Part shown: positions 1 to 64,000 of the stretch, piece after piece
Layout of the letters: every line of letters starts with the position of its first letter
Position numbering within the stretch: position 1 is the stretch's first letter
IMG/VR virus record: IMGVR_UViG_3300030673_000004
Coordinates: 124,001-188,000 of that record
Strand: one strand, 5' to 3'
DNA length: 64,000 bases
Notes under the pieces: model-generated
Database searches by the model: none
Told to the model about the DNA's origin: nothing
What the model saw: only the letters and a program-made list of their open reading frames with translations
Program-made: the position numbers and the translations under genes

Positions 1-2
1 TT

Positions 3-341
3 GTTGCTGCTACGACTGCAAGCGTTACCTTCACCTATGTCTACAATCTGACTGCTGTTGAAGCTGACATTCTGTTTAAGAATGCTCCTATTGGCTCCAA
101 TGCTTCCTCTGTCTGGGGAACTGCTACAGTTGCTGTTGGCTTCGGTGAGATCAGCACAGATCAGTATGATACCACTAAGGATTACACCGTTGCCGGTACT
201 TTGCGTGTTGGCGCTGCTGGTGTAATCACTCTGGATACCGCTGGTACTGGAACAGCCACTGCAATTCCTGGTGGTCGCGTTATCAAGGCCCCGACCTCTG
301 ATGATCCGCTGCTCACTATCGGTTTCAACTTCGCTGGCTGA
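3..341 (+). CDS. Partial (5' truncated) putative head decoration/cement protein
   Basis: Open frame from the window start (VAATTASVTFTYVYN...PTSDDPLLTIGFNFAG*), ending TGA at 339-341. Gly/Thr/Ala/Val-rich, with the same codon style as the capsid gene just downstream. Not in the ORF track because the start lies outside the window. Confidence 0.55.
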   Translation, partial: VAATTASVTFTYVYNLTAVEADILFKNAPIGSNASSVWGTATVAVGFGEISTDQYDTTKDYTVAGTLRVGAAGVITLDTAGTGTATAIPGGRVIKAPTSDDPLLTIGFNFAG

Positions 342-380
342 TAATAACCTGAGCAAAAATTCACCAAGGAGAATATTACA

Positions 381-1496
381 ATGAAAAAGACATGGATTGC
401 TACTAAGAATCAGGCCCCTGTATCGGGCAATGCGGCGTTTTCGCCTGAAAGTATTGCTCGCGCTGTTGGCGCTGAGGGTACTTGGTCGGCGGAAGCTGCT
501 GTCGCTAATGATGGCGAGTTGAATGCTGGCAGCAAGCAGGAGCTTATGCGCCTTGCTGGCTTGCTTGCACAGGCAGCCGGTGCCGGTGTGGCTCAGGCTC
601 ACGTAGAAGAAGATACTTCTGCCGACGAAGCAAAGCAAGCAATTGCTTCTGCTTTCTCCGATAAGGAAGGCCATCAGTGGCAGGCAGTTGGTGAGTATCT
701 TGGTGACCAGGTCGAACAGACTCTTGGTCGTGTTGGATTTACTCGTCGTCTTCTGCAGTTCAAGCAGTTGGCTAAGGGTGAAGTGCCCCGTGTTCGCTTC
801 CGTGAGCGTGACTCTGATGTGTACTTCTTGACCGATGACCCAACTGTTGTGGCTTCACAGCCTCGTCAGCAGTTTGAGTTCCCGCCCATTTTCAAGTTGG
901 CCTTCCGCGCTAACATTGATGTGCAAGAAATTGCTCTTGATCCGGGTGACATCCTGGAAGATCGTTACAATGACGGTCTTGAGCAGTTGATGGTTGGTGA
1001 AGACCGTGCATTCAAGCGCTTGGCTGATACCGTTGCTCCTATGTACAACCCTTACGTGTTCTTCCCCTCATTGACTCCTGCAGTCTTCATGGGAATGAAG
1101 AACGAAGTTGAGAAGTGGGGTGGACTTCCTGTGACCAATACTCTTCTGAGCATTGATCTGTGGAATGATATCACAACTGATCAGGAGTTTGTATCATGGT
1201 GGTCCGAGATCTCGAAGCACGAGATCAACTTGGAAGGTAACTTGGGTCGTATCGGTGGTGTTGAGATCATCACTGATGGCTGGCGCAACAAGCGTTTCCA
1301 GGTGTTGAACAGCGGCGAAATCTATATGCTTTCGCACCCGAAGACCCTTGGTATGATCCTTCAGTTGGATCAGTTGGATGTTCAGTCCACCAATGGCTTC
1401 AACCTGGGACAGACATGGAAGGGCTGGCTGATGACTCAGATGGAGTCTATCGTCCTCCCCAACCCGTATGGTATCATTCGCGGTCAGCGCACCTGA
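381..1496 (+). CDS. Major capsid protein (HK97-like fold, inferred)
   Basis: 371 aa, AAGGAG SD, strongly biased codons, followed by a strong terminator. Motifs GRVGFTRRLL..L..GEVPRV, ILEDRYNDGLEQLMVGEDR and GNLGRIGGVEIITD resemble large-phage capsid proteins. Confidence 0.8.
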   Translation: MKKTWIATKNQAPVSGNAAFSPESIARAVGAEGTWSAEAAVANDGELNAGSKQELMRLAGLLAQAAGAGVAQAHVEEDTSADEAKQAIASAFSDKEGHQWQAVGEYLGDQVEQTLGRVGFTRRLLQFKQLAKGEVPRVRFRERDSDVYFLTDDPTVVASQPRQQFEFPPIFKLAFRANIDVQEIALDPGDILEDRYNDGLEQLMVGEDRAFKRLADTVAPMYNPYVFFPSLTPAVFMGMKNEVEKWGGLPVTNTLLSIDLWNDITTDQEFVSWWSEISKHEINLEGNLGRIGGVEIITDGWRNKRFQVLNSGEIYMLSHPKTLGMILQLDQLDVQSTNGFNLGQTWKGWLMTQMESIVLPNPYGIIRGQRT

Positions 1497-1520
1497 TATT
1501 AAGTTTGATATTTTTTACAA

Positions 1521-1551
1521 GGGGCATTTGGGAAACCAAATGTCCTTTTTT
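1521..1551 (+). terminator. Rho-independent terminator after the capsid gene
   Basis: GGGGCATTTGG-GAAA-CCAAATGTCC hairpin followed by a T run. Confidence 0.85.
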
Positions 1552-1590
1552 GTTTTCACTTCTATTGGAAAACATATGTGAGGATTTGCC

Positions 1591-1890
1591 ATGGTTACAG
1601 AACGTGATATTTGTGTTCTTACAACGTATCTTAAAGATGCCGGTTGTTCTGACGTAGCTTTAGCTATGGAAATGGCTTTGTTCTCAGAAGAGTCTGCTGA
1701 TCTTGGTGAGGGTGTTACTGAGGCTGCTGCCGATACATCTGACGTGTCTTTAGGTTCTTTATCTTTAAGAATACCCCAGATATCTAGTGAGACAAAAGAT
1801 AGTTATCGTGTTATTGCGTCATCTCTGTTAAAAAACAGTAGTGTTGATGTACAGAAGCGTGCTCGTACTCTCTTGAAGGTTCTTGGTTAA
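1591..1890 (+). CDS. Hypothetical protein
   Basis: 99-aa ATG ORF filling the gap between the terminator and the next gene. Confidence 0.6.
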   Translation: MVTERDICVLTTYLKDAGCSDVALAMEMALFSEESADLGEGVTEAAADTSDVSLGSLSLRIPQISSETKDSYRVIASSLLKNSSVDVQKRARTLLKVLG

Positions 1891-1891
1891 T

Positions 1892-2422
1892 ATGGCAGGT
1901 CGTGGCTTTAGTGGATCTGTTCCTGTAGGTACTCCTGTATTTGTAAATGTTACAGGTACTAAAACTACATCTTTACTTGATTCTTATGGTAAACGAAATG
2001 CGGCTGAAAGTATTGATATTGTTGATAGTTCTGGGATAAGTCGTACTATAATAGGGCCTTATCAGATACCATCCGATGCAACGAAATCTTGGTATCTAGA
2101 TGTTTGGGATGGTGAAGCTAAAGTTTATCGTACTCTGTTAATACCCTCCAGTACTATATTTGACGTAACTGATTGGTCACCATCTTCTCAAACAACACAA
2201 CTTAATGTTATAACAAATGAGCCACCTGCTGGTGTTATCAATGGCACTAATAGGGCTTTTAGCCTAGCAAATTCACCTATAGCAAATTCTGTTGTTGTGT
2301 CTATCAATGGTATGCAGCTACAGCCAGGGCAGGCTAATGATTATACGTTAGTGTCAAAGACTATAATATTTGCAGTTGCTCCGACACCTGGTGACATCAT
2401 TCTTGTTGATTATTGTAGGTAA
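1892..2422 (+). CDS. Putative virion protein with a C-terminal beta-rich domain
   Basis: ATG at 1892 preferred over the upstream TTG. C-terminal EPPAGVINGTNRAFSLANSP...VSINGMQL...DYTL...IIFAVAP..GDIILVDY is a module typical of large-phage tail/structural proteins. Confidence 0.55.
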   Translation: MAGRGFSGSVPVGTPVFVNVTGTKTTSLLDSYGKRNAAESIDIVDSSGISRTIIGPYQIPSDATKSWYLDVWDGEAKVYRTLLIPSSTIFDVTDWSPSSQTTQLNVITNEPPAGVINGTNRAFSLANSPIANSVVVSINGMQLQPGQANDYTLVSKTIIFAVAPTPGDIILVDYCR

Positions 2423-2495
2423 TTGTTGATAACATGTTACTAAAATGTGCATACATGCGTAAATATAGGTATGTACACTTTCTAGGGAGTTAGTT

Positions 2496-3143
2496 ATGCC
2501 TGCTAAATACTATTTGCTGAAGCGTCCGGAGCCTCGTTTTGATGGTCGGATGACTACTGTTATTGATAAAGAAACACGTAGGGTGGTAGATACTATTCCT
2601 GATCTTACTCAGGGTGTGTACCGATCTGCTTGGGCTACCTATGAGTTAGCGCTTCAGTCTGTAACTCGTGGCGCTGATATCTTGACCGTTTTGCAGTTGC
2701 GTAAGAAGCTGCAAGATGCCGCTGATCCAGAAGATGCTAATTATGATTCTAAGTTTTTAGTTGTTACAGATGCTGAACATAAACTGATCATTGATGCTGT
2801 TCGCAACTTTGATTGGACATTTTCATCAGATAAGGGTAGTTTAGGAAGTTCGTTCTTTGTTACTTGGACTGAATTGTTTGAAACTGTTCTTGATCCGGAC
2901 AGTGCAAATTATGGCTTTTCTGATTATGATATTTCTCGTCCGTCAGATGCCTATGTCGCAGATGCATCTGCTTTTGATGCTAGGAAGTCCTTAGTTGCTG
3001 AAAGGTTCCGTCAGGCTAAAGAGCGATATGCTGCATCTAAGACTAATCAAGATGCTCCCTTTGCTGATGCTGTAGAACCCACGGAACCTGCACTTCTAGA
3101 TGTGTCAGGTTCCATTGGGGATGGAGAACTTGCTGCTGTGTGA
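2496..3143 (+). CDS. Hypothetical protein
   Basis: 215 aa, GGAG SD, no recognisable motif. Confidence 0.65.
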   Translation: MPAKYYLLKRPEPRFDGRMTTVIDKETRRVVDTIPDLTQGVYRSAWATYELALQSVTRGADILTVLQLRKKLQDAADPEDANYDSKFLVVTDAEHKLIIDAVRNFDWTFSSDKGSLGSSFFVTWTELFETVLDPDSANYGFSDYDISRPSDAYVADASAFDARKSLVAERFRQAKERYAASKTNQDAPFADAVEPTEPALLDVSGSIGDGELAAV

Positions 3144-3622
3144 TTTATGTAGGGCCGAAAGGCCCTTTTATTTTGGAGTTTTATATGCATGATTTTGATA
3201 GCTTAACTGATGTTCTTAATAATTTAATAGATATGTCATCAGATATGATGTCTACGCCTGTTGCTTCCTCCGAGGACTCAGGTGAGTCTGTTGATAGCAT
3301 TGCTTTTATTTTATCTGCTTTAGTTGACGATATGCTTGTTCGGAGTGCCTATGATGAGTTGGATTGGGTTTTAACTTCTTTACGTGATACCAATTTAGAG
3401 AGTACATCGTGTTTAGTCTTGTCTGCTTTACTCTTAACTTGTGACTACTCATCAGTTAAGCGTGATATTTTGAGTGATTGGTATCTTAAGTGGATTAGTC
3501 AAAATAGGAGTGAGATGGCTGCGTTTTATTTAGCGCAATTGCTTGCTCCCAAGGAACCCGAAAATGAACATCATACAGCATCTTCTTCCGGACAATCAGC
3601 ATCTTCCCACAAAGACAACTAA
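3140..3622 (+). CDS. Hypothetical acidic helical protein
   Basis: 160 aa, GTGA overlap with the upstream stop. Confidence 0.55.
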   Translation: MIYVGPKGPFILEFYMHDFDSLTDVLNNLIDMSSDMMSTPVASSEDSGESVDSIAFILSALVDDMLVRSAYDELDWVLTSLRDTNLESTSCLVLSALLLTCDYSSVKRDILSDWYLKWISQNRSEMAAFYLAQLLAPKEPENEHHTASSSGQSASSHKDN

Positions 3623-4226
3623 GCATCAAGTTGTTATTCATCATACTGCGGGTAACAGCGACCCTATTCAGGTTATTGACGGCTGGTCTGCCGATACAGC
3701 TCGCATAGCGACTCCTTACATAATTGGTGGTAAATCTTCAGCGGGTGACACTAAATATGAGGGTGCTATAGTAAAGGCATTTGATCCTGAGTGGGATGCC
3801 TATCATTTAGGTCAAGTTCCTGGTGATCCTAAGAATATCACGAGAACCTCCTTTGGCATTGAAATCTGTAACTGGGGGTATTTGACTGTAAAAAATGGCC
3901 AGTATTACAATTATGTAAATAAGGTTGTTCCTTTAGCTCAGGTTATTGATCTTGGGTTCAAGTTTCGTGGTTATCAGTTCTGGCATGCTTACACTGATGC
4001 TCAGGTTGCAGCTCTACATGATCTTCTAATTGCACTGATTAAGAATAGGTTTCATTGGACGTACCAAGCTAAGACATGGGATGCAAAATCGTTTGATTTT
4101 AATCCAGCAGCTTTTGCTGATGATAGCATTGGTACACATGCTAATTATAGGACAGACAAGTGGGACTGTAGTCCACAACCAAAATTGATAGAAATGCTTA
4201 ATGGGTTAAACTCGGAGTTAGTCTAA
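3564..4226 (+). CDS. N-acetylmuramoyl-L-alanine amidase (Amidase_2-type endolysin or virion lysin)
   Basis: VIHHTAG zinc motif, AYHLG, SFGIEICNWG, YTDAQ and GTHANYRTDKWDCSPQP. ATG at 3564 after AAGGA. Confidence 0.85.
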   Translation: MNIIQHLLPDNQHLPTKTTKHQVVIHHTAGNSDPIQVIDGWSADTARIATPYIIGGKSSAGDTKYEGAIVKAFDPEWDAYHLGQVPGDPKNITRTSFGIEICNWGYLTVKNGQYYNYVNKVVPLAQVIDLGFKFRGYQFWHAYTDAQVAALHDLLIALIKNRFHWTYQAKTWDAKSFDFNPAAFADDSIGTHANYRTDKWDCSPQPKLIEMLNGLNSELV

Positions 4227-6946
4227 TGTCTAGTGAAGTTGTAGCTGCTACCCCAAAGTTAGATCGTTTCTCTTTGTGGAAGTCTGATTCTGACTTGGCT
4301 GGTATACCTTTTGGCTTTGAGTTTGAGTTTGCTTCACGTTTGGGCCGTGAAGATTTTGCGTCTGAGCTTAGTGACTCCTTAAATATATCTACTGATCATA
4401 TTGCTACATACGATGGGTACCACAGCAGTGATGAGGACGATAAGGACTATACTCTCTGGAATGTTGAAGGTGACTCTTCTATACATACTAGAGGAAACGA
4501 GACAGATATTGAGTTGGTGACACCTCCTCGTAACATTGCGTATTGGTCTTCACATTTGGAGACTGTCCTAGATTTGATTAAGGAACATGGGCGTACTGTA
4601 AAAGGTACAGGTGCTCATATTACTTTTTCTTATAGAGATTTGGATAATATTGACCCTATAAAGTTTGCTCTTCTTATTAATGACATTAGCATAGCAGATA
4701 CGTTTGGTAGGGCTCTGCATCATTATGCTGCTTTGTATCTAGCCAATGTGCGTAAGTATGTTTTTGACCACTATGAAATATCTGGTAAGAATATACCAGA
4801 CATACTTGAAGATATCTGCTCTGAAAAGCCTTCTGAGATATACGAGACAGAAAAATTTACATCTATTAACTTATCTAAGTTAGATAATGATCCACCCTTG
4901 ATTGAAGTTCGCAGTCCCGGTGGCTATGACTATGAGAATAAAGGATCTGATTTTTTACGTGTGTGTCGTATAATAGCTAGTGCTTTGATAGTAGCGTGTG
5001 ACAATGCTGCTTACCCTGACGTTTATGCTCACAAATTTGGTAAGTTGCTCGCTGTCGGTCAGTTTGATACGCCATTAGTTTCTAATGGTGTTCCAGATCA
5101 ATTAGGTTCCCGTTCACAGTTATGGCAGTATCAGTGGTCTGTGTCACTAGGTAATACTTCTTACACTATGCGCGCTCGGTTGGGTTTTTCTTCAGCTATT
5201 GACTATGTAATTAGTGCTGATATGGCTTTGTGTGTTTTATATGATCCGGATGAACCTACAATACGCTTAGATTGTGATCATGCTGATATAAATCAAGCAT
5301 CTCGTAACATGAAAACGCTGTTTCCTATTGCTAAATTAATTCAGTTGATCAGGCTAACACCTGTTGGTAGCTATCTCCCTGGTGTACCTGCGGATATAAT
5401 AGATAAGTGCAACCAAAGTGCTGCTACACTTGGTGATGAAAATACTAAGATATCTGATTATTTTGGTAAGAAGCCTTCTGCTAAGGTACATACATCTAAT
5501 AACATAAGTATGTTACTTAGTATTTTTGTTAAGCCAACAGCTACATCTATGATTAAAGCTGCTCGCTTGGCTGCTCTTCGGACTGCTGCTACATATCAAA
5601 TTGAGTACCTAAATAAGTTTGTTGGTGCTCTTGCTGATAATGCTTCATCCTATATTGAAAATCATTTCAAAGATGCTCAACAGTTGTATGAAGCATCTCC
5701 CGAGATACTAGGGAACTTAGCTAAGTACGCCGGTAAGCAGGATGACCCATCAGCGTTGCACAATATATTTCGTGCTGTTGGTTCAGATTTGATTAAACTA
5801 CCGTCTAGCATGTATACAGAACTTGCAAGGGATTTTGTTGCGTCTGTGCCCTTAGAGTCTGATAAAGTGTTAGATATTCTAAGTGGTGCTGTGTCCTCGA
5901 TAGGTTCGTCCAATTTACCTGCTCCTATTAAGTTATCCATGTCTGCTCAGTTGCAGACACGGGTAGACGAGTATATAGAACAAGCACCCGAGCCGGAGTT
6001 GCTTAGAGGTCTGTATTTAAGCATAGCAAATGCAAGCAAAGATAGGACAGAACTTCAGAAATTGTGCATCCTTTGTTGTCAAAAGCCGAAACTTAAAGCA
6101 CTCCTGCTTGGTCAAGTTTTAGGTAATTTTGATTATTTCATCCATGCTTTATCTTCTAAACCCGTAGATCTTTGTAACCTTATTTGGGTAGTTGATGACT
6201 TAGACATACCAGATACTGAAAAGTTGCTACTCTGGCGTTCTCAACATAATTCAACACCAAGGAATCAGTTACTAAAGCTTGCTGATTCTAGGGATACAGA
6301 ACCTTTAATAAAGTGGGATTTAGCTGCTGGTGTTGATGAGGAGTCTAGAACTCAGACACGTAAGGACCATGCTGTTATTTTGTTTGCTGCTATGCTCAAG
6401 AGTGGCTCTGTTGCTCTAAGTGCTTATGACGGCATTATGACTATGTATGCATCACTTCCCGAGAATTTACGTATGGGTTGTACTCGGTATGTATTCTCGC
6501 AGTTAACTGGCTTTTTATCTTCTCCCCGTACAAAGTTGTGGTTGGTTTTAAGTGGTTATTTGCTAAGTATGGTTGATGGTCTAGCCACCTGCACCGAATC
6601 AGACACAGCCTTAGTTCGTCGGGCACATACGTTGCCTAAGTTTACAGAAGATGTTGACTTATACCTCGGTGAGGGTTCGCAGTTCTGGCGGAAAGATCGC
6701 CCACAACACTGTGGTAAACTGCACTCTATTTTACAACAGTCCTTGTTTATTGATGATACTCCTGTGACACTACAGCAGTTAGCTACTAACAATTTTACTC
6801 TTGGTGCTGGTACTCCTGGTGTTGTGTCTTATATGTTTGGTGGAGAGAAGAAGCAGTTAGCTGAGTTTAACATCAGTCTTCTGCAGAACTACGCTCGTGC
6901 TCTGATACGGGTAGAGGCAACTATAAAAGACCGGCCCACTGCGTAG
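4226..6946 (+). CDS. Amidoligase-domain protein, paralog 1 (906 aa)
   Basis: GFEFEF, WNVEGDSSI, IELVTPP, TGAHITFS, KFTSIN and IEVRSPGG in the first ~270 aa. TAATG overlap with the amidase stop. Confidence 0.8.
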   Translation: MSSEVVAATPKLDRFSLWKSDSDLAGIPFGFEFEFASRLGREDFASELSDSLNISTDHIATYDGYHSSDEDDKDYTLWNVEGDSSIHTRGNETDIELVTPPRNIAYWSSHLETVLDLIKEHGRTVKGTGAHITFSYRDLDNIDPIKFALLINDISIADTFGRALHHYAALYLANVRKYVFDHYEISGKNIPDILEDICSEKPSEIYETEKFTSINLSKLDNDPPLIEVRSPGGYDYENKGSDFLRVCRIIASALIVACDNAAYPDVYAHKFGKLLAVGQFDTPLVSNGVPDQLGSRSQLWQYQWSVSLGNTSYTMRARLGFSSAIDYVISADMALCVLYDPDEPTIRLDCDHADINQASRNMKTLFPIAKLIQLIRLTPVGSYLPGVPADIIDKCNQSAATLGDENTKISDYFGKKPSAKVHTSNNISMLLSIFVKPTATSMIKAARLAALRTAATYQIEYLNKFVGALADNASSYIENHFKDAQQLYEASPEILGNLAKYAGKQDDPSALHNIFRAVGSDLIKLPSSMYTELARDFVASVPLESDKVLDILSGAVSSIGSSNLPAPIKLSMSAQLQTRVDEYIEQAPEPELLRGLYLSIANASKDRTELQKLCILCCQKPKLKALLLGQVLGNFDYFIHALSSKPVDLCNLIWVVDDLDIPDTEKLLLWRSQHNSTPRNQLLKLADSRDTEPLIKWDLAAGVDEESRTQTRKDHAVILFAAMLKSGSVALSAYDGIMTMYASLPENLRMGCTRYVFSQLTGFLSSPRTKLWLVLSGYLLSMVDGLATCTESDTALVRRAHTLPKFTEDVDLYLGEGSQFWRKDRPQHCGKLHSILQQSLFIDDTPVTLQQLATNNFTLGAGTPGVVSYMFGGEKKQLAEFNISLLQNYARALIRVEATIKDRPTA

Positions 6947-6953
6947 TTTGTAG

Positions 6954-6982
6954 TTGACAGATTTGACAGGCATACTTATATT
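6954..6982 (+). promoter_or_regulatory. sigma70-type promoter (leaderless start at 6989)
   Basis: TTGACA-17 nt-TATATT; ATG 7 nt after the -10 hexamer. Confidence 0.7.
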
Positions 6983-6988
6983 AAAGGT

Positions 6989-9739
6989 ATGCCACGTCTT
7001 ACTGTTCGGGATAGTGTCGGTGTTTCTCTACAGAGTGTTACTTTCACTAAAAGCATGGTAGAGGATTTACTGCGTTGTGGTGATCATGAATCCGTTGCAT
7101 CGTACATAGGTAAGACTATAGCTGCTCATTATAGGGAGCAGTTATTTTTGCCTGAGTTCTGTCATTGTGTGGATGATCCTGTGGTGGTGCCTGATGACTT
7201 CCTCATGGGCTATGAGTTTGAGTTTATTTCTGCCGTATCACGTGAGTTTGCCGCTGAAATTTTTACGCATGTCTTGTCTAGTGTGTATAACCCGTGCTGT
7301 GATGCCGCCCGTTTCCATGTCACAGCTTGCTCTGGCTACCATGCAGTAGAACGTTCTAAGGGGATTTGGATCTTTGAGCATGATGGTTCGGTTAAGCCTA
7401 CAGACGCATACCCATCGGTCATTGAGCTTATAACACCCCCTATGAAGGCAGACGCTTGTTTTGCTTTTTTACCGTTAATCTTTAGCTTTATTTCTGCTAT
7501 CGGTCAGACCAATGCTTCTTGCGGTCTCCACTTTACTGTTGGTAGCCCAAAATTACGTTCTTGCTTGGACGGGTTAGAGTTTTTTACTCGGTTTTCTTCA
7601 AGTAACGTTCTATCTGAGTTTAATCGTGAGGATAATCACTACTGTGCTCCTGTGACTATTAATCGGGACTGGTTCAAGCGAGCATCGCTGGAGAAACATG
7701 CCGTATCTCGTGACCTTGATATAAGTATGGTTGAGGATCGGGAGAAGTACCGTTCTATCAATTTTTCTAAATTAGGTAGGGGCCTTATTGAGCTACGTGC
7801 CATGGGTGGAGCTCAGTATGAGTCAAAACTGAAATCAGTTCTATCTGTAAGTAAGCATTTTTTAGATACTGCCTGTCGTGCTACGTGTTTTAGTTATAAA
7901 GACAAGTCGCACAATTACCGATATTTGGCTCGTGAGCTTGGAATTCCTCATGTAGATGGCGCTGGGATTTCCGCTCAGAAGCCTCCAGATTTGCTGTCGC
8001 AAGCAGTTCCTATTATCAGAGAACTAGGTCTTCAGCTTTTTGCTGGATGTGCTCAGCGTGATCCGGACGTAGCTTTTTTTGCTGGTACTCGGGATACAAA
8101 GACTGATAAGCCTTGGTTACATATTCTTACAGTTTTCCAGTACTTTGCAGCGCAGTTTTCGTTCAAGGGCTATATTGTAAATCTACGAGCTTACATTAAT
8201 CCTTTTGGAACTCTTGTTTTTGCTGTATCTAGGGCTCTTCCTGATAGCGGTAAGTTTCAGCAAAGATCCTTGTTGTGTAGAACTATTAGCTATCTAGCAG
8301 AGCATCTACCTAGGATGCTTGGTTTTGCTTGTTTTGTGTCTTGGGATTCCAGTGATGCGGTTTCTTTTGTTTCTAAGCTACGTCAAACGAGTAGCATCTT
8401 TGTTAATTTGCGCAAAAGTCTAGCTTTGCGAGATCCAAATCACATAGCTATAAGTCCACGAACTCCTTTTGTAGGCTACCCGCAATCTACTGTAAGACTG
8501 CAAGAGCTTTTTGGAACGTCAATTGAACCGTTAACTGCGTTGCATAATAATGTTCCCTACGTGCAGAGTTCTGAGTTCCTGTTTCAGTATTTAGTTCATT
8601 TGCGTTCTGCTTATCTGTTACACATGGAAAATCCTACAACGAATGAGTTTGGGTCTACTTTTGTTAAATGCTTAGCTGCGGCTGTGCAGGACGGTGTTCC
8701 AGATATTAAACTTTTGCAAGAGGTTTATTTGCTTTCTTCGTATACTAGCGGACGGAGGCATAGTTTATATTATCATAAATATACCTCTGACTCAAGTATA
8801 AGAAGTAGTAAAGTAAATGCTCTGTTGCTTTTATCTCTAGCTCGTCAGTACGCTTTTCGGGTACGACCCTTTGTGTCTGAATTAAGTGGCACGGAATTGT
8901 CGGGTATCATTAGGGAACTCGTATCGTTGTGGGAGATTCAGGCTGCTGTTGCTGTAGAAGCACAGTGTGCTACGTCTGTATCCTGTGATATTTTAATTGT
9001 TATTAGGCTATGTATAGAAATGCACCCATCAGCTATCAGTTTTATTATTGATGCCTTAACAGATATTGCTAGTTGTCCGTCGCCGGTTGCTTCTGATAGT
9101 AGTAAGAGGGACTATCTTGTATGTTTGGTTGAGTCGTTACTGTCTAACATGTCTGTACCACTAGCTACTCGTAGATTCTTTTTTGAAGCTATCTTTTGTG
9201 GTAGCCGTTCTGTAGTAGAACATAATACTTACTCACTAAGCTCTCCTTGTATTCCTAACGTGAAAGCCCTGCTAGTTGATATTATGCAGGATTATTTGTG
9301 TACCGGAAATCTTCGTTTGCTTCGTATTCTCGTTTATGCTGGTCGTGGCTTTTGTAATACTGCTGATACTAAAACGGGAAAGTGTATTGTCACATCTGCT
9401 CTTTGGACAGCATTGGGTCCTGTTAGTTGCGGTTTCTCTTCATTGCATGATTTAATTCGTATCACACATGAGATTAGTGATACTTGCAGTAGTGATACGT
9501 ACACAGGTATTAAGAATGCTCTTGTGCGTGCTTGGGGTAGAATTAAATCGTTGTGTAAGTACCCAACAGGTACCAAATTTTGCAGTTCCGTTGACGTGTG
9601 TGCTCGATACCTTCGTTATTCTCTTTGGCGTTCTACTTTTAAGGAACTCCTTTATAATAAGCCTGCGTACTTCAAAAGCCGCATGATTGTGGCCTCTCGT
9701 ATTGAGGCTCTTTTTATGCTTCAGGATAAAATAAACTAG
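6989..9739 (+). CDS. Amidoligase-domain protein, paralog 2 (916 aa)
   Basis: GYEFEF, WIFEHDGSV, IELITPP, CGLHFTVG, KYRSIN and IELRAMGG, preceded by a ~70-aa N-terminal extension. Confidence 0.8.
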   Translation: MPRLTVRDSVGVSLQSVTFTKSMVEDLLRCGDHESVASYIGKTIAAHYREQLFLPEFCHCVDDPVVVPDDFLMGYEFEFISAVSREFAAEIFTHVLSSVYNPCCDAARFHVTACSGYHAVERSKGIWIFEHDGSVKPTDAYPSVIELITPPMKADACFAFLPLIFSFISAIGQTNASCGLHFTVGSPKLRSCLDGLEFFTRFSSSNVLSEFNREDNHYCAPVTINRDWFKRASLEKHAVSRDLDISMVEDREKYRSINFSKLGRGLIELRAMGGAQYESKLKSVLSVSKHFLDTACRATCFSYKDKSHNYRYLARELGIPHVDGAGISAQKPPDLLSQAVPIIRELGLQLFAGCAQRDPDVAFFAGTRDTKTDKPWLHILTVFQYFAAQFSFKGYIVNLRAYINPFGTLVFAVSRALPDSGKFQQRSLLCRTISYLAEHLPRMLGFACFVSWDSSDAVSFVSKLRQTSSIFVNLRKSLALRDPNHIAISPRTPFVGYPQSTVRLQELFGTSIEPLTALHNNVPYVQSSEFLFQYLVHLRSAYLLHMENPTTNEFGSTFVKCLAAAVQDGVPDIKLLQEVYLLSSYTSGRRHSLYYHKYTSDSSIRSSKVNALLLLSLARQYAFRVRPFVSELSGTELSGIIRELVSLWEIQAAVAVEAQCATSVSCDILIVIRLCIEMHPSAISFIIDALTDIASCPSPVASDSSKRDYLVCLVESLLSNMSVPLATRRFFFEAIFCGSRSVVEHNTYSLSSPCIPNVKALLVDIMQDYLCTGNLRLLRILVYAGRGFCNTADTKTGKCIVTSALWTALGPVSCGFSSLHDLIRITHEISDTCSSDTYTGIKNALVRAWGRIKSLCKYPTGTKFCSSVDVCARYLRYSLWRSTFKELLYNKPAYFKSRMIVASRIEALFMLQDKIN

Positions 9740-9832
9740 AGACTTCTTCCAGTTCTCTGCGGTAAATGGTAAGGATACTGCTGGTGACAGCAACTGCATT
9801 TACTACAGAGATCTTGTTAGGAGTATCTAGAA

Positions 9833-12238
9833 ATGAGTTTTGCCCTTCCTTCTGCATATCAAGAGTTCATCGCTAAGTCCCGTTATTCTCGCTGGTTGGA
9901 GAATGAGAATCGTCGTGAGACTTGGGATGAGACAATTGATAGGTATCTTAATTTCTTCTTTGATCACCATAAGCCTACAGCATCTGCTTTTCTATCCCTA
10001 GATGATCAGGGTGCTGGTCTAAAGCAAGACTTACGCAATGCTATGCTTCATTTAGAGGCTCTACCAGCTATGCGTTGTTTGATGACAGCCGGACCTGCCT
10101 TAGATCGTGATAATGTTGCTGGTTACAACTGCTCGTATGTTGCCATTGATCACATCAAAGCCTTTTCTGAGGCGATGTACGTACTTATGTGCGGTGCAGG
10201 CGCAGGATTTTCTGTAGAGCGTCAGTTTGTATCTAAGTTACCTGAAATAGCCGAGTCATTTCATCCATCGGATACTGTTATTATTGTAGAGGATAGTCGG
10301 ATTGGGTGGGCAAAAGCCCTAGATGAGCTTCTTTACTTGCTTTATGGTGGCCAAATTCCTCGTTGGGATGTTTCTCGTGTGCGTCCTGCGGGATCCCGTC
10401 TTAAGATCTTTGGCGGTCGTGCTTCTGGTCCTGAACCCTTGGAGAAACTATTTAAGTTTGCTGTTGCTTTGTTCCAAAAAGCTGCTGGGCGTAAGCTGGA
10501 GTCAATTGAGTGCCATGATCTCATGTGCAAAATTGCAGATATTGTTGTCGTTGGTGGTGTTCGTAGAGCTGCACTTCTATCCCTATCGAACTTGTCTGAT
10601 TTAAGGATGCGTGATGCTAAGTCAGGATCCTGGTGGGATTACGCTCCTCATCGGAAGCTTGCTAATAATTCTGTTGCCTATACGGAGCGTCCTGATATTG
10701 GGCACTTTATGGAGGAGTGGGTATCTTTGTATAAATCCTACTCTGGTGAACGTGGCATCTTCAACAGAGAAGCTGCCCGAAAGCTCGCTGCTCGTTACGG
10801 TAAGAGAGACCCGAATCAGCAGTTTGGGTGTAATCCGTGCTGCTTTACTGGTGATACTTTGATTGCTGTTGCTGATGGTAGGAATGCTGTCAGCATTCAT
10901 GATTTAGCTGAACAGAGTGCTGGTTCAGTTCCTTTTCTTGTTTACAGTGCTCGGCTGAATCGTCGTGGTGACAAGGTTAATTCTTGGGTTACTGAGATAA
11001 AGTCGGCTGTAGCTAAGAAGACAGGCACAAAGCCTGTTGTTCTTGTAACATTATCTAATGGTTCTTCCTTCCGTTGTACTGATGACCATTTATTGGCTAC
11101 TCCTGCTGGAACTTATGTGATGGCTAAAGACGCCTTAGGTGCTGTACTCGTGTCTTATACGGATAATTCCTCTGATATTACTGTTGTATCTATTGAGGAT
11201 GCGGGTATCGAAGATATCTTTGATTTGACTGTTGAGGATAATCACAATTTTTATATTATTACATCTACAGAGGATGCTTCTTATAATAATTGTGAAGGTA
11301 TTCTGGTTCATAACTCAGAGATCATTCTTCGATCCATGCAGTTCTGCAATCTATCTACTATTGTTTTGCGTCCTGATGATACAAAAGATGACATTCGTAA
11401 GAAGATTCGCCTAGCTGCTATTTTTGGAACTATGCAGTCAACGTTGACTAATTTTCGGTATCTGCGGAAAAAGTGGCGGCAGAACACTGAGGAGGAAGCT
11501 CTTATCGGTGTATCCATGACAGGCATCTTTGATCATCCTCTCATGGGTGCCGTATCGTCAGAAGAGCGTGATACATTCCTGCAGGAGCTTCGTCTTATTG
11601 TGGAGAGTGTTAATAAGGAATTTGCTGAGATCTTTCATGTGAGTCCTGCGGCTGCTGGGACTTGCATTAAACCAGAAGGCACCGTTTCTGAGTTGGTTGG
11701 GTCGGCTTCAGGCATCCACCCGCGATTCTCTAAGTATTATATCCGGTCTGTTCGCGGTGACAACAAGGATCCTCTAACTAGTTTCTTGAAGACCACAGGT
11801 GTTAAGTGGGAACCCGAGATTGGTAAAGAAGATTCTACCACAGTGTTTTACTTCCCTGTTAAAGCTCCTGATGTTTGTGTAACCCGAGATGATCTTACGG
11901 CTATTGATCAGTTGAAGATCTGGAAGGCATATCAAGATCACTACTGTGAGCATAAGCCATCTATTACGGTATATGTTCGTGAGAATGAGTGGCTTGAAGT
12001 GGGTGCTTGGGTTTGGGATAACTTTGATATGATGTCTGGTGTTTCATTCTTGCCTTATGACAATGGTGTGTATCAGCAAGCACCCTATACCGTATGTACA
12101 GAGGAAGAGTACCTGGCTTTGAAGGAGAAGACCCCTGTAATTGATTGGGCCGCTCTTGAAGCTGTGGAGACCGATGACGCTGCTGTTGCCGGTATTCGTG
12201 AGTATGCTTGCACAGGTGGGGGTTGTGAGCTCCGTTAA
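9833..12238 (+). CDS. nrdJ: Ribonucleotide reductase, probably class II (adenosylcobalamin-dependent, NrdJ-like), interrupted by an intein
   Basis: SRYSRW...RRETW, AGYNCSY, GGVRRAALLSL, NPC|SEI..R..QFCNL, TCIKPEGTVSEL and a C-terminal CTGGGC. About 643 aa after intein removal. No beta-subunit gene in the window, so the class is inferred. Confidence 0.85.
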   Translation: MSFALPSAYQEFIAKSRYSRWLENENRRETWDETIDRYLNFFFDHHKPTASAFLSLDDQGAGLKQDLRNAMLHLEALPAMRCLMTAGPALDRDNVAGYNCSYVAIDHIKAFSEAMYVLMCGAGAGFSVERQFVSKLPEIAESFHPSDTVIIVEDSRIGWAKALDELLYLLYGGQIPRWDVSRVRPAGSRLKIFGGRASGPEPLEKLFKFAVALFQKAAGRKLESIECHDLMCKIADIVVVGGVRRAALLSLSNLSDLRMRDAKSGSWWDYAPHRKLANNSVAYTERPDIGHFMEEWVSLYKSYSGERGIFNREAARKLAARYGKRDPNQQFGCNPCCFTGDTLIAVADGRNAVSIHDLAEQSAGSVPFLVYSARLNRRGDKVNSWVTEIKSAVAKKTGTKPVVLVTLSNGSSFRCTDDHLLATPAGTYVMAKDALGAVLVSYTDNSSDITVVSIEDAGIEDIFDLTVEDNHNFYIITSTEDASYNNCEGILVHNSEIILRSMQFCNLSTIVLRPDDTKDDIRKKIRLAAIFGTMQSTLTNFRYLRKKWRQNTEEEALIGVSMTGIFDHPLMGAVSSEERDTFLQELRLIVESVNKEFAEIFHVSPAAAGTCIKPEGTVSELVGSASGIHPRFSKYYIRSVRGDNKDPLTSFLKTTGVKWEPEIGKEDSTTVFYFPVKAPDVCVTRDDLTAIDQLKIWKAYQDHYCEHKPSITVYVRENEWLEVGAWVWDNFDMMSGVSFLPYDNGVYQQAPYTVCTEEEYLALKEKTPVIDWAALEAVETDDAAVAGIREYACTGGGCELR
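10841..11314 (+). mobile_element. Mini-intein (158 aa, no homing endonuclease)
   Basis: Starts CFTGDTLI, has block B CTDDHLL and IFDLTVEDNHNF, ends ILVHN followed by Ser. Removing it restores GCNPC-SEI. Confidence 0.9.
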
Positions 12239-12260
12239 TCTTTGCTAGAAGATTGATAAG

Positions 12261-12288
12261 GCCCAGTCTTTATAGGCTGGGCTTTTTT
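12261..12288 (+). terminator. Rho-independent terminator after RNR
   Basis: GCCCAGTCT-TTAT-AGGCTGGGC followed by T6. Confidence 0.85.
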
Positions 12289-12305
12289 ATTACCCACTTC
12301 TTTGT

Positions 12306-13319
12306 ATGGCCGTAGACTACAATGTAACGAATCTTAGCCCCAGACCTGTTGCTGTATCTCCGTCTGAGGCAGCAAAGATTACAGCACCGACTCATATTAA
12401 GATGCTGGCTAAGAATGCTATTCAGACGTATCTGGAAAGGTTCTTTTCTGAGCGTGGTGACTTGCGTGAGATTGTAGCGAATCTATTTCCCGAAGGTACC
12501 AAGTACATTACAGATAAATCGTTTAATTTTGATGAAGATCAAACAAAAGTGAGTTTGAAGTTATCAAAGTTTTATGAAGAGATGCAAGCAAGTATTCCGT
12601 GTATTGTTATAGCAGATACCGGGATGTCTAGTAAACGTCAGGGGCTTGGATATCACTCGGGCATGCAACGAGATAATAATGGGGACACTGTTAGGCACTT
12701 TCATATTATACGAGAGGTGCAGATTACCATATCCGTAGCAACATTTGATCAAGATTCAACAAATGGCTTTATGGATTTACTCGGCTTGGCTTTTGGTGAT
12801 ATGAACGGCGTTTTATCTGGTAGCTATTTGTATCCAGAGGATCCTGTACAATCTTGGGAACTTCGGTTTCCTATGAACATTGAATTGGGTACTACTGAGA
12901 AAATGGCCCGGCAGGATGACCCTAAGAATCAAATATGGATGTCGCTACTAACTATACCTGTAACTTTTGAGCATTTGTTCTGCATGCGTGTGCTTCGTCC
13001 TATGAATGCTGATGTGGCTATGGCTACACCATACAATGTGCCAACGACGGCATTCGTTAATTTTTCAGATACAGTTCGTGTTGGTTCAAAAGTGCATGGC
13101 TTTGTTTCAGGTATGCCTGTAGGTGCTACTTTAATTAGCAGTGATCCATCAAGAGCACTCATAAGTCGTGGGACTATGCCTACTGAATATGTATTAACAA
13201 TACGTTCTCCCGGTACGTTTTATTTAAGACTCGTTTCAGATCATACCGTTCAGGGTGTCCCCGGCGAAGGTGTGACGCATCAAATTCTATTAGAAAAGAA
13301 GATAACAGCGACATACTAG
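12306..13319 (+). CDS. Putative tail completion/neck protein
   Basis: 337 aa directly upstream of the tail sheath, the usual tail-terminator position, with a beta-rich C-terminus. Function inferred from synteny only. Confidence 0.45.
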   Translation: MAVDYNVTNLSPRPVAVSPSEAAKITAPTHIKMLAKNAIQTYLERFFSERGDLREIVANLFPEGTKYITDKSFNFDEDQTKVSLKLSKFYEEMQASIPCIVIADTGMSSKRQGLGYHSGMQRDNNGDTVRHFHIIREVQITISVATFDQDSTNGFMDLLGLAFGDMNGVLSGSYLYPEDPVQSWELRFPMNIELGTTEKMARQDDPKNQIWMSLLTIPVTFEHLFCMRVLRPMNADVAMATPYNVPTTAFVNFSDTVRVGSKVHGFVSGMPVGATLISSDPSRALISRGTMPTEYVLTIRSPGTFYLRLVSDHTVQGVPGEGVTHQILLEKKITATY

Positions 13320-13421
13320 TTACAAAACTAGTGCATTTTGTCACTTTTATCTGTTAATAACATTGAAATCTCTTCTTAGAAGATACACCGTAATTACCAA
13401 AAAAGAATAGAAGGAATATCC

Positions 13422-16400
13422 ATGGCAACATCACTGAATCCGGGTCGTTATGTACCAGTAGGTGCGTACACTTCGGAAATCGTTCAGGCTTCGGGTACAA
13501 ATCTGGATACGGCTACCCGTATTCCTACTTATATTGGTGTCGGTAGCCGACTGATCAATCAAGCGAATCTTCAGATCAGCCGCGCTTATATCAACGATGC
13601 ACCTCTGACTTTTACTGCTACTAGCCCACATACAGCAGCTCTTTCGCCTTTGGCCGTATGCAATAAGAGCATGACGACTATCGTTGATTCAAAGGCAGTA
13701 GCTGTTCGTAGTGACCTTTGGTACTTCAATAGCGACGGATCTACTGTTGTTATTGCTGATGCTGCCTACAGATCTGGTGAAGTTTATACGATTTCATATC
13801 AATCTGCCGATGCTTCTATTGGTGATGCCATGCCGTATGCAGGCATTCGTGAAATAACATCTGTTGGTACTTTTGCTAGTCAATCGCAGTTTGAGCGTAA
13901 CACAGATTTTTATCTGTCAACATCTGTTGGTTCTGTTGGTGCTAAGATCGACTCATCTACAGGTGAATATGTTCAGTATACTAATAGTGCTGCTACGTTT
14001 ACGGCTGTTACCCATACATCGGGTGCTGGATCGGCCAAAGTAGCTCTAGACGCATACACTGAATTCAATCATAACTACAGTCGTTCCTATACACTTCAGG
14101 TGACAGCAAGCTCAAGCACTGCTTATACGTTTGCTTGGACAGCAACACCTATTGCTTCTGGTAATGATGCGGCTCCTTCTGTGCCCTTAACATCTGCTGT
14201 AGCTGCACCGACATTTTTGGTGGATTCTACTTTAGTCCAGACTCAAACGGTCACTCTAGAATATGGTGTGAAGGTTGATTTTGACTTCTCCGGTAGTACT
14301 TCATTTGTTGTTGGTGACACTTACACATTCAGTGCTTATGCTCCGGCTCTTATTGAGCCCCATTCTGCATTTGCCAATAAAAATCAGTATGCTGTTGCAA
14401 CTGATGTGATTGCTGCTGATGATAATACAGGTGTTGGTTCCCTTGTAGCTGACGTAGATGGTTACACAGGAACTACAAATCTAAATGTTCAGTTGAACGT
14501 TGTTTCTGTAGATCCCGCTATCAGTGCAGCCTCTGTTCCGACGGGTACTGTTACATTGACAGGTACTCCTGTAGATGGGCAGGCTTTTGTTATCAGCAAT
14601 GGACTTGCTGGTACCAAGAAGGTAACACGTACTTTTGAGTTTGATACCGATGGTGTTCGCTCTGTTGCGGATTCTACTTTGGTACCCGTGTCTACCGTTG
14701 CTGCTACCTATTCTGTAGGTGGTATTGCTTTTGGAACTGCTAGCGCTCCTGTTATCCCGGCAGACGGCGATGTCTTAGTGCTGAATGATGGTTCTAGCAC
14801 TTATACATTTGAGTTTGATTCCGACAATAACTTGACAAACCGTAGTGCTATTCGTGTTGTAATTGATACAACATCTCTGCTAACGGCTGCTAATTTAGCA
14901 TCTGCTATCAATAGCTCGGCTGTGCGCCTAACGGCTGCTAATGATGTGTCCTCTACTTATGGTAAGATCACACTTACTAATAAAGTTGCTGGAACAATTG
15001 GTAACGCTGCTAATTCCTATACAGGATCGGCTGCTGTTATTCTTACGCAGCCCACAAACGGAACAGATGCCTCGGTTAATCTTAGTGCAACTACCACAGC
15101 GTTGATCTCTGCGCTTAATAGTGCAAGCACCGCTTTGGGCATGGTCGCTACTTCAGATGATTCTACTGTAGGTTTAGTGCATCTTACCTATGGTGCTCAG
15201 TTTACGTTGACCGCTCTTCCAACGGCTGCTGACACGGTAACTGTTGCTTTGGGATCCACAACCAACGTGTTTACCTTCCGTGCTCTTGCGGATGCTACAG
15301 GAGCTACAGATGTAGCTATCGGTACTACCGTAGCAGCTACTGTTGCTAATTTGGCAGCAAAGCTAAGTGCTGAGGTGTCTTACTTAGTGGCCCATACAGA
15401 TGTAACCGTAACTGTTGCTCATGCTTATGGTAGATCTCTTACTCTGAGTAAGACTTCTTCTGTTGTAACAATTCTTTCTAGCGTTGTTGATAATGCTTCG
15501 GCTAGTTCTGTCGGGAATGTGGCAATCACAGCAGTCAGCACTCTTTCTAATGTTACTTTGGCTGGAATGTCTGGCGGTGTTGTTGCTGCTGATGCACCCG
15601 ATCACCTGACATTTGCTTGGGGTGTTGGTGGTGATATCTTTGCAGGTGGTACATTCACGGTTGCTGAAACAGATAAAGCAACTAAGGAGTTTACTCTTGT
15701 TCGTGGTATCAAGGTGAAGCTGAGTCAGGCCATTGCTTCTCATGCTGCCGGATCTGTCGTTTTTCATTCCCAACCTGCTGTTGCAGATCTTCTGACTGTT
15801 ACCGATGGCTTGGGTGAGTCAGCTCATGTTTTTGAGTTCAGCACGACAGGAACAGTTACTTCTGGTCATACGGCTGTTCTGATTGGTAGTTCTATTGCAA
15901 CAACCGCTGCTAATCTAGTAGCTACTGTGAATGCTGCTACTACAGCTCTAGCAATAACTGCTTCGCTGTCCGGAAGTACCGTTACATTGGTAAACGATAA
16001 GACAGGCACAGGCTCGTCTAATGCTTACAATACAGCGATCACTACAACAAGTACACATCTAGCCACAACAGGATTTGCTGGTGGTAAGGAGAACTACGCT
16101 GTTGGTGATGTATACACATTCACGGTTAAGGCTCCTCGTAAGTTTCCTACTGCTTATGATAGCCGAACTGTAGAATTTACTGTGTCTCAGGTTGGACTTA
16201 CTGGTAGTGGTGTTACAACGGATAACGGTTATGTAGCGTTTACCTATTCGTCGTCTACTCCCGAGGGTGGCTTTGGGAGTGTTACTGCGGCTACATCCAG
16301 CTACGGTTACTTCTCTCTACCTGGCCAGCTTACCTATGCTGCACGTAATACAATCCCGACGGTGTCTGGTGCTAACCGATTCGCAGTAGGTGATAAGTTC

Positions 16401-17849
16401 ACAACTAAGTTTGTGAACAATGAGGTCATCTATTGGGATTTGGATACTAAAGTATCTGAGTCTTTTACTGCTGATGACATTTTAGTTGATCGTAGTGGTG
16501 CCGTGACAGGATCTATTGGTGCTCTATATATTGCTTTGGAGTCCACACCAGTAACAAAGTATGGTGTCAAAGCTACTATGAGTGGAGTAACTTTTGCCGA
16601 TTATACATTGTCTGGAAATCAGATTCTGTTGACAGCAACGTCTACTGCGTCAATCAGTGGTACCCTAGTTTTCAATTATGTATCTGTCGGTTCAGAGCCT
16701 TCTCTAGGATCAACTTACTACATCTCTGGCAACTACAAGAGACCTGCTAGTAAGTATAATACGCTTCTTACGTATTCTACTTATGAAGATGCTCGTGATG
16801 CTCTGGCCCCCATGACTGCCAGTAATAACTTGGCAATCATGAATGAGCTGGCTTGGTCTCAGTCCTATACGCCGGTTAAGGTAGGCTTCATTCAGATTCA
16901 AGATTCGGATGATGATGGTGTGATCAGTACAGATGACGTGACCAACGCTTTGGAAGCAGCCGCATCTGTATCAGGCATTACTGAGGTTACCCCTATCGGT
17001 TTGTCATCCTTCTTAAGTAAGATTATGGCTTTTGATGAGAAGGGTCAGGATCCATTTGAGAAGCGTGAGCATATCACCTGGTACGGATTCCCTATTGGAA
17101 CTGCTGTTGGAGATTCCAATACAGTAGGTACCCTTGTGTATTATGCCCAGAACACGTTGAAGAGCTACGGGTCCGCGCTAACACACGGTCGTCGTGTAAT
17201 GATAGGTCACACTAAGGCTACCATGACGATAACTCTGTACGATGGAACAGATACTTCGGTAACGTTGGATGGTTCATTCATCAATGGTGCTGCTTGTGCT
17301 CTTTGGGCTGCTCGTCCGAATAACTCTACAACGCTATTGAAGAAAAATCTTCTTGGCTTTGATACCATTGATACCTATTCGGATACCGATAACAACACTC
17401 TTGGTGCCGCAAGCATCATCTGGTTGAAGCCTAATGGGGCGGGTGTTTATCAGTTCATGGAAGATATCACTATTGATAATTCCGATGCTACTTTCCAGAG
17501 CTTGCTTGCTACTGGTACTAAGTTGGATGCTGAGCGTGTTGTTCGTAGAGAGATGGATGCTGGTCTTGTTGGTGTTGTTGCCGATACACCGGAATCTGGT
17601 GTAGCTCTGGTTCGGACTAAGTTGGTAACTATCCTTTCCGGTTTAGTGTCCCAGGGACTCATTGCTCCCTACCAGACATCGGATGGATCACCTCGTGCTA
17701 TCTCGTCTGCTGATATTTTAGTCTATGTGGATTCGTCGGATCCAACTCTTTACAATTTCTTCTACGTCATCTACTCGCGCACTGTGATCAAGAGACTGTA
17801 CGGTATGTATTCCGTAAACAAAAATCTCTTTACCTCCTCTGCGTCGTAA
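13422..17849 (+). CDS. Tail sheath protein with a large inserted repeat region
   Basis: N-terminal PGRYVPVGAYTSE..IPTYIGVG and C-terminal sheath domain (EDITID...LVRTKLVTILSGLVSQGLIAPY...DPTLYNFFY...IKRLYGMYSV). AAGGA SD; tube gene downstream. Confidence 0.85.
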   Translation: MATSLNPGRYVPVGAYTSEIVQASGTNLDTATRIPTYIGVGSRLINQANLQISRAYINDAPLTFTATSPHTAALSPLAVCNKSMTTIVDSKAVAVRSDLWYFNSDGSTVVIADAAYRSGEVYTISYQSADASIGDAMPYAGIREITSVGTFASQSQFERNTDFYLSTSVGSVGAKIDSSTGEYVQYTNSAATFTAVTHTSGAGSAKVALDAYTEFNHNYSRSYTLQVTASSSTAYTFAWTATPIASGNDAAPSVPLTSAVAAPTFLVDSTLVQTQTVTLEYGVKVDFDFSGSTSFVVGDTYTFSAYAPALIEPHSAFANKNQYAVATDVIAADDNTGVGSLVADVDGYTGTTNLNVQLNVVSVDPAISAASVPTGTVTLTGTPVDGQAFVISNGLAGTKKVTRTFEFDTDGVRSVADSTLVPVSTVAATYSVGGIAFGTASAPVIPADGDVLVLNDGSSTYTFEFDSDNNLTNRSAIRVVIDTTSLLTAANLASAINSSAVRLTAANDVSSTYGKITLTNKVAGTIGNAANSYTGSAAVILTQPTNGTDASVNLSATTTALISALNSASTALGMVATSDDSTVGLVHLTYGAQFTLTALPTAADTVTVALGSTTNVFTFRALADATGATDVAIGTTVAATVANLAAKLSAEVSYLVAHTDVTVTVAHAYGRSLTLSKTSSVVTILSSVVDNASASSVGNVAITAVSTLSNVTLAGMSGGVVAADAPDHLTFAWGVGGDIFAGGTFTVAETDKATKEFTLVRGIKVKLSQAIASHAAGSVVFHSQPAVADLLTVTDGLGESAHVFEFSTTGTVTSGHTAVLIGSSIATTAANLVATVNAATTALAITASLSGSTVTLVNDKTGTGSSNAYNTAITTTSTHLATTGFAGGKENYAVGDVYTFTVKAPRKFPTAYDSRTVEFTVSQVGLTGSGVTTDNGYVAFTYSSSTPEGGFGSVTAATSSYGYFSLPGQLTYAARNTIPTVSGANRFAVGDKFTTKFVNNEVIYWDLDTKVSESFTADDILVDRSGAVTGSIGALYIALESTPVTKYGVKATMSGVTFADYTLSGNQILLTATSTASISGTLVFNYVSVGSEPSLGSTYYISGNYKRPASKYNTLLTYSTYEDARDALAPMTASNNLAIMNELAWSQSYTPVKVGFIQIQDSDDDGVISTDDVTNALEAAASVSGITEVTPIGLSSFLSKIMAFDEKGQDPFEKREHITWYGFPIGTAVGDSNTVGTLVYYAQNTLKSYGSALTHGRRVMIGHTKATMTITLYDGTDTSVTLDGSFINGAACALWAARPNNSTTLLKKNLLGFDTIDTYSDTDNNTLGAASIIWLKPNGAGVYQFMEDITIDNSDATFQSLLATGTKLDAERVVRREMDAGLVGVVADTPESGVALVRTKLVTILSGLVSQGLIAPYQTSDGSPRAISSADILVYVDSSDPTLYNFFYVIYSRTVIKRLYGMYSVNKNLFTSSAS

Positions 17850-17902
17850 GTGAAGTTTTGAAATTCACAGATCACACCGATTTATACTCAAAGTAGGACT
17901 CC

Positions 17903-18391
17903 GTGAAAGTAATTAGACGACCAACTCTGTTTGAAATTACAGCAGCTCTTGCCAAGTCCGGTTATATGGATATGGCAACAGATCTGGCTGCTAAAGCAGG
18001 TGTTGACGTTGATGATTTGCTTACTTCTCGTTTGAACAAACTTGTTAAACCCAAGTATGTTCGTGAGAAAGTTAAGTCTGCTTATTTGTATCCAAAGCAA
18101 GCGGGCTTAACTGAGCAAGAGCAGAAAGATTTGCTTATCTCTTTTATTGAGAATTTGCAGAAATCCCCGAAGTATGCATTGCTTCCGAGTCTTGATGAGG
18201 CTGCTGGGAATTTTCTCCGGGTAGTTCTTCCTGGTAATCATCCAATTTGGTCCTATAAGATCTCTTTGGGTGATTACCGCTCTTTGGGTTTGGATCAGGT
18301 TGTTTCGGAATCTTCATTGATTGGAGCTTATGTCCGTAAGCCGCGTGCTGACGTACAAGACAAGCTCAGTGATTCATCTAATCACAATTAA
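17903..18391 (+). CDS. Hypothetical protein between sheath and tube
   Basis: 162 aa, GTG start after AGGA. Confidence 0.6.
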   Translation: MKVIRRPTLFEITAALAKSGYMDMATDLAAKAGVDVDDLLTSRLNKLVKPKYVREKVKSAYLYPKQAGLTEQEQKDLLISFIENLQKSPKYALLPSLDEAAGNFLRVVLPGNHPIWSYKISLGDYRSLGLDQVVSESSLIGAYVRKPRADVQDKLSDSSNHN

Positions 18392-18414
18392 ACATCAGAA
18401 CTGAGGTAAACTCT

Positions 18415-19050
18415 ATGAGCGGTAGCTACAGTAATCTTACAGGAGGTCTTGGGTACGGAAATACAGGTATCCAGACCGATAATTCTATAATTAATAGTGA
18501 TAATGGTCATTTTTCGTGGGACTCTACACACGCCCCCTATCAGCCAACAACCATGGTTTATCATGGTATGTCTATTGCAGTAACGCCTCCAGGTGGCACT
18601 ACAACGGAAATTGGACGTGTGCAGTCGTGGAATCCACAAGGTATGACACGTCAGGTTACACACAAAAGTGAGATATCCAAGACAGACTGGGGTCGTCCTG
18701 TGGATATCATTCCCGGCAAGGCTGACGGCTATACGATCAGCATGTCTAGGATTGAAGTTTGGAATAATGAGCTGGAAATTGTTCTTGGTTACTCGGAGCC
18801 TTGGCGTGATCTGATGGATCAGCAGTTCCCTGTGGATTTCTATGAATTCCTGTATAAAGGTAATAAGCTGTATCGTTGCTGGGTATATCCAAATGCTTGG
18901 TGCCAGTCATATTCACGACAGGATATATCAGCAGACGGTGATGGTATTGTATCTGTTAACGCAGACTTTGCTCATATGCCTAAGCTTCTGCTACCTGGCG
19001 TAGATACAATCTTCTCTGCTGGTAGTAACCCCTTAACGGCTGTCGGCTAA
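18415..19050 (+). CDS. Tail tube protein
   Basis: EIGRVQSWNP..TRQVTHKSEI...DIIPGK..GYTISMSRIEVW...LMDQQFPVDFYE...WCQSYS..ISADG..IVSVNADF pattern, downstream of the sheath; GAGG SD. Confidence 0.75.
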   Translation: MSGSYSNLTGGLGYGNTGIQTDNSIINSDNGHFSWDSTHAPYQPTTMVYHGMSIAVTPPGGTTTEIGRVQSWNPQGMTRQVTHKSEISKTDWGRPVDIIPGKADGYTISMSRIEVWNNELEIVLGYSEPWRDLMDQQFPVDFYEFLYKGNKLYRCWVYPNAWCQSYSRQDISADGDGIVSVNADFAHMPKLLLPGVDTIFSAGSNPLTAVG

Positions 19051-19089
19051 CCCCTAACCACCTAGATACACTAAACAAAGGAAATTACA

Positions 19090-19869
19090 ATGGGAATGTC
19101 AATGTTCAATAATAACATCGGGCTGGCTATCGGCAAGTCGCTCGCAAATGATCAGAAGCAGAAGCTGGGCTATCGTGGAGATATGTACTTCGCTGATGCT
19201 CTTCCTCTGAATCGTTCGGAGGCTAAGGTTATGATTGGTTATGATCGTAGCTTAGGTCGCCCATCTCTGAATCAGGTTAGCAGTTTTGTGCTGGCTAAGT
19301 TTGACGGTGAAGTGGATCCCAAGTTGGCTTCAGTTCAGTACCACGAGAAGGGTTTTCAGCATGCAGTTACTGTTGCTGGTGTCTTGATGAGCAAGCGTTT
19401 GCCCGCTGAAGAGAGCAAGCAGATGGAGGCTTTATCCTCTACTATGTTCTTGGATACTACTCTAGGAGAGACTTGGGAAATCAAGGCCGATAACGGTCAT
19501 GATTATCTTGAGTGTGTACGTGATGAAGATATTGGTTCTATACTTAAAGCCGCCCGTGGAAAGCATGTTGTATCTGCTTCTTGCAGTTTTGCTAGTGTAG
19601 CTACGGGTTCTGTTGAGTTCAATGTAGGTGATACTGTTGAATTTATCGGTAACGGTATTCTGCGTGTAGGTGTTGTCAAGTCTAAGACTGACAGCAAGGT
19701 TACTATTTCGTCTGATGATCAGTCCCTGATTGTTGATGCTGAATCTGTTATCAAGGTTGTTGAACTAAGCCCAAAGAGTGCTGAAGAGCAGCGTAAGGTT
19801 GTGTTTGACTACTTTAAGCAGGTTTATGGTCCCGAGCACGCTCGTGAGTTTGTTAAAGAGATGAAGTAA
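19090..19869 (+). CDS. Hypothetical (probably virion) protein with an SH3-like C-terminal segment
   Basis: 259 aa, AAGGA SD; FNVGDTVEF..GVVKSK..KVTI segment; last gene before the terminator. Confidence 0.6.
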   Translation: MGMSMFNNNIGLAIGKSLANDQKQKLGYRGDMYFADALPLNRSEAKVMIGYDRSLGRPSLNQVSSFVLAKFDGEVDPKLASVQYHEKGFQHAVTVAGVLMSKRLPAEESKQMEALSSTMFLDTTLGETWEIKADNGHDYLECVRDEDIGSILKAARGKHVVSASCSFASVATGSVEFNVGDTVEFIGNGILRVGVVKSKTDSKVTISSDDQSLIVDAESVIKVVELSPKSAEEQRKVVFDYFKQVYGPEHAREFVKEMK

Positions 19870-19895
19870 GTTAGAATTAATCGCTGTATTACTCT

Positions 19896-19921
19896 AAGGC
19901 TAATTTCGGTTAGCCTTTTTT
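19896..19921 (+). terminator. Rho-independent terminator ending the tail operon
   Basis: AAGGCTAAT-TTCG-GTTAGCCTT followed by a T run. Confidence 0.85.
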
Positions 19922-19932
19922 GTGCTCTTCCT

Positions 19933-19979
19933 GTTGACAAGCATACAAAATTAATGTATATTTGTTCTTGTCACCTCAA
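19933..19979 (+). repeat. 47-bp promoter/leader direct repeat, copy 1
   Basis: 45/47 identical to 21280..21326. Confidence 0.9.
19934..19962 (+). promoter_or_regulatory. sigma70-type promoter with internal TACA-N7-TGTA
   Basis: TTGACA-agcatacaaaattaatg-TATATT. Confidence 0.85.
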
Positions 19980-19994
19980 TAGCAAGGATTACAA

Positions 19995-20180
19995 ATGAAG
20001 ATCACTGAACTAACAGACGCTCAATGCAAGAAGATTGCTCAGCATAATCCTGATTGGATGGCTAAGAATCGTCCTGCTTGGATAGCTGAAAATCGCCCTT
20101 ATTGGATGGCTAAACATTGCCCGGAAGTAATGGCAAAGTATACTTTTGATGTTCCTGCAGATATTCTTAAATATCTGTGA
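19995..20180 (+). CDS. Small protein with four 8-aa tandem repeats
   Basis: HNPDWMAK/NRPAWIAE/NRPYWMAK/HCPEVMAK; AAGGA SD behind the promoter. Confidence 0.7.
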   Translation: MKITELTDAQCKKIAQHNPDWMAKNRPAWIAENRPYWMAKHCPEVMAKYTFDVPADILKYL

Positions 20181-20187
20181 GATACTA

Positions 20188-20216
20188 TTGACATTCATAC
20201 AAAATTAATGTATATT
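20188..20216 (+). promoter_or_regulatory. sigma70-type promoter with TACA-N7-TGTA (leaderless start at 20223)
   Basis: TTGACA-ttcatacaaaattaatg-TATATT. Confidence 0.85.
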
Positions 20217-20222
20217 GTGTTT

Positions 20223-20540
20223 ATGAAAATCGGACCTGCTTCTGCAACTGGAAATACTTATCCCCACCGTCAGATTCTATTGGCGACGGGGTGGCAGTGG
20301 AATGGGCAGCTTCGTTGCTGGCAGAAAGCACGCTACGAGGAAGGGAGTTTGACTCTTTCCGGCGTAACAATCACAGTACACTGGGATCTTGTAGATCACC
20401 TTACGCAGATGATTGCGGATCTGAAGCGTCCTGTTGAGTTTAAGAATTCACATACGTATGCTCGTTCTATGTCACAGAAGAGTCAACTTCCTGACTTGGA
20501 GAGAGAGTTGCGTTGTGAGCTGGCTTTGCGTAACAACTGA
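20223..20540 (+). CDS. Hypothetical early protein
   Basis: The track start (20208) lies inside the -10 element, so ATG 20223 is preferred. Confidence 0.65.
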   Translation: MKIGPASATGNTYPHRQILLATGWQWNGQLRCWQKARYEEGSLTLSGVTITVHWDLVDHLTQMIADLKRPVEFKNSHTYARSMSQKSQLPDLERELRCELALRNN

Positions 20541-20562
20541 ATCCTAAAAGGAGTACACGTTT

Positions 20563-20886
20563 ATGTTTCACATTCATTCTTTCAGCGCATCCTCTGTGAC
20601 TGGTGCTACTGTTACTCAGCATGTAGATAAGTACTGGTACCCGGAGGTGCATACGCATCAAGTATGTGCCTGTGGTGTGTCAAAGGTTCGTGTTACGAAG
20701 CTGCCTTTCGTCCTTACAGAGTCTCTGGCATGGCGTTCTGTAGTCGCCTACCTTAGAATTGTTGCTTCACAGAATCCAAAGCATACCCTGATCGTGGCTA
20801 TGGCTGAGTTGAATGTCCTGTTCGATCAGTATGCTGAAAAAGTTGCAGCTAAGGAAGCGCAAGCAAACGTTCCAAAGGGTTCGTAG
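20563..20886 (+). CDS. Hypothetical early protein
   Basis: 107 aa, AAGGAG SD. Confidence 0.65.
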   Translation: MFHIHSFSASSVTGATVTQHVDKYWYPEVHTHQVCACGVSKVRVTKLPFVLTESLAWRSVVAYLRIVASQNPKHTLIVAMAELNVLFDQYAEKVAAKEAQANVPKGS

Positions 20887-21011
20887 CTGCTCTGGTGTTA
20901 GTAATCAGCAAAAAGCTAATATTGATGCTGCCGTTGCTATAGTTTCAAATAAAGGCGCAGCATTGATATTCTTTCTGACTATAAAGATCTTTAACTTAGG
21001 AGGCTGTGTTT

Positions 21012-21275
21012 ATGTTTGGGGATGTAACTATGTTTATTTTCTGTTTTGGTGGTGTGCTGCTCATCTGTACTTTGTGGTTCCTTGTTAAGCCATCAGTGTC
21101 AACTAAGAATAAGGATCTGGTATTTTGCTTTGCTGTTGCCTGTGCATTCTTAGCTGGTGGTTTATTCGGACTACACATTTTTCAAAGCTTCTTAGCTTTG
21201 GGTATTTCGTTGTTGATCTTGATAAAGTGTAGAGTTTCCCGATTTAATTCTTGGCTTGAGCGATATCGTAAATAA
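21012..21275 (+). CDS. Small multi-pass membrane protein
   Basis: AGGAGG SD; three hydrophobic segments. Confidence 0.6.
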   Translation: MFGDVTMFIFCFGGVLLICTLWFLVKPSVSTKNKDLVFCFAVACAFLAGGLFGLHIFQSFLALGISLLILIKCRVSRFNSWLERYRK

Positions 21276-21279
21276 TTTA

Positions 21280-21326
21280 GTTGACAAGCATACAAATTGA
21301 ATGTATATTTGTTCTTGTCACCTCAA
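21280..21326 (+). repeat. 47-bp promoter/leader direct repeat, copy 2
   Basis: 45/47 identical to 19933..19979. Confidence 0.9.
21281..21309 (+). promoter_or_regulatory. sigma70-type promoter with TACA-N7-TGTA
   Basis: TTGACA-agcatacaaattgaatg-TATATT. Confidence 0.85.
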
Positions 21327-21339
21327 CACGGAGTTCAAC

Positions 21340-21753
21340 ATGAGTCACCCTACTGTTACTGAAGCCGCTGATAAGTTTCGCGCTGCCGTGGAAGCTGCAC
21401 CTGATGTCACTGTGGCTGTAATGTCTATTCAGTTGGAGCAGATGACTGAGCAGCAGGAACATTTTCGTAGTATTACGAAGGATCTTGAGCATCTTCCTTA
21501 TGCAGATTTTGGTGTCATCTTTGAGGATGCTGTAAACCGTGTTGTTGTCGTGGAAGATATCATTGCTGGTCGCAAGGGGGAGTACAAGTATACTTCTGCT
21601 CTTCATGACGGTAAGCGTTGGCGTTGGCGTTGCGCCTCTTCCTACTGGGATAAGGTGGAGCTTGCTTATATGCAGGGCATCGCTGAGCAGCGGCTCGGTC
21701 TGAACAATCAGTTTGTTCTGTTCGCTGATCGCATGCTCACACCTGAGAAGTAA
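21340..21753 (+). CDS. Hypothetical early protein
   Basis: ATG 21340 after GGAG; the track start lies in the promoter. Confidence 0.7.
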   Translation: MSHPTVTEAADKFRAAVEAAPDVTVAVMSIQLEQMTEQQEHFRSITKDLEHLPYADFGVIFEDAVNRVVVVEDIIAGRKGEYKYTSALHDGKRWRWRCASSYWDKVELAYMQGIAEQRLGLNNQFVLFADRMLTPEK

Positions 21754-21776
21754 ACAAAGTATCAATAGGAGTTTCT

Positions 21777-21977
21777 ATGTGGACACTACTTGTTTTTGTA
21801 CATGTCATGACGCCTTATGGGGCGTCGGATCCGGCTGCATCGTCACTTGAGATTCGTGGTTTCTCTTCTGAGCAGAATTGCCTGTCGCAGGGACCGAAAG
21901 CAGTTAAAACTGCAGTTCGTGCCAATCCCGGTTCTGCTCGGATCAGTGCCACCTTCACTTGCCTTGAAGTGCGTTAA
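21777..21977 (+). CDS. Small putative secreted protein with a Cys pair
   Basis: AGGAG SD; MWTLLVFVHV...GFSSEQNC....A...C pattern common in small phage proteins. Confidence 0.6.
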   Translation: MWTLLVFVHVMTPYGASDPAASSLEIRGFSSEQNCLSQGPKAVKTAVRANPGSARISATFTCLEVR

Positions 21978-21982
21978 TTGCT

Positions 21983-22207
21983 ATGCTGAGCCTTTCTGTG
22001 GAACGCTATAATAGGCTAACAGCGCCGCCTGCTGTCGGTAGGCATGTAGTTATTATACACAGCACACCGACAGGTCCTGTTGCCGGTCGTAGAGGCTGCG
22101 TTGCTCGATTAAAGAATAGGTATGCTGGGGGCTTTTGTGAAGTAGATGCGCTGGTTGAACTCACAGACGGTACTTGTGAGTTCTGGTGGAACTGTGCTTA
22201 CGCTTAA
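21983..22207 (+). CDS. Hypothetical small protein
   Basis: 74-aa ATG ORF ending just before a terminator. Confidence 0.45.
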   Translation: MLSLSVERYNRLTAPPAVGRHVVIIHSTPTGPVAGRRGCVARLKNRYAGGFCEVDALVELTDGTCEFWWNCAYA

Positions 22208-22233
22208 ACTGCATAAAAGTATGTATGCGAATT

Positions 22234-22265
22234 AACCTCTAGTAAAGATATCTCTAGAGGTTTTT
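22234..22265 (+). terminator. Terminator closing the small-gene cassette
   Basis: AACCTCTAG-11 nt-CTAGAGGTT followed by TTT. Confidence 0.65.
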
Positions 22266-22267
22266 CT

Positions 22268-22405
22268 ATGCCTGATGCTGAGCAGCCCTTACGCTATGTT
22301 GACTTTGACGGCAAGATACGAGAAGTATCTGCTGCTGTTTTAGATAACTTGGACGATTATATTCCTCAAGAAGCGTCGGCTGCCTCTGAGAGGGAGCTTA
22401 ACTAA
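22268..22405 (+). CDS. 45-aa acidic ORF below the track cutoff
   Basis: MPDAEQPLRYVDFDGKIREVSAAVLDNLDDYIPQEASAASERELN*; its TAA overlaps the next ATG (TAATG). Confidence 0.5.
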   Translation: MPDAEQPLRYVDFDGKIREVSAAVLDNLDDYIPQEASAASERELN

Positions 22406-25400
22406 TGCTGTTTGCCCTGGGTGCTCAGTTTGAAAAAGATTCTAATCATTTAGATGAATCCATTGTGAGCAATATTCGCTGTGGTTTTGAAGCTGAGTTC
22501 GCATCTGAAGTATCTTACGATACTTGTGGTGAATACTTAGAAGAAAACCTACAAGATAGAACAGGTGCTGTTATTATAGCTAAGAGTTATGGGGCGTCTC
22601 ATAATAGTTCTTATGAGGATTGGTCTGTAGAATCTGATAGCTCTATCCCAACAGCAATACAGTATCCTAACCAGGTTGAAATTGTATCTCCGATTCAAGA
22701 TGTAGAAAAGACTATAGATGACCTTGGTGTTGTTTTTGAACTGATTAAGAGTCATGGCAAGACAGCGCAGGCTACGGGTCTTCACATGACATTTAGCATT
22801 AAAGATGTTAATTTATATGAGGATAAATTTGACCATTTGAAGTTTTTGTTTCTTGTTGGTGAGAGCTATTACGCTAAGTTTTTTGGACGTGTTGCTTATG
22901 GCTATGCTCTGGAGTTTTTAACAGTATTCAAGCAAAAACTTCTTGCTTATTTGTATCAGGTTGACAAAGTAACTATAACGCCTTCTGATTGTGCTGAGTT
23001 TGTACGAATACATGCAAGTCAGCCTTTTGCTGGGTTTTCTGAGAATATCAAAGCTGTAGGTGAAGATAATAAAGGTCTTTACACACTATTCGCTGCATAT
23101 AAAGAAGCTAGTGCTAATTTATCTGATCGGTACCAATCAGTTAATACTCAGCATCTAACTAAAGACGCTTCTCGTATTGAGTTTCGGCTTCCTGGTGGGG
23201 CTGGGTATGAGAATAAGTTTGAGCAGTGCTCTAGGCTAATGCGTGTTCTGGCTAATGCTCTATGGGTATCTCGTGCTGGGATGACTCAATATAATGATTA
23301 TTATATTAAGAAACTGACTCGTTTAGTGCTGGCGGCACAAGAAGAGGCACGCTCTGATAAGGCTACTCTTAATCAGACTGATACAAATAGAACATTTCGT
23401 ATTCAAACTACACAAGAGGGTCGTAATACTGTACATCAGTTAATGCGGTTTGAAAAGACACGTATGCAAAAGCCTACAGCTACGGCTGTTGCTTCTTTTG
23501 TATTTTCGGGGAGTGATGTTAAGCACATCGGCGTGCATCGTGCTATCAATGGTGATGCAAATGAAGCTTTTTTTGACTGTGTGAGGAAATTTTCTGAAGC
23601 GCAGTTGTGGTCTATTGCCGGTGCAGTTCACTGCATTGAAGGGCAGGAAGCTGTGTGTGATGGTTTAGATCGTCCTGAGTTGAATACTCTTGTTTTAGCT
23701 ATTCAAGCAAGACCAACGTTAGATTTTCCTGATATTAGATCTAATGATCCACAAGACTGGTCTATTGTACCTCGTATCGTAGAAAAGATCGGTCAGTTAT
23801 CTGGGAAGTCTCGTGTGTGGGCGTCTGCTTTTGCTCTTAATTATGTTGTTATGGGTTGCTTACAGTTTGCTCATAACATTGGTAGCTTTCCTACGTCGGA
23901 TACTGAGTTCAAATCTATTGGACAGCTTGTTATATGGGCTAAGTCTGCACTATCTCCTGAGAGTCTTGTTTACTTTAAGTTTTGGGTATGGGCGAAGCTA
24001 GATTCAAACTATGATTATTCTGCCGATAATGCTCTTGATGATCTCACTTCTGGGTTTATGCTGGCCCACATTGGTAGTACTGCAGTGCTAAAACGTACAT
24101 CTATGGGCTATATGAGTTTTGGTACTGTGCTCAGTTTAGCTCGTTATCGTAAACTAAGTAATTCTCTATCTAAGGATATTCTTAATGTCTTCCCTTCGAC
24201 AACTAATGTGTCGTTTATCATTAAGGGTATAATTTCCTTAAAGGCTGTGTCCAATCCTTTAGATTGTGCTGGTTTAATTGTATTATTAAAGGATTGCATA
24301 CAGTCAAAGCCTGCAGTTTCTGAGTGTCAATCTGTTTTGTACATAGTGTACAAAACTTATGGTCTGACTACATTTACAGAGCTGCTTTTTAAGTGTACAA
24401 GACAGCTCGCTACTTTTGATGGTAGCGCTGCTGCCGATGGCGACAGTTCTTACATACTGGAAGATATACTAAGCCCTATAACATCTTCAGATATCCCAGA
24501 TTCAGCCAAATTAGATATAGAAAAAGCTATAGCAACTACTGTAAACTCTGAGTTGCGTAAAGGTAGTGAAAAAATTAGTGTTTATGATATTCTGTTGGAA
24601 GCTGAGTCTCGGGATACATTGTCTATACCTGATACGTTGCATATTCTAGATAGCGCTACAGAAAGTGATCTTGAAACTTTCAGAAGTAGCTCCGTTGTTG
24701 CTTTTAAGCTAGCAAGAGCAGCTTGGCTTTTGAATAGATCTGGATTAAAACTTCCAGTAAATAAAGCTCTTGCTGTGATATACTTAAAAAATCCTGTTTG
24801 GTTCGGTGCTCTTGCTGCTGTAGCACTTATACCAAACTCAAACATGTATAATCATGACTACACGTGGCTTTTTGGTATTAAGCCTACAGCTTTTCTTCGA
24901 GATCTTTTCACTAAGGCTGATACTCTTTTTCCGTACATTAAGCGGACTATGTCTGCTGCAAGTCACATAGATTTCTGTTCTTTATTGCAGCATGTACCTG
25001 TCGTAGATAAGCACTTGGCGTTTGGTAAGGATGCTTTGAATTTTCTGCTCAAGTCTCTAGCTTTAGGTCTCATGAAATATCCTTGGGATAATAAATCTGT
25101 TTTTTACGAGTTTCCTTCTTATGAGACACGAGAGTATACAGGTACTCTACTTCCTGTTTTGGATTATCTTGCAGGTCAAGAGACCAAGCACCGCAGGACA
25201 ACAATACGATTAGCTAGCCTGAATTTTATACCACTAGACTTCCGTGTTGGTGATGCTTACGAAGGGACAGAGCCCGGTCCTTATTTTAATCTTAAGGTAT
25301 CTCGCACGGATGTTCAGACATGGCGCTCATCCTTTGCCGAAAAGTTGAGTGAAAAGGAACCGTTTGATTATCCTGTAGAAAAACCTGTATCTGACACAGG

Positions 25401-26214
25401 TGTAGTTTCAGAAGATAAATCTGTACCTCCGGAGGTTTTATACAAGGTCCGGAAGTATAGCATTACAGATAATTACGATCTGACAAGAGAAGATGTAAGG
25501 TCATTTATTGATAATGCCTCAAAAGATGATTTGCTTAAATTCTTTACGTCTATTTTTGCGGATCCTGCTCTTATCTATAGAGACTTTGTCGAATTTAATA
25601 GTATTCGTGATACAGCTAGAGTAAGTACAAACCCAGCAGTATGGCAGGCTATTCATGAGTTTGTTTTAGGCTATTCTTCAGTAAATCGTGGAGTGATTGC
25701 CATTGCTGATTGGCTGATGTATGTATTTGCTGCTCATCGTACAGATGCTGATGAAACAGTGCCTTCTACTTTATATGGTGCGTCATATTCACAAGTTTTA
25801 TATGATACCTTAACTATGGTAGCAGACGGCAGTAACGTTGCTTATATACCATATTCATTACTTAGTACATACACGTTTGCCCTTGCTCTTAAAGATAGCA
25901 ACCCGGATATTTATAGGATGCTAACTAGTAATCTTGCTATTAAGGCTATTAAGCAAAATGTACGTAAACATGTTAATACACGTCTGCGTACATTACCGGA
26001 TGCTGCGATTGACACGTACAACAGCAAGCATGTAGTGTCGGCTAGCATTACTCCGATATTATACACGGAGGATAGAACACCTTTGGGTGATTATTTACTT
26101 CAGTTAGTAGGTCGTAGTAAAGTAGCTTCTGAAGTGTATAAACTTCATCAGGAGCATCAGCTAGATAGCACAAAACCAGAGCCTGTCTATCCTTGGCGTT
26201 CGGCCTTCGCGTAG
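22405..26214 (+). CDS. Amidoligase-domain protein, paralog 3 (1269 aa)
   Basis: CGFEAEF, YGASH, WSVESDSSI, VEIVSPI, TGLHMTFS, RYQSVN and IEFRLPGG. Confidence 0.85.
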   Translation: MLFALGAQFEKDSNHLDESIVSNIRCGFEAEFASEVSYDTCGEYLEENLQDRTGAVIIAKSYGASHNSSYEDWSVESDSSIPTAIQYPNQVEIVSPIQDVEKTIDDLGVVFELIKSHGKTAQATGLHMTFSIKDVNLYEDKFDHLKFLFLVGESYYAKFFGRVAYGYALEFLTVFKQKLLAYLYQVDKVTITPSDCAEFVRIHASQPFAGFSENIKAVGEDNKGLYTLFAAYKEASANLSDRYQSVNTQHLTKDASRIEFRLPGGAGYENKFEQCSRLMRVLANALWVSRAGMTQYNDYYIKKLTRLVLAAQEEARSDKATLNQTDTNRTFRIQTTQEGRNTVHQLMRFEKTRMQKPTATAVASFVFSGSDVKHIGVHRAINGDANEAFFDCVRKFSEAQLWSIAGAVHCIEGQEAVCDGLDRPELNTLVLAIQARPTLDFPDIRSNDPQDWSIVPRIVEKIGQLSGKSRVWASAFALNYVVMGCLQFAHNIGSFPTSDTEFKSIGQLVIWAKSALSPESLVYFKFWVWAKLDSNYDYSADNALDDLTSGFMLAHIGSTAVLKRTSMGYMSFGTVLSLARYRKLSNSLSKDILNVFPSTTNVSFIIKGIISLKAVSNPLDCAGLIVLLKDCIQSKPAVSECQSVLYIVYKTYGLTTFTELLFKCTRQLATFDGSAAADGDSSYILEDILSPITSSDIPDSAKLDIEKAIATTVNSELRKGSEKISVYDILLEAESRDTLSIPDTLHILDSATESDLETFRSSSVVAFKLARAAWLLNRSGLKLPVNKALAVIYLKNPVWFGALAAVALIPNSNMYNHDYTWLFGIKPTAFLRDLFTKADTLFPYIKRTMSAASHIDFCSLLQHVPVVDKHLAFGKDALNFLLKSLALGLMKYPWDNKSVFYEFPSYETREYTGTLLPVLDYLAGQETKHRRTTIRLASLNFIPLDFRVGDAYEGTEPGPYFNLKVSRTDVQTWRSSFAEKLSEKEPFDYPVEKPVSDTGVVSEDKSVPPEVLYKVRKYSITDNYDLTREDVRSFIDNASKDDLLKFFTSIFADPALIYRDFVEFNSIRDTARVSTNPAVWQAIHEFVLGYSSVNRGVIAIADWLMYVFAAHRTDADETVPSTLYGASYSQVLYDTLTMVADGSNVAYIPYSLLSTYTFALALKDSNPDIYRMLTSNLAIKAIKQNVRKHVNTRLRTLPDAAIDTYNSKHVVSASITPILYTEDRTPLGDYLLQLVGRSKVASEVYKLHQEHQLDSTKPEPVYPWRSAFA

Positions 26215-26227
26215 ACCACTTCTTGAT

Positions 26228-29200
26228 ATGGACATTGTAACTGCTGCTCAATTTGATAGAGATCTGAGTAAAAATCTGTCTAGTCTTCCTGTTCGTTGCG
26301 GCTTTGAGGCTGAGTTTGCTTCTGCCTTGCCTCATGATCGTATCCCTACAATACTTGAAGCGTTTCTGCAGAATCCGGGGAAGACGGATATTGAAGGCAT
26401 ACCAGAGCGTCTTGGCCCTCGCCCTGGTATTGAAGTAAACAATAGCTATGGTGCGTCTCATGGTGGTTCCTACAAATCTTGGTCTGTAGAAACTGATAGT
26501 ACTATTCATGTTGATAATCATCATTCCTATCGCATTGAGCTTGTTAGTCCTATTTTGACTCTCCCTGATATGATTCACGGGCTCAAGGCTGTAATGGCTA
26601 TGCTCCGTAGTAATGTTGAATTACCTTCAGAGTATGTAGATCAAGACGTTGTATCTTTAGGTGAGACAGATAAAGAAACAGGTTGTCATCTTACGTTCTC
26701 TATTAAAGATATAGACTTATCTAAAGTTGACGTACTTAAGCTAGCGGTCCTGCTCGGGGAGGATCATTGGGGTGATGTATTCGGTCGCCATAATAATGGT
26801 TGGGCTGAAGAGGCGTTAGATCATTTCAAGAATTGGGTTACGACAAAAGAGATTAAGGATCCCAGAGATTTAGCCGCCGCTGTGTCAGATCTATGCAATA
26901 GATCTGCATTAGATGTCCAGGATTCGGAATTATTTAAGTGGTTGGATAACAGGATGGAGAAGTATCGCTCTATTAACATGAGTAAAACTCGTCAAGGTGT
27001 TTTAGAGTTCCGATTACCTGGTGGTAAGGATTATCAGTATAAAGATGATAAGCTAGCTATCGTTGCGGAACGTTTCGCTTATGCTTTTTATGCCTCGGCG
27101 GACCCTACCGCTTATGCTGATTACTACAAACAGAAACTTGTACGTATTGCTTTGAAGTTTATGGCTACACCTGAAGCACAGCAGCGTAGCGCTACACAGA
27201 TATACGATGAATCTAAAGTTTTTATGCGTGTTCGTTCTACTGGTGGTAGTTCTTATTTATGTTTGATGCCTGATGATAAACCCTTGTCCGCACCTGCTAT
27301 GGCTTTTGCTCTTAAATCTCTTGGCGAGGGTGCCTACAGTATTGAGCAAGATGTCCCAGAGCAGCAGAGTTTTAGATCTATCACGGGTACTATTAATTTG
27401 GTTAAGACTAACTCAATCTTGGGATATGTTAGTTATGCTTTGATTAATACTAAGTTCAAATTAAGTGATACTGTTGTATCCTCCCTATTAAGGTCATTTC
27501 TCTTACCACGCAGCGTACCAGATACACGCTCGGTGCAGCATTATATCTATCTGCCCCATACGTCTGTAGATGAATTATCTGTTTCAAAGTTTGCTACTAC
27601 TACAATTGACGTGAATTGGCCTGAGTCCATAAAAGAGGCTGTTCAAAAAGAAAAAGATGCGAGTAGTGAGTGGCTGGCCCCTGGTGGTTCGTTATATTTG
27701 AGCCGAATAGTAGCTGCTATACGGAATTCTAAGGCATCAGACATCATTAAGTTACATGCTCAGTATAATGATCAATTAAATACATTGATTTATGGTGATT
27801 TTCGCGGTGTTCATTTAGACCAGTTAGCTGGTGATCCGTTAGCTAAGAATAAGTTTGATCTTATGCACACGGTTGAAGCTCCTGCTGCTGACATAGCTAA
27901 TTACCTAAACTCCTCAGACTATCAACGTGAGGTACAAACAGCGTGGGGAGAACGGTTTAATGGTAATAGGCCGATACCATTTATAATACTTAGTTCGTTA
28001 TCTCAACTAGATGAGTCTTTTGTAGCTCGTTTGAAAACTCACTATTGGTTATTTGCTGAGTGTTTCCCTGGGACAGTTAAGAGCTACGCTGACGCGATTG
28101 ACCCTGACGAGGTTTCTTTCTATTTAGATGTCTTGCGTTTATTACCCGAAGAGAAGAAAGAATCTTTAATTGTTCCCGTTAGTGCCTATATAGGTAGGCA
28201 GCTAGCTGGCACACTTAATGCTGATGCTCTTTCAGATGATATTTTTGTAAAAGAGCTTAATGTTCTATTAGAGCATGTATCGGATATTGCTGATACAGGT
28301 GCCAAAGATACTACAGAGGTAGAACTCCCTACTGTGCTTAGTACGGTTTCTACTAGAATAATTCTAAATATGCAGGGTATGGCTGCCCAGGCCATAAGTC
28401 CTGTATTGGGTATAATTTTCCCTAAGTTGCCTAATTTTGTTAAGTACATGGAGACCATGCATGCACATGCGCTGGTTGATTCTCTCACAGATGATATGTT
28501 ATTAAATTATGATGGTACTGATTTTTCAAATAAGCTTCCTCCATTAACTATAAAAATATTTCTCTCAAATACAGCAAAACAGTTAGAGTCAGCCGGTGCT
28601 TATACCGGTACTGACGTTTCTGAGATAGCCACTGCTTTTGTTTTAGCTTATGCTAAGGGTATCATAGATACGATACCCAAGCAGCTAGACTCTACTGTAG
28701 TCTCACAGGCCGCTGTTCATTGTGTCTTAAACATGAAAAATGCTGCTATGGAGGGCAATGATGAACTCTATGTGAAACTTAATGTTTTTGTAGATCAAGG
28801 AACCCGGATTTTAGACATTGCACCTAAGCTTAAATCTGAATTGTATCGTGCTTACTTACACGACATGAGTAAAGAGAAAGAGACAGAAGATAGCTTAAAA
28901 GAAAAAGGTGCCTTGACATTAGCCGCCTTGATAGCTATCGGGTACGGTACTTATGGTGCTCAAGCTTTAGGTGCAGGATCGGCTACTTGTTTTAATGCTG
29001 CTGTAAAACATTATCGTGGTGCATGGACGAGTTCTGTAACAGATGATTTTTTACACCACATGAATGCGTTGTGTAATTTATCTCGCCCTCTGCCCGCGTG
29101 TTCTTTGTTTGATGCTATAAGTAAGCTGATCTCTACATACCCTACTACCGGGGATCCTGCGGCGGACAGTCTTAGGGGTATATTTTCAGATTATCAAGTG

Positions 29201-30076
29201 GCATCTACTAAAATAACAACTCAAAAAGATTTAATTGTTACATATCCTAAAATGCACATTGAGTTGCAGGATGCGCCTGTGGTACCGTATCCTGCTGATT
29301 TCTCTGCTCAGTATAGATTGACACCTAAGCAATTAGCTTCTTTCTTTGGCTCTCCTAGTGGTGAAGAGGTGGATCGTGCTTCTCTGGCACCCCTGCCGTT
29401 CAAAGCATCACATCTACTGATTACTAATCTGAATGCTTACACAGTTAAGCAGCTTGATGAGCTGTACTCTTGCCCGGCACCTAGTGCGGAGGCACAATCA
29501 TTCGGTGATTCTTTGGCAAGGACTATATTTGCTGCTACTAAGTCTGGACCTTGTCCTGCTTCCTTGCTGACATCAAACATAGCACGTGCTTATATGACAT
29601 CTACATCACCGGGTATGGGAACATTCTTGTTTCAGTATATAGAATCTATTTTAATACCTGACGATGATTTTCGTAGATTTAATATGTTTACTGGTGGTAC
29701 GAGTAATCCTGAATTGGGGTCTGTTCTGTTCTCCTCGTTGCTACCTTTCTATTCTATTTATGCTTCTATTACCCATGTGGGTAGGCAACATGTTTCATTT
29801 GTTGATTTATTGGACGCCTTTATAGGTGATCATGCAGTATCTCCAGAAGCTTTCTGCTCTAAGGAATTTGTTGCTCTGTATAAATTCTGTGTTCATGTTG
29901 GTATTGTTAATAAGATTAGCTCTGATTCTTTACCTGATGCATTATTTGAGGTATATACGGGCCTTAAATTGCATACGCATGTTGCTTTGATTGATGCTTT
30001 GATACATGAGCATAAGAAATCCCATAAAGTAACATCACTATTTCCTATGTATGGGTACCCTTATTATGGCGACTGA
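26228..30076 (+). CDS. Amidoligase-domain protein, paralog 4 (1282 aa)
   Basis: CGFEAEF, YGASH, WSVETDSTI, IELVSPI, TGCHLTFS, KYRSIN and LEFRLPGG. Confidence 0.85.
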   Translation: MDIVTAAQFDRDLSKNLSSLPVRCGFEAEFASALPHDRIPTILEAFLQNPGKTDIEGIPERLGPRPGIEVNNSYGASHGGSYKSWSVETDSTIHVDNHHSYRIELVSPILTLPDMIHGLKAVMAMLRSNVELPSEYVDQDVVSLGETDKETGCHLTFSIKDIDLSKVDVLKLAVLLGEDHWGDVFGRHNNGWAEEALDHFKNWVTTKEIKDPRDLAAAVSDLCNRSALDVQDSELFKWLDNRMEKYRSINMSKTRQGVLEFRLPGGKDYQYKDDKLAIVAERFAYAFYASADPTAYADYYKQKLVRIALKFMATPEAQQRSATQIYDESKVFMRVRSTGGSSYLCLMPDDKPLSAPAMAFALKSLGEGAYSIEQDVPEQQSFRSITGTINLVKTNSILGYVSYALINTKFKLSDTVVSSLLRSFLLPRSVPDTRSVQHYIYLPHTSVDELSVSKFATTTIDVNWPESIKEAVQKEKDASSEWLAPGGSLYLSRIVAAIRNSKASDIIKLHAQYNDQLNTLIYGDFRGVHLDQLAGDPLAKNKFDLMHTVEAPAADIANYLNSSDYQREVQTAWGERFNGNRPIPFIILSSLSQLDESFVARLKTHYWLFAECFPGTVKSYADAIDPDEVSFYLDVLRLLPEEKKESLIVPVSAYIGRQLAGTLNADALSDDIFVKELNVLLEHVSDIADTGAKDTTEVELPTVLSTVSTRIILNMQGMAAQAISPVLGIIFPKLPNFVKYMETMHAHALVDSLTDDMLLNYDGTDFSNKLPPLTIKIFLSNTAKQLESAGAYTGTDVSEIATAFVLAYAKGIIDTIPKQLDSTVVSQAAVHCVLNMKNAAMEGNDELYVKLNVFVDQGTRILDIAPKLKSELYRAYLHDMSKEKETEDSLKEKGALTLAALIAIGYGTYGAQALGAGSATCFNAAVKHYRGAWTSSVTDDFLHHMNALCNLSRPLPACSLFDAISKLISTYPTTGDPAADSLRGIFSDYQVASTKITTQKDLIVTYPKMHIELQDAPVVPYPADFSAQYRLTPKQLASFFGSPSGEEVDRASLAPLPFKASHLLITNLNAYTVKQLDELYSCPAPSAEAQSFGDSLARTIFAATKSGPCPASLLTSNIARAYMTSTSPGMGTFLFQYIESILIPDDDFRRFNMFTGGTSNPELGSVLFSSLLPFYSIYASITHVGRQHVSFVDLLDAFIGDHAVSPEAFCSKEFVALYKFCVHVGIVNKISSDSLPDALFEVYTGLKLHTHVALIDALIHEHKKSHKVTSLFPMYGYPYYGD

Positions 30077-33000
30077 TTATACTGTTGTAACGGCATCTCA
30101 GTTCGATAGAGATCTTCATAGTATTAGTTCTGACTGGTCTAAGTATAAGGGTCCTGCTGTTCGCTGCGGCTTTGAAGCTGAAATGGCTTCTGCTTTATGG
30201 TGGTCTGATTTTGCAGATAAGTTACAATTGGCTCTAGGCATCAATAGGAGTAGCATAGTTGTAAGTGAGCGTTACGGCGCATCTCATGATGGGGATTACC
30301 GCTATTGGTCGGTAGAGTCAGACACATCAATTCAGGTTGATCCGGAGCACCAGTGTCAGATTGAAGTAGTCTCCCCGATACTTGGAATAGATGCTATGCT
30401 GGGGTCTTTGGAGAAGGTCTGCTCGTTGATGGCAACTAAGCAGAGTGGTAAGGCTCTAGCTATTTCAAATAACTCTACTGGATTGCATATAACATTCAGT
30501 CTAGAGGATACTAACCTAACTAAGGTCAATGTTGCTAAGCTGTACCTGTTGCTGGGTGAGGATTACTGGAGATTGGTTTTTGGGCGTAATGATACAAGCT
30601 ATGCAAAATCTGTAAAGCCTGCTTTGCTCGCTATGGTAGCTGAATTGTCTCGTTCTTCTGGCATGAAGAGCATGCAACAGTTTGATCTTGATAAGTTCTA
30701 TCAAGAGATGCGCAGTGATGACATTGGTCGCTATGGTACTATTAATATTTCCAATATAGTTAGCCAGAAAGACTTCCCCGATAAGCAGCGTATCGAGTTT
30801 AGGTTGCCTGGTGGTGCTGGTTATGAGCACAAGTTTTCATTATTAGCACGTGTAGCTCGTAGGTTTGCTTATGCTTTGTACGCATCAACCTGTGATGCTT
30901 ATGATGATGTTTTTGCACTTAAATTGTACAAGTTCCTAGATAAGTATAAAGAAGCTACTCATGAGGATGACCATCGTGTTAAAGCTATAGCAAATACCCA
31001 TGGATTCTCTTTAGTAGATTTTCCTGCAAATATGGATCAGAGTCGTGTTCGGTTATTTAGTTTCATTTATACTGGAAGTAGCCTTACGCACATAGAGGCG
31101 GATAATCCTGCTGCTGGATTCTCATCTGAGATAGAGAGTCAGATAGAGGCGTTGGCTGAGAAGTATGGTGGTCGAAGCATTTCTCTCGGGAGTCACGAGT
31201 TCAGCTTAAAGCCGGAAGTCTTGCTAACGCTGGACCATGGATCTTCGCAGAGATTGGCTTACGGTAAGTATACTGAAACATTGTTACATCTATTTGGGTT
31301 AACTACGAGCGTGCAGCTTTCTCAGTTTACTATGCAGGCTCTTGCAGAAAATTCAAATTGTACAGATATACTGTTTTCCATTATTTCTACTATGGCTGTA
31401 GGACCTCGGGGTGCTGCTGGTTGTTCATATGCTAACTTAGGTTTCTTCTTATCTCAACATGGTGGTGATTCAGATCCTTATGTAATCTATAATAAAGATT
31501 ACTTTCTTGATCATCCTGTTTATTTAGATTACTTCCTTGCTGGTTTTGGTGTAGAACCTAAAGACGGTATCTCTGATTCTTATTTGAGTGCTCTTCGTGG
31601 TATCTTGCAGTATGGTATGATACCGTCTGGTATTACCTCTAGTTTTGTTGGTAAGATAGCTGAAGCCGCTTTTGTGGCGAGTGACTCAGTAGATGCTAAG
31701 ATGCTGCTAAGTTCTTTAGCTACGAAGGGTTATTTAGTAAATGCGTCACAGGCTAGCCATGCTTTTGTACAAGAAGTACTGTCTGATACAGCTAAAGTTG
31801 ATGCATTATTCATGAGAAGAGATGTGGCAGAAATGAACCTTGGTTTTATTTATGGTGTAATAAATAAACTGGGTTTTGCTTCTGAGGTGCGTCCTGCTTT
31901 AATTCAGATAATCAAAGATCACGGCGGTTGGCGTGCATCCGAGACGTTTCCTCGTAATGCCTTAACGTTAGATTTATCTAACGCAGAACTGAACGAGATA
32001 GGTATAACAAATATACCTGGTATTAATCTGCATCCTGATATGCACACGATAAATGAGATACTCGTTGGACTTAAGAATCAGAACTATCCTAGAGACAGCA
32101 TTTCTGCTTTTTTTAATGGTCCCGACGTATTGAGTTATATTAAAACAGAAGATTTTATTGATGATGATGATTTCTGCATAAAATTAGTATCTGGTTGGCT
32201 TGCTAATTATGAAAACGTTCACGGTTCCCTTGTTGAGAATGAGATACTGCATAATGCGGGTATCGCATTTTGGTTTACATCCGCGCTGCATGAATTTGAC
32301 AAACACTTGTTATCTGTTCTTAGCTGGGGTGACGTAGATACTATTTATACCACAGTATTACATAGTAGTTATGCTAACGAGTTATTCCATAAGATTTTAT
32401 CTAGTAGTGCTGCGTCTAAAGAGTTGCCAGCATTTATGCGTGCCTACTTAACTTATGTGAGTTCTGCCAGTAGTGGTGGTATCACTAATGGTGCAATGGA
32501 TGCTCCTCCAAGTATCTATGTACCTTTGTTGAATGAGGCAGGTGTTAAAATACTAACTGCGTTTTTTGAGAAAGGCTTTATTTTTGAGCCTACGTTTAAG
32601 GCGTTGGCAATGACAGTAGACGCCTTTGTAGCATCTTCCTACATAACCGAGATAGCGCCACACTGTTTATTGCTGGATAAAGTGTTCTCAACCTATAAGA
32701 GTAAGTCTGTTGACCCTACTAATGAGAATGGCTTTTTGACTAATCGCATTGAGTCTCTTAGACGTGCGGGTTTTGATGTGCGTGATGTGGCACCAATAGC
32801 TACTAAAGAGTTACAGCATGAGACAGCACCCTATGTTCATGAGTTCTCTGCACCCTTTCAACCATCTCGTGGTGAGCGTAGATCTGTAGAAGATACAATT
32901 TCTTATATTGCAAACCCTCCGTTTCATAAATCTGACTTCTTTGGTGCTGTTGAAGCTATGCCTGCTGAAGATATGCCTGATCTTTTTGTGAAGATACAGT

Positions 33001-33593
33001 CGGGAGCACCCGTTGTTAAAGCTATGGGTTTTGGTCTGTTGACATCTGCGTCTATATACCCGATGGATGATCAGGGGAATCGCTTGATTAAACCTGAGGT
33101 ACTATTAGAGGGTCTTAAATACCCAGATTTTACTACCAACTTAGTGCTTGCTCTGGTGTCAGACGCTAAAGCAGAGACACACAGTTCTAGTACGACACAT
33201 AGAGTGTACGGTTATACTTGGAGTGATTTTTTCTATTTGCTGTTATCTCCTGATACTAAGCTAGGTCCTGTGACCTTTGATACTAAAGATTACTTAGTGA
33301 TGCTTGGTTATTTTGCAGCTTTTGTTAATCCATCTATCCTGTTATCTGAGAGATCTTTGGGATTTTATAAAACATTAGTAAATGAGATACCAGGAAGGTA
33401 TGCTGATCCTAGGACAGAGTCTTCTATTAAGCTTCTGTTGCATAAATTTGCCCGAGGTCTTGTTGAGTTTGATCCTGTTAATCACGTGCGTGTTTTAGAT
33501 CCCAATATGCCTTATCCGTTGCTTCGCTATGTGGCTAAGAATCTGTCAACAACCGCATACCTGCATAATTTCTTTGAAAACTTTTGTAAGTAG
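30066..33593 (+). CDS. Amidoligase-domain protein, paralog 5 (~1175 aa)
   Basis: CGFEAEM, YGASH, WSVESDTSI, IEVVSPI, TGLHITFS, RYGTIN and IEFRLPGG. ATG at 30051 or 30066. Confidence 0.85.
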   Translation: MATDYTVVTASQFDRDLHSISSDWSKYKGPAVRCGFEAEMASALWWSDFADKLQLALGINRSSIVVSERYGASHDGDYRYWSVESDTSIQVDPEHQCQIEVVSPILGIDAMLGSLEKVCSLMATKQSGKALAISNNSTGLHITFSLEDTNLTKVNVAKLYLLLGEDYWRLVFGRNDTSYAKSVKPALLAMVAELSRSSGMKSMQQFDLDKFYQEMRSDDIGRYGTINISNIVSQKDFPDKQRIEFRLPGGAGYEHKFSLLARVARRFAYALYASTCDAYDDVFALKLYKFLDKYKEATHEDDHRVKAIANTHGFSLVDFPANMDQSRVRLFSFIYTGSSLTHIEADNPAAGFSSEIESQIEALAEKYGGRSISLGSHEFSLKPEVLLTLDHGSSQRLAYGKYTETLLHLFGLTTSVQLSQFTMQALAENSNCTDILFSIISTMAVGPRGAAGCSYANLGFFLSQHGGDSDPYVIYNKDYFLDHPVYLDYFLAGFGVEPKDGISDSYLSALRGILQYGMIPSGITSSFVGKIAEAAFVASDSVDAKMLLSSLATKGYLVNASQASHAFVQEVLSDTAKVDALFMRRDVAEMNLGFIYGVINKLGFASEVRPALIQIIKDHGGWRASETFPRNALTLDLSNAELNEIGITNIPGINLHPDMHTINEILVGLKNQNYPRDSISAFFNGPDVLSYIKTEDFIDDDDFCIKLVSGWLANYENVHGSLVENEILHNAGIAFWFTSALHEFDKHLLSVLSWGDVDTIYTTVLHSSYANELFHKILSSSAASKELPAFMRAYLTYVSSASSGGITNGAMDAPPSIYVPLLNEAGVKILTAFFEKGFIFEPTFKALAMTVDAFVASSYITEIAPHCLLLDKVFSTYKSKSVDPTNENGFLTNRIESLRRAGFDVRDVAPIATKELQHETAPYVHEFSAPFQPSRGERRSVEDTISYIANPPFHKSDFFGAVEAMPAEDMPDLFVKIQSGAPVVKAMGFGLLTSASIYPMDDQGNRLIKPEVLLEGLKYPDFTTNLVLALVSDAKAETHSSSTTHRVYGYTWSDFFYLLLSPDTKLGPVTFDTKDYLVMLGYFAAFVNPSILLSERSLGFYKTLVNEIPGRYADPRTESSIKLLLHKFARGLVEFDPVNHVRVLDPNMPYPLLRYVAKNLSTTAYLHNFFENFCK

Positions 33594-33610
33594 CTAGGAA
33601 TAATTATCCT

Positions 33611-35410
33611 ATGAATACAAAGCCTGTTAAACTAGGTCATACACGTATGGGGTTTGAAGCTGAGTGTTTCTTAGATACGCGCAAATTGCAGTCTGTTCAT
33701 TTGGATGTAGGTACAGCCTTATCTAAATTCGTAGGACATCATAGTCGTATCAATGATCAGCTCGGTGAGGGTAAACTTCAACATCCTAATTACTCTTACT
33801 GGAATTTAACAGATGACAGTACCATACAAATACCCAATACGTCTGCCCAGGGCGTTGAGGTTGTATCTCCTATATTATCGTACCCGCAGTTCAGTTCTTC
33901 TGTTGAACATGTTTTTGATTTTATAGATGCCTTTGGTGGAACTAATGAAAGCTGCGGTTTTCATATTGGTGTTAGCTTGGATGGTGTAGATCTGTCTGAG
34001 ACTCTTGATGTCTTAAAACTGGTTGTGTTTATTGGCGAAGCTCATATAGCTCAGATGTTTGCTCGCTTTGACAATGACTATGCTCAGCGTCTAGAGCCTT
34101 TTGTATCTGATTATTTGAGTTCTTTTCATGACGTTACAGATCAGATAAAAGAGCTAGTAAAAAGACCTTTGTATCCTGTATCTAGCAGTACGGAGCATGT
34201 TATTCCGTGGGATAAGTATTTTAGCTTTAATTTTACAAAGATAAAATCTAAAAACTATATTGAATTTAGATTAATTGGTGGTGCTGACTACCATAAAAAA
34301 GCTAAGGATGTTTTGGTAGTTGCTCGGAGACTGGCTTGGGCGGTATCTGTTGCATGCGATCCAGAAGCCCTGAAAAGTGACTATGTGAATAAGCTACTGA
34401 GGATAGCTAGTTTGAGTCCTATTAGCTCTGTGTCTACCCATGTTCGTTTGAAGTTGGATGGAAATCAATGCCATATTGACGTTCCTCCCCCTTCCGATGC
34501 TTATGCAAGAACAGCGCTGCGTGATCATTTAACGCTCTCAGCCACTAAGTCTAATGCCGGCAGCTATGCGATCACGGCATGCTCTACAGATGATTTATCC
34601 GGTATTTACCGCGACTCTTTGTATGCGTTGCTAACGACAGGTGTGGGTGGTAACTTTAAGTTTACTATCTCGCCTAAAGCTGATCGTAATGTCTTTTGGA
34701 TAGTATTCTCGCTGTTGGATTTAGTTTCTTCTAATAAGGCTTTGTTGTATCTGCTTACAGCATGTCCCTCTGTATTTTATGTACTGGCTTCCGATGTTAC
34801 ATCTAAGGCTGTGGGTCGTGTTTTAGCATTATCGCATGATGCTTCAACTGCAATAGCTCTGCGCAGAGCGTTAGCGAAATGTAATCTAGCTGATGTAATA
34901 TCTGTGTATACTGCCCTGCATATGGTACCAACGCATATGGATCCTTCTGAGTTCTTAGGTGCCCTAGTAGACACTGGTGTTGATATTTTAGATTTGCCCG
35001 ACTACGCTAAGTATGTTCCTACTGTTTTTGACTCTGCACTAGAGTCGTTCTCTTATTTGGATCTTGTTGCACATAAATATCGTGATCTTGGTGTTATTCT
35101 GCAGATTCTAACATCACTGAATCCTGTGTTGCTTATGAACTCAGATCTGTTTCCTGTGGATAGCTCAAGTTCTTTAGCTCGTATGCTTTTAGAGCAGTGC
35201 CCCTCTGACTTTGACCCGTCCTATGCTGTTTCGTATCTACCTACTCTAGTCAGTATTCTCCAGCAGTATACAACAGAAGATCTTCCTATCTTCTTTCATT
35301 TGTTCGATATAGGCGTTGCTTTTGAGCGTCCTTATATTTTTGGATTGATCACAGCGCTAAAAAGCTACAATGTGGATAAGTCGTGGACAAAATGTTTACA
35401 GTTGCCTTGA
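33611..35410 (+). CDS. Amidoligase-domain protein, paralog 6 (599 aa)
   Basis: MGFEAEC, WNLTDDSTI, VEVVSPI, CGFHIGVS, KYFSFN and IEFRLIGG. Confidence 0.85.
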   Translation: MNTKPVKLGHTRMGFEAECFLDTRKLQSVHLDVGTALSKFVGHHSRINDQLGEGKLQHPNYSYWNLTDDSTIQIPNTSAQGVEVVSPILSYPQFSSSVEHVFDFIDAFGGTNESCGFHIGVSLDGVDLSETLDVLKLVVFIGEAHIAQMFARFDNDYAQRLEPFVSDYLSSFHDVTDQIKELVKRPLYPVSSSTEHVIPWDKYFSFNFTKIKSKNYIEFRLIGGADYHKKAKDVLVVARRLAWAVSVACDPEALKSDYVNKLLRIASLSPISSVSTHVRLKLDGNQCHIDVPPPSDAYARTALRDHLTLSATKSNAGSYAITACSTDDLSGIYRDSLYALLTTGVGGNFKFTISPKADRNVFWIVFSLLDLVSSNKALLYLLTACPSVFYVLASDVTSKAVGRVLALSHDASTAIALRRALAKCNLADVISVYTALHMVPTHMDPSEFLGALVDTGVDILDLPDYAKYVPTVFDSALESFSYLDLVAHKYRDLGVILQILTSLNPVLLMNSDLFPVDSSSSLARMLLEQCPSDFDPSYAVSYLPTLVSILQQYTTEDLPIFFHLFDIGVAFERPYIFGLITALKSYNVDKSWTKCLQLP

Positions 35411-35430
35411 AATCACTGTAAATATAGTTC

Positions 35431-36174
35431 ATGAGCCGTGAGGAATTACTAAAGTTACTTCTTAGCATTGTAGCTATGCTTCGTTTGGGTAAGGCTAAAC
35501 GAGCCTCGTTGCTTGTTGCTGAGTTATCTTTATATATTCCGGAGTCTCTTAAAGAGGGTCAGGTATTTCTACAGGCGTGTAAGGATATCCGGTTAGGGAA
35601 GCAGAATAATCTGCCTAAAAGTCAGTTTATGGATCTTATTGGACAGGCTTATGCTTTTGCTCAAGAATTACTTCCTTCTGTTCGCGTCCCTGACGATGTT
35701 GTGCTCCCTAGTAAACGTGCTCGGCGCATATGTATTGGTAACTCTTTTGATGCTTTGAGGATTCTTCAAAAAGAGGATCTACTTAAGAATCTTAGATACA
35801 TACACGCTCTGGCTTATGACGATGTTTACGCTCTGCGCATGATTAGAACTATAGATGCTGTGCGCGTACAAGATTCTACTCTGAGATATCAACCTATTAT
35901 TCTTAGTAATTCATACATAGCTGATGATGCTATTGCTCAGTATGCTACAGACTTAGGTATGCAGCTAATTCTACGTAGGTATATTCTGCTGACACGAGCA
36001 CCTATCCTAACATCCGATATCAGAGATTACTTTAGATGTTCTGATGTGCCCGATGGATTTAAGCCAATAGGGCATGCTCAACGGATTGAGGGGTCTACCT
36101 ATGGTATTTTGTATCTACCGGAAGCTCTGCTTCAGCATCCAGGAACATCAATAAGGAAATGGTCTGTCGTATGA
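35431..36174 (+). CDS. Hypothetical protein
   Basis: 247-aa ORF continuing the array operon; no motif recognised. Confidence 0.6.
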   Translation: MSREELLKLLLSIVAMLRLGKAKRASLLVAELSLYIPESLKEGQVFLQACKDIRLGKQNNLPKSQFMDLIGQAYAFAQELLPSVRVPDDVVLPSKRARRICIGNSFDALRILQKEDLLKNLRYIHALAYDDVYALRMIRTIDAVRVQDSTLRYQPIILSNSYIADDAIAQYATDLGMQLILRRYILLTRAPILTSDIRDYFRCSDVPDGFKPIGHAQRIEGSTYGILYLPEALLQHPGTSIRKWSVV

Positions 36175-36304
36175 AAGATAATCTAATAAGTCTGTATGAT
36201 TGTTTTGACCTATCTGAGGAGATTGAAATGACTAAGTCTTTACTCGGTCCATCTTTTGCTGTATTGATTTTGCTTGTTTATACAGTTATTGTGTCTATCA
36301 GCAT

Positions 36305-36628
36305 ATGATACTTATCGCTATTTTAGCTTATATAGCTTTGCTGTTATTAGATGATGGCACAGATACTAACATGCTCCTTTATATTCTACCAAGGTGGATA
36401 TTTCGTTTAGTTATATCCTGTTCTTTGGTTCTTGTAGTTATTTATACTCTATCTGTTAAATACACAGTTGAAGCCACTTCTTTTAGGCAAGTTTATTTTA
36501 CCGTGCATGATAGATATTTAACTACAGCACAAACTCTTGATTCAAGTTCTAGGACTTCCCTACAGGTTGAGTCAATTCAACCAGCGTCTCAGGACGATGT
36601 TTCTATAATACCACATTCAACAAAATAA
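36305..36628 (+). CDS. Small membrane protein (two hydrophobic segments)
   Basis: Hydrophobic N-terminal half; ATGA overlap with a short upstream hydrophobic ORF (36171 or 36228..36308). Confidence 0.5.
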   Translation: MILIAILAYIALLLLDDGTDTNMLLYILPRWIFRLVISCSLVLVVIYTLSVKYTVEATSFRQVYFTVHDRYLTTAQTLDSSSRTSLQVESIQPASQDDVSIIPHSTK

Positions 36629-36637
36629 AGGTGTATC

Positions 36638-37795
36638 ATGCCAAAGCCTAAGTCCAAGCGTCCTGATTTCGCACAGCCCCAGGGTGATCCTGATTCACAG
36701 TTGCTCGCAGAAGCTCTTCCAGGAATACCCGGAACTGAAGGAATGCGCCGACTGACTCCCGAGGAAGAGGCTACAGCTCTTCCTTTGCCTGTAAAGGAAC
36801 CTGCTGTGAAGAGGACAATTCCAAAGTGGCTTCCTCGTGAGTTAGATCTGACTGCTCTTCCTGAGGGAATGGAGGAGTATGTACACCCCGACCTCAAGTC
36901 CGCTATTGAGGAATCTCCGTTACAGACTGAAGGACTGGATGAGGTTCTTCGCGAAATTGAGAAGGAACAAGCCGTTGATTCACCTGTTCGTAGGCATTCT
37001 TCTTTTGCACAAGTACAGCCACCGGAAGTAACTGATGCTCCTGTGATTCCGCAGCAACTTCCTACCACACCAGTACCTCCTGTGCAACAATATCGACCTG
37101 CTGAGCCACCACGTCCTCCAGTTATGGCTTCTGGTGCTCGTCCCCCTGTAGCTACACGCCAAGCAGTTCCTACTAAGCCTCAGATTAAGCGACACCCTGT
37201 GTTTGATTCGCTTCTTCGGGATTTTGGTCTATCACAGGAATTGAAGTTTGAAGTCTATAAGGGGCATAAGTTTACCTTTCGACAGTACAATGCGGAACAA
37301 AATACTTTCTGTATTTCTTTGGCTGATACCCTGTCCACATCAGCGCTTGAGTATAACGAGAGGATACGCCAAAATTTAGTAGCTGTGTCTCTTGTTGCTG
37401 TTGATGACCAACCGATCTATGAGATCCTAGATTATAATCCACGAGATGCTGGGTTTGTTATGACGGATCCGTTTAATCTTCCAAGTAAGCTATCTATGCT
37501 GCTGGTTGAACATGTGCGTAAGTTGTTCTTAGAGCAGTTTGCTCCTGGCGTGATTATTGATTTGTGGTCTATTTATGACTCACTGTTTCCTGCTTCAGCC
37601 ATTAAAGATACAGCAGCTTCTCCTGATGAAGTTTGGCGGTTCAAGTGTCCTGTCACTGGATGCACTTATTCTGTAGATGCTGTGCCTGAATTTGATGGCC
37701 AGGGTTTGCCTAGAAAGCACTTCTGCCCAGAGCACGGTAACGAGTTGTCTATCATGGGGCAGGTAGCAGAGCTGGAGAATGTCCCTTTGGCATAA
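36638..37795 (+). CDS. Tail assembly chaperone (lambda gpG analogue)
   Basis: Upstream of the tape measure gene; ends 6 nt after a slippery heptamer. Pro-rich N-terminus and C-terminal CPVTGC...CPEH. Confidence 0.7.
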   Translation: MPKPKSKRPDFAQPQGDPDSQLLAEALPGIPGTEGMRRLTPEEEATALPLPVKEPAVKRTIPKWLPRELDLTALPEGMEEYVHPDLKSAIEESPLQTEGLDEVLREIEKEQAVDSPVRRHSSFAQVQPPEVTDAPVIPQQLPTTPVPPVQQYRPAEPPRPPVMASGARPPVATRQAVPTKPQIKRHPVFDSLLRDFGLSQELKFEVYKGHKFTFRQYNAEQNTFCISLADTLSTSALEYNERIRQNLVAVSLVAVDDQPIYEILDYNPRDAGFVMTDPFNLPSKLSMLLVEHVRKLFLEQFAPGVIIDLWSIYDSLFPASAIKDTAASPDEVWRFKCPVTGCTYSVDAVPEFDGQGLPRKHFCPEHGNELSIMGQVAELENVPLA

Positions 37796-37853
37796 AGCTC
37801 ACGGAGGGCGTACCTGCTCTAGCTCTCCGTGGGCATGTAGGGGCTGCCTACAA
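37783..37853 (+). other. Programmed -1 ribosomal frameshift signal
   Basis: In-frame C-CCT-TTG heptamer (37783-37789), a 13-bp stem GCTCACGGAGGGC/GCTCTCCGTGGGC starting 8 nt downstream, and a second TGTAGG/CCTACA hairpin. The -1 frame is open to 38304. Confidence 0.8.
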
Positions 37854-38304
37854 CCTCTTGCCCAATGATTCTACACTGCTCTTAGCTACAGAAGAGCAGC
37901 TTTTATTTGCTGATCACTATAAGCGTGTTCAAATGGACATGATGTTTGATCGTTTGGCGAAACTTCTAGGAGTGAAGTATTCGGCTCTTGACCTACAAGA
38001 ACTTGTTCGTGCTCTTGCTAACCCTAAACGGAAGGTACGTAAGGGTAAAGATGGAAAACCAGATCTACCTAAGGATTTATTCGTACCGCTAGCTCTACTT
38101 GTGAACCCGCAATCTATTGAGATTCTAAAGAATGCTGCTAAGGGGATGAAGCTTCGAGCTAGGGGTGATGGTGATCTATCTGGGATGGATAAGGATGCGT
38201 ACCAGGAACTGATGGAGAGATCTCTTCAGAAAACGATTAAAGATGCTGTTGCAGCACTGAATACTGAGGCTGACCATGATAAACCTATTCCTACGAAGAC
38301 ATAA
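37789..38304 (+). CDS. -1 frame segment of the chaperone fusion (lambda gpGT analogue, ~555 aa in total)
   Basis: The frame of track ORF 37858..38304 stays open upstream through the slippery site (GIKLTEGVPALALRGHVGAAYNLLPND...). The TTG start has no SD; the stop overlaps the tape measure ATG. Confidence 0.75.
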   Translation, partial: GIKLTEGVPALALRGHVGAAYNLLPNDSTLLLATEEQLLFADHYKRVQMDMMFDRLAKLLGVKYSALDLQELVRALANPKRKVRKGKDGKPDLPKDLFVPLALLVNPQSIEILKNAAKGMKLRARGDGDLSGMDKDAYQELMERSLQKTIKDAVAALNTEADHDKPIPTKT

Positions 38305-41300
38305 TGCCTGAATCTATGTCTACAGGATCCGTTGTACCTGGAGCTCATGGTCCACATGTTGGTGTTAGTTCCTCCTCACAGCCATCGGGGCCGACAAGTC
38401 CTTTGATCTCGGGCAAGTCGGCCAATGATTACGCTTTCATGACTCGTGAGATGGAACGAGATAGAAAGCTGTATGATGCCGATTGGCAACGTCGCATAAA
38501 AGCTGAGAAGGCTCTATATGCGACAATGATTAAATCGCAGAAAGGCATGAACCAGAACATATCGGGTATCTCTACGGATTCCAAGGCATTCTGGGCTCGT
38601 ACCTCTGCTGAGTTTAATCGGACTATTCGTGGTATGGCGATCTCTATTAAGAGAGAGATGTCTGAAGTATCTAAGAATCTTGAGAGCTCTATGGACAAGA
38701 TGATAAGTCTGTCCATGCAGAGACAAAAGAAGGCTGATGATGCTCTTCGTGCTGCTGTTAAGCAGGGTGATCTGTATACATATCAATTAGCTTCTTACAA
38801 GGCGAAAAATGAGTCAAATCGTCTGAATCATGCAACAACATATAAGCGTAAGAATATAGAGTTGCAAGAAGCTTCGCGTGCTAAGACTGTTTATGAAACA
38901 AAGATGTCTCGTGGTGAAACATTATCACCTGAAGACTATCGTGCGTATGAACGCTTAACTGGTGAAATACGTGATCTTGAGCGTGAGATGAAGAAGCTAA
39001 ACATGGTTAATATGTTTTTAGCTAAAGGTATTACTGATGTAGAGCAGGCTATGCGAGCTGCTGACATAGAACTCGATTATGCTGAGAAGCACTTCAAATC
39101 TATGGAACAGCGTATGAGTGAGTGGAAAGTTAATTCCATGGAGGCTGCTAATCATACACTCACATTTGCTAACGCGCTTCATCATTTGGGTGAAGCTTTC
39201 CGTGTCCTGTACAAAGATTACGCATTATTCACAGATCAAGCTTACAAGATGAACGGTGTGATGGATTTGAATAATCTGTCATTTGCTACATTGGCAAAGA
39301 ATACAGTTTCTCTTGAGGTATCTAATGCTAAGCTTAGGTTATTTGCTGCCACTGCCGGTATATCCACTGAAGAGTTTGATCAATTGAATGGTAAGCTGTT
39401 TAATACTTATACTATGATGGATAAGTTTGGTAAGCTAGATAATCGCAAATATGAAATGATGGGTAGGGAACTACTTAGTTATAGTCGCCAAACGGGTGCC
39501 TCCTTAGATGAGACTATTGGGATACATGCTAAGCTGCGCATGCAATTTGGTAAGACTAATAGTGAAGCTATTCGTTCTATGCATTCTATCATAGCTGCAC
39601 AGAAAGAAACACAGTCCGCTACATCCAATGCTTTTGGTGACTTTGCTACGTTCAATGATGACTTTCAAAAGTCAATTGAATCTGTAATTGATGGTTACAG
39701 CGGTTTTAAGCTTGATATTTCTGGTGTGACATCGTTGTTCAAAGATCAGGTTCAAGTAGCTGCTAAATTGGGATATACGTATCAACAAAGTTTTGATATA
39801 GCTAAGAAGTTTACAGGTCTTCTGACTAAAAAGAATAGTAGCTATATGTCATATCATACAGGGCAGATAGTACTGTCTCAAGCAGAGGAGTTATTTGGTG
39901 GTGAGCAGGGGCTGAAATCTTTGCAGGATATGAAGCCTGATGAACGTGGAAAATATATTGAAAAAGTTCTGGGAACCGGGAAGGGTAAGGCGTCGGGATT
40001 TAAGACTAGCGATATTCAAGACTTATCTAATGCTGTAACAAATACTATGTACGGCCCGGCTGCCATTCAAGCTGCTGATATGCTTGAAGGGTCTACTCCT
40101 ATGATTGCTGCTAAACTTCAACAACTGGATACCATGCAGCAGCAGGGTCTGGGGTCTGGTCCTGCATTCAAGGCTATTATGGGTGAGCAGGGTGGCCCAG
40201 ATGCTATGCGTGAGTATCAGATGATGCAGGATATGCTAAAGAATCGTGGATCAAAGTCTTATACCCAGCTTGGTGCTGAGTTAAAAGCTACTAATGATAA
40301 GAATGGTGAGAAACAAGCTCCGGATAAGGCAGCTACCTTTTTGGATCCCACTAATTTGTGGAATCATTTCAAAGATTTTTGGGATAAATCGCCATTAGGC
40401 CAACTTGGTAAGTTTGCTGCCGTTCTTACCGGTGCTGTTGTGCTAAACACTATGGCACTCGGTGTGAATACTATTGCACTATTGGGGAATACTGGTGGTA
40501 AGGCTGCTGGCGTTTTAGGTTCTATTGGTAGAAAAATTCCGGGTATCCGTGGTATTCTAGGACCTGCAAAAATACCTGGAGGTGTTGCTGGTGAGGTAGA
40601 GTCCGGTGTACTGAAAAAGTCTAGTAGCTTAGGTAAAGTCGCTAAGGTTGCGAGTAAGTTTGGAACTCCCGGTAAGCTTCTTGCTGGGGCAGCTCTTGCT
40701 GCTGGTGGTATATGGGGTTTAACTAAGCTCTGGGATCATTATTCGAACAAGTCACCTCAGGATCAGTCAAAAGAGCAGCAGGCGGAGTTAGACGCCCAGA
40801 ATTTACTTGGCAATACCGGTGATCAGGTTGACGAGCAGAAGAAAACAAATGAGAAACTTGACAAGATAAGTGACAATTTGGGTAAGGGCGGTGCGGGTTC
40901 CGGTGGTGGCCTAATGGGCACTGTGGGCACTGTCGCCGCTGGTGCTACTGGGGTTGCTGGTGGTTTAGCTGCCTATTTTGGTATAAAGGGTTTACTCTCT
41001 AGCGGTGCTGATGACGCTGCTATAGCAGCCAAAGCTGCAGAAGCAGCCACGGGTGCTAAAACAGCCGAAGCTGTAGGCGAGGGGGCTAAAGCTGCATCTG
41101 CAGGCGCTAAGACTGTATCCAAGTTGACACCGTTTCTTGAGGCGCTAGGACCAATAGCAACTTATTTAACAACAGAAGGTCCTGATGGCCGCAAGATGGC
41201 TGCTGCTACAGGCGCTGCTCTTGGTGGAACAGCGGGATTGATAGGGGGTGGTGGCTTACTATCTGCTGTCTTGGGTACTGCTGGCATGATAGGTGGTGAG

Positions 41301-41708
41301 CATCTAGGTACAGGGATCTATGATACGTGGCTTGCGGATAAGACACTAATAAAAGGTAATGCTCATATGCCATCATTAGCAAAATCACCTACGGATTTTG
41401 ATGCTAATACTGTTGCTGGTGCTGTAGGGCAGTCTACTGCTGGTACTGGAGCCTCATCAGGTACTATTGGTTCTAATGGCAAGCCTGTATCTACCACAGG
41501 AACTCCTTCTGGTGTAGGTACTGGATCCTTTACTAATGTCGGAAGGGATGGTACTGCTGAATTGACGTTGAAAGTTAAAGTTGCAAATATGCACCACGCT
41601 GTCCGTACTGTTTTACGTGATGACTATAATACTCAACACTCTGATTCTGGGATGGCTCGCACTGCATGGGAGCCCTCAGTAATCGGTGGTGCCGTTCCAG
41701 GAACTTAA
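38304..41708 (+). CDS. Tape measure protein
   Basis: 1134 aa; coiled-coil N-terminal half and Gly/Ala-rich hydrophobic C-terminal segments; follows the G/GT chaperone. Confidence 0.85.
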   Translation: MPESMSTGSVVPGAHGPHVGVSSSSQPSGPTSPLISGKSANDYAFMTREMERDRKLYDADWQRRIKAEKALYATMIKSQKGMNQNISGISTDSKAFWARTSAEFNRTIRGMAISIKREMSEVSKNLESSMDKMISLSMQRQKKADDALRAAVKQGDLYTYQLASYKAKNESNRLNHATTYKRKNIELQEASRAKTVYETKMSRGETLSPEDYRAYERLTGEIRDLEREMKKLNMVNMFLAKGITDVEQAMRAADIELDYAEKHFKSMEQRMSEWKVNSMEAANHTLTFANALHHLGEAFRVLYKDYALFTDQAYKMNGVMDLNNLSFATLAKNTVSLEVSNAKLRLFAATAGISTEEFDQLNGKLFNTYTMMDKFGKLDNRKYEMMGRELLSYSRQTGASLDETIGIHAKLRMQFGKTNSEAIRSMHSIIAAQKETQSATSNAFGDFATFNDDFQKSIESVIDGYSGFKLDISGVTSLFKDQVQVAAKLGYTYQQSFDIAKKFTGLLTKKNSSYMSYHTGQIVLSQAEELFGGEQGLKSLQDMKPDERGKYIEKVLGTGKGKASGFKTSDIQDLSNAVTNTMYGPAAIQAADMLEGSTPMIAAKLQQLDTMQQQGLGSGPAFKAIMGEQGGPDAMREYQMMQDMLKNRGSKSYTQLGAELKATNDKNGEKQAPDKAATFLDPTNLWNHFKDFWDKSPLGQLGKFAAVLTGAVVLNTMALGVNTIALLGNTGGKAAGVLGSIGRKIPGIRGILGPAKIPGGVAGEVESGVLKKSSSLGKVAKVASKFGTPGKLLAGAALAAGGIWGLTKLWDHYSNKSPQDQSKEQQAELDAQNLLGNTGDQVDEQKKTNEKLDKISDNLGKGGAGSGGGLMGTVGTVAAGATGVAGGLAAYFGIKGLLSSGADDAAIAAKAAEAATGAKTAEAVGEGAKAASAGAKTVSKLTPFLEALGPIATYLTTEGPDGRKMAAATGAALGGTAGLIGGGGLLSAVLGTAGMIGGEHLGTGIYDTWLADKTLIKGNAHMPSLAKSPTDFDANTVAGAVGQSTAGTGASSGTIGSNGKPVSTTGTPSGVGTGSFTNVGRDGTAELTLKVKVANMHHAVRTVLRDDYNTQHSDSGMARTAWEPSVIGGAVPGT

Positions 41709-41712
41709 ATAC

Positions 41713-41934
41713 ATGCATATTCTTGAAATATCTGAACAGATTGGCTTTTTAGCTGTTGTTCGTTCTACAACAGGTGAAGTTGTTATATCAACTAATCCAC
41801 CTATTTTCTTATCTAATAATGCTCCTCGTATCTTAGCAGATAATAAAGAGACAGCATCTAAAATCATACATACAAGTAACATTAAATCTCTTGTAGATAA
41901 TAAACTTGTAACGGTACTCACACCAACTTGTTAA
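41713..41934 (+). CDS. Small hypothetical protein
   Basis: ATG 41713 just after the tape measure stop. Confidence 0.5.
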   Translation: MHILEISEQIGFLAVVRSTTGEVVISTNPPIFLSNNAPRILADNKETASKIIHTSNIKSLVDNKLVTVLTPTC

Positions 41935-41945
41935 GGATGCACTAA

Positions 41946-42368
41946 ATGCTTCTATCCCTTTTAGTTTCTTTGTTGATATCAGCAGCACCTGTAGCTTACG
42001 ATTCTGGGTCAACTATTACAATGACCGTACCAACTATATGTATGGATAGGTCTGATTTTCAGTACTCTGTTGTAGGGTTAACGGATAGATCATCCTATGT
42101 TGGTATTGTAGAAGCACAAAATACGCTGATAAAGAGTTATCAGTCACAGATAGCTACATGTAGCTCTATTGTAGCTCAGAAGGACATAGTTATTTCTTCG
42201 GACTCTACTAGGTTGTCGTTAGTACAAGCACAGAAGGATATTGCTCGTGATAGTACTAAGGCGGCTATTAAGCAATCTTTTTGGCAGGGGTTCCGTTGGG
42301 GATCGGGTAGTGTTGTTGCTGCTGAGGCAGTAGCTATTATTGTTATCCTGGTGAAATATGCCTTATAG
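41946..42368 (+). CDS. Signal-peptide/coiled-coil membrane protein (possible spanin-like)
   Basis: Hydrophobic N-terminus, central coiled coil and C-terminal hydrophobic segment; AAGGA SD. Function inferred. Confidence 0.45.
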   Translation: MLLSLLVSLLISAAPVAYDSGSTITMTVPTICMDRSDFQYSVVGLTDRSSYVGIVEAQNTLIKSYQSQIATCSSIVAQKDIVISSDSTRLSLVQAQKDIARDSTKAAIKQSFWQGFRWGSGSVVAAEAVAIIVILVKYAL

Positions 42369-45279
42369 TCTTGAAACCTGTTACGTACCTGGTGACTCAT
42401 CTGCACAGTTTGCTGCTTTAGCTGATTCATTAGATGCGGCATCCACTGAAGCTCAAACAGCTATAGATAAGGTTCTTGCTGATCCTAAGTTAACTGCTGT
42501 TTTAGCTTCGTTTCAAGATGGTGTGACATCACATAATAGTGTGCTCACGTCTCCTGACGTATCTACTGTTGATGATCTATTAAACGATATTGGTGCCCTT
42601 GGTTTTACTGCCACAGATCGGGACTATCAAAAAGTAACAGAAGCTAAAGGTTTTATGTTTGTTGATAGTAATTTATACCTTGTTAATCAGTATGATGCTA
42701 ACTCAGTAACACAACATGCACCGTCATCCACATACTCTATTGCTGGATTAGGTAAAGGGGTTACAGATATTGATTTAGATTATTTAGGTGTTAAATCATC
42801 CTCGGATTATAATAAGAGTCTAGTACAAAAGTCTGGTTCCTATAATCAGACAGCTTATAAGGCAAATACAAAAACATCTTCATCTACAACAGGAACTGAG
42901 TATCAGACTGATGGTAATGTTTCTATTATGCGTGAGGCTTTGCGTGCTGCTGGTGGTGATATTGATAGTATGCGGTTAATTTTTGCTGCTGGTAAGAGTA
43001 AAGGTTATGCTGTAGTTTGGTCTGTTGTCTCTCAAGAGGAGGTCAGTGTTGATGATGCGGATACCGGTGATTATGATAAAATTCGTGAAAGACATGACTA
43101 TCCTTTATATGATGACCAAATAACATTTTATGCTTCTAAAAAAATAGCTATTGTTTCTCAGGAAACTTTTGTAGGTATAAACATATCAAAAGATTCTGCT
43201 GTTACTGCTGTTAAGGCTACCTATAAGAGTAAGCACGGTGTAGAGTTAGCATACGACCCATCGTTGTTTTGTCGCGTATTCAAATTTTGCTTAAATAATG
43301 TTATTAGCTCAGCTCCTTTATTTATTACCGCAGGTCTAGATGTATCTAAATTAAGTTCTACCAGTTATTCTTTAGGCATCTCTATATCTGGGTATGCTAT
43401 TGTAGTTGATGTAACAGGTGATCGGGGTACAGGCACAATTGGTACATATACAGCCCAGTCTGTAGCATCTTGTATTACAGCGCAGCTTGGGGATATATTA
43501 AGTGTACGTGTTTTTGGCAATGAAATTGTTTTTACAGCAAAAGTAAAAGGCTCATCTGCGTTTATTCAGTTTTTTGATACAACATACAGTGCCTCATCTG
43601 TTTTAGGGATAGACGGGTCTATCTATCAATTACAAACTATAGCTAAAACTAAATCTTCGGCCTCGTCTTTAAGAACTCTTAAGTCTCTTGTTGTTGGTGG
43701 TGGGGCATCTAATCTGGCAGATACTGCACTATCTGGGACACTTTACTCAGATTGCAGCCGTTATGGTTTTACAGATGAACAAAAGAAAGCGTTGATTAAT
43801 GGTGCATATTATTGGACTTCTTTGAATTCATACTCATCACGTTCTAAGGTTGCATTTACTGCAGTAGCTTCAGATCTAGCTGCTGTTACAACTACGATAA
43901 ATAAAACTAAATATATAAATGATACAAAAGATGCTATTGCTTTATTAGGGCAGGATACATTTTTTATGGAAATGCCTGAGATAGATGTCAGACTCTTAGA
44001 TTTGTTTATAGCGGAATTTGAGACTACTGGAGTTGTTTCTTTATTAGCTGAGCGGATTAATGTATATGATTTATCATTTAACATACCTGTATCTGTTGGT
44101 TTTTCTTACTTAGGTCAAGTAGTTGAGAAATCATCTTCATCTGGCGGCGTTAGTACAGTACAAACACAAGTTAGCTATATTACGGCCTTTCATGAGAATA
44201 TATCACCTGTTTGGAAACTCTATAATGAGATTGATTGGTTGGAGTCGCGTGCATCTGATCTTGATACAGATGATTTTATTTCAGAATTGGCTACAGATCT
44301 TGGATTAGCTGCAGGTGTTACGTATACAACATCATCTACTACCTCTGTTGGTGATTCCTCATCAAGTTCTACAAATGTTGGTGATTTTGACTTAGCCTTA
44401 CGCATGCAAGATCCTAATTGGGGAAATAGCATTCTAGATGCTATTGCTGCCGCTAGTGTAATTACAATACCACAGGCTTGGCTTAATAAACAGGAAGCTA
44501 AGGTAGATAAATATCTTACGGGTATTGAGAATGATATTACAGACTGGATGGATGACAAGATGTCATCTCTTCTCGGCACTTTAGGTCTTGACGATGACAT
44601 AGCTGAAGCTCTTCGTAATTATAAACGATTACTGAATGGGCTCAAGACTATTACTCGTGTGCTGAAAACAGCTACTGCTTTTGTACAGCGTCAGCAGCAA
44701 GTATATAAGAACATACTTAAAATACTAAACGCCGGTATTAATTTCACATCAAATATGTATGCTAATTTTGAGATCAATACAAAATATGTTAGTTGCTATG
44801 CGTCTGGTAGCGGTAGTGTTGCATTGTCCGCTGCTTTTCAGAAATTAGTTAACGTTTTGAATAAAATTCTTGAATATATTAACAATATGCTTATGAAATT
44901 AGCGAAAATCGTGGATAAGTTCTTTACAGCACTTAACTGTACTATACAGACACTGTTCTCGTTTTTCTCTGCAACACTCTCATACTCTACGACAGCAGCA
45001 GGTGCCTACTCTGTACTTGGGGTGTCTCTTACGGTCAGTACTCAATTACACTGTACTATTAGCCTAGGTTATACGCCAGATACAACATTGATAACTTTGC
45101 TTGGTCAGGTGCAAAATCAGATCAATGCTTTGATAGGATCGTTACACTTAAGCACGATTACCATACATACGCATGCTGACACGACAGACTCACTTAAGGC
45201 CAAGGTCGCGGGCATAGGTGTAGGGGACTTGATTTCTCAGTTTGAGCAGAAGTTGGCTGCTCTTAAGAACTGTATTTAG
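42358..45279 (+). CDS. Large putative tail/baseplate-associated protein
   Basis: 973 aa, Ser/Thr-rich, with an internal beta module and a helical C-terminus; located after the tape measure gene. Confidence 0.5.
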   Translation: MPYSLETCYVPGDSSAQFAALADSLDAASTEAQTAIDKVLADPKLTAVLASFQDGVTSHNSVLTSPDVSTVDDLLNDIGALGFTATDRDYQKVTEAKGFMFVDSNLYLVNQYDANSVTQHAPSSTYSIAGLGKGVTDIDLDYLGVKSSSDYNKSLVQKSGSYNQTAYKANTKTSSSTTGTEYQTDGNVSIMREALRAAGGDIDSMRLIFAAGKSKGYAVVWSVVSQEEVSVDDADTGDYDKIRERHDYPLYDDQITFYASKKIAIVSQETFVGINISKDSAVTAVKATYKSKHGVELAYDPSLFCRVFKFCLNNVISSAPLFITAGLDVSKLSSTSYSLGISISGYAIVVDVTGDRGTGTIGTYTAQSVASCITAQLGDILSVRVFGNEIVFTAKVKGSSAFIQFFDTTYSASSVLGIDGSIYQLQTIAKTKSSASSLRTLKSLVVGGGASNLADTALSGTLYSDCSRYGFTDEQKKALINGAYYWTSLNSYSSRSKVAFTAVASDLAAVTTTINKTKYINDTKDAIALLGQDTFFMEMPEIDVRLLDLFIAEFETTGVVSLLAERINVYDLSFNIPVSVGFSYLGQVVEKSSSSGGVSTVQTQVSYITAFHENISPVWKLYNEIDWLESRASDLDTDDFISELATDLGLAAGVTYTTSSTTSVGDSSSSSTNVGDFDLALRMQDPNWGNSILDAIAAASVITIPQAWLNKQEAKVDKYLTGIENDITDWMDDKMSSLLGTLGLDDDIAEALRNYKRLLNGLKTITRVLKTATAFVQRQQQVYKNILKILNAGINFTSNMYANFEINTKYVSCYASGSGSVALSAAFQKLVNVLNKILEYINNMLMKLAKIVDKFFTALNCTIQTLFSFFSATLSYSTTAAGAYSVLGVSLTVSTQLHCTISLGYTPDTTLITLLGQVQNQINALIGSLHLSTITIHTHADTTDSLKAKVAGIGVGDLISQFEQKLAALKNCI

Positions 45280-45282
45280 CAC

Positions 45283-45311
45283 TTGACAGAGGTACATACT
45301 TAGTGTAACTT
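45283..45311 (+). promoter_or_regulatory. sigma70-type promoter with TACA-N7-TGTA
   Basis: TTGACA-gaggtacatacttagtg-TAACTT. Confidence 0.7.
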
Positions 45312-45370
45312 TGCTCTGTGCCATGTTTTAGTCTTACTAACGCAACTCGGGTTTCAGGATAATCCATTCG

Positions 45371-45766
45371 ATGTCCTTATATGATCCCGATCTGGTAGAA
45401 AGTAGAAACTACTATTTAGCACTACTGCGTGATTGCTCAGACTCGGCTATCTCCCGTTGCTACGAGTTGGCTATTTTATCTGTTGTCTTGCCTTGTAGCG
45501 TCTTCTTCTTCCTTCTCTGCCTGTATCATGTGGCACTTATTTCATATCTGTGCTTTATGCTTCTATCCTGCGCGTGTCCCTTAGTGTGTTTACCCTTTGC
45601 TCGAAGTGCTGCAAAGTTTCAACAAAGGCAGGGTTTGTTCCTTCTCCAGGAACGTTCTGAGAACAGTTGGCCTGCATGGCGAGCTTCTGTGTATCGGGCT
45701 CGTAGTTCTGTTCTTTTGGCTTACAGGCGACGGTATTTTAGTTTCTTTAGGGGCTACTTTGGATAA
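45371..45766 (+). CDS. Membrane protein
   Basis: 131 aa with a Cys/Leu-rich hydrophobic core; overlaps the next ORF, so boundaries are uncertain. Confidence 0.45.
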   Translation: MSLYDPDLVESRNYYLALLRDCSDSAISRCYELAILSVVLPCSVFFFLLCLYHVALISYLCFMLLSCACPLVCLPFARSAAKFQQRQGLFLLQERSENSWPAWRASVYRARSSVLLAYRRRYFSFFRGYFG

Positions 45767-46118
45767 GTCTGTGTACTCAACATTGCTTCAGAAGTGCTTG
45801 AATAGGATTCTACTGCGACTTGCCTGTACTTTCGTTGCAAGCGTTGTTGGCATGTTTGCGGTTGCCTGCACTGGTTATATGTTGTTTCCTACTGGAAGTG
45901 CTCTGCTCCAGATACTCGGGATTATAATCAATAGTTCTGGTTGGTCTTGCTGTTTGTATTTTTTGTGGAGTCACTGTTCCGCTTTGCTGGTGGAGTATCG
46001 TGCTCTATCTCACGACCTTTTTGCTGAGCAGGAGGATCCATGGGAATCCTGTCTTGCGCTAGATATGGCATGTTTCTTCTTGCATAAGAACTACTTGTCT
46101 TTATCTAAGATAATTTGA
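45597..46118 (+). CDS. Membrane protein (true start probably downstream of 45597)
   Basis: Hydrophobic segments in the C-terminal half; ends just before a promoter. Confidence 0.45.
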   Translation: MLEVLQSFNKGRVCSFSRNVLRTVGLHGELLCIGLVVLFFWLTGDGILVSLGATLDKSVYSTLLQKCLNRILLRLACTFVASVVGMFAVACTGYMLFPTGSALLQILGIIINSSGWSCCLYFLWSHCSALLVEYRALSHDLFAEQEDPWESCLALDMACFFLHKNYLSLSKII

Positions 46119-46126
46119 CGTAGGGC

Positions 46127-46155
46127 TTGACAAGTATGCAAGTTAAGTGTATCTT
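46127..46155 (+). promoter_or_regulatory. sigma70-type promoter with TGCA-N7-TGTA
   Basis: TTGACA-agtatgcaagttaagtg-TATCTT. Confidence 0.75.
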
Positions 46156-46185
46156 TTACTAACACTCAACAGCATAAGGAAATCA

Positions 46186-46434
46186 ATGCCAACAGCTAGT
46201 TCTAGAGATGATAAGTCTCCTAATTTGATTCTTCGTCTTACTTTGGCTGCTGTAGCAGCTCTTGTGATCATCTTGTGGTTGGGGGTTGTTGGCCCTTACT
46301 GCATGTCGTCACGTAATGATACTTTGGTGATCGCTTGGCCGGTCGCTACCATCCTCGGTGTGCTTGCTGGAGCAATCTATGCAATTCACTGGGTTTCCAC
46401 CAACACAGAAAGAAAGGATAGTAATCATGAATAG
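46186..46434 (+). CDS. Small two-TM membrane protein upstream of SPFH
   Basis: ATG 46186 after AAGGA; two hydrophobic helices. Confidence 0.65.
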   Translation: MPTASSRDDKSPNLILRLTLAAVAALVIILWLGVVGPYCMSSRNDTLVIAWPVATILGVLAGAIYAIHWVSTNTERKDSNHE

Positions 46435-47329
46435 GTCGTTGAAGGCAGACCTCATTGCGGGTATTGCGGGTATTGCCGCTCTTGTGGTCCTCTTGGGTTT
46501 GCTGTACGGAGGTATCATTCGAACTCCGAAGAATATCCCGCCAGGCAATGTTGGCATCGTCGTAGACAAGTACGGCTCGAATGCTGGTGTGGAAAAGAAC
46601 GTGGTGTACCCTGGCACGATCTGGCCGACTTTCAATCAGCATGTGTATCTGTATCCGACGTTCCGACAGACGAAGAACTTCGTGAAGTCTCCGGATGAGG
46701 ACAGTAAGACTGATGAGTCTTTTGTCTTCAAGTCTGCCGATGGTATTCAGTTCCGTGCTGATGTTGGTGTTTCGTATAACTTGGATCCTCGCTATGTGCC
46801 TCATCTGTTCCAGTTGTATCGTGGTGGTTTGAACGAGATCAATCAGCGGGTATTCCGCAATATCCTTCGTAAGGATCTGATCTATTACGGGGGTAAGGAT
46901 TCGGCTACTACTCTGATTGGTGCTGGTGTCTCTACTCTGTTTGACAGTATCCAGGCATCGCTTACTCGTCAGGTTGCTGGTCTTGGTGTGGTTCAGGTTG
47001 AGGTTTTTGTTCTTGGCGACTTGGCACCTACGGATGCTAAGTATGCTGAGTCTATCTCTAGCAAGGCTATTGAGGCACAGAAGGCTGCTGCTTCACAGGC
47101 TAAGATCCAGACGGCTCGTATGGATTCCAGTAGCAAGGTTATTGCAGCCGCAGGTGAGGCAGAATCCAATCGACGCATCGCTTCGTCCATCACACCTGAG
47201 CTCATTGACTACATCAAGGCCAATGCCTGGAATGGTGCCAATCCTCAGGTTGTATCTGGGGCTGGCGGCGGTGTGATTGTGCAGTTGCCAACTAGCGCTG
47301 CTGCAGCTTCAGGTAAGCATCACAAGTAG
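46427..47329 (+). CDS. SPFH/Band-7 domain membrane protein
   Basis: N-terminal TM, IPPGNVGIVVDKYG, VYLYPTF.Q, FKSADG....ADVGVSY and a C-terminal coiled coil; ATG 46427 after AAGGA. Confidence 0.9.
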   Translation: MNRSLKADLIAGIAGIAALVVLLGLLYGGIIRTPKNIPPGNVGIVVDKYGSNAGVEKNVVYPGTIWPTFNQHVYLYPTFRQTKNFVKSPDEDSKTDESFVFKSADGIQFRADVGVSYNLDPRYVPHLFQLYRGGLNEINQRVFRNILRKDLIYYGGKDSATTLIGAGVSTLFDSIQASLTRQVAGLGVVQVEVFVLGDLAPTDAKYAESISSKAIEAQKAAASQAKIQTARMDSSSKVIAAAGEAESNRRIASSITPELIDYIKANAWNGANPQVVSGAGGGVIVQLPTSAAAASGKHHK

Positions 47330-47343
47330 TTCTACCAAAGTGA

Positions 47344-47372
47344 TTGACAGTGCATCTATGTAATGCTATACT
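47344..47372 (+). promoter_or_regulatory. sigma70-type promoter
   Basis: TTGACA-17 nt-TATACT. Confidence 0.75.
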
Positions 47373-47403
47373 AAGGATCTACCAATGTTGGTAGATCCTT
47401 TTT
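47373..47403 (+). terminator. Perfect 13-bp inverted repeat/terminator directly after the -10 element
   Basis: AAGGATCTACCAA-TG-TTGGTAGATCCTT followed by TTT. Confidence 0.75.
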
Positions 47404-47437
47404 GGTTTATACTTCTTGGGGTGATCAGGAGATACTG

Positions 47438-47800
47438 ATGAAGCTCTTAATTGTAGATGACAGCCTAGACATCCTTTCTGGCATTACAGAATACTTGTCC
47501 CTGGTTCATACAGTTACTGCTTTTGGTGATTCTAGTGAGGCTTTTGATTACATGCAACAACAGCATCTTATTGATCTCCTGATTACAGATTATGAAATGC
47601 CTGGTTACTCTGGGTTGCAGTTAGCTGAGGCTGCTTCTACACTGTTTCCAGCCGTGCCTGTAATTGTGATGACAGGTGCTTCGGATATCTCTTCACTTGA
47701 GAGGAGTCTTTATATTCAGCATATCTTACGCAAACCTTTTTCCCTTAGTAAGGTAGCAGCTATCGTTCAGAGATTTGCTGCTGAGTTAATGCTTGATTAA
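47438..47800 (+). CDS. Single-domain response regulator (CheY-like receiver)
   Basis: LLIVDD, LLITDYEMPGYSG (phospho-Asp), VIVMTG and LRKPF; AGGAG SD; no output domain. Confidence 0.9.
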   Translation: MKLLIVDDSLDILSGITEYLSLVHTVTAFGDSSEAFDYMQQQHLIDLLITDYEMPGYSGLQLAEAASTLFPAVPVIVMTGASDISSLERSLYIQHILRKPFSLSKVAAIVQRFAAELMLD

Positions 47801-47817
47801 ATAATCGAGGTGCTCTT

Positions 47818-48348
47818 ATGTCAAAGAAGCGACCTCAAGAACCTGTTCTTGAGTTTTTTATTGTTAAGGCTGCTGATGGTAGATACTTCAAATCTCGTGG
47901 TAGCTTGGTGGATAAGAACTGGGTAACTGATATACATAATGCTCAAGTGTACTTAACTGCGGGACCCGCAAAAGCACAAGTTACTTGGCTTCTACATAAC
48001 TGTCCAGAGCTTGGCGTCCCTGAAGTCGTTGTTTTAGAGGCACGCTTGGCTGGTTCTATAAAAACTAAAGTTGGTGCAAAACTGTCGGCTGCTTATGAAC
48101 GATTGACCGAACGTTTGCAGTCTTATGATTCAGATATCCAAGATCTAGAGCTAGAAATTTCTGATTCTGATTCTGATATTGCGCGTAAATTGTTAGGGAA
48201 TCAGGTGGCCGACTTGAAGGCCAAACGTCGCAAGGTAGACCGTGATGCCTCTGTAATGCATAACCGTCTATCTCGTGTCAGAACTACGCTCAGGAGATCC
48301 GATGCAGATTTTGACTTCGAAAGACACTCTAGGGAAGACGCTAGTTAA
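47818..48348 (+). CDS. Hypothetical protein with a C-terminal coiled coil
   Basis: 176 aa, GAGGT SD. Confidence 0.65.
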   Translation: MSKKRPQEPVLEFFIVKAADGRYFKSRGSLVDKNWVTDIHNAQVYLTAGPAKAQVTWLLHNCPELGVPEVVVLEARLAGSIKTKVGAKLSAAYERLTERLQSYDSDIQDLELEISDSDSDIARKLLGNQVADLKAKRRKVDRDASVMHNRLSRVRTTLRRSDADFDFERHSREDAS

Positions 48349-49576
48349 GTCTCTCGCTTTTACTCTAGCTGCTGGTGCAACCACTTATATTTTGACTGAA
48401 TTGCGTCAGCAGCTTTTCCGTAAACTGACAACATCCTTCACTGCTAAACGGTCTGAGTCGGCTCTGGCTTACTCTTTAGTGGCTAAGTGGCTTGTTGATG
48501 ATCACATACTTGATGTAACAAGGCATTCAACTCTATCCTCCTTCTGGGAGGGGCATCGTTCGGGGTTTGAGGTAACTAGAAGATTGCCGCCTGCTGGGAC
48601 GTACTATGCTAAATATAGGGGTGTACACCTCAAGATTGAGTTGACTGATGCCGAGAAGAATTCTGATCGTAATCAGACTTCCGAACCCGTTATACAGGTT
48701 ACAGCTTTTCATGATGTTCATAAGGTTTTATCAAAAAAAGTGGCATCTCTATTTGCTGATGAGTTTGATACAGAGCGCTTACGAATTGAAGACGACCATA
48801 GTGATCAAATTATTCTTCGAGAGAAGCGTCCTCTGGACTCTGTTGTACTTGATCCAGAGGTGCGCGAGAAGCTTGTACATCACTTGGATTGGTGGAAAAA
48901 CGCTAAACCTTTGTATGCTAAACACGGTATCATCTACAAAACAGGTATTCTCTTAGAAGGTCCTCCCGGAACAGGCAAGACAAGTTTGGCACAAGCCATT
49001 GCTTCCTACTTGGATTTCCCTTTGATCTCTATGTCGGCTACAACATTAGCGTCTGGTAAGATAGATAGGGTTCGTAGCTGCATTCAGAAGAACTCTGTTG
49101 TTCTTATTGAAGATATTGATCGTGAGGGCCTAGGTAAAGCTAAGAAGTCTCAGCCGCACCGTGGAGATGAGGATGGGGAGGAAGCAGAAGACTTGGGTGA
49201 CGAGGAGGAGATGCCTAAATCTAGTGTTTTACCTCCTGCGTCATCTGATGGTGAGATTGGTAAATTGATGAAAACTGCCATCCTTGGTCCTCTTCTGGGC
49301 ATTTTAGATGGTATCGCCTCGCCTGAGGGGGTTGTTTTTATTATATCATCTAACAGAACAGAGGTTCTAGATCCTGCGCTTCTTCGTCCCGGTCGTATTG
49401 ATCTGCGCTTGTATTTAGACTATTTTACAGCAGAGAGTGCTGTAGAGCTCGGTGCTAAGTTTGGTGCTGATTTTGACACGGTTATGGATCTTGGTCGTAC
49501 TGTTTGGATGGAGCCGGGAAAGCTGCAGTTGGCGTTATTGCAGCTTGAGAAAGATAAAGATCAGACTCCTGTATGA
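48302..49576 (+). CDS. BCS1-like AAA+ ATPase
   Basis: N-terminal hydrophobic segment, RPLDSVVL, YKTGILLEGPPGTGKTS (Walker A), VLIEDID (Walker B), SSN and DPALLRPGRID. Confidence 0.85.
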   Translation: MQILTSKDTLGKTLVKSLAFTLAAGATTYILTELRQQLFRKLTTSFTAKRSESALAYSLVAKWLVDDHILDVTRHSTLSSFWEGHRSGFEVTRRLPPAGTYYAKYRGVHLKIELTDAEKNSDRNQTSEPVIQVTAFHDVHKVLSKKVASLFADEFDTERLRIEDDHSDQIILREKRPLDSVVLDPEVREKLVHHLDWWKNAKPLYAKHGIIYKTGILLEGPPGTGKTSLAQAIASYLDFPLISMSATTLASGKIDRVRSCIQKNSVVLIEDIDREGLGKAKKSQPHRGDEDGEEAEDLGDEEEMPKSSVLPPASSDGEIGKLMKTAILGPLLGILDGIASPEGVVFIISSNRTEVLDPALLRPGRIDLRLYLDYFTAESAVELGAKFGADFDTVMDLGRTVWMEPGKLQLALLQLEKDKDQTPV

Positions 49577-49959
49577 GAACGATCATAGCTGGAAGTCGTG
49601 ACATAACAGATATGTCAGAGCTAGAGATCGCTCTTCGTTCTTGTGGCTGGATACCGTCTACAGTTCTATGTGGCATGGCTAAAGGTGTAGATACCTTAGG
49701 TCGATTATGGGCCGTAGCACAAAGTATTCCTGTGGAAGAGTATCCTGCTGAGTGGCGTTCATCTGATGGCTCTTTAGATCGTCGTGCTGGAATTAGGCGT
49801 AATTGCGTTATGGGAGACCATGCAGACGCCTTATTAGCTCTTTGGGATGGCAAATCTCATGGAACGCGCCACATGATTAATTATGCTAAACAAAAAGGGC
49901 TGCACATTTTTGTTAGAATCGTGCAGCCCTCAATGCCCAGTATTTGTGATTTTCTATAG
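49573..49959 (+). CDS. SLOG/YspA-like (DUF2493-type) protein
   Basis: IIAGSR, GMAKGVD, AGIRRNCVM and LWDGKSHGTRHMI. Confidence 0.85.
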   Translation: MRTIIAGSRDITDMSELEIALRSCGWIPSTVLCGMAKGVDTLGRLWAVAQSIPVEEYPAEWRSSDGSLDRRAGIRRNCVMGDHADALLALWDGKSHGTRHMINYAKQKGLHIFVRIVQPSMPSICDFL

Positions 49960-49964
49960 CTAGG

Positions 49965-50243
49965 TTATCGACGATGACTTGCAAATGATCCTGGTGTCAA
50001 AACACCGTGTCGTTGAATTGCGACATCGTCTAGAAATTTCTGGTAACCCTCATTATCTAAATTGTTTAGGTGCTCAAACCACGGGCCATCCTCTTCTTCT
50101 TGCGCCATGCGCATCCTGTCAATGCCATCAAAGCTACGCATCCATCGGTAGAAAGTTCGGATACATAGGCACACAATAAGTATCCCCATGAGACCTGCAA
50201 AAAATACAGCGAGTGCAAAAAGAGTACTGTCGATGAATTCCAT
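49965..50243 (-). CDS. Small single-TM membrane protein
   Basis: Own promoter and AAGAGG SD; N-terminal hydrophobic helix and acidic tail. Confidence 0.7.
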   Translation of the reverse strand: MEFIDSTLFALAVFFAGLMGILIVCLCIRTFYRWMRSFDGIDRMRMAQEEEDGPWFEHLNNLDNEGYQKFLDDVAIQRHGVLTPGSFASHRR

Positions 50244-50275
50244 GGTTGTACCTCTTTCAGGAAGTTAGTACAGAC

Positions 50276-50304
50276 AATATACATTAATTTTGCATATTTG
50301 TCAA
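50276..50304 (-). promoter_or_regulatory. sigma70-type promoter with TGCA-N7-TGTA (minus strand)
   Basis: Reverse strand reads TTGACA-aatatgcaaaattaatg-TATATT. Confidence 0.85.
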
Positions 50305-50312
50305 TACGTATC

Positions 50313-50852
50313 TCATACCTTCTCGCCCGTAGGGAAGAGGACAGCCTCCAGATGATTCCACATATCATCGTGCTCGCCATTATACAGGGCTGTACGAAAA
50401 TCGTTGTATTCTGTTCTGTACATATCCATCTGGCGGGATCGTTCGCTAGCCGAGAATTCAGCATTCGTGATGCGATCAGCCAGCTTCACAATGATAGCAT
50501 CTTTGTTCTGACGGATCTTGGGATAAGTCTTTTCATGTCGCTCATGGCGATTACGGCCAATTTCATCTGTGACGCAGTAGACGATTTCAGCAACGCGCTC
50601 ACCAAATTCGGTGGCAATCTCGCGATACTTCACACCGGCATCTTCAACTGTGTCGTGTAGAAGAGCTCCCATGTGTTGATAGATGCCGTCGGTGGGGTCA
50701 GCAAGACAGATACCGAAGCGGGTGAGTACAGTAGACGCACTCAGAATATGCTGAGCATACGGGAGATTCCCATACTTCTGATCCTTATGTGCGCGGATAG
50801 CAAAGTTGAGAGCTTTTTGGTACCTGTGCGTGCAGTTGATTACAGTGTCCAC
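50313..50852 (-). CDS. HD-domain small alarmone hydrolase-like protein (RelA/SpoT HD, MESH1-type)
   Basis: AIRAHKDQKYG..PYAQH, ALLHDTVED, EFGERVAEIV..VTD and IVKLADRITN; AAGGAG SD. Confidence 0.85.
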   Translation of the reverse strand: MDTVINCTHRYQKALNFAIRAHKDQKYGNLPYAQHILSASTVLTRFGICLADPTDGIYQHMGALLHDTVEDAGVKYREIATEFGERVAEIVYCVTDEIGRNRHERHEKTYPKIRQNKDAIIVKLADRITNAEFSASERSRQMDMYRTEYNDFRTALYNGEHDDMWNHLEAVLFPTGEKV

Positions 50853-50886
50853 TGTGTGCTCCTTTGTTGTTCTAGTTCACAATTAC

Positions 50887-50915
50887 AATATAGTTTCTAT
50901 TTGTATTTTTGTCAA
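50887..50915 (-). promoter_or_regulatory. sigma70-type promoter (minus strand, operator half-site only)
   Basis: Reverse strand reads TTGACA-aaaatacaaatagaaac-TATATT. Confidence 0.8.
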
Positions 50916-50946
50916 GTAGGATTGTTAACAACCTCTTTAAGGGCGT

Positions 50947-51951
50947 ATGTCAACAGTACATCTACTTTTTTTCTACGATTCTACTGGTAGGGCATCAGTA
51001 TATCGTGAAATGCTGCGAAGCCCGAGTGATGCTGTGGCTCTTGCACGTGTTGAAGATGCTCAGGATTGGCTTGTTTATTCAGGGGCACCTGATGTTTTGC
51101 GCTCTTTTGTTCAATTTGTGGGTTCCACTAAACAGCCAACTCGAAACACTATTGTAGCTGCTGCTACAACAACATTTCATGGTACGGTTAAATTGACAGT
51201 ACAGGCTTCTGACTTCCACGCATCTGCAGCACCACAGACACGTCCTGGTGCTGGTGTGTATCCTAAAAATATAAACCCTCAAGGTAAGATGCTTTGGGAT
51301 CGTCTTATGGCTATGCCTAGGGTTGCCGATAACTTAGCAGGCCAGCAAGATCGTGCTGCCTGGGCAATTGCGGTGCAGCTTTATTTTAATAAAGCATCTC
51401 ATGCTAATATTGTTCCGTTTTCAGAAGATACTCGTGTTTCTCGCTTACCTCAACATCAAAGTGAGCAGCCCTTAACTCAGAAGGGTATACAAGAAGGATA
51501 CCTAATTAGGTCCTTTGTTCAACAGTTACATAAAAATCTAAAAACATATAATTTCGTAAGTAGCGCATCATCCGACTGGTTTATTCGTGATGTTGTGTAT
51601 GCAAACAACAAGTATAACATTGCTATCTCGAAATCTGTTCCTATCAACAGGTCTGTCGAGGATCCTTTGGCTTCTATTAAGCGTTATCTGGTATCTCGTG
51701 AGGGTTTTGCTCCCTACCCGAGAATGCAGAACACCTTGGTGTACCGCTTATCAGGTACAGGTTATATGCTAGTATCTTTATCTGAAAATCCGTTGCATCT
51801 GCAGTTTATAACAATTTTGGCTTTCTCTCGATCATTTTTAGAAGGTGCTCTTGGGCTTCGTCCTAATGCTTTGAACAAAGATGATCTGTTAAAGAAGCTC
51901 CGAGACTATACTCGTGAACACCTCTTATCAGACGCTAACTATCACGTTTGA
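50947..51951 (+). CDS. Hypothetical protein
   Basis: 334 aa; first gene of a tightly packed operon ahead of terminase. Confidence 0.65.
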   Translation: MSTVHLLFFYDSTGRASVYREMLRSPSDAVALARVEDAQDWLVYSGAPDVLRSFVQFVGSTKQPTRNTIVAAATTTFHGTVKLTVQASDFHASAAPQTRPGAGVYPKNINPQGKMLWDRLMAMPRVADNLAGQQDRAAWAIAVQLYFNKASHANIVPFSEDTRVSRLPQHQSEQPLTQKGIQEGYLIRSFVQQLHKNLKTYNFVSSASSDWFIRDVVYANNKYNIAISKSVPINRSVEDPLASIKRYLVSREGFAPYPRMQNTLVYRLSGTGYMLVSLSENPLHLQFITILAFSRSFLEGALGLRPNALNKDDLLKKLRDYTREHLLSDANYHV

Positions 51952-51957
51952 GGTGGC

Positions 51958-52431
51958 ATGAGTAAGGACTTTTTAATTGTACATCCTATTACCTGTAAGA
52001 CGGTAACAAAGCCTATTAAGGATGTGGATATTCCGGTTGGTGCTATTATTCGTAGTACTAATATGGCGGAAGAGTACGTAGTTGTATCTCCTGATACACT
52101 GGTGGATACCCTTATAGCTGTAGATATAGATAAGCACCCTCATGCTATTAAGCGTAAACCTTCCGTTATAGCAACAAAAGAAGAGTTTACTACTATTGAG
52201 AGTAGGCTTAAATCCGCAATTTCTCAATATACAGATCTCCCCGTTGTTCGGCTAAAGAACATGAAGGTGATAAGAGATCTCGGGCTGGCTAGTACGTGGG
52301 GACATGCAGATACACCTGCTTGGTTACATAAAATCAATACTGAGATTGTAATTCATCCATCTCTTGTAGTAGAGCCCTTCTTAAAGGGTAATGAACGACA
52401 TCTTGGTCTAGTTTATCATCACTTGAGTTGA
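51958..52431 (+). CDS. Hypothetical protein
   Basis: 157 aa, GAGGT SD. Confidence 0.65.
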   Translation: MSKDFLIVHPITCKTVTKPIKDVDIPVGAIIRSTNMAEEYVVVSPDTLVDTLIAVDIDKHPHAIKRKPSVIATKEEFTTIESRLKSAISQYTDLPVVRLKNMKVIRDLGLASTWGHADTPAWLHKINTEIVIHPSLVVEPFLKGNERHLGLVYHHLS

Positions 52432-52438
52432 GGGTACA

Positions 52439-52822
52439 ATGTATACAGTTCAGCTAAATCCTGCCGTATTTGATTCGGCATCGTCTCCATTTCCTGCATT
52501 TCTCAATGCTCCCGTTGAAGCTCGGAATAGAGTGCGTGTTCCTTTAGATACTATGGATGGAAATCCTTGTAACTATGAGTGGAGTCCTAAGCCTGTACCA
52601 CTCGGACCTGCTGATTCACCTATAGTACGTGAGCGTCGTGTTCTTTACATCGGATTGCAGCCAATACAATTGATAGATTCTATTGTAGAGACTGGTTGGA
52701 CGGCAAATAGCTATTTAGCTCGTTTGCTTGCTCATTATGTGGATACGGGACTTATCCTTGTTAAGAAAGACGGTACTGTAGTAACAACAGCAGCTTTGAT
52801 TGCATTTGCTAAGGATAACTAA
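52439..52822 (+). CDS. Hypothetical protein
   Basis: 127 aa, GAGG SD, TAATG coupling to the next gene. Confidence 0.65.
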   Translation: MYTVQLNPAVFDSASSPFPAFLNAPVEARNRVRVPLDTMDGNPCNYEWSPKPVPLGPADSPIVRERRVLYIGLQPIQLIDSIVETGWTANSYLARLLAHYVDTGLILVKKDGTVVTTAALIAFAKDN

Positions 52823-53142
52823 TGAGTTCCATATTTAATCCTATATCACCAAATGCTCGTTATGTATCACTTTGGGTGACATTGCTTGATAATTACATGC
52901 ATGAATTTCAAACAGTAGCAGATGATTGGGCACATTTTCGACGTGCTCTTACTAAGTACAGTATGGATAAAAAAGAATCCTTGGTTAAGCAGTTTATTGA
53001 GAAGAATGTGGCTGAGAAATTTGTATCCATTTATGGTAGTGGTGAAGTATCTGCTTCGGACATCGTACCTCGTGAGAGCATAGAGTCATTCTGCGAGATA
53101 ATTATGACACGTTTGGATCCGGAGACTCTTCAATATGTATAA
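52822..53142 (+). CDS. Hypothetical protein
   Basis: 106 aa, coupled to both neighbours. Confidence 0.6.
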   Translation: MSSIFNPISPNARYVSLWVTLLDNYMHEFQTVADDWAHFRRALTKYSMDKKESLVKQFIEKNVAEKFVSIYGSGEVSASDIVPRESIESFCEIIMTRLDPETLQYV

Positions 53143-53653
53143 TGTTGAAATAGCAAAGAACGACAAGTTTCGTTTAGTGGCTGCGGGAGCATCTTGCACA
53201 GTAAGTATTCAAGATATTACTGTTGGTACAACAACAGAACTTAAGTACTATAGCAACGTATCCGCTGCTTGGGTAGCCCAATCGTCTTTGAATCCTATGG
53301 TTGTGTCATCTACAGATACATCTATATATTTTTATGTGTTTGATGCCTCTGTAATAGCAACTGCTGCAACTGCTCAGCAGTTCCTTATTTTAACACGGGA
53401 TAGCACAGGTTCCTTAATAGATGCTATGGTGTTATTTGTTGGGTCCTCTGCTCAAAATGCTGTAGCTCGTATCGGTTATGCTGTAGCACCATATAAGAAA
53501 ACGATTTCAAGAACAACAGATACTGAAATTACTGTAAGTTCATATTCAGATACTGCTGGTACCAAAGAAGTGCTTCGCTATGATATTCAGCAAGATACTT
53601 CAGGTAACCAACCAGAAGAAACTCAGATAGATACTTCAAGCTTGATAAGTTAA
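53135..53653 (+). CDS. Hypothetical (possibly structural) protein
   Basis: 172 aa, beta-rich, Ser/Thr-rich. Confidence 0.6.
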   Translation: MYNVEIAKNDKFRLVAAGASCTVSIQDITVGTTTELKYYSNVSAAWVAQSSLNPMVVSSTDTSIYFYVFDASVIATAATAQQFLILTRDSTGSLIDAMVLFVGSSAQNAVARIGYAVAPYKKTISRTTDTEITVSSYSDTAGTKEVLRYDIQQDTSGNQPEETQIDTSSLIS

Positions 53654-54813
53654 TGGGAGATTTTGATATGCCTCATGATAATGTTAACCGTGCATTAGCT
53701 GTGCTAACTAGCTATTTGGAGAAATCTGGGCATCAGCTTGCTACTGCGTCTAATGCTGATGACGTACTAAACGCTTTTGATGCCATGCGTCAGAATCTCA
53801 GAGAAGAAGCGTATCGAACTCTTCTTGAGAATAAGCAAAAGTTATTTAATGACTTGCGTAGTGTGACAACAAGTTTTGGGTTGACTATCCAGTCCATGGC
53901 TGCTCTTGGCCAGGATACAAAACTCATGCAAAAGCTACAAGGAACCATCACTAAGATCACAGCCGATCTGTCGTTTACCGGCGAGGACGATGTTAATCAG
54001 GATGGCATCCGGGATAGTGCTGATATTGAAGAGCAGCCCAATCCAGCAGCACAAGATTTAAGTGTAGATCCTGCGATACAGAAGTCCGATGAGTTGTTTC
54101 AGTCGTTGGCTCTTAATAGTCAAGCACCGGCTGTTCCTGCGGAAGATGCTGCAACAGATGCTTTGCAGCAGAATCAGGGTGGCTTTGCTGATGATGTGGA
54201 TACCGATGATATGGAGACATCAACCCCCGGTAGTGGTGGTCTTGCTGATGATTTAGATGAAACGAAATCTCTAGATCAAGCTGTGGAAGACGCTACTAAA
54301 GAAAAAGAAGCTCCCGCAGAGCAGTCTGAAGAACAACCTGCTGAAGGTGAGGACGGTAGTGATCCATTTGCGTCTGTACCTGAGGATGGTAATGCTGGCG
54401 GTTCTCCTTTTGATGGTACCTCTAATGATGATACCGGAAATGTTGGTAGTGGTGGTACTCCTGTTGCTGACGAGGGTGGAGCTCCATCTGATGATCAACT
54501 CAATGACTTGTTCAATCAGGAGTTTCCTCCTGCAAAGAAGGCAGCACCTGCTGCACAACAAGCACAGTCTAGCGTAGCTTTAACATCTTTTGATGGCTTG
54601 TCTGCTATTAAGAAAATTCCGCTTCTGGTAGCAACGGCTGCTGATGGTACAACAGCTTTTTATAAGGCGGCTGCTTCCTATATGGATGGTGACACCGAAA
54701 CTGTAGCTTCAATGTTAGCTCAGATTAAAGAACAGCGAGGTGCCACAGCGGCTGTTAAGTCGCTAGCTCGGCTTATCCAAGAGTCAAATCTGGTTGAGTC
54801 CTATCGTATATAA
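53653..54813 (+). CDS. Highly acidic protein, possible head scaffold/core
   Basis: 386 aa; N-terminal coiled coil and a long Asp/Glu/Gly/Pro low-complexity centre. Function inferred. Confidence 0.55.
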   Translation: MGDFDMPHDNVNRALAVLTSYLEKSGHQLATASNADDVLNAFDAMRQNLREEAYRTLLENKQKLFNDLRSVTTSFGLTIQSMAALGQDTKLMQKLQGTITKITADLSFTGEDDVNQDGIRDSADIEEQPNPAAQDLSVDPAIQKSDELFQSLALNSQAPAVPAEDAATDALQQNQGGFADDVDTDDMETSTPGSGGLADDLDETKSLDQAVEDATKEKEAPAEQSEEQPAEGEDGSDPFASVPEDGNAGGSPFDGTSNDDTGNVGSGGTPVADEGGAPSDDQLNDLFNQEFPPAKKAAPAAQQAQSSVALTSFDGLSAIKKIPLLVATAADGTTAFYKAAASYMDGDTETVASMLAQIKEQRGATAAVKSLARLIQESNLVESYRI

Positions 54814-54835
54814 TGTGAAATTAGGCAGATAAATG

Positions 54836-54865
54836 AATAAAAGCACGTATTTGCGTGCTTTTATT
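54836..54865. terminator. Bidirectional-type terminator hairpin
   Basis: AATAAAAGCACG-TATTTG-CGTGCTTTTATT. Confidence 0.75.
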
Positions 54866-54962
54866 TTGTATGATATGCAAATTTTTAACATTTGAGTATG
54901 AATTGTTATATAACATCTATAGGGGATGTTAATTAAATTACCAATTTAATTGGAGTTGCCTT

Positions 54963-57107
54963 ATGGCTGCACGAAAGAAATCAGCTACCAGAATAGTAAG
55001 TTCTGAGTTTGAAAATCTACGGGCTTATTCGCAAGCAGAAGCTGTCGGAAGTGATTTTGATCCGGATGATTTGGTTACCCAAGCAATCAGTGCTGATCTA
55101 GACTCATCTGTATTTGAAGCTTTGGATGAGCGAGAGATACCAAGAGCACGAAATGTATTTGAGTTTTGTACGGGTCGTCAGTTTATGAATTCGACACCAT
55201 TCCCTCGTCAGATTCAGATACTTACTCATTTATTTGGTGATGCCTGTTATGACTGTAGTGATCAAGATCTGTTGTATGATATGTATGATCAGGATCTTGG
55301 AGAGATTCAAGATAGGATTCAATTTTTGGATCACGGTAGATGCCCTAAGTGCGGGAAAACTAGATTAGACTTCTATAAGTCTAATGACTGGAAATTTCCA
55401 CAAGCTGCTGCTCTACTGTGCGGTCAGCGTTCAGGCAAAAACGTAGCTCTTGTATTTGCTGCACATTATCAAAATCATCGTTACTTAACACTAGAGCGTA
55501 ATGGTTATCGTGTATCTCCATCCAAGTTTTTTGGTTTAACTCCGACATTCCTTCGTATGAGTTTTACAGCTATCACTTTGGAACAGGCTACGCAGAATAT
55601 CTGGGAGCAGTTCATTGCGAACCGTAATGAATCTCCATGGTATCGTGAATATCATGATTTTCTACGAGATGCTGGTAAGCGTATGGGTATTGAGTTGTTT
55701 ACGTCTAATGCTACGTATACAACATACCACCATAAAAACTTAGGTATCTCTTGTGCTGTTCCTGATTGTCGTAAGTTACGTGGGCGCACACGGTATTTTA
55801 CATCAGTCGATGAGATTGGCTGGTTTGACTCTAAAATTGATGTAACTCAGGCTAAGAAACTGGGTGATGCCGAAGAAGTTTGGCAGTCTTTGAATAATAG
55901 TTTAGCTACTATTCGTAATGCTGCTACAAAGTTATTTGAGGGTGGTGAGTATGATACCCCTATGGGTATTGCATTTGATATCAGTAGTCCTTCTGACATT
56001 AATGATGTCATGTGTCGTACTATTCGTAAATCTCGTAATGAACCACGTATTTTCACAGGTCACTGGGCTACATGGGAGTTCAATCCCAACTACAGTAGAG
56101 ACTCCGAGTTTATTAGACTAGAGTTTGCAAAGAACTATGACAATGCCCTGCGTGATTACGGTGCTATACCACCAGTAGCCGATTCACCCTGGATGCCCGA
56201 CCCAAAACCCATTATTGCTTGTGTTCGAACGAAATCCGACAAGCCTGTTATTTCTGTGAAGAAAGAAATATCCACTGATAACTTTGGTCAAACATCTGTT
56301 TGGTATTCATTAAACAAAGCGTTTGATCCGTATACTCCTAGAATCATGTCTTTTGACTACGGTCTTAACAATAACGGTTTTGGTTGTATTCTTGCATCGG
56401 CTACACCTGCAGGGGAGTTAAAGATAGACCATTGTATGTATCTGAAACCTGAGAAGGATCAGCAGATTAATTTAGGTAAGATGTTTAGAGATTTCATTTT
56501 GCCTTTAGCTACACAGACAACGACTGCTTTAGTGGCCTTTGACCAATGGAATTCTATTGGTGACGTGCAAGAATTACGCGATGCTAATATCGAGGCGCAT
56601 AAGTACTCATTGAAGCCCTTAGACTTTATTCAAATCAAACAAGATATCATGAACATGAAAGTAAGCTTACCTCCATCAGAGGTGAGTTTGGACGTATTTG
56701 TGAACAGATCAACAGAAGATGATCTTGTAGAACAGTCGTTTTTGAAGAATAATTTCGCATTAATCCTGCAGATCATGACAGTGCGTGATATTTCTGGCAA
56801 GTTACTAAAACCAAAGTATGGTGATGATGACCTATTCCGTGCCTTCTGCTTGGCTGTTCACTTTTATCAAGACCCCCGTGTTTTGCAAAAGTTACGCAAC
56901 GCTGGTCTGGGCTCAGGAAGACTCGGTGGCGCTGGTGTTGCTGTGCTTGGGTGTTTCTCTGGTGCAAGCACTAACCCTATAGAAGCGTACCAACGGTATC
57001 TAGATAGAGGAAATCCTAACACAGCTAAGTCTAGAATTACATCCGCAGGCTACTCAACACCTAGGAAGTTGAGCTTGTTTGCTGATGATAATGGTCCCGG
57101 TTATTAA
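54963..57107 (+). CDS. terL: Terminase large subunit
   Basis: PFPRQ adenine-binding motif, CGQRSGKN (Walker A), TSVDEIGW (Walker B), ISSP, RNase H-like RIMSFDYG, VAFDQWNS and GDDDLFRA; GGAG SD. Confidence 0.85.
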   Translation: MAARKKSATRIVSSEFENLRAYSQAEAVGSDFDPDDLVTQAISADLDSSVFEALDEREIPRARNVFEFCTGRQFMNSTPFPRQIQILTHLFGDACYDCSDQDLLYDMYDQDLGEIQDRIQFLDHGRCPKCGKTRLDFYKSNDWKFPQAAALLCGQRSGKNVALVFAAHYQNHRYLTLERNGYRVSPSKFFGLTPTFLRMSFTAITLEQATQNIWEQFIANRNESPWYREYHDFLRDAGKRMGIELFTSNATYTTYHHKNLGISCAVPDCRKLRGRTRYFTSVDEIGWFDSKIDVTQAKKLGDAEEVWQSLNNSLATIRNAATKLFEGGEYDTPMGIAFDISSPSDINDVMCRTIRKSRNEPRIFTGHWATWEFNPNYSRDSEFIRLEFAKNYDNALRDYGAIPPVADSPWMPDPKPIIACVRTKSDKPVISVKKEISTDNFGQTSVWYSLNKAFDPYTPRIMSFDYGLNNNGFGCILASATPAGELKIDHCMYLKPEKDQQINLGKMFRDFILPLATQTTTALVAFDQWNSIGDVQELRDANIEAHKYSLKPLDFIQIKQDIMNMKVSLPPSEVSLDVFVNRSTEDDLVEQSFLKNNFALILQIMTVRDISGKLLKPKYGDDDLFRAFCLAVHFYQDPRVLQKLRNAGLGSGRLGGAGVAVLGCFSGASTNPIEAYQRYLDRGNPNTAKSRITSAGYSTPRKLSLFADDNGPGY

Positions 57108-57113
57108 AACTAG

Positions 57114-57142
57114 TTGACAAATTTACATAAATAATGTAAATT
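57114..57142 (+). promoter_or_regulatory. sigma70-type promoter with an extended palindrome (leaderless start at 57149)
   Basis: TTGACA-aatttacataaataatg-TAAATT; AATTTACAT-N5-ATGTAAATT inverted repeat. Confidence 0.8.
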
Positions 57143-57148
57143 TGACTC

Positions 57149-57424
57149 ATGGTTTACTCCTGTACGACTTGGGTCTGTTTTGACTGCATGACCGTAGCTC
57201 GCAGGCGCTGCCAGGGTAGCGGTGCTGTGTGCCCCACTTGTCATAAGAGCATGGTTTCTTTAGGTACACGTTGGCGTGTTCCGAAGAGATCTCGTATGTC
57301 TTGGAAAAAGTTTCAGGAAATGCTTTTCGGCGTGTCCCTTTTATTAAGGAACGCTATTAAGGAACGCTATCATGAAACACTTGGTAGGTTATTAAATACA
57401 AAGGAGATCACAACTAATGGTTAA
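57149..57424 (+). CDS. Small zinc-ribbon protein
   Basis: CFDC...CPTC followed by a basic tail. Confidence 0.7.
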   Translation: MVYSCTTWVCFDCMTVARRRCQGSGAVCPTCHKSMVSLGTRWRVPKRSRMSWKKFQEMLFGVSLLLRNAIKERYHETLGRLLNTKEITTNG

Positions 57425-57854
57425 AAATAATCTTCCGGACTTGCTTCTTTCTATGCAGAAGGATCACGTTCCTTTCTATAAACTGCTCCAGACAATGATT
57501 ACTCTCAGTAAGGTTATCTTTAGGGGTGTCCCTGTGCATGGACAGGCCATCTGGCTGGCAGCTCTGATTGAACAGGCTACTGCGGGTACTGTATCGGCTG
57601 ACGCATGGAGTATCCAGCTAGTAGAAAGAAATCTGTTCCTCTTGAATTTTCTTCCGAAGACATCTTTGGGTACGTTTACCATTTCTCTTGTGGTTGTATC
57701 CTCTTTGGACAACCCTGGGATGTTTCTCAATGTTGAGAATGTGAACAGTCCAGAAGAGTCAACATTAACTTTGATCTCAGACTGGCACTCTTCTTTGGAT
57801 CAGATTCTGTTTTCTTTTCTACGTACTCGAAGTGATATAGAGGAACTTGTCTGA
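57417..57854 (+). CDS. Hypothetical protein
   Basis: 145 aa, AAGGAG SD. Confidence 0.65.
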   Translation: MVKNNLPDLLLSMQKDHVPFYKLLQTMITLSKVIFRGVPVHGQAIWLAALIEQATAGTVSADAWSIQLVERNLFLLNFLPKTSLGTFTISLVVVSSLDNPGMFLNVENVNSPEESTLTLISDWHSSLDQILFSFLRTRSDIEELV

Positions 57855-57881
57855 TGTCTACTGCAACTGGGGAGTAGCTAT

Positions 57882-58361
57882 ATGAAAAAAATAACATCTG
57901 TAGATGTTCTGGCGTCCTTTCATGTTGGTGGTGATGTAGCTGATCCTGATATGGATAGGCTGCTGGAGAGCATCATGGGACCTATGTGTGTTCCTAAGGA
58001 TACGCATGATCCATACCTCCTAGCTATGATTAAGGTTCCCTGCGGTTCTAACGGACCCCTTCAATGGGATATCGTTTTAGAGCCGTATAACGCTAAATTT
58101 TACATTGGTGTGATCACTGTTTGGGGGCAGTTGCGCGACTGCTCTCAGGAGATTCTTGGTGAGTGGTTTAAGAATACTTTGACAGAATTAAGTGCTCATG
58201 GTCTTGTATTCAATGCTGTCTGCTCTGTGACGCTTAAGTCTAGCGAACCGTCTACGGGTGGTGTTATATTCAATGCTGTTTGCTCTACTACTGGATTCGC
58301 AAAACCTCATATAGTCACATCCATATGGTTGGATGATGCGGGAGATACTAATGCTGCTTGA
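57882..58361 (+). CDS. Hypothetical protein with an internal duplication
   Basis: 159 aa, GGAG SD; VFNAVCSVT/IFNAVCSTT repeat. Confidence 0.6.
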   Translation: MKKITSVDVLASFHVGGDVADPDMDRLLESIMGPMCVPKDTHDPYLLAMIKVPCGSNGPLQWDIVLEPYNAKFYIGVITVWGQLRDCSQEILGEWFKNTLTELSAHGLVFNAVCSVTLKSSEPSTGGVIFNAVCSTTGFAKPHIVTSIWLDDAGDTNAA

Positions 58362-59229
58362 CATTGCTATTGGCGACGCATACGGAGCAGGGTTTGAGTT
58401 TGCTCCCCAAGATGAAGTCAATCAGCTTAATACAGTAACTGAATACCGTAGGCACCATCTCGGCGGTGACCATGCTCTTCCTTTGGGCTGCTACACTGAT
58501 GATACCCAAATGTCTATCGCTGTTGCAGAGCTTTTGCTCACTGGTGGTCCGTACACGCGAGAAGCTTTTGCTGATGCTTTTGTAACTACATTTAGGCGTG
58601 ATCCCCGACGCGGGTATGCTGAACGCTTCTATGATTTATTGGTGACCTGTGAAAACGGTGCAGATCTGCTGTCTAGGATCCAACCTAACAGCATTCGTAA
58701 TGGTGCGTTAATGCGTTCTGTGCCTCTTGGGTTGCTTCATGATGCTGCTACTGTTTTGCGAGTTGCCGATATCCAGGCATCAGTTACACATGATACGTTC
58801 ATAGGGCGGCTATCATCTCAGGTTGTTGGTTTGATGTCTCACGCTCTGCTTCAGGGTGAGAAGATTGAGAGTCTACCAAAGATTGTTTGGAACGATCTTC
58901 ACTATGCTCTGGTACTGCGCAGTGCGGATGCCGGTCGTGTAGCCTGTGATGCTGAGCAGACCATCCAAGCAGTTTGGACAGCACTCTCTGGAAATCATAC
59001 GGCTGTAGACATGTTGAAGCAGGCTATTTCTTTCGGGGGTGATACTGATTCCGTTGCTGCTGTTGCCTTGGGGCTGGCATCTCTGACTGATGAAGTTGAG
59101 AGCTTCTATCCTACATTTTTGCTGACTGGGTTGGAAGCTAAAGCAGATAATCTAAATTTCGGTTTAGAGTTTCTCAATACCTTGGACATCAAACTGTTAT
59201 CCTTGAGGATTTTTCAGCATGAAATCTAA
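58351..59229 (+). CDS. ADP-ribosylglycohydrolase (DraG/ARH family)
   Basis: AIGDAYGAGFE, YTDDTQMS, NGALMRSVP, ASVTH and FGGDTDSVAA; ATG 58351 after GGAG. Confidence 0.9.
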   Translation: MLLDIAIGDAYGAGFEFAPQDEVNQLNTVTEYRRHHLGGDHALPLGCYTDDTQMSIAVAELLLTGGPYTREAFADAFVTTFRRDPRRGYAERFYDLLVTCENGADLLSRIQPNSIRNGALMRSVPLGLLHDAATVLRVADIQASVTHDTFIGRLSSQVVGLMSHALLQGEKIESLPKIVWNDLHYALVLRSADAGRVACDAEQTIQAVWTALSGNHTAVDMLKQAISFGGDTDSVAAVALGLASLTDEVESFYPTFLLTGLEAKADNLNFGLEFLNTLDIKLLSLRIFQHEI

Positions 59230-59716
59230 TCATACTTTTGTGCTTTGCGCTGAGACCTATCGTACAAAAGAGCAGTCCTATGACGCAGATGACTACGTTG
59301 TAGATGGTATTAAGCTGGTCTATTTTCCATTTAGTGCCGGTGAGGTCAAAAATTTGCAGGAGTCCTCTGGTGGTGAAAATCGCACAGAGGTTCTCTCAAA
59401 GCTTTTGCAGTCAACATTGAAGTTGTTCACTGAGCAATTGAAAAATCCTCTTGCTGCATCCCAGATGGCAAAAACATTTCCGAGGTTTGATTCTCTTCGT
59501 CAGTCTGAGCACGGGTATTGGTACCACATTACTACGAACGCTGACTTGGCAAAGCGGCCCAAGGAATTTAATTCCAATGCTTTTACGGAGGAACAGCTCT
59601 TGGGTGTCTCCGAGGAAGAGAATGATCTGGAGAACGTTTCTTTCTACTTCAACAGTGATGGCGATTTAATTGAAGGTCCTCCGGATAAGTTTATGCTATC
59701 TTTGGGCGCTGCTTGA
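59219..59716 (+). CDS. Hypothetical protein
   Basis: 165 aa, GAGGA SD. Confidence 0.65.
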   Translation: MKSNHTFVLCAETYRTKEQSYDADDYVVDGIKLVYFPFSAGEVKNLQESSGGENRTEVLSKLLQSTLKLFTEQLKNPLAASQMAKTFPRFDSLRQSEHGYWYHITTNADLAKRPKEFNSNAFTEEQLLGVSEEENDLENVSFYFNSDGDLIEGPPDKFMLSLGAA

Positions 59717-59868
59717 CTTTAGGTGCCCACTACTTGGCATAGTAGATTTCTGGGACTACCTTAGGTTGGCCACCTCCTTTTTGATATGCTCTTGTGACGC
59801 TCCTAAGCATCTGTTGTCATGGAAGTGTGATTGGTGCTTAGGGGCTATTTTCTAGAATAGGTAACTTA

Positions 59869-60171
59869 ATGTTTTTCAAAAAGCTATTGGCTGCTCTCTG
59901 TAATGTACGCTTTACCCAAGAGCCTCTAGATACTTTTACTTTTGTATTGTATCTGTCGCCTGAAGATAGGGCTTTGTGGCCCAAAGCTTTAGCTGATCTG
60001 AATGATCTGCTAGTTTTAACAGGCACGAAATCTTCGGAACCTCATCTTGGTATTGCGTGCCGTTTGGATCCTTGGTGCAATAGCATTTCTGGTAAATGTA
60101 CTCACGAGTTATTGTATCAGGTTGTGTCCTGGTCTTTTGAACATGGTTTTCACATAAACACGGCAATTTAG
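59869..60171 (+). CDS. Hypothetical protein
   Basis: 100-aa ATG ORF. Confidence 0.5.
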   Translation: MFFKKLLAALCNVRFTQEPLDTFTFVLYLSPEDRALWPKALADLNDLLVLTGTKSSEPHLGIACRLDPWCNSISGKCTHELLYQVVSWSFEHGFHINTAI

Positions 60172-60364
60172 CTATGTCATCAATTGAAATACAGTTAGAG
60201 ATCGCTAATTCAACTATAGCCGCACTCAAATCTGTTATTGCTGATCTGCAGCGGGAGATTGTTGGGTTGCGTAGTTCTAACGTTCCTACTGATGTATTAC
60301 CTATAATACACCAGCAGGGCTAAGGTAGAAAGTATGTTAATTTTTACTTGGAGGAAATACTCGT

Positions 60365-60697
60365 ATGTCTAAGTTGTTTTCTTTCTTTGCGTTTTGTCTG
60401 CTCTTAAGTCTTGGTGGCTGTTTCGGTTACGGATTTAAGGTTTCAGGCCAGGTATCTTTTCAGGAGGTCTATCGTGTAAACTACTATAGTCCTTTGTTAG
60501 GGGATGATTTTATTACCATAGACTTCTGTGGTCCCTTGAATCGTTCTGTCATTTCAGCAAAAGATCTTGAGCTTATCAAAGCTGGTCCTTGTACTGTTAC
60601 TTCCGCGAATAGAAGGCTTGCTTCTATATTTCAACCAGATGATACTATTGTTAGCGTGATACCCGTTACGTCGAGGGACGTTCCAAATGCCAGATAA
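60365..60697 (+). CDS. Putative lipoprotein
   Basis: GGAGG SD; signal peptide ending in a lipobox-like LGGC. Confidence 0.55.
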   Translation: MSKLFSFFAFCLLLSLGGCFGYGFKVSGQVSFQEVYRVNYYSPLLGDDFITIDFCGPLNRSVISAKDLELIKAGPCTVTSANRRLASIFQPDDTIVSVIPVTSRDVPNAR

Positions 60698-61520
60698 GTC
60701 CATTGAAGGTTGTTTTAAGCGTCTTTCTCGTGCTTTAGGTGATGAGAATCTCGCATCAGATCTTGATACCATTAAGCAACATGTTGAGCTGCTTGAAGAG
60801 AAGAATATCTTTTCTGCATCTGATGACTTGGTCCGGGATATAGTTTCTTCTAAGAACTGGGACGAGGGCTTCCCTGGATCTGCCGCACAGCATTTCGGTG
60901 AGAATACTATAGCTCTTCTTGAGTTCCCCGGTGATACTGCATTTATTCGGGAACTTGACGAGAATTATGTTACTGTCAACTGTCGCATGGTTGATCCTGC
61001 TCGGGATCATCTTTTATCTTTTAAGGATACTAAGAATCAGTATTTAGATCGTACTGCTACGTTGCCTACGCTTCATTCAAAATACTATGTTGTTGCCCAT
61101 AATGCACCAGGTGTTGGGTGGGTTGGTGGTGAGTATCAACTACTTGAGGATACGTCATGTATTTATTTAGATGCAACAAAAGCTATTAGGTGCTGGGTAT
61201 TTCGTACATCCGGTACTAATAATGTGCTTCGTACCAGTTTGCTGCGGCAGATCTCGCGGCTAAAACATGAGCTAACTAATCTGCAGGAGAGTTCCCGGAT
61301 AAAGAATCTGGAGCTTGATGCCCTTCACCATGTTTGGTGTACTGGCTTGTGTTCTGGTGGTCAGCATAGGCATACCCCAAATGATTTGACTCCTGAGATG
61401 CTGCGATCTGCTATTTATCAAGTATCGGCTATGGTATCCCGTGGTCCTGCAGGAGAGCTTCGGAAGCAGTGGTATAAAACTTTAGCTGGTTGGAAGATTG
61501 AGGTTCAAAATGAAGATTAA
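60687..61520 (+). CDS. Hypothetical protein
   Basis: 277 aa, GAGG SD; C-terminal coiled coil with HHVWCTGLC. Confidence 0.65.
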   Translation: MPDKSIEGCFKRLSRALGDENLASDLDTIKQHVELLEEKNIFSASDDLVRDIVSSKNWDEGFPGSAAQHFGENTIALLEFPGDTAFIRELDENYVTVNCRMVDPARDHLLSFKDTKNQYLDRTATLPTLHSKYYVVAHNAPGVGWVGGEYQLLEDTSCIYLDATKAIRCWVFRTSGTNNVLRTSLLRQISRLKHELTNLQESSRIKNLELDALHHVWCTGLCSGGQHRHTPNDLTPEMLRSAIYQVSAMVSRGPAGELRKQWYKTLAGWKIEVQNED

Positions 61521-61704
61521 AACGCCTGATGGTATGGCAACATTGCTTGAAACATATTTACCTACACGTGAAGAGAAGCGTCCTTATGGTCTACCTCCTA
61601 TGGTTGTTCCAAGTGGCCCTGCTATGAGCCGTGTTCGCTTCTCTAGCGGTGAGGAGCGTGAGTACGCTGTAAAAGACTGCCAAGTACAGAAAGGCTTGCA
61701 GTGA
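61510..61704 (+). CDS. Small hypothetical protein (SH3-like)
   Basis: ATG 61510 after GAGG. Confidence 0.55.
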   Translation: MKIKTPDGMATLLETYLPTREEKRPYGLPPMVVPSGPAMSRVRFSSGEEREYAVKDCQVQKGLQ

Positions 61705-61767
61705 TTTCATTAATACGGGAGAACTATGAATGAAAGTATGTATGTACACTTCTAATATGCTTAATTA

Positions 61768-62145
61768 ATGACTAGGATTAATGTAGGAATTAAGCCGAAG
61801 GAATTGCCCAATAAATTACTATTGGCGGAACATAGGGAAATAAAAAGAATTCCTAATATGGTTAGATCTGGTAGGACTAATATGCAAAATATCCCTACTA
61901 AGTTCACTTTAGGGACGGGCCATGTGAAATTCTTCTATAACAAGTTAGGGTACCTTAAGAAAAGGTATACTGAAATATATCTTGAATGCATTAGCAGATC
62001 ATTAAATGTCACATGCTATAATGATTCATTTGATGGAATATCTGACGAATTAATGAACGACTATGAAGAATCTTTGAATGATAGGAATATCTTATTAGCT
62101 AGGATTAATTCAAAAGGTTTTAAGTTACTAAACCAACAATGCTGA
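61768..62145 (+). CDS. denV: Pyrimidine-dimer DNA glycosylase (T4 endonuclease V family)
   Basis: MTRIN N-terminus (catalytic Thr2), LLAEHREIKRI (catalytic Glu) and FTLGTGHVKFFYNKL. Confidence 0.9.
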   Translation: MTRINVGIKPKELPNKLLLAEHREIKRIPNMVRSGRTNMQNIPTKFTLGTGHVKFFYNKLGYLKKRYTEIYLECISRSLNVTCYNDSFDGISDELMNDYEESLNDRNILLARINSKGFKLLNQQC

Positions 62146-62255
62146 AGTTTATGTTAGATGACACACTAGGTCCATCAAGGGAGTCTTGGACGGCATCTTA
62201 AGATATAGGAAGTAGATTTTCAACCCACTAATCTTTGAGACTTCTTGAAAGTACC

Positions 62256-62284
62256 TTGACAAATATACACAAGTAGTGTATATT
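62256..62284 (+). promoter_or_regulatory. sigma70-type promoter with TACA-N7-TGTA (leaderless start at 62291)
   Basis: TTGACA-aatatacacaagtagtg-TATATT. Confidence 0.85.
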
Positions 62285-62290
62285 TTAAGT

Positions 62291-62665
62291 ATGCCTGATA
62301 CTGAAATTTTTAACGCTTTGCTTAACGAACAGCTCGCACGAATCATTGATGCTACGAAGGCTCATCGTCTTAGCTGGCAGCAGTCTGCTACAAGTAACAA
62401 TACCTATAGGTTGGATTTTAAGGACATCTCTTTGCGCTTAGGGGATCTCCGTGCGTTTACGACAAATCGTGTCATTCTGGCAGTTAGGTATCGTGAACAA
62501 AGTTCTACAGGCAGTTTTAGTAGGACTATCATTTATAGTAGTATTGAATATCCAAAAATTATTGAGCTGCTGAATGTCATTATGGTGTATCTACCCGTGT
62601 TGGCTTCAGCGCCAGCTAATGTGTTTACCAGTGTTATCGACGCTCTAAGCTCTTTGTCAGACTAA
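62291..62665 (+). CDS. Hypothetical early protein
   Basis: ATG 62291; the track start lies in the promoter. Confidence 0.65.
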   Translation: MPDTEIFNALLNEQLARIIDATKAHRLSWQQSATSNNTYRLDFKDISLRLGDLRAFTTNRVILAVRYREQSSTGSFSRTIIYSSIEYPKIIELLNVIMVYLPVLASAPANVFTSVIDALSSLSD

Positions 62666-62668
62666 CCC

Positions 62669-63064
62669 ATGATGCCTCAAGATATTCGTTTAGCTCTATC
62701 TGATATCATTTCTGGTACGTATAAGTATGATATCAAATGGTATAAGTCAGGTAATATCTATACTGCTAACAGGGGTGCTGTTAGGCTTGTACTTACAGAC
62801 GCTAGAGAAGTTTGTACTGTTTGTGGTGCCTTTCTTCCCGATTACGGTTACTGTGGCGCTACTGAATCAGATCATGTTCCTGGCTCCGTTCAACTTGTTG
62901 TGAAGTATCCGACGGAAGCCACACAATGTACTGTTGTTGTACCTGCCGATGACGAGCTAAAAGAAAGAGTTGCTGCTATAGTAACTCTACGTGCTCAAGA
63001 ATCTGTTAGGCACTGGCCTCCCTGCCGTTCCTTGACAGCAGCCCTCGCTCGTTTTCAATCTTAA
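62669..63064 (+). CDS. Hypothetical protein with a CxxC motif
   Basis: VCTVCG...YCG; weakly similar in layout to the preceding ORF. Confidence 0.6.
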   Translation: MMPQDIRLALSDIISGTYKYDIKWYKSGNIYTANRGAVRLVLTDAREVCTVCGAFLPDYGYCGATESDHVPGSVQLVVKYPTEATQCTVVVPADDELKERVAAIVTLRAQESVRHWPPCRSLTAALARFQS

Positions 63065-63079
63065 GCAGAAAGTGTACTA

Positions 63080-63916
63080 ATGGAAATCCATAAGAATCGT
63101 GATCGTGCTCCTTACACGTTTGCCAACATCAATCTGTTGGGTCGCTGTAATGCTAATTGTTTTTTCTGCCTTGGAAAAGACATTGCAGACCAACTGGCTG
63201 GGTTGGATCAGATGTCTGTGCCATTCTCTGAGTGGGCAAACTTTGAGACATTTCTAACCCGCTGCACTGAATTGGGTGTGCATAAGCTGTACATGACTGG
63301 GCAGACGGCTGATGGTCTGCAATACAAGTACCTTGGGGAACTTGTGGATTATCTCCAGTCTCGTGACTTCACGGTGGGCTTGCGGTCTAACGGTCTTCTT
63401 GCTCTACAGAAGATGTCTATCATCAATAAGATGCAGGATGAGATTGCTTATTCCATTCATTCTCTGCGTCCGGAGGTGAACAAACTTATTGGTGCTCCCA
63501 TTCACCTGGACTGGGAGAAGATTATTCCTGCTAGTGGCGACAATGTTCGAGTGTCTATTGTGGTTAATAGGTATAATGCTGACGAGGTACTTGATGTCAT
63601 TAAGTATATCTCTCAGTTTAAGAATGTTCGCTACGTCCAAGTTCGTCGTATCTCGACGGATCTGCGGTTTGATCTTCTTAAGGAAGATGTTGAGGTCTAT
63701 GAGGGTTTGTATAACAACATTGCTACTCAGTATCCTAAGGTTGGTGAGTTTTACTTGTCTCAGGATCATATCATTCACGGTATGCACTGTTTCTTTTGGC
63801 GCACGGTGGAGACAAACATTAACAGTTTGAACTATTTTACCGATGGTACTTGCTCTGATGAATATTTTGTCGTAGAGGGCTATCTGAAGAACCGCGTACA
63901 GAAAGAAGTCATCTGA
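63080..63916 (+). CDS. Radical SAM superfamily protein
   Basis: CNANCFFC (CxxxCxxC), YMTGQTADG, GLRSNG and YSIHS. Confidence 0.85.
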   Translation: MEIHKNRDRAPYTFANINLLGRCNANCFFCLGKDIADQLAGLDQMSVPFSEWANFETFLTRCTELGVHKLYMTGQTADGLQYKYLGELVDYLQSRDFTVGLRSNGLLALQKMSIINKMQDEIAYSIHSLRPEVNKLIGAPIHLDWEKIIPASGDNVRVSIVVNRYNADEVLDVIKYISQFKNVRYVQVRRISTDLRFDLLKEDVEVYEGLYNNIATQYPKVGEFYLSQDHIIHGMHCFFWRTVETNINSLNYFTDGTCSDEYFVVEGYLKNRVQKEVI

Positions 63917-64000
63917 TGCCTATTGAAGATTATATCAAGCAACTACATGACTACACATTGTTCGGTCGCTATAATTGGAAGTTTGATGAGTCTGTGTTTA
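63916..64000 (+). CDS. Start of an ORF running off the window
   Basis: TGATG overlap with the radical SAM stop; MPIEDYIKQLHDYTLFGRYNWKFDESV... Confidence 0.5.
   Translation, partial: MPIEDYIKQLHDYTLFGRYNWKFDESVF

What the first reader, a model, noticed from the sequence alone, without database searches (positions are those of the whole stretch)
37783..37853. Programmed -1 frameshift joining the tail chaperone to the next ORF
Seen: an in-frame X-XXY-YYZ heptamer, C-CCT-TTG, lies two codons before the stop of 36638..37795. A 13-bp GC-rich stem (37797-37833) and a second hairpin follow. The -1 frame is open from there to the stop overlapping the tape measure ATG. Established: a G/GT frameshift upstream of the tape measure gene is widespread in long-tailed phages. 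Here it predicts 385-aa and ~555-aa products, much larger than lambda gpG/gpGT, with a less usual CCCTTTG site and a two-hairpin stimulator.
Basis: partly seen in the sequence, partly recalled or inferred. Interest (0 to 1): 0.6.

Follow-up and report, generated by a model that had tools for sequence, protein, structure and literature searches.

The report
Conserved -1 frameshift in jumbo phages
Near the end of a 385-residue gene in a 375-kb uncultivated phage, a slippery sequence plus an RNA hairpin almost certainly makes some ribosomes slip back one base and produce a longer 555-residue fusion protein; the same signal is kept across a large, unnamed family of metagenomic phage proteins, but whether these are tail-assembly chaperones is only inferred.

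Summary
C CCT TTG (37783-37789) is in frame in ORF A (36638-37795). Seven nt downstream lies a 13-bp stem (37797-37834). The -1 frame runs to a stop overlapping the next ATG (38304). This gives 385-aa and 555-aa products.

Comparison makes a programmed -1 frameshift very likely. All 14 related loci (A identity about 20-100%) have the heptamer, once as C CCT TTA. In each, the 0-frame stop follows one codon later. The -1 frame stays open for 154-226 codons.

The trans-frame peptide is homologous from its first residues (PFG[I/L]...), upstream of every possible start codon. In two loci the -1 frame opens one codon before the heptamer. In one locus no downstream gene was called.

Synonymous sites are frozen across the heptamer, spacer and stem. 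Stems start 6-8 nt after the heptamer in most loci, with different sequences in distant ones.

A profile of A finds 149 cluster representatives; 122 end in Pro-Leu-x-stop.

The "tail chaperone" and "tape measure" labels remain inference. They rest on synteny with a long, Gly/Ala-rich downstream protein and a weak language-model resemblance. No family, fold or complex search supports them.

The parts
36638..37795 (+). ORF A, the zero-frame product of 385 aa. It has an N-terminal region conserved in the close clade (about residues 1-120), a Pro-rich linker, and a C-terminal domain (about 186-385) that defines a family of 149 cluster representatives.
   Evidence: the start has the Shine-Dalgarno-like AAGGTG
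37646..37735 (+). Cys/His motif of A (C337, C342, C363, H366), a zinc-ribbon-like element. C363 is invariant, C337 and C342 are nearly invariant, and H366 (invariant in the close clade) is the majority residue, across 57 family members.
   Evidence: only weak fold matches to zinc ribbons or rubredoxin-like knuckles (Z below 3)
37783..37789 (+). Slippery heptamer C CCT TTG (X XXY YYZ) in the zero frame of A.
   Evidence: identical in 13 of 14 related loci and C CCT TTA in the 14th; P383 and L384 invariant in 57 sequences
37790..37796 (+). A 7-nt spacer (GCATAAA) that contains the last sense codon GCA and the zero-frame stop TAA (37793-37795).
   Evidence: invariant in the 9 close loci
37797..37834 (+). 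Stimulatory stem-loop: a 13-bp stem (37797-37809 paired with 37822-37834) and a 12-nt loop.
   Evidence: ten pairs are invariant and the codons across both arms are synonymously frozen; distant relatives have stems at the same distance with other sequences
37836..37852 (+). Second small hairpin (6 bp). It is present here but not conserved, and is probably not part of the signal.
   Evidence: 85% of cells paired; two of its pairs are each unpaired in 3-4 of the 9 sequences
37789..38304 (+). Trans-frame (-1) coding part: 171 codons plus the stop. It is reached only by slipped ribosomes and is predicted all-helical. The annotated 148-aa ORF B (37858 TTG..38304) is its 3' portion.
38304..41708 (+). 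ORF C, 1134 aa. Its ATG overlaps the stop of the -1 frame (TAATG). It has a charged N-terminal third and a Gly/Ala-rich region with hydrophobic segments (701-729, 971-997). It is tape-measure-like but matches no family.
41713..45279 (+). Three syntenic genes conserved downstream in the relatives: 73 aa (41713-41934), 140 aa (41946-42368) and 973 aa (42358-45279). Functions unknown.

Best explanation
This is a programmed -1 ribosomal frameshift cassette. Most ribosomes translating ORF A read CCU (Pro383), UUG (Leu384) and GCA (Ala385), then stop at UAA, giving the 385-aa protein A. A 13-bp stem-loop starts 7 nt after the heptamer. It sits at the mRNA entrance while CCU and UUG occupy the P and A sites and resists unwinding. 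In a fraction of ribosomes both tRNAs then slip back one base onto CCC and UUU. Decoding continues in the -1 frame (Gly-Ile-Lys-Leu-Thr-Glu...) for 171 codons, giving a 555-aa fusion A-B with the junction ...ENVPL|GIKLTE. B is not an independent gene. What is shown: the anatomy of the signal and its evolutionary conservation. What is inferred: the slippage itself, its efficiency, and the function. The functional guess is that A and A-B act like the lambda G/GT pair, an abundant short form plus a rare long form that helps assemble the long, tape-measure-like protein C encoded next. I hold the frameshift at about 0.9 and the chaperone/tape-measure reading at about 0.5. The confidence figure below refers to the frameshift.
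For: (1) All 14 loci with A identity from about 20% to 100% keep the heptamer (13 as C CCT TTG, 1 as C CCT TTA), exactly one sense codon before the 0-frame stop (TAA, TAG or TGA). The -1 frame runs 154-226 codons to or near the start of the big downstream gene. (2) In the close clade the gap between A's stop and the start that gene callers gave B is 23, 23, 59, 62, 62, 86, 143, 146 or 149 nt. Every value equals 2 mod 3, and the called starts are non-homologous TTG, GTG or ATG codons. (3) The -1 peptide is homologous from its first residue (PF[G/S][I/L][K/E]L...) in 10 loci at 24-79% identity. (4) In L008 and L009 the -1 frame opens one codon before CCC with no start codon. In L033 no B gene was called at all. 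(5) Downstream of the stem, 14 of 20 variable columns fall on -1-frame codon position 3. (6) Of 104 invariant degenerate residues in A, only 5 use one codon in all 9 sequences, and three of these are P383, L384 and A385. In the -1 frame, residues 1-8 and 15-17, which are the two stem arms, are also single-codon. (7) A stem begins 6-8 nt after the heptamer in the 9 close loci and in L030 and L032. L030 has an 18-bp stem and L032 a long-range stem closing a three-way junction, so the sequences differ. L034 has a hand-drawn 7-of-8-pair stem with compensated changes. (8) The profile search found 149 cluster representatives. Of these, 122 end Pro-Leu-x-stop and 7 end Pro-Leu-stop, against about 0.7% expected. 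In 91 of the 122, x is a residue with a G-starting codon, which keeps Gly in the -1 frame. (9) This is the only site of its kind in the 375-kb genome. (10) For the functional analogy, the order A, B, C (784-1375 aa), about 73 aa, about 140 aa, about 920-975 aa is conserved, and C resembles tape-measure clusters in a language-model search (score 0.94, a lead only).
Against: There is no direct evidence of the fusion protein. The phage is uncultivated, no proteome exists, and the RNA runs found hold only a 225-249-nt piece of A as assembled contigs. The lower 10 pairs of the stem never vary in the close clade, so classical covariation is thin there: one compensated pair, and only 4 of 500 shuffles reach the observed score. 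Part of the 5'-arm conservation is also explained by the conserved peptide (K/E)-L-(T/A). Two or three distant loci (L031, L033 and, by RNAfold, L034) have only weak structures at the expected place. Z = G with a Leu tRNA in the A site is not among the best-studied efficient bacterial slippery sites (my own knowledge). Against the chaperone reading: A, B, C and their neighbours hit no Pfam, PHROG, NCBIfam, PDB or fold library. No sheath, tube or tape-measure family is detectable anywhere in the genome. The genes upstream are amidoligase-domain giants, not a tube protein.
Confidence: 0.88

Rival explanations
1. B is a separate gene translated from its own start (TTG at 37858 or another near-cognate codon), or by termination-reinitiation after A's stop. 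The heptamer and the hairpin would then be incidental.
For: Gene callers annotated B as a separate ORF in 12 of 13 relatives. Some called starts have a moderate Shine-Dalgarno-like match, for example -5.6 kcal/mol in the window.
Against: The called starts are at non-homologous positions and use different codons. L004 and L012 have no ATG, GTG or TTG at the window's TTG position. The most conserved part of the -1 peptide lies upstream of all of them and begins at the heptamer. The third-position substitution pattern in the -1 frame starts right after the stem. In L008 and L009 the -1 frame is closed one codon before the heptamer with no start codon in between. L033 has no callable start.
Confidence: 0.04
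2. The frameshift is real, but the module is not a tail chaperone/tape-measure set. A and A-B could be short and long forms of some other assembly, scaffolding or ejection protein, and C an ejected or membrane-inserting internal virion protein. This would fit the neighbouring cluster of giant amidoligase-domain proteins.
For: No tail-chaperone or tape-measure family matches any member. A is 385 aa with a zinc-ribbon-like motif, unlike known chaperones. The upstream neighbours are four large amidoligase-domain proteins rather than tube or sheath proteins. No sheath or tube is recognisable in this genome or in the 278-kb relative, whereas they are found in PaBG, Motura and SNUABM_7. C has hydrophobic Gly/Ala-rich segments that would also suit a membrane-active ejection protein.
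Against: The layout matches the signature used to recognise G/GT-tape-measure sets in other phages (established knowledge; PMC5009743). That layout is two ORFs joined by a -1 shift at the very end of the first, directly followed by the longest helical, Gly-rich gene of the module. The feature search placed C next to tape-measure clusters. C varies from 784 to 1375 aa among relatives, as tape measures do.
Confidence: 0.4
3. The A/B arrangement is a frameshift mutation, an assembly error, or the product of transcriptional slippage rather than ribosomal slippage.
For: Single metagenomic assemblies do contain indel errors. Recoding by RNA polymerase slippage exists in bacteria and phages (PMC5009743).
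Against: The same frame arrangement appears in 14 loci from independent samples and assemblers. 129 of 149 family representatives end in PL(x)-stop. DNA contigs from other runs show no indel at the site. The runs are only C3 and T3, far shorter than the homopolymers that support polymerase slippage (my own knowledge).
Confidence: 0.02

Closest known systems
Lambda G/GT tail assembly chaperone frameshift, and its counterparts in most long-tailed phages (Levin 1993; Xu 2004, 2013, 2014, as summarised in PMC5009743)
   Same: A -1 slip on an X XXY YYZ heptamer within the last codons of the first ORF. The result is a short abundant product and a rare C-terminally extended one. The pair sits directly upstream of the longest helical gene of the module. 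The feature is conserved despite very low protein similarity.
   Different: A is 385 aa (109-451 aa across the family) with a Pro-rich linker and a Cys/His zinc-ribbon-like motif, against about 140 aa for gpG. There is no sequence or fold match to any Phage_TAC family. No major tail or tube gene is recognisable upstream. One heptamer (C CCU UUG/A) and the stop spacing are kept in all 14 loci with DNA, and the protein C-termini suggest the same family-wide. As I recall, slippery sites differ widely among G/GT sets. A strong stem-loop is present here, whereas lambda G/GT needs no strong downstream structure as far as I recall.
P2 E/E+E' and Mu-like myovirus chaperone frameshifts
   Same: A -1 frameshift upstream of the tape measure gene in phages with complex tails.
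   Different: Those lie between tube and tape-measure genes, and the proteins belong to recognised families. Here neither context nor family membership could be shown.
T4-like tail assembly chaperones (Vladimirov, Gautam and Davidson 2022, cited in PMC10885494)
   Same: Large phages in which the chaperone pair escaped sequence-based detection for a long time.
   Different: T4-like phages are reported to encode the short and long forms as separate genes without frameshifting. This family uses a strictly conserved frameshift.
E. coli dnaX gamma/tau frameshift and IS3/IS911 transposase frameshifts
   Same: A bacterial-type -1 cassette: heptamer, spacer of about 6-7 nt, and a stable stem-loop as stimulator.
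   Different: Those use A AAA AAG with tRNA-Lys, and often an upstream Shine-Dalgarno-like enhancer. Here the site is C CCU UUG (Pro/Leu tRNAs). I did not specifically search for a conserved Shine-Dalgarno-like enhancer upstream of the heptamer.
C CCU UUU (NS1' of the Japanese encephalitis serogroup flaviviruses) and C CCU UUA (Giardia lamblia virus) slippery sites (my own recollection)
   Same: The same CCC-UUU core of the heptamer, followed by an RNA structure.
   Different: These are eukaryotic ribosomes and RNA viruses, with a different Z base and unrelated proteins.

Membership tests
Canonical -1 programmed ribosomal frameshift cassette | In-frame X XXY YYZ heptamer | tested here: met
   C CCT TTG at 37783-37789, with CCT and TTG as zero-frame codons. 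It is conserved in 14 of 14 loci, with Z = A in one.
Canonical -1 programmed ribosomal frameshift cassette | Stable RNA structure beginning about 5-9 nt after the heptamer | tested here: met
   A 13-bp stem starts 7 nt downstream (8th nt after the heptamer), z = -2.8. In the 9 close loci and in L030 and L032 a stem starts at the 6th-8th nt after the heptamer. The structure is weak in L031 and L033 and alternative in L034. Covariation in the close clade is thin, but the arms have different sequences in distant loci.
Canonical -1 programmed ribosomal frameshift cassette | Long -1 ORF overlapping the site, under purifying selection, without a start of its own | tested here: met
Canonical -1 programmed ribosomal frameshift cassette | Suppressed synonymous variation over the signal | tested here: met
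   P383, L384 and A385, together with -1-frame residues 1-8 and 15-17, use a single codon in 9 sequences. About 2% of comparable columns elsewhere in A do so.
Canonical -1 programmed ribosomal frameshift cassette | Trans-frame protein actually made | not testable with these tools
   There is no isolate and no proteome. The RNA runs hold only a small assembled piece of A.
Phage tail assembly chaperone pair (G/GT type) | Two overlapping ORFs joined by a frameshift at the end of the first | tested here: met
   See above.
Phage tail assembly chaperone pair (G/GT type) | Sequence or fold membership in a known chaperone family (Pfam Phage_TAC families, PHROG tail chaperones, solved chaperone structures) | tested here: not met
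   There are no hits for A, for the trans-frame part, or for 57 family members. The AlphaFold models had pLDDT 49 and 53, and the fold searches gave nothing above Z = 3 or below E = 0.01.
Phage tail assembly chaperone pair (G/GT type) | Located directly upstream of the tape measure gene | tested here: inconclusive
   The downstream 1134-aa protein is tape-measure-like in composition and by language-model features. It matches no tape-measure family.
Phage tail assembly chaperone pair (G/GT type) | Located downstream of the major tail or tube gene | tested here: inconclusive
   The upstream genes are proteins of 107 and 247 aa with no family, preceded by amidoligase-domain giants. No tube or sheath family rings anywhere in the genome.
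Phage tail assembly chaperone pair (G/GT type) | The short form binds the tape measure protein | tested here: inconclusive
   Complex prediction with A(186-385) and C(1-800) gave no verdict. This is evidence neither for nor against binding.
Tape measure protein (for ORF C) | Match to a tape-measure family (PF10145, PF20155, PHROG or NCBIfam tape measures) | tested here: not met
   tblastn against 50,697 phage records found nothing.

The most novel reading that the evidence does not exclude
The A/A-B/C module may not be a disguised lambda-type chaperone set. It may be a distinct frameshift-controlled assembly or ejection module of a deep, uncultivated jumbo-phage lineage. In that reading a zinc-ribbon protein family has kept one heptamer (C CCU UUG), one stop spacing and a stem-loop over its whole radiation. 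In 10 of 13 loci the stop of the -1 frame also overlaps the start of C (TAATG). Translation of C could therefore be partly coupled to the frameshift event itself, which would set a fixed A-B:C ratio.
Probability: 0.2. Interest if true: 0.7.

Novelty: new variant of a known kind. Interest (0 to 1): 0.55.

Why it matters
The result corrects the annotation of a whole family. The small ORF called after these genes is not a gene but the C-terminal extension of a frameshift product, and in some contigs it is missed altogether. It also gives a compact, testable -1 signal (heptamer, 7-nt spacer, 13-bp stem) with a Pro/Leu tRNA pair that has been little studied in bacteria. In the 14 loci with DNA, the heptamer and the stop spacing are kept down to about 20% protein identity. 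If the G/GT analogy holds, this cassette would be the first handle on the tail-assembly genes of a jumbo-phage lineage in which no sheath, tube or tape-measure gene can be recognised by homology. If the analogy fails, it marks a new use of the short-form/long-form strategy.

Tried and rejected
These searches found nothing.
- blastn and tblastn of the region, of A, of C and of two distant family members against 50,697 phage records.
- IMG/VR scans with A, B and the exact 24-nt motif.
- The metagenome scan returned only the source contig.
- Profiles of A and of the trans-frame part against five jumbo-phage records, PaBG, SNUABM_7, NCTB, Motura and fHe-Yen9-02.
- The word search with the C alignment found only close relatives, all without names.
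- Rfam found no family.

Structure and binding.
- AlphaFold2 on 9-row alignments gave low-confidence models (pLDDT 53.5 and 49.1). The fold searches are therefore uninformative.
- The Atlas search on A gave nothing named.
- Complex prediction with A(186-385) and C(1-800) gave no verdict. I do not count it for or against binding.

Only assembled contigs were available. There was no RNA coverage of the junction and no indels at the site.

Rejected ideas.
- A second candidate frameshift, GGGTTTT at genome position 115,985, is an ORF nested in a longer gene.
- Shine-Dalgarno strength does not discriminate, because usage in this phage is mixed.

Two steps were left out.
- The joined 555-aa fusion has no reference and was neither built nor sent to any tool. 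A and the trans-frame part were analysed separately by reference.
- No alternative genetic code was used.

Full report
**Setting.** The window is bases 124,001-188,000 of a 375.5-kb virus record with direct terminal repeats, so it is a complete jumbo-phage genome. The source is a peat metagenome. The window carries several recognisable genes:
- a major head protein (381-1496);
- a ribonucleotide reductase (9833-12238);
- a large terminase (54963-57107);
- six large proteins with an N-terminal Amidoligase_2 domain.

The terminase is only about 30% identical to those of PaBG, Erwinia SNUABM phages, Motura and similar jumbo phages. The region of the finding has no DNA or protein match in 50,697 phage records.

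**The observation.** ORF A runs from 36638 to 37795 and encodes 385 aa.
- Its last codons are GTC CCT TTG GCA TAA, so C CCT TTG (37783-37789) is an in-frame X XXY YYZ heptamer.
- The -1 frame is open from 37741 to the stop at 38302-38304. That stop shares a base with the ATG of the 1134-aa ORF C.
- Seven nucleotides after the heptamer a 13-bp stem forms, 37797-37809 paired with 37822-37834. A 6-bp hairpin follows at 37836-37852. The fold energy is -33.4 kcal/mol with z = -2.8.
- Tandem slippage would give A(1-384) followed by 171 codons of the -1 frame, which is 555 aa.
- In the whole genome only 7 in-frame heptamers have a -1 frame running at least 60 codons past the stop. This site has by far the strongest downstream fold of the 7. 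The one other candidate I inspected is a nested spurious ORF.

**Close relatives.** A word-based protein search found relatives of A at 46-86% identity. A search with the -1 ORF found two more lineages. I fetched their contigs.
- In all nine distinct loci B lies in the -1 frame of A.
- The gap between A's stop and the start that gene callers assigned to B is 23, 23, 59, 62, 62, 86, 143, 146 or 149 nt. Every value is 2 mod 3.
- The assigned starts are TTG, GTG or ATG codons at non-homologous places.
- A 24-nt string covering the heptamer, the spacer with the stop, and the 5' arm of the stem is identical in all nine. So is the 3' arm.
- The -1 peptide PFGIKLTE... is conserved upstream of every assigned start.
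- In L008 and L009 the -1 frame is closed by a stop two codons before CCC, with no start codon in between. The conserved peptide there can only be reached from the zero frame, and the shift is confined to a 16-nt window that contains the heptamer.

**Selection signatures.**
- After the stem, 14 of 20 variable alignment columns fall on codon position 3 of the -1 frame, 5 on position 1 and 1 on position 2. The so-called intergenic gap is therefore coding in the -1 frame.
- Among 104 invariant residues of A with degenerate codons, only 5 use the same codon in all nine sequences. Three of these are P383, L384 and A385.
- In the -1 frame, residues 1-8 and 15-17, which are the two arms of the stem, are also single-codon. 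Most other invariant residues use 2-5 codons.
- This points to a nucleotide-level constraint on top of the coding constraint, exactly over the heptamer, spacer and stem.
- Classical covariation is thin because 10 of 13 pairs never vary. One pair alternates A-U and G-U. The top pair shows C-G, A-U and U-G.
- The second hairpin is only 85% paired and has pairs unpaired in 3-4 of the 9 sequences. I take it to be incidental.

**The wider family.** A full HMM search with the A profile returned 149 representatives of 50%-identity clusters (E up to 1e-3; 63 at or below 1e-10). They match the C-terminal domain right up to the last residue.
- In an alignment of 57 of them (17-54% identity to A), the only invariant columns are C363, P383 and L384.
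- Of the 149, 122 end in Pro-Leu-x-stop and 7 in Pro-Leu-stop, against about 0.7% expected from composition.
- In 91 of the 122, x is Ala, Gly, Val, Glu or Asp. These are the residues whose codons start with G, which keeps Gly as the third -1-frame residue.
- None of the 57 hits any PHROG, and none of the ten clusters checked carries a name other than 'hypothetical protein'.

Four distant members with long contigs, plus one 278-kb IMG/VR contig, were read at the DNA level.
- All have C CCT TTG, except L033 which has C CCT TTA. One sense codon follows, then TAG, TGA or TAA.
- The -1 frame is open for 154-226 codons. The trans-frame peptides align from residue 1.
- In L033 no B gene was called at all.
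- The stems start 6-8 nt after the heptamer in the nine close loci and in L030 and L032, with different sequences. L030 has an 18-bp stem (-45 kcal/mol over 95 nt). L032 has a long-range stem closing a three-way junction (-41 kcal/mol). L034 has a stem with compensated changes.
- L031 and L033 have only weak structures there.

**Mechanism.** These data fit a standard tandem-slippage -1 frameshift.
- tRNA-Pro on CCU and tRNA-Leu on UUG re-pair with CCC and UUU while the stem-loop stalls the ribosome.
- Independent initiation, reinitiation, an assembly error and polymerase slippage are each contradicted by several of the points above.
- The phage itself encodes 34 tRNAs, including Pro(UGG), Leu(UAA), Leu(CAA) and Phe(GAA). 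Whether these influence slippage is unknown.
- The efficiency of the shift cannot be estimated from sequence.

**Function.** The G/GT analogy rests on layout only.
- Among relatives the order is conserved: A, B, a long protein C (784-1375 aa), then proteins of about 73, about 140 and about 920-975 aa.
- C has a highly charged N-terminal third. It also has a Gly/Ala-rich region (34% G+A in residues 641-1000) with hydrophobic segments.
- A language-model feature search places C beside tape-measure clusters at score 0.94. The number of shared features is low, so this is a lead only.
- Against the analogy, no family, solved-structure or fold search gives anything for A, the trans-frame part, C or their neighbours.
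- The AlphaFold models are of low confidence.
- No sheath, tube or tape-measure family is found anywhere in this genome or in its 278-kb relative, although the same sheath search works on PaBG, Motura and SNUABM_7.
- The complex prediction gave no verdict.
- A itself is unlike known chaperones. It has a clade-specific N-terminal region, a proline-rich linker, an alpha/beta domain and a Cys-Cys-Cys-His zinc-ribbon-like motif.

I therefore give the chaperone/tape-measure reading about even odds. The main alternative is another assembly or ejection function.

**Comparison with what is known.**
- Frameshift-linked chaperone pairs upstream of tape-measure genes are widespread in long-tailed phages, and T4-like phages are the reported exception (PMC5009743; PMC10885494).
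- This case works like them, and like the dnaX and IS3-type bacterial cassettes in its heptamer-spacer-stem anatomy.
- It differs in the protein family, in the size and zinc-ribbon motif of the first product, and in the missing tube-gene context.
- It also differs in keeping one heptamer and one stop spacing in all 14 loci with DNA, down to about 20% protein identity. The protein C-termini of 129 of the 149 representatives are consistent with the same site family-wide.
- I found no paper describing C CCU UUG as a phage slippery site. These text searches were noisy.

**Verdict.** A programmed -1 frameshift is very likely, at about 0.9. The two-hairpin stimulator is not supported. The tail-chaperone and tape-measure labels are plausible but unproven. 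In novelty this is a new variant of a known kind.

- The joined 555-aa sequence has no reference and was not built or submitted anywhere.
- No non-standard genetic code was invoked.

Noticed in passing
window 4226-6946, 6989-9739, 22405-26214, 26228-30076, 30051-33593, 33611-35410: Six large proteins (599-1282 aa) each carry an N-terminal Amidoligase_2 (PF12224) domain. Four of them lie in tandem directly upstream of the frameshift module, and the relatives keep the same arrangement. They may be virion-borne or ejected enzymes. Function unknown.
   Followed up: partly
genome G000 about 91.5-117.8 kb (outside the window, upstream of it): A tRNA island of 34 tRNA genes includes Pro(UGG), Leu(UAA), Leu(CAA) and Phe(GAA). 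These are the tRNAs that read the slippery codons and their -1 counterparts.
   Followed up: no
window about 37957-37977 (trans-frame residues 59-65, AKL..VK): A second patch has invariant residues that use a single codon in all nine close relatives. This could be another RNA element or chance.
   Followed up: no
window 38302-38306 and the equivalent sites in the relatives: The stop of the -1 frame overlaps the start of the 1134-aa gene, as TAATG or a few overlapping bases, in 10 of 13 loci. The Shine-Dalgarno match before that start varies from strong to none. Translation of C may be partly coupled to the frameshifted ribosomes.
   Followed up: partly
whole genome G000 and the 278-kb relative G001 (L034): No Pfam sheath, tube or tape-measure family is detectable. 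The PaBG sheath protein also finds nothing, whereas the same sheath model rings in PaBG, Motura and SNUABM_7. The tail type of this lineage is unknown.
   Followed up: partly
genome G000 294075-303013 (L020 4075-13013): Two adjacent collagen-like tail-fibre proteins of 2004 and 974 aa have very strong PHROG tail-fibre matches.
   Followed up: no
window 37876-37899: A terminator-like hairpin followed by a T-rich run lies inside the trans-frame coding part. I did not check whether it is conserved.
   Followed up: no
window 36898-37146: Two metatranscriptome runs, one from a bioreactor and one from mosquitoes, each hold one contig that covers only this piece of A, which spans the end of its N-terminal region and the Pro-rich linker. 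The contigs are 225 nt (36908-37132, identical to the window) and 249 nt (36898-37146, two differences). The reason is unknown. This does not show expression.
   Followed up: no
L031 9448-9720: In one distant relative a 90-aa ORF with a T4_Y16D (PF26092) match is inserted between the trans-frame ORF and the long downstream gene.
   Followed up: no
window 47402-47800 and 58333-59229: The phage encodes a stand-alone response-regulator receiver domain protein and an ADP-ribosylglycohydrolase-like protein.
   Followed up: no
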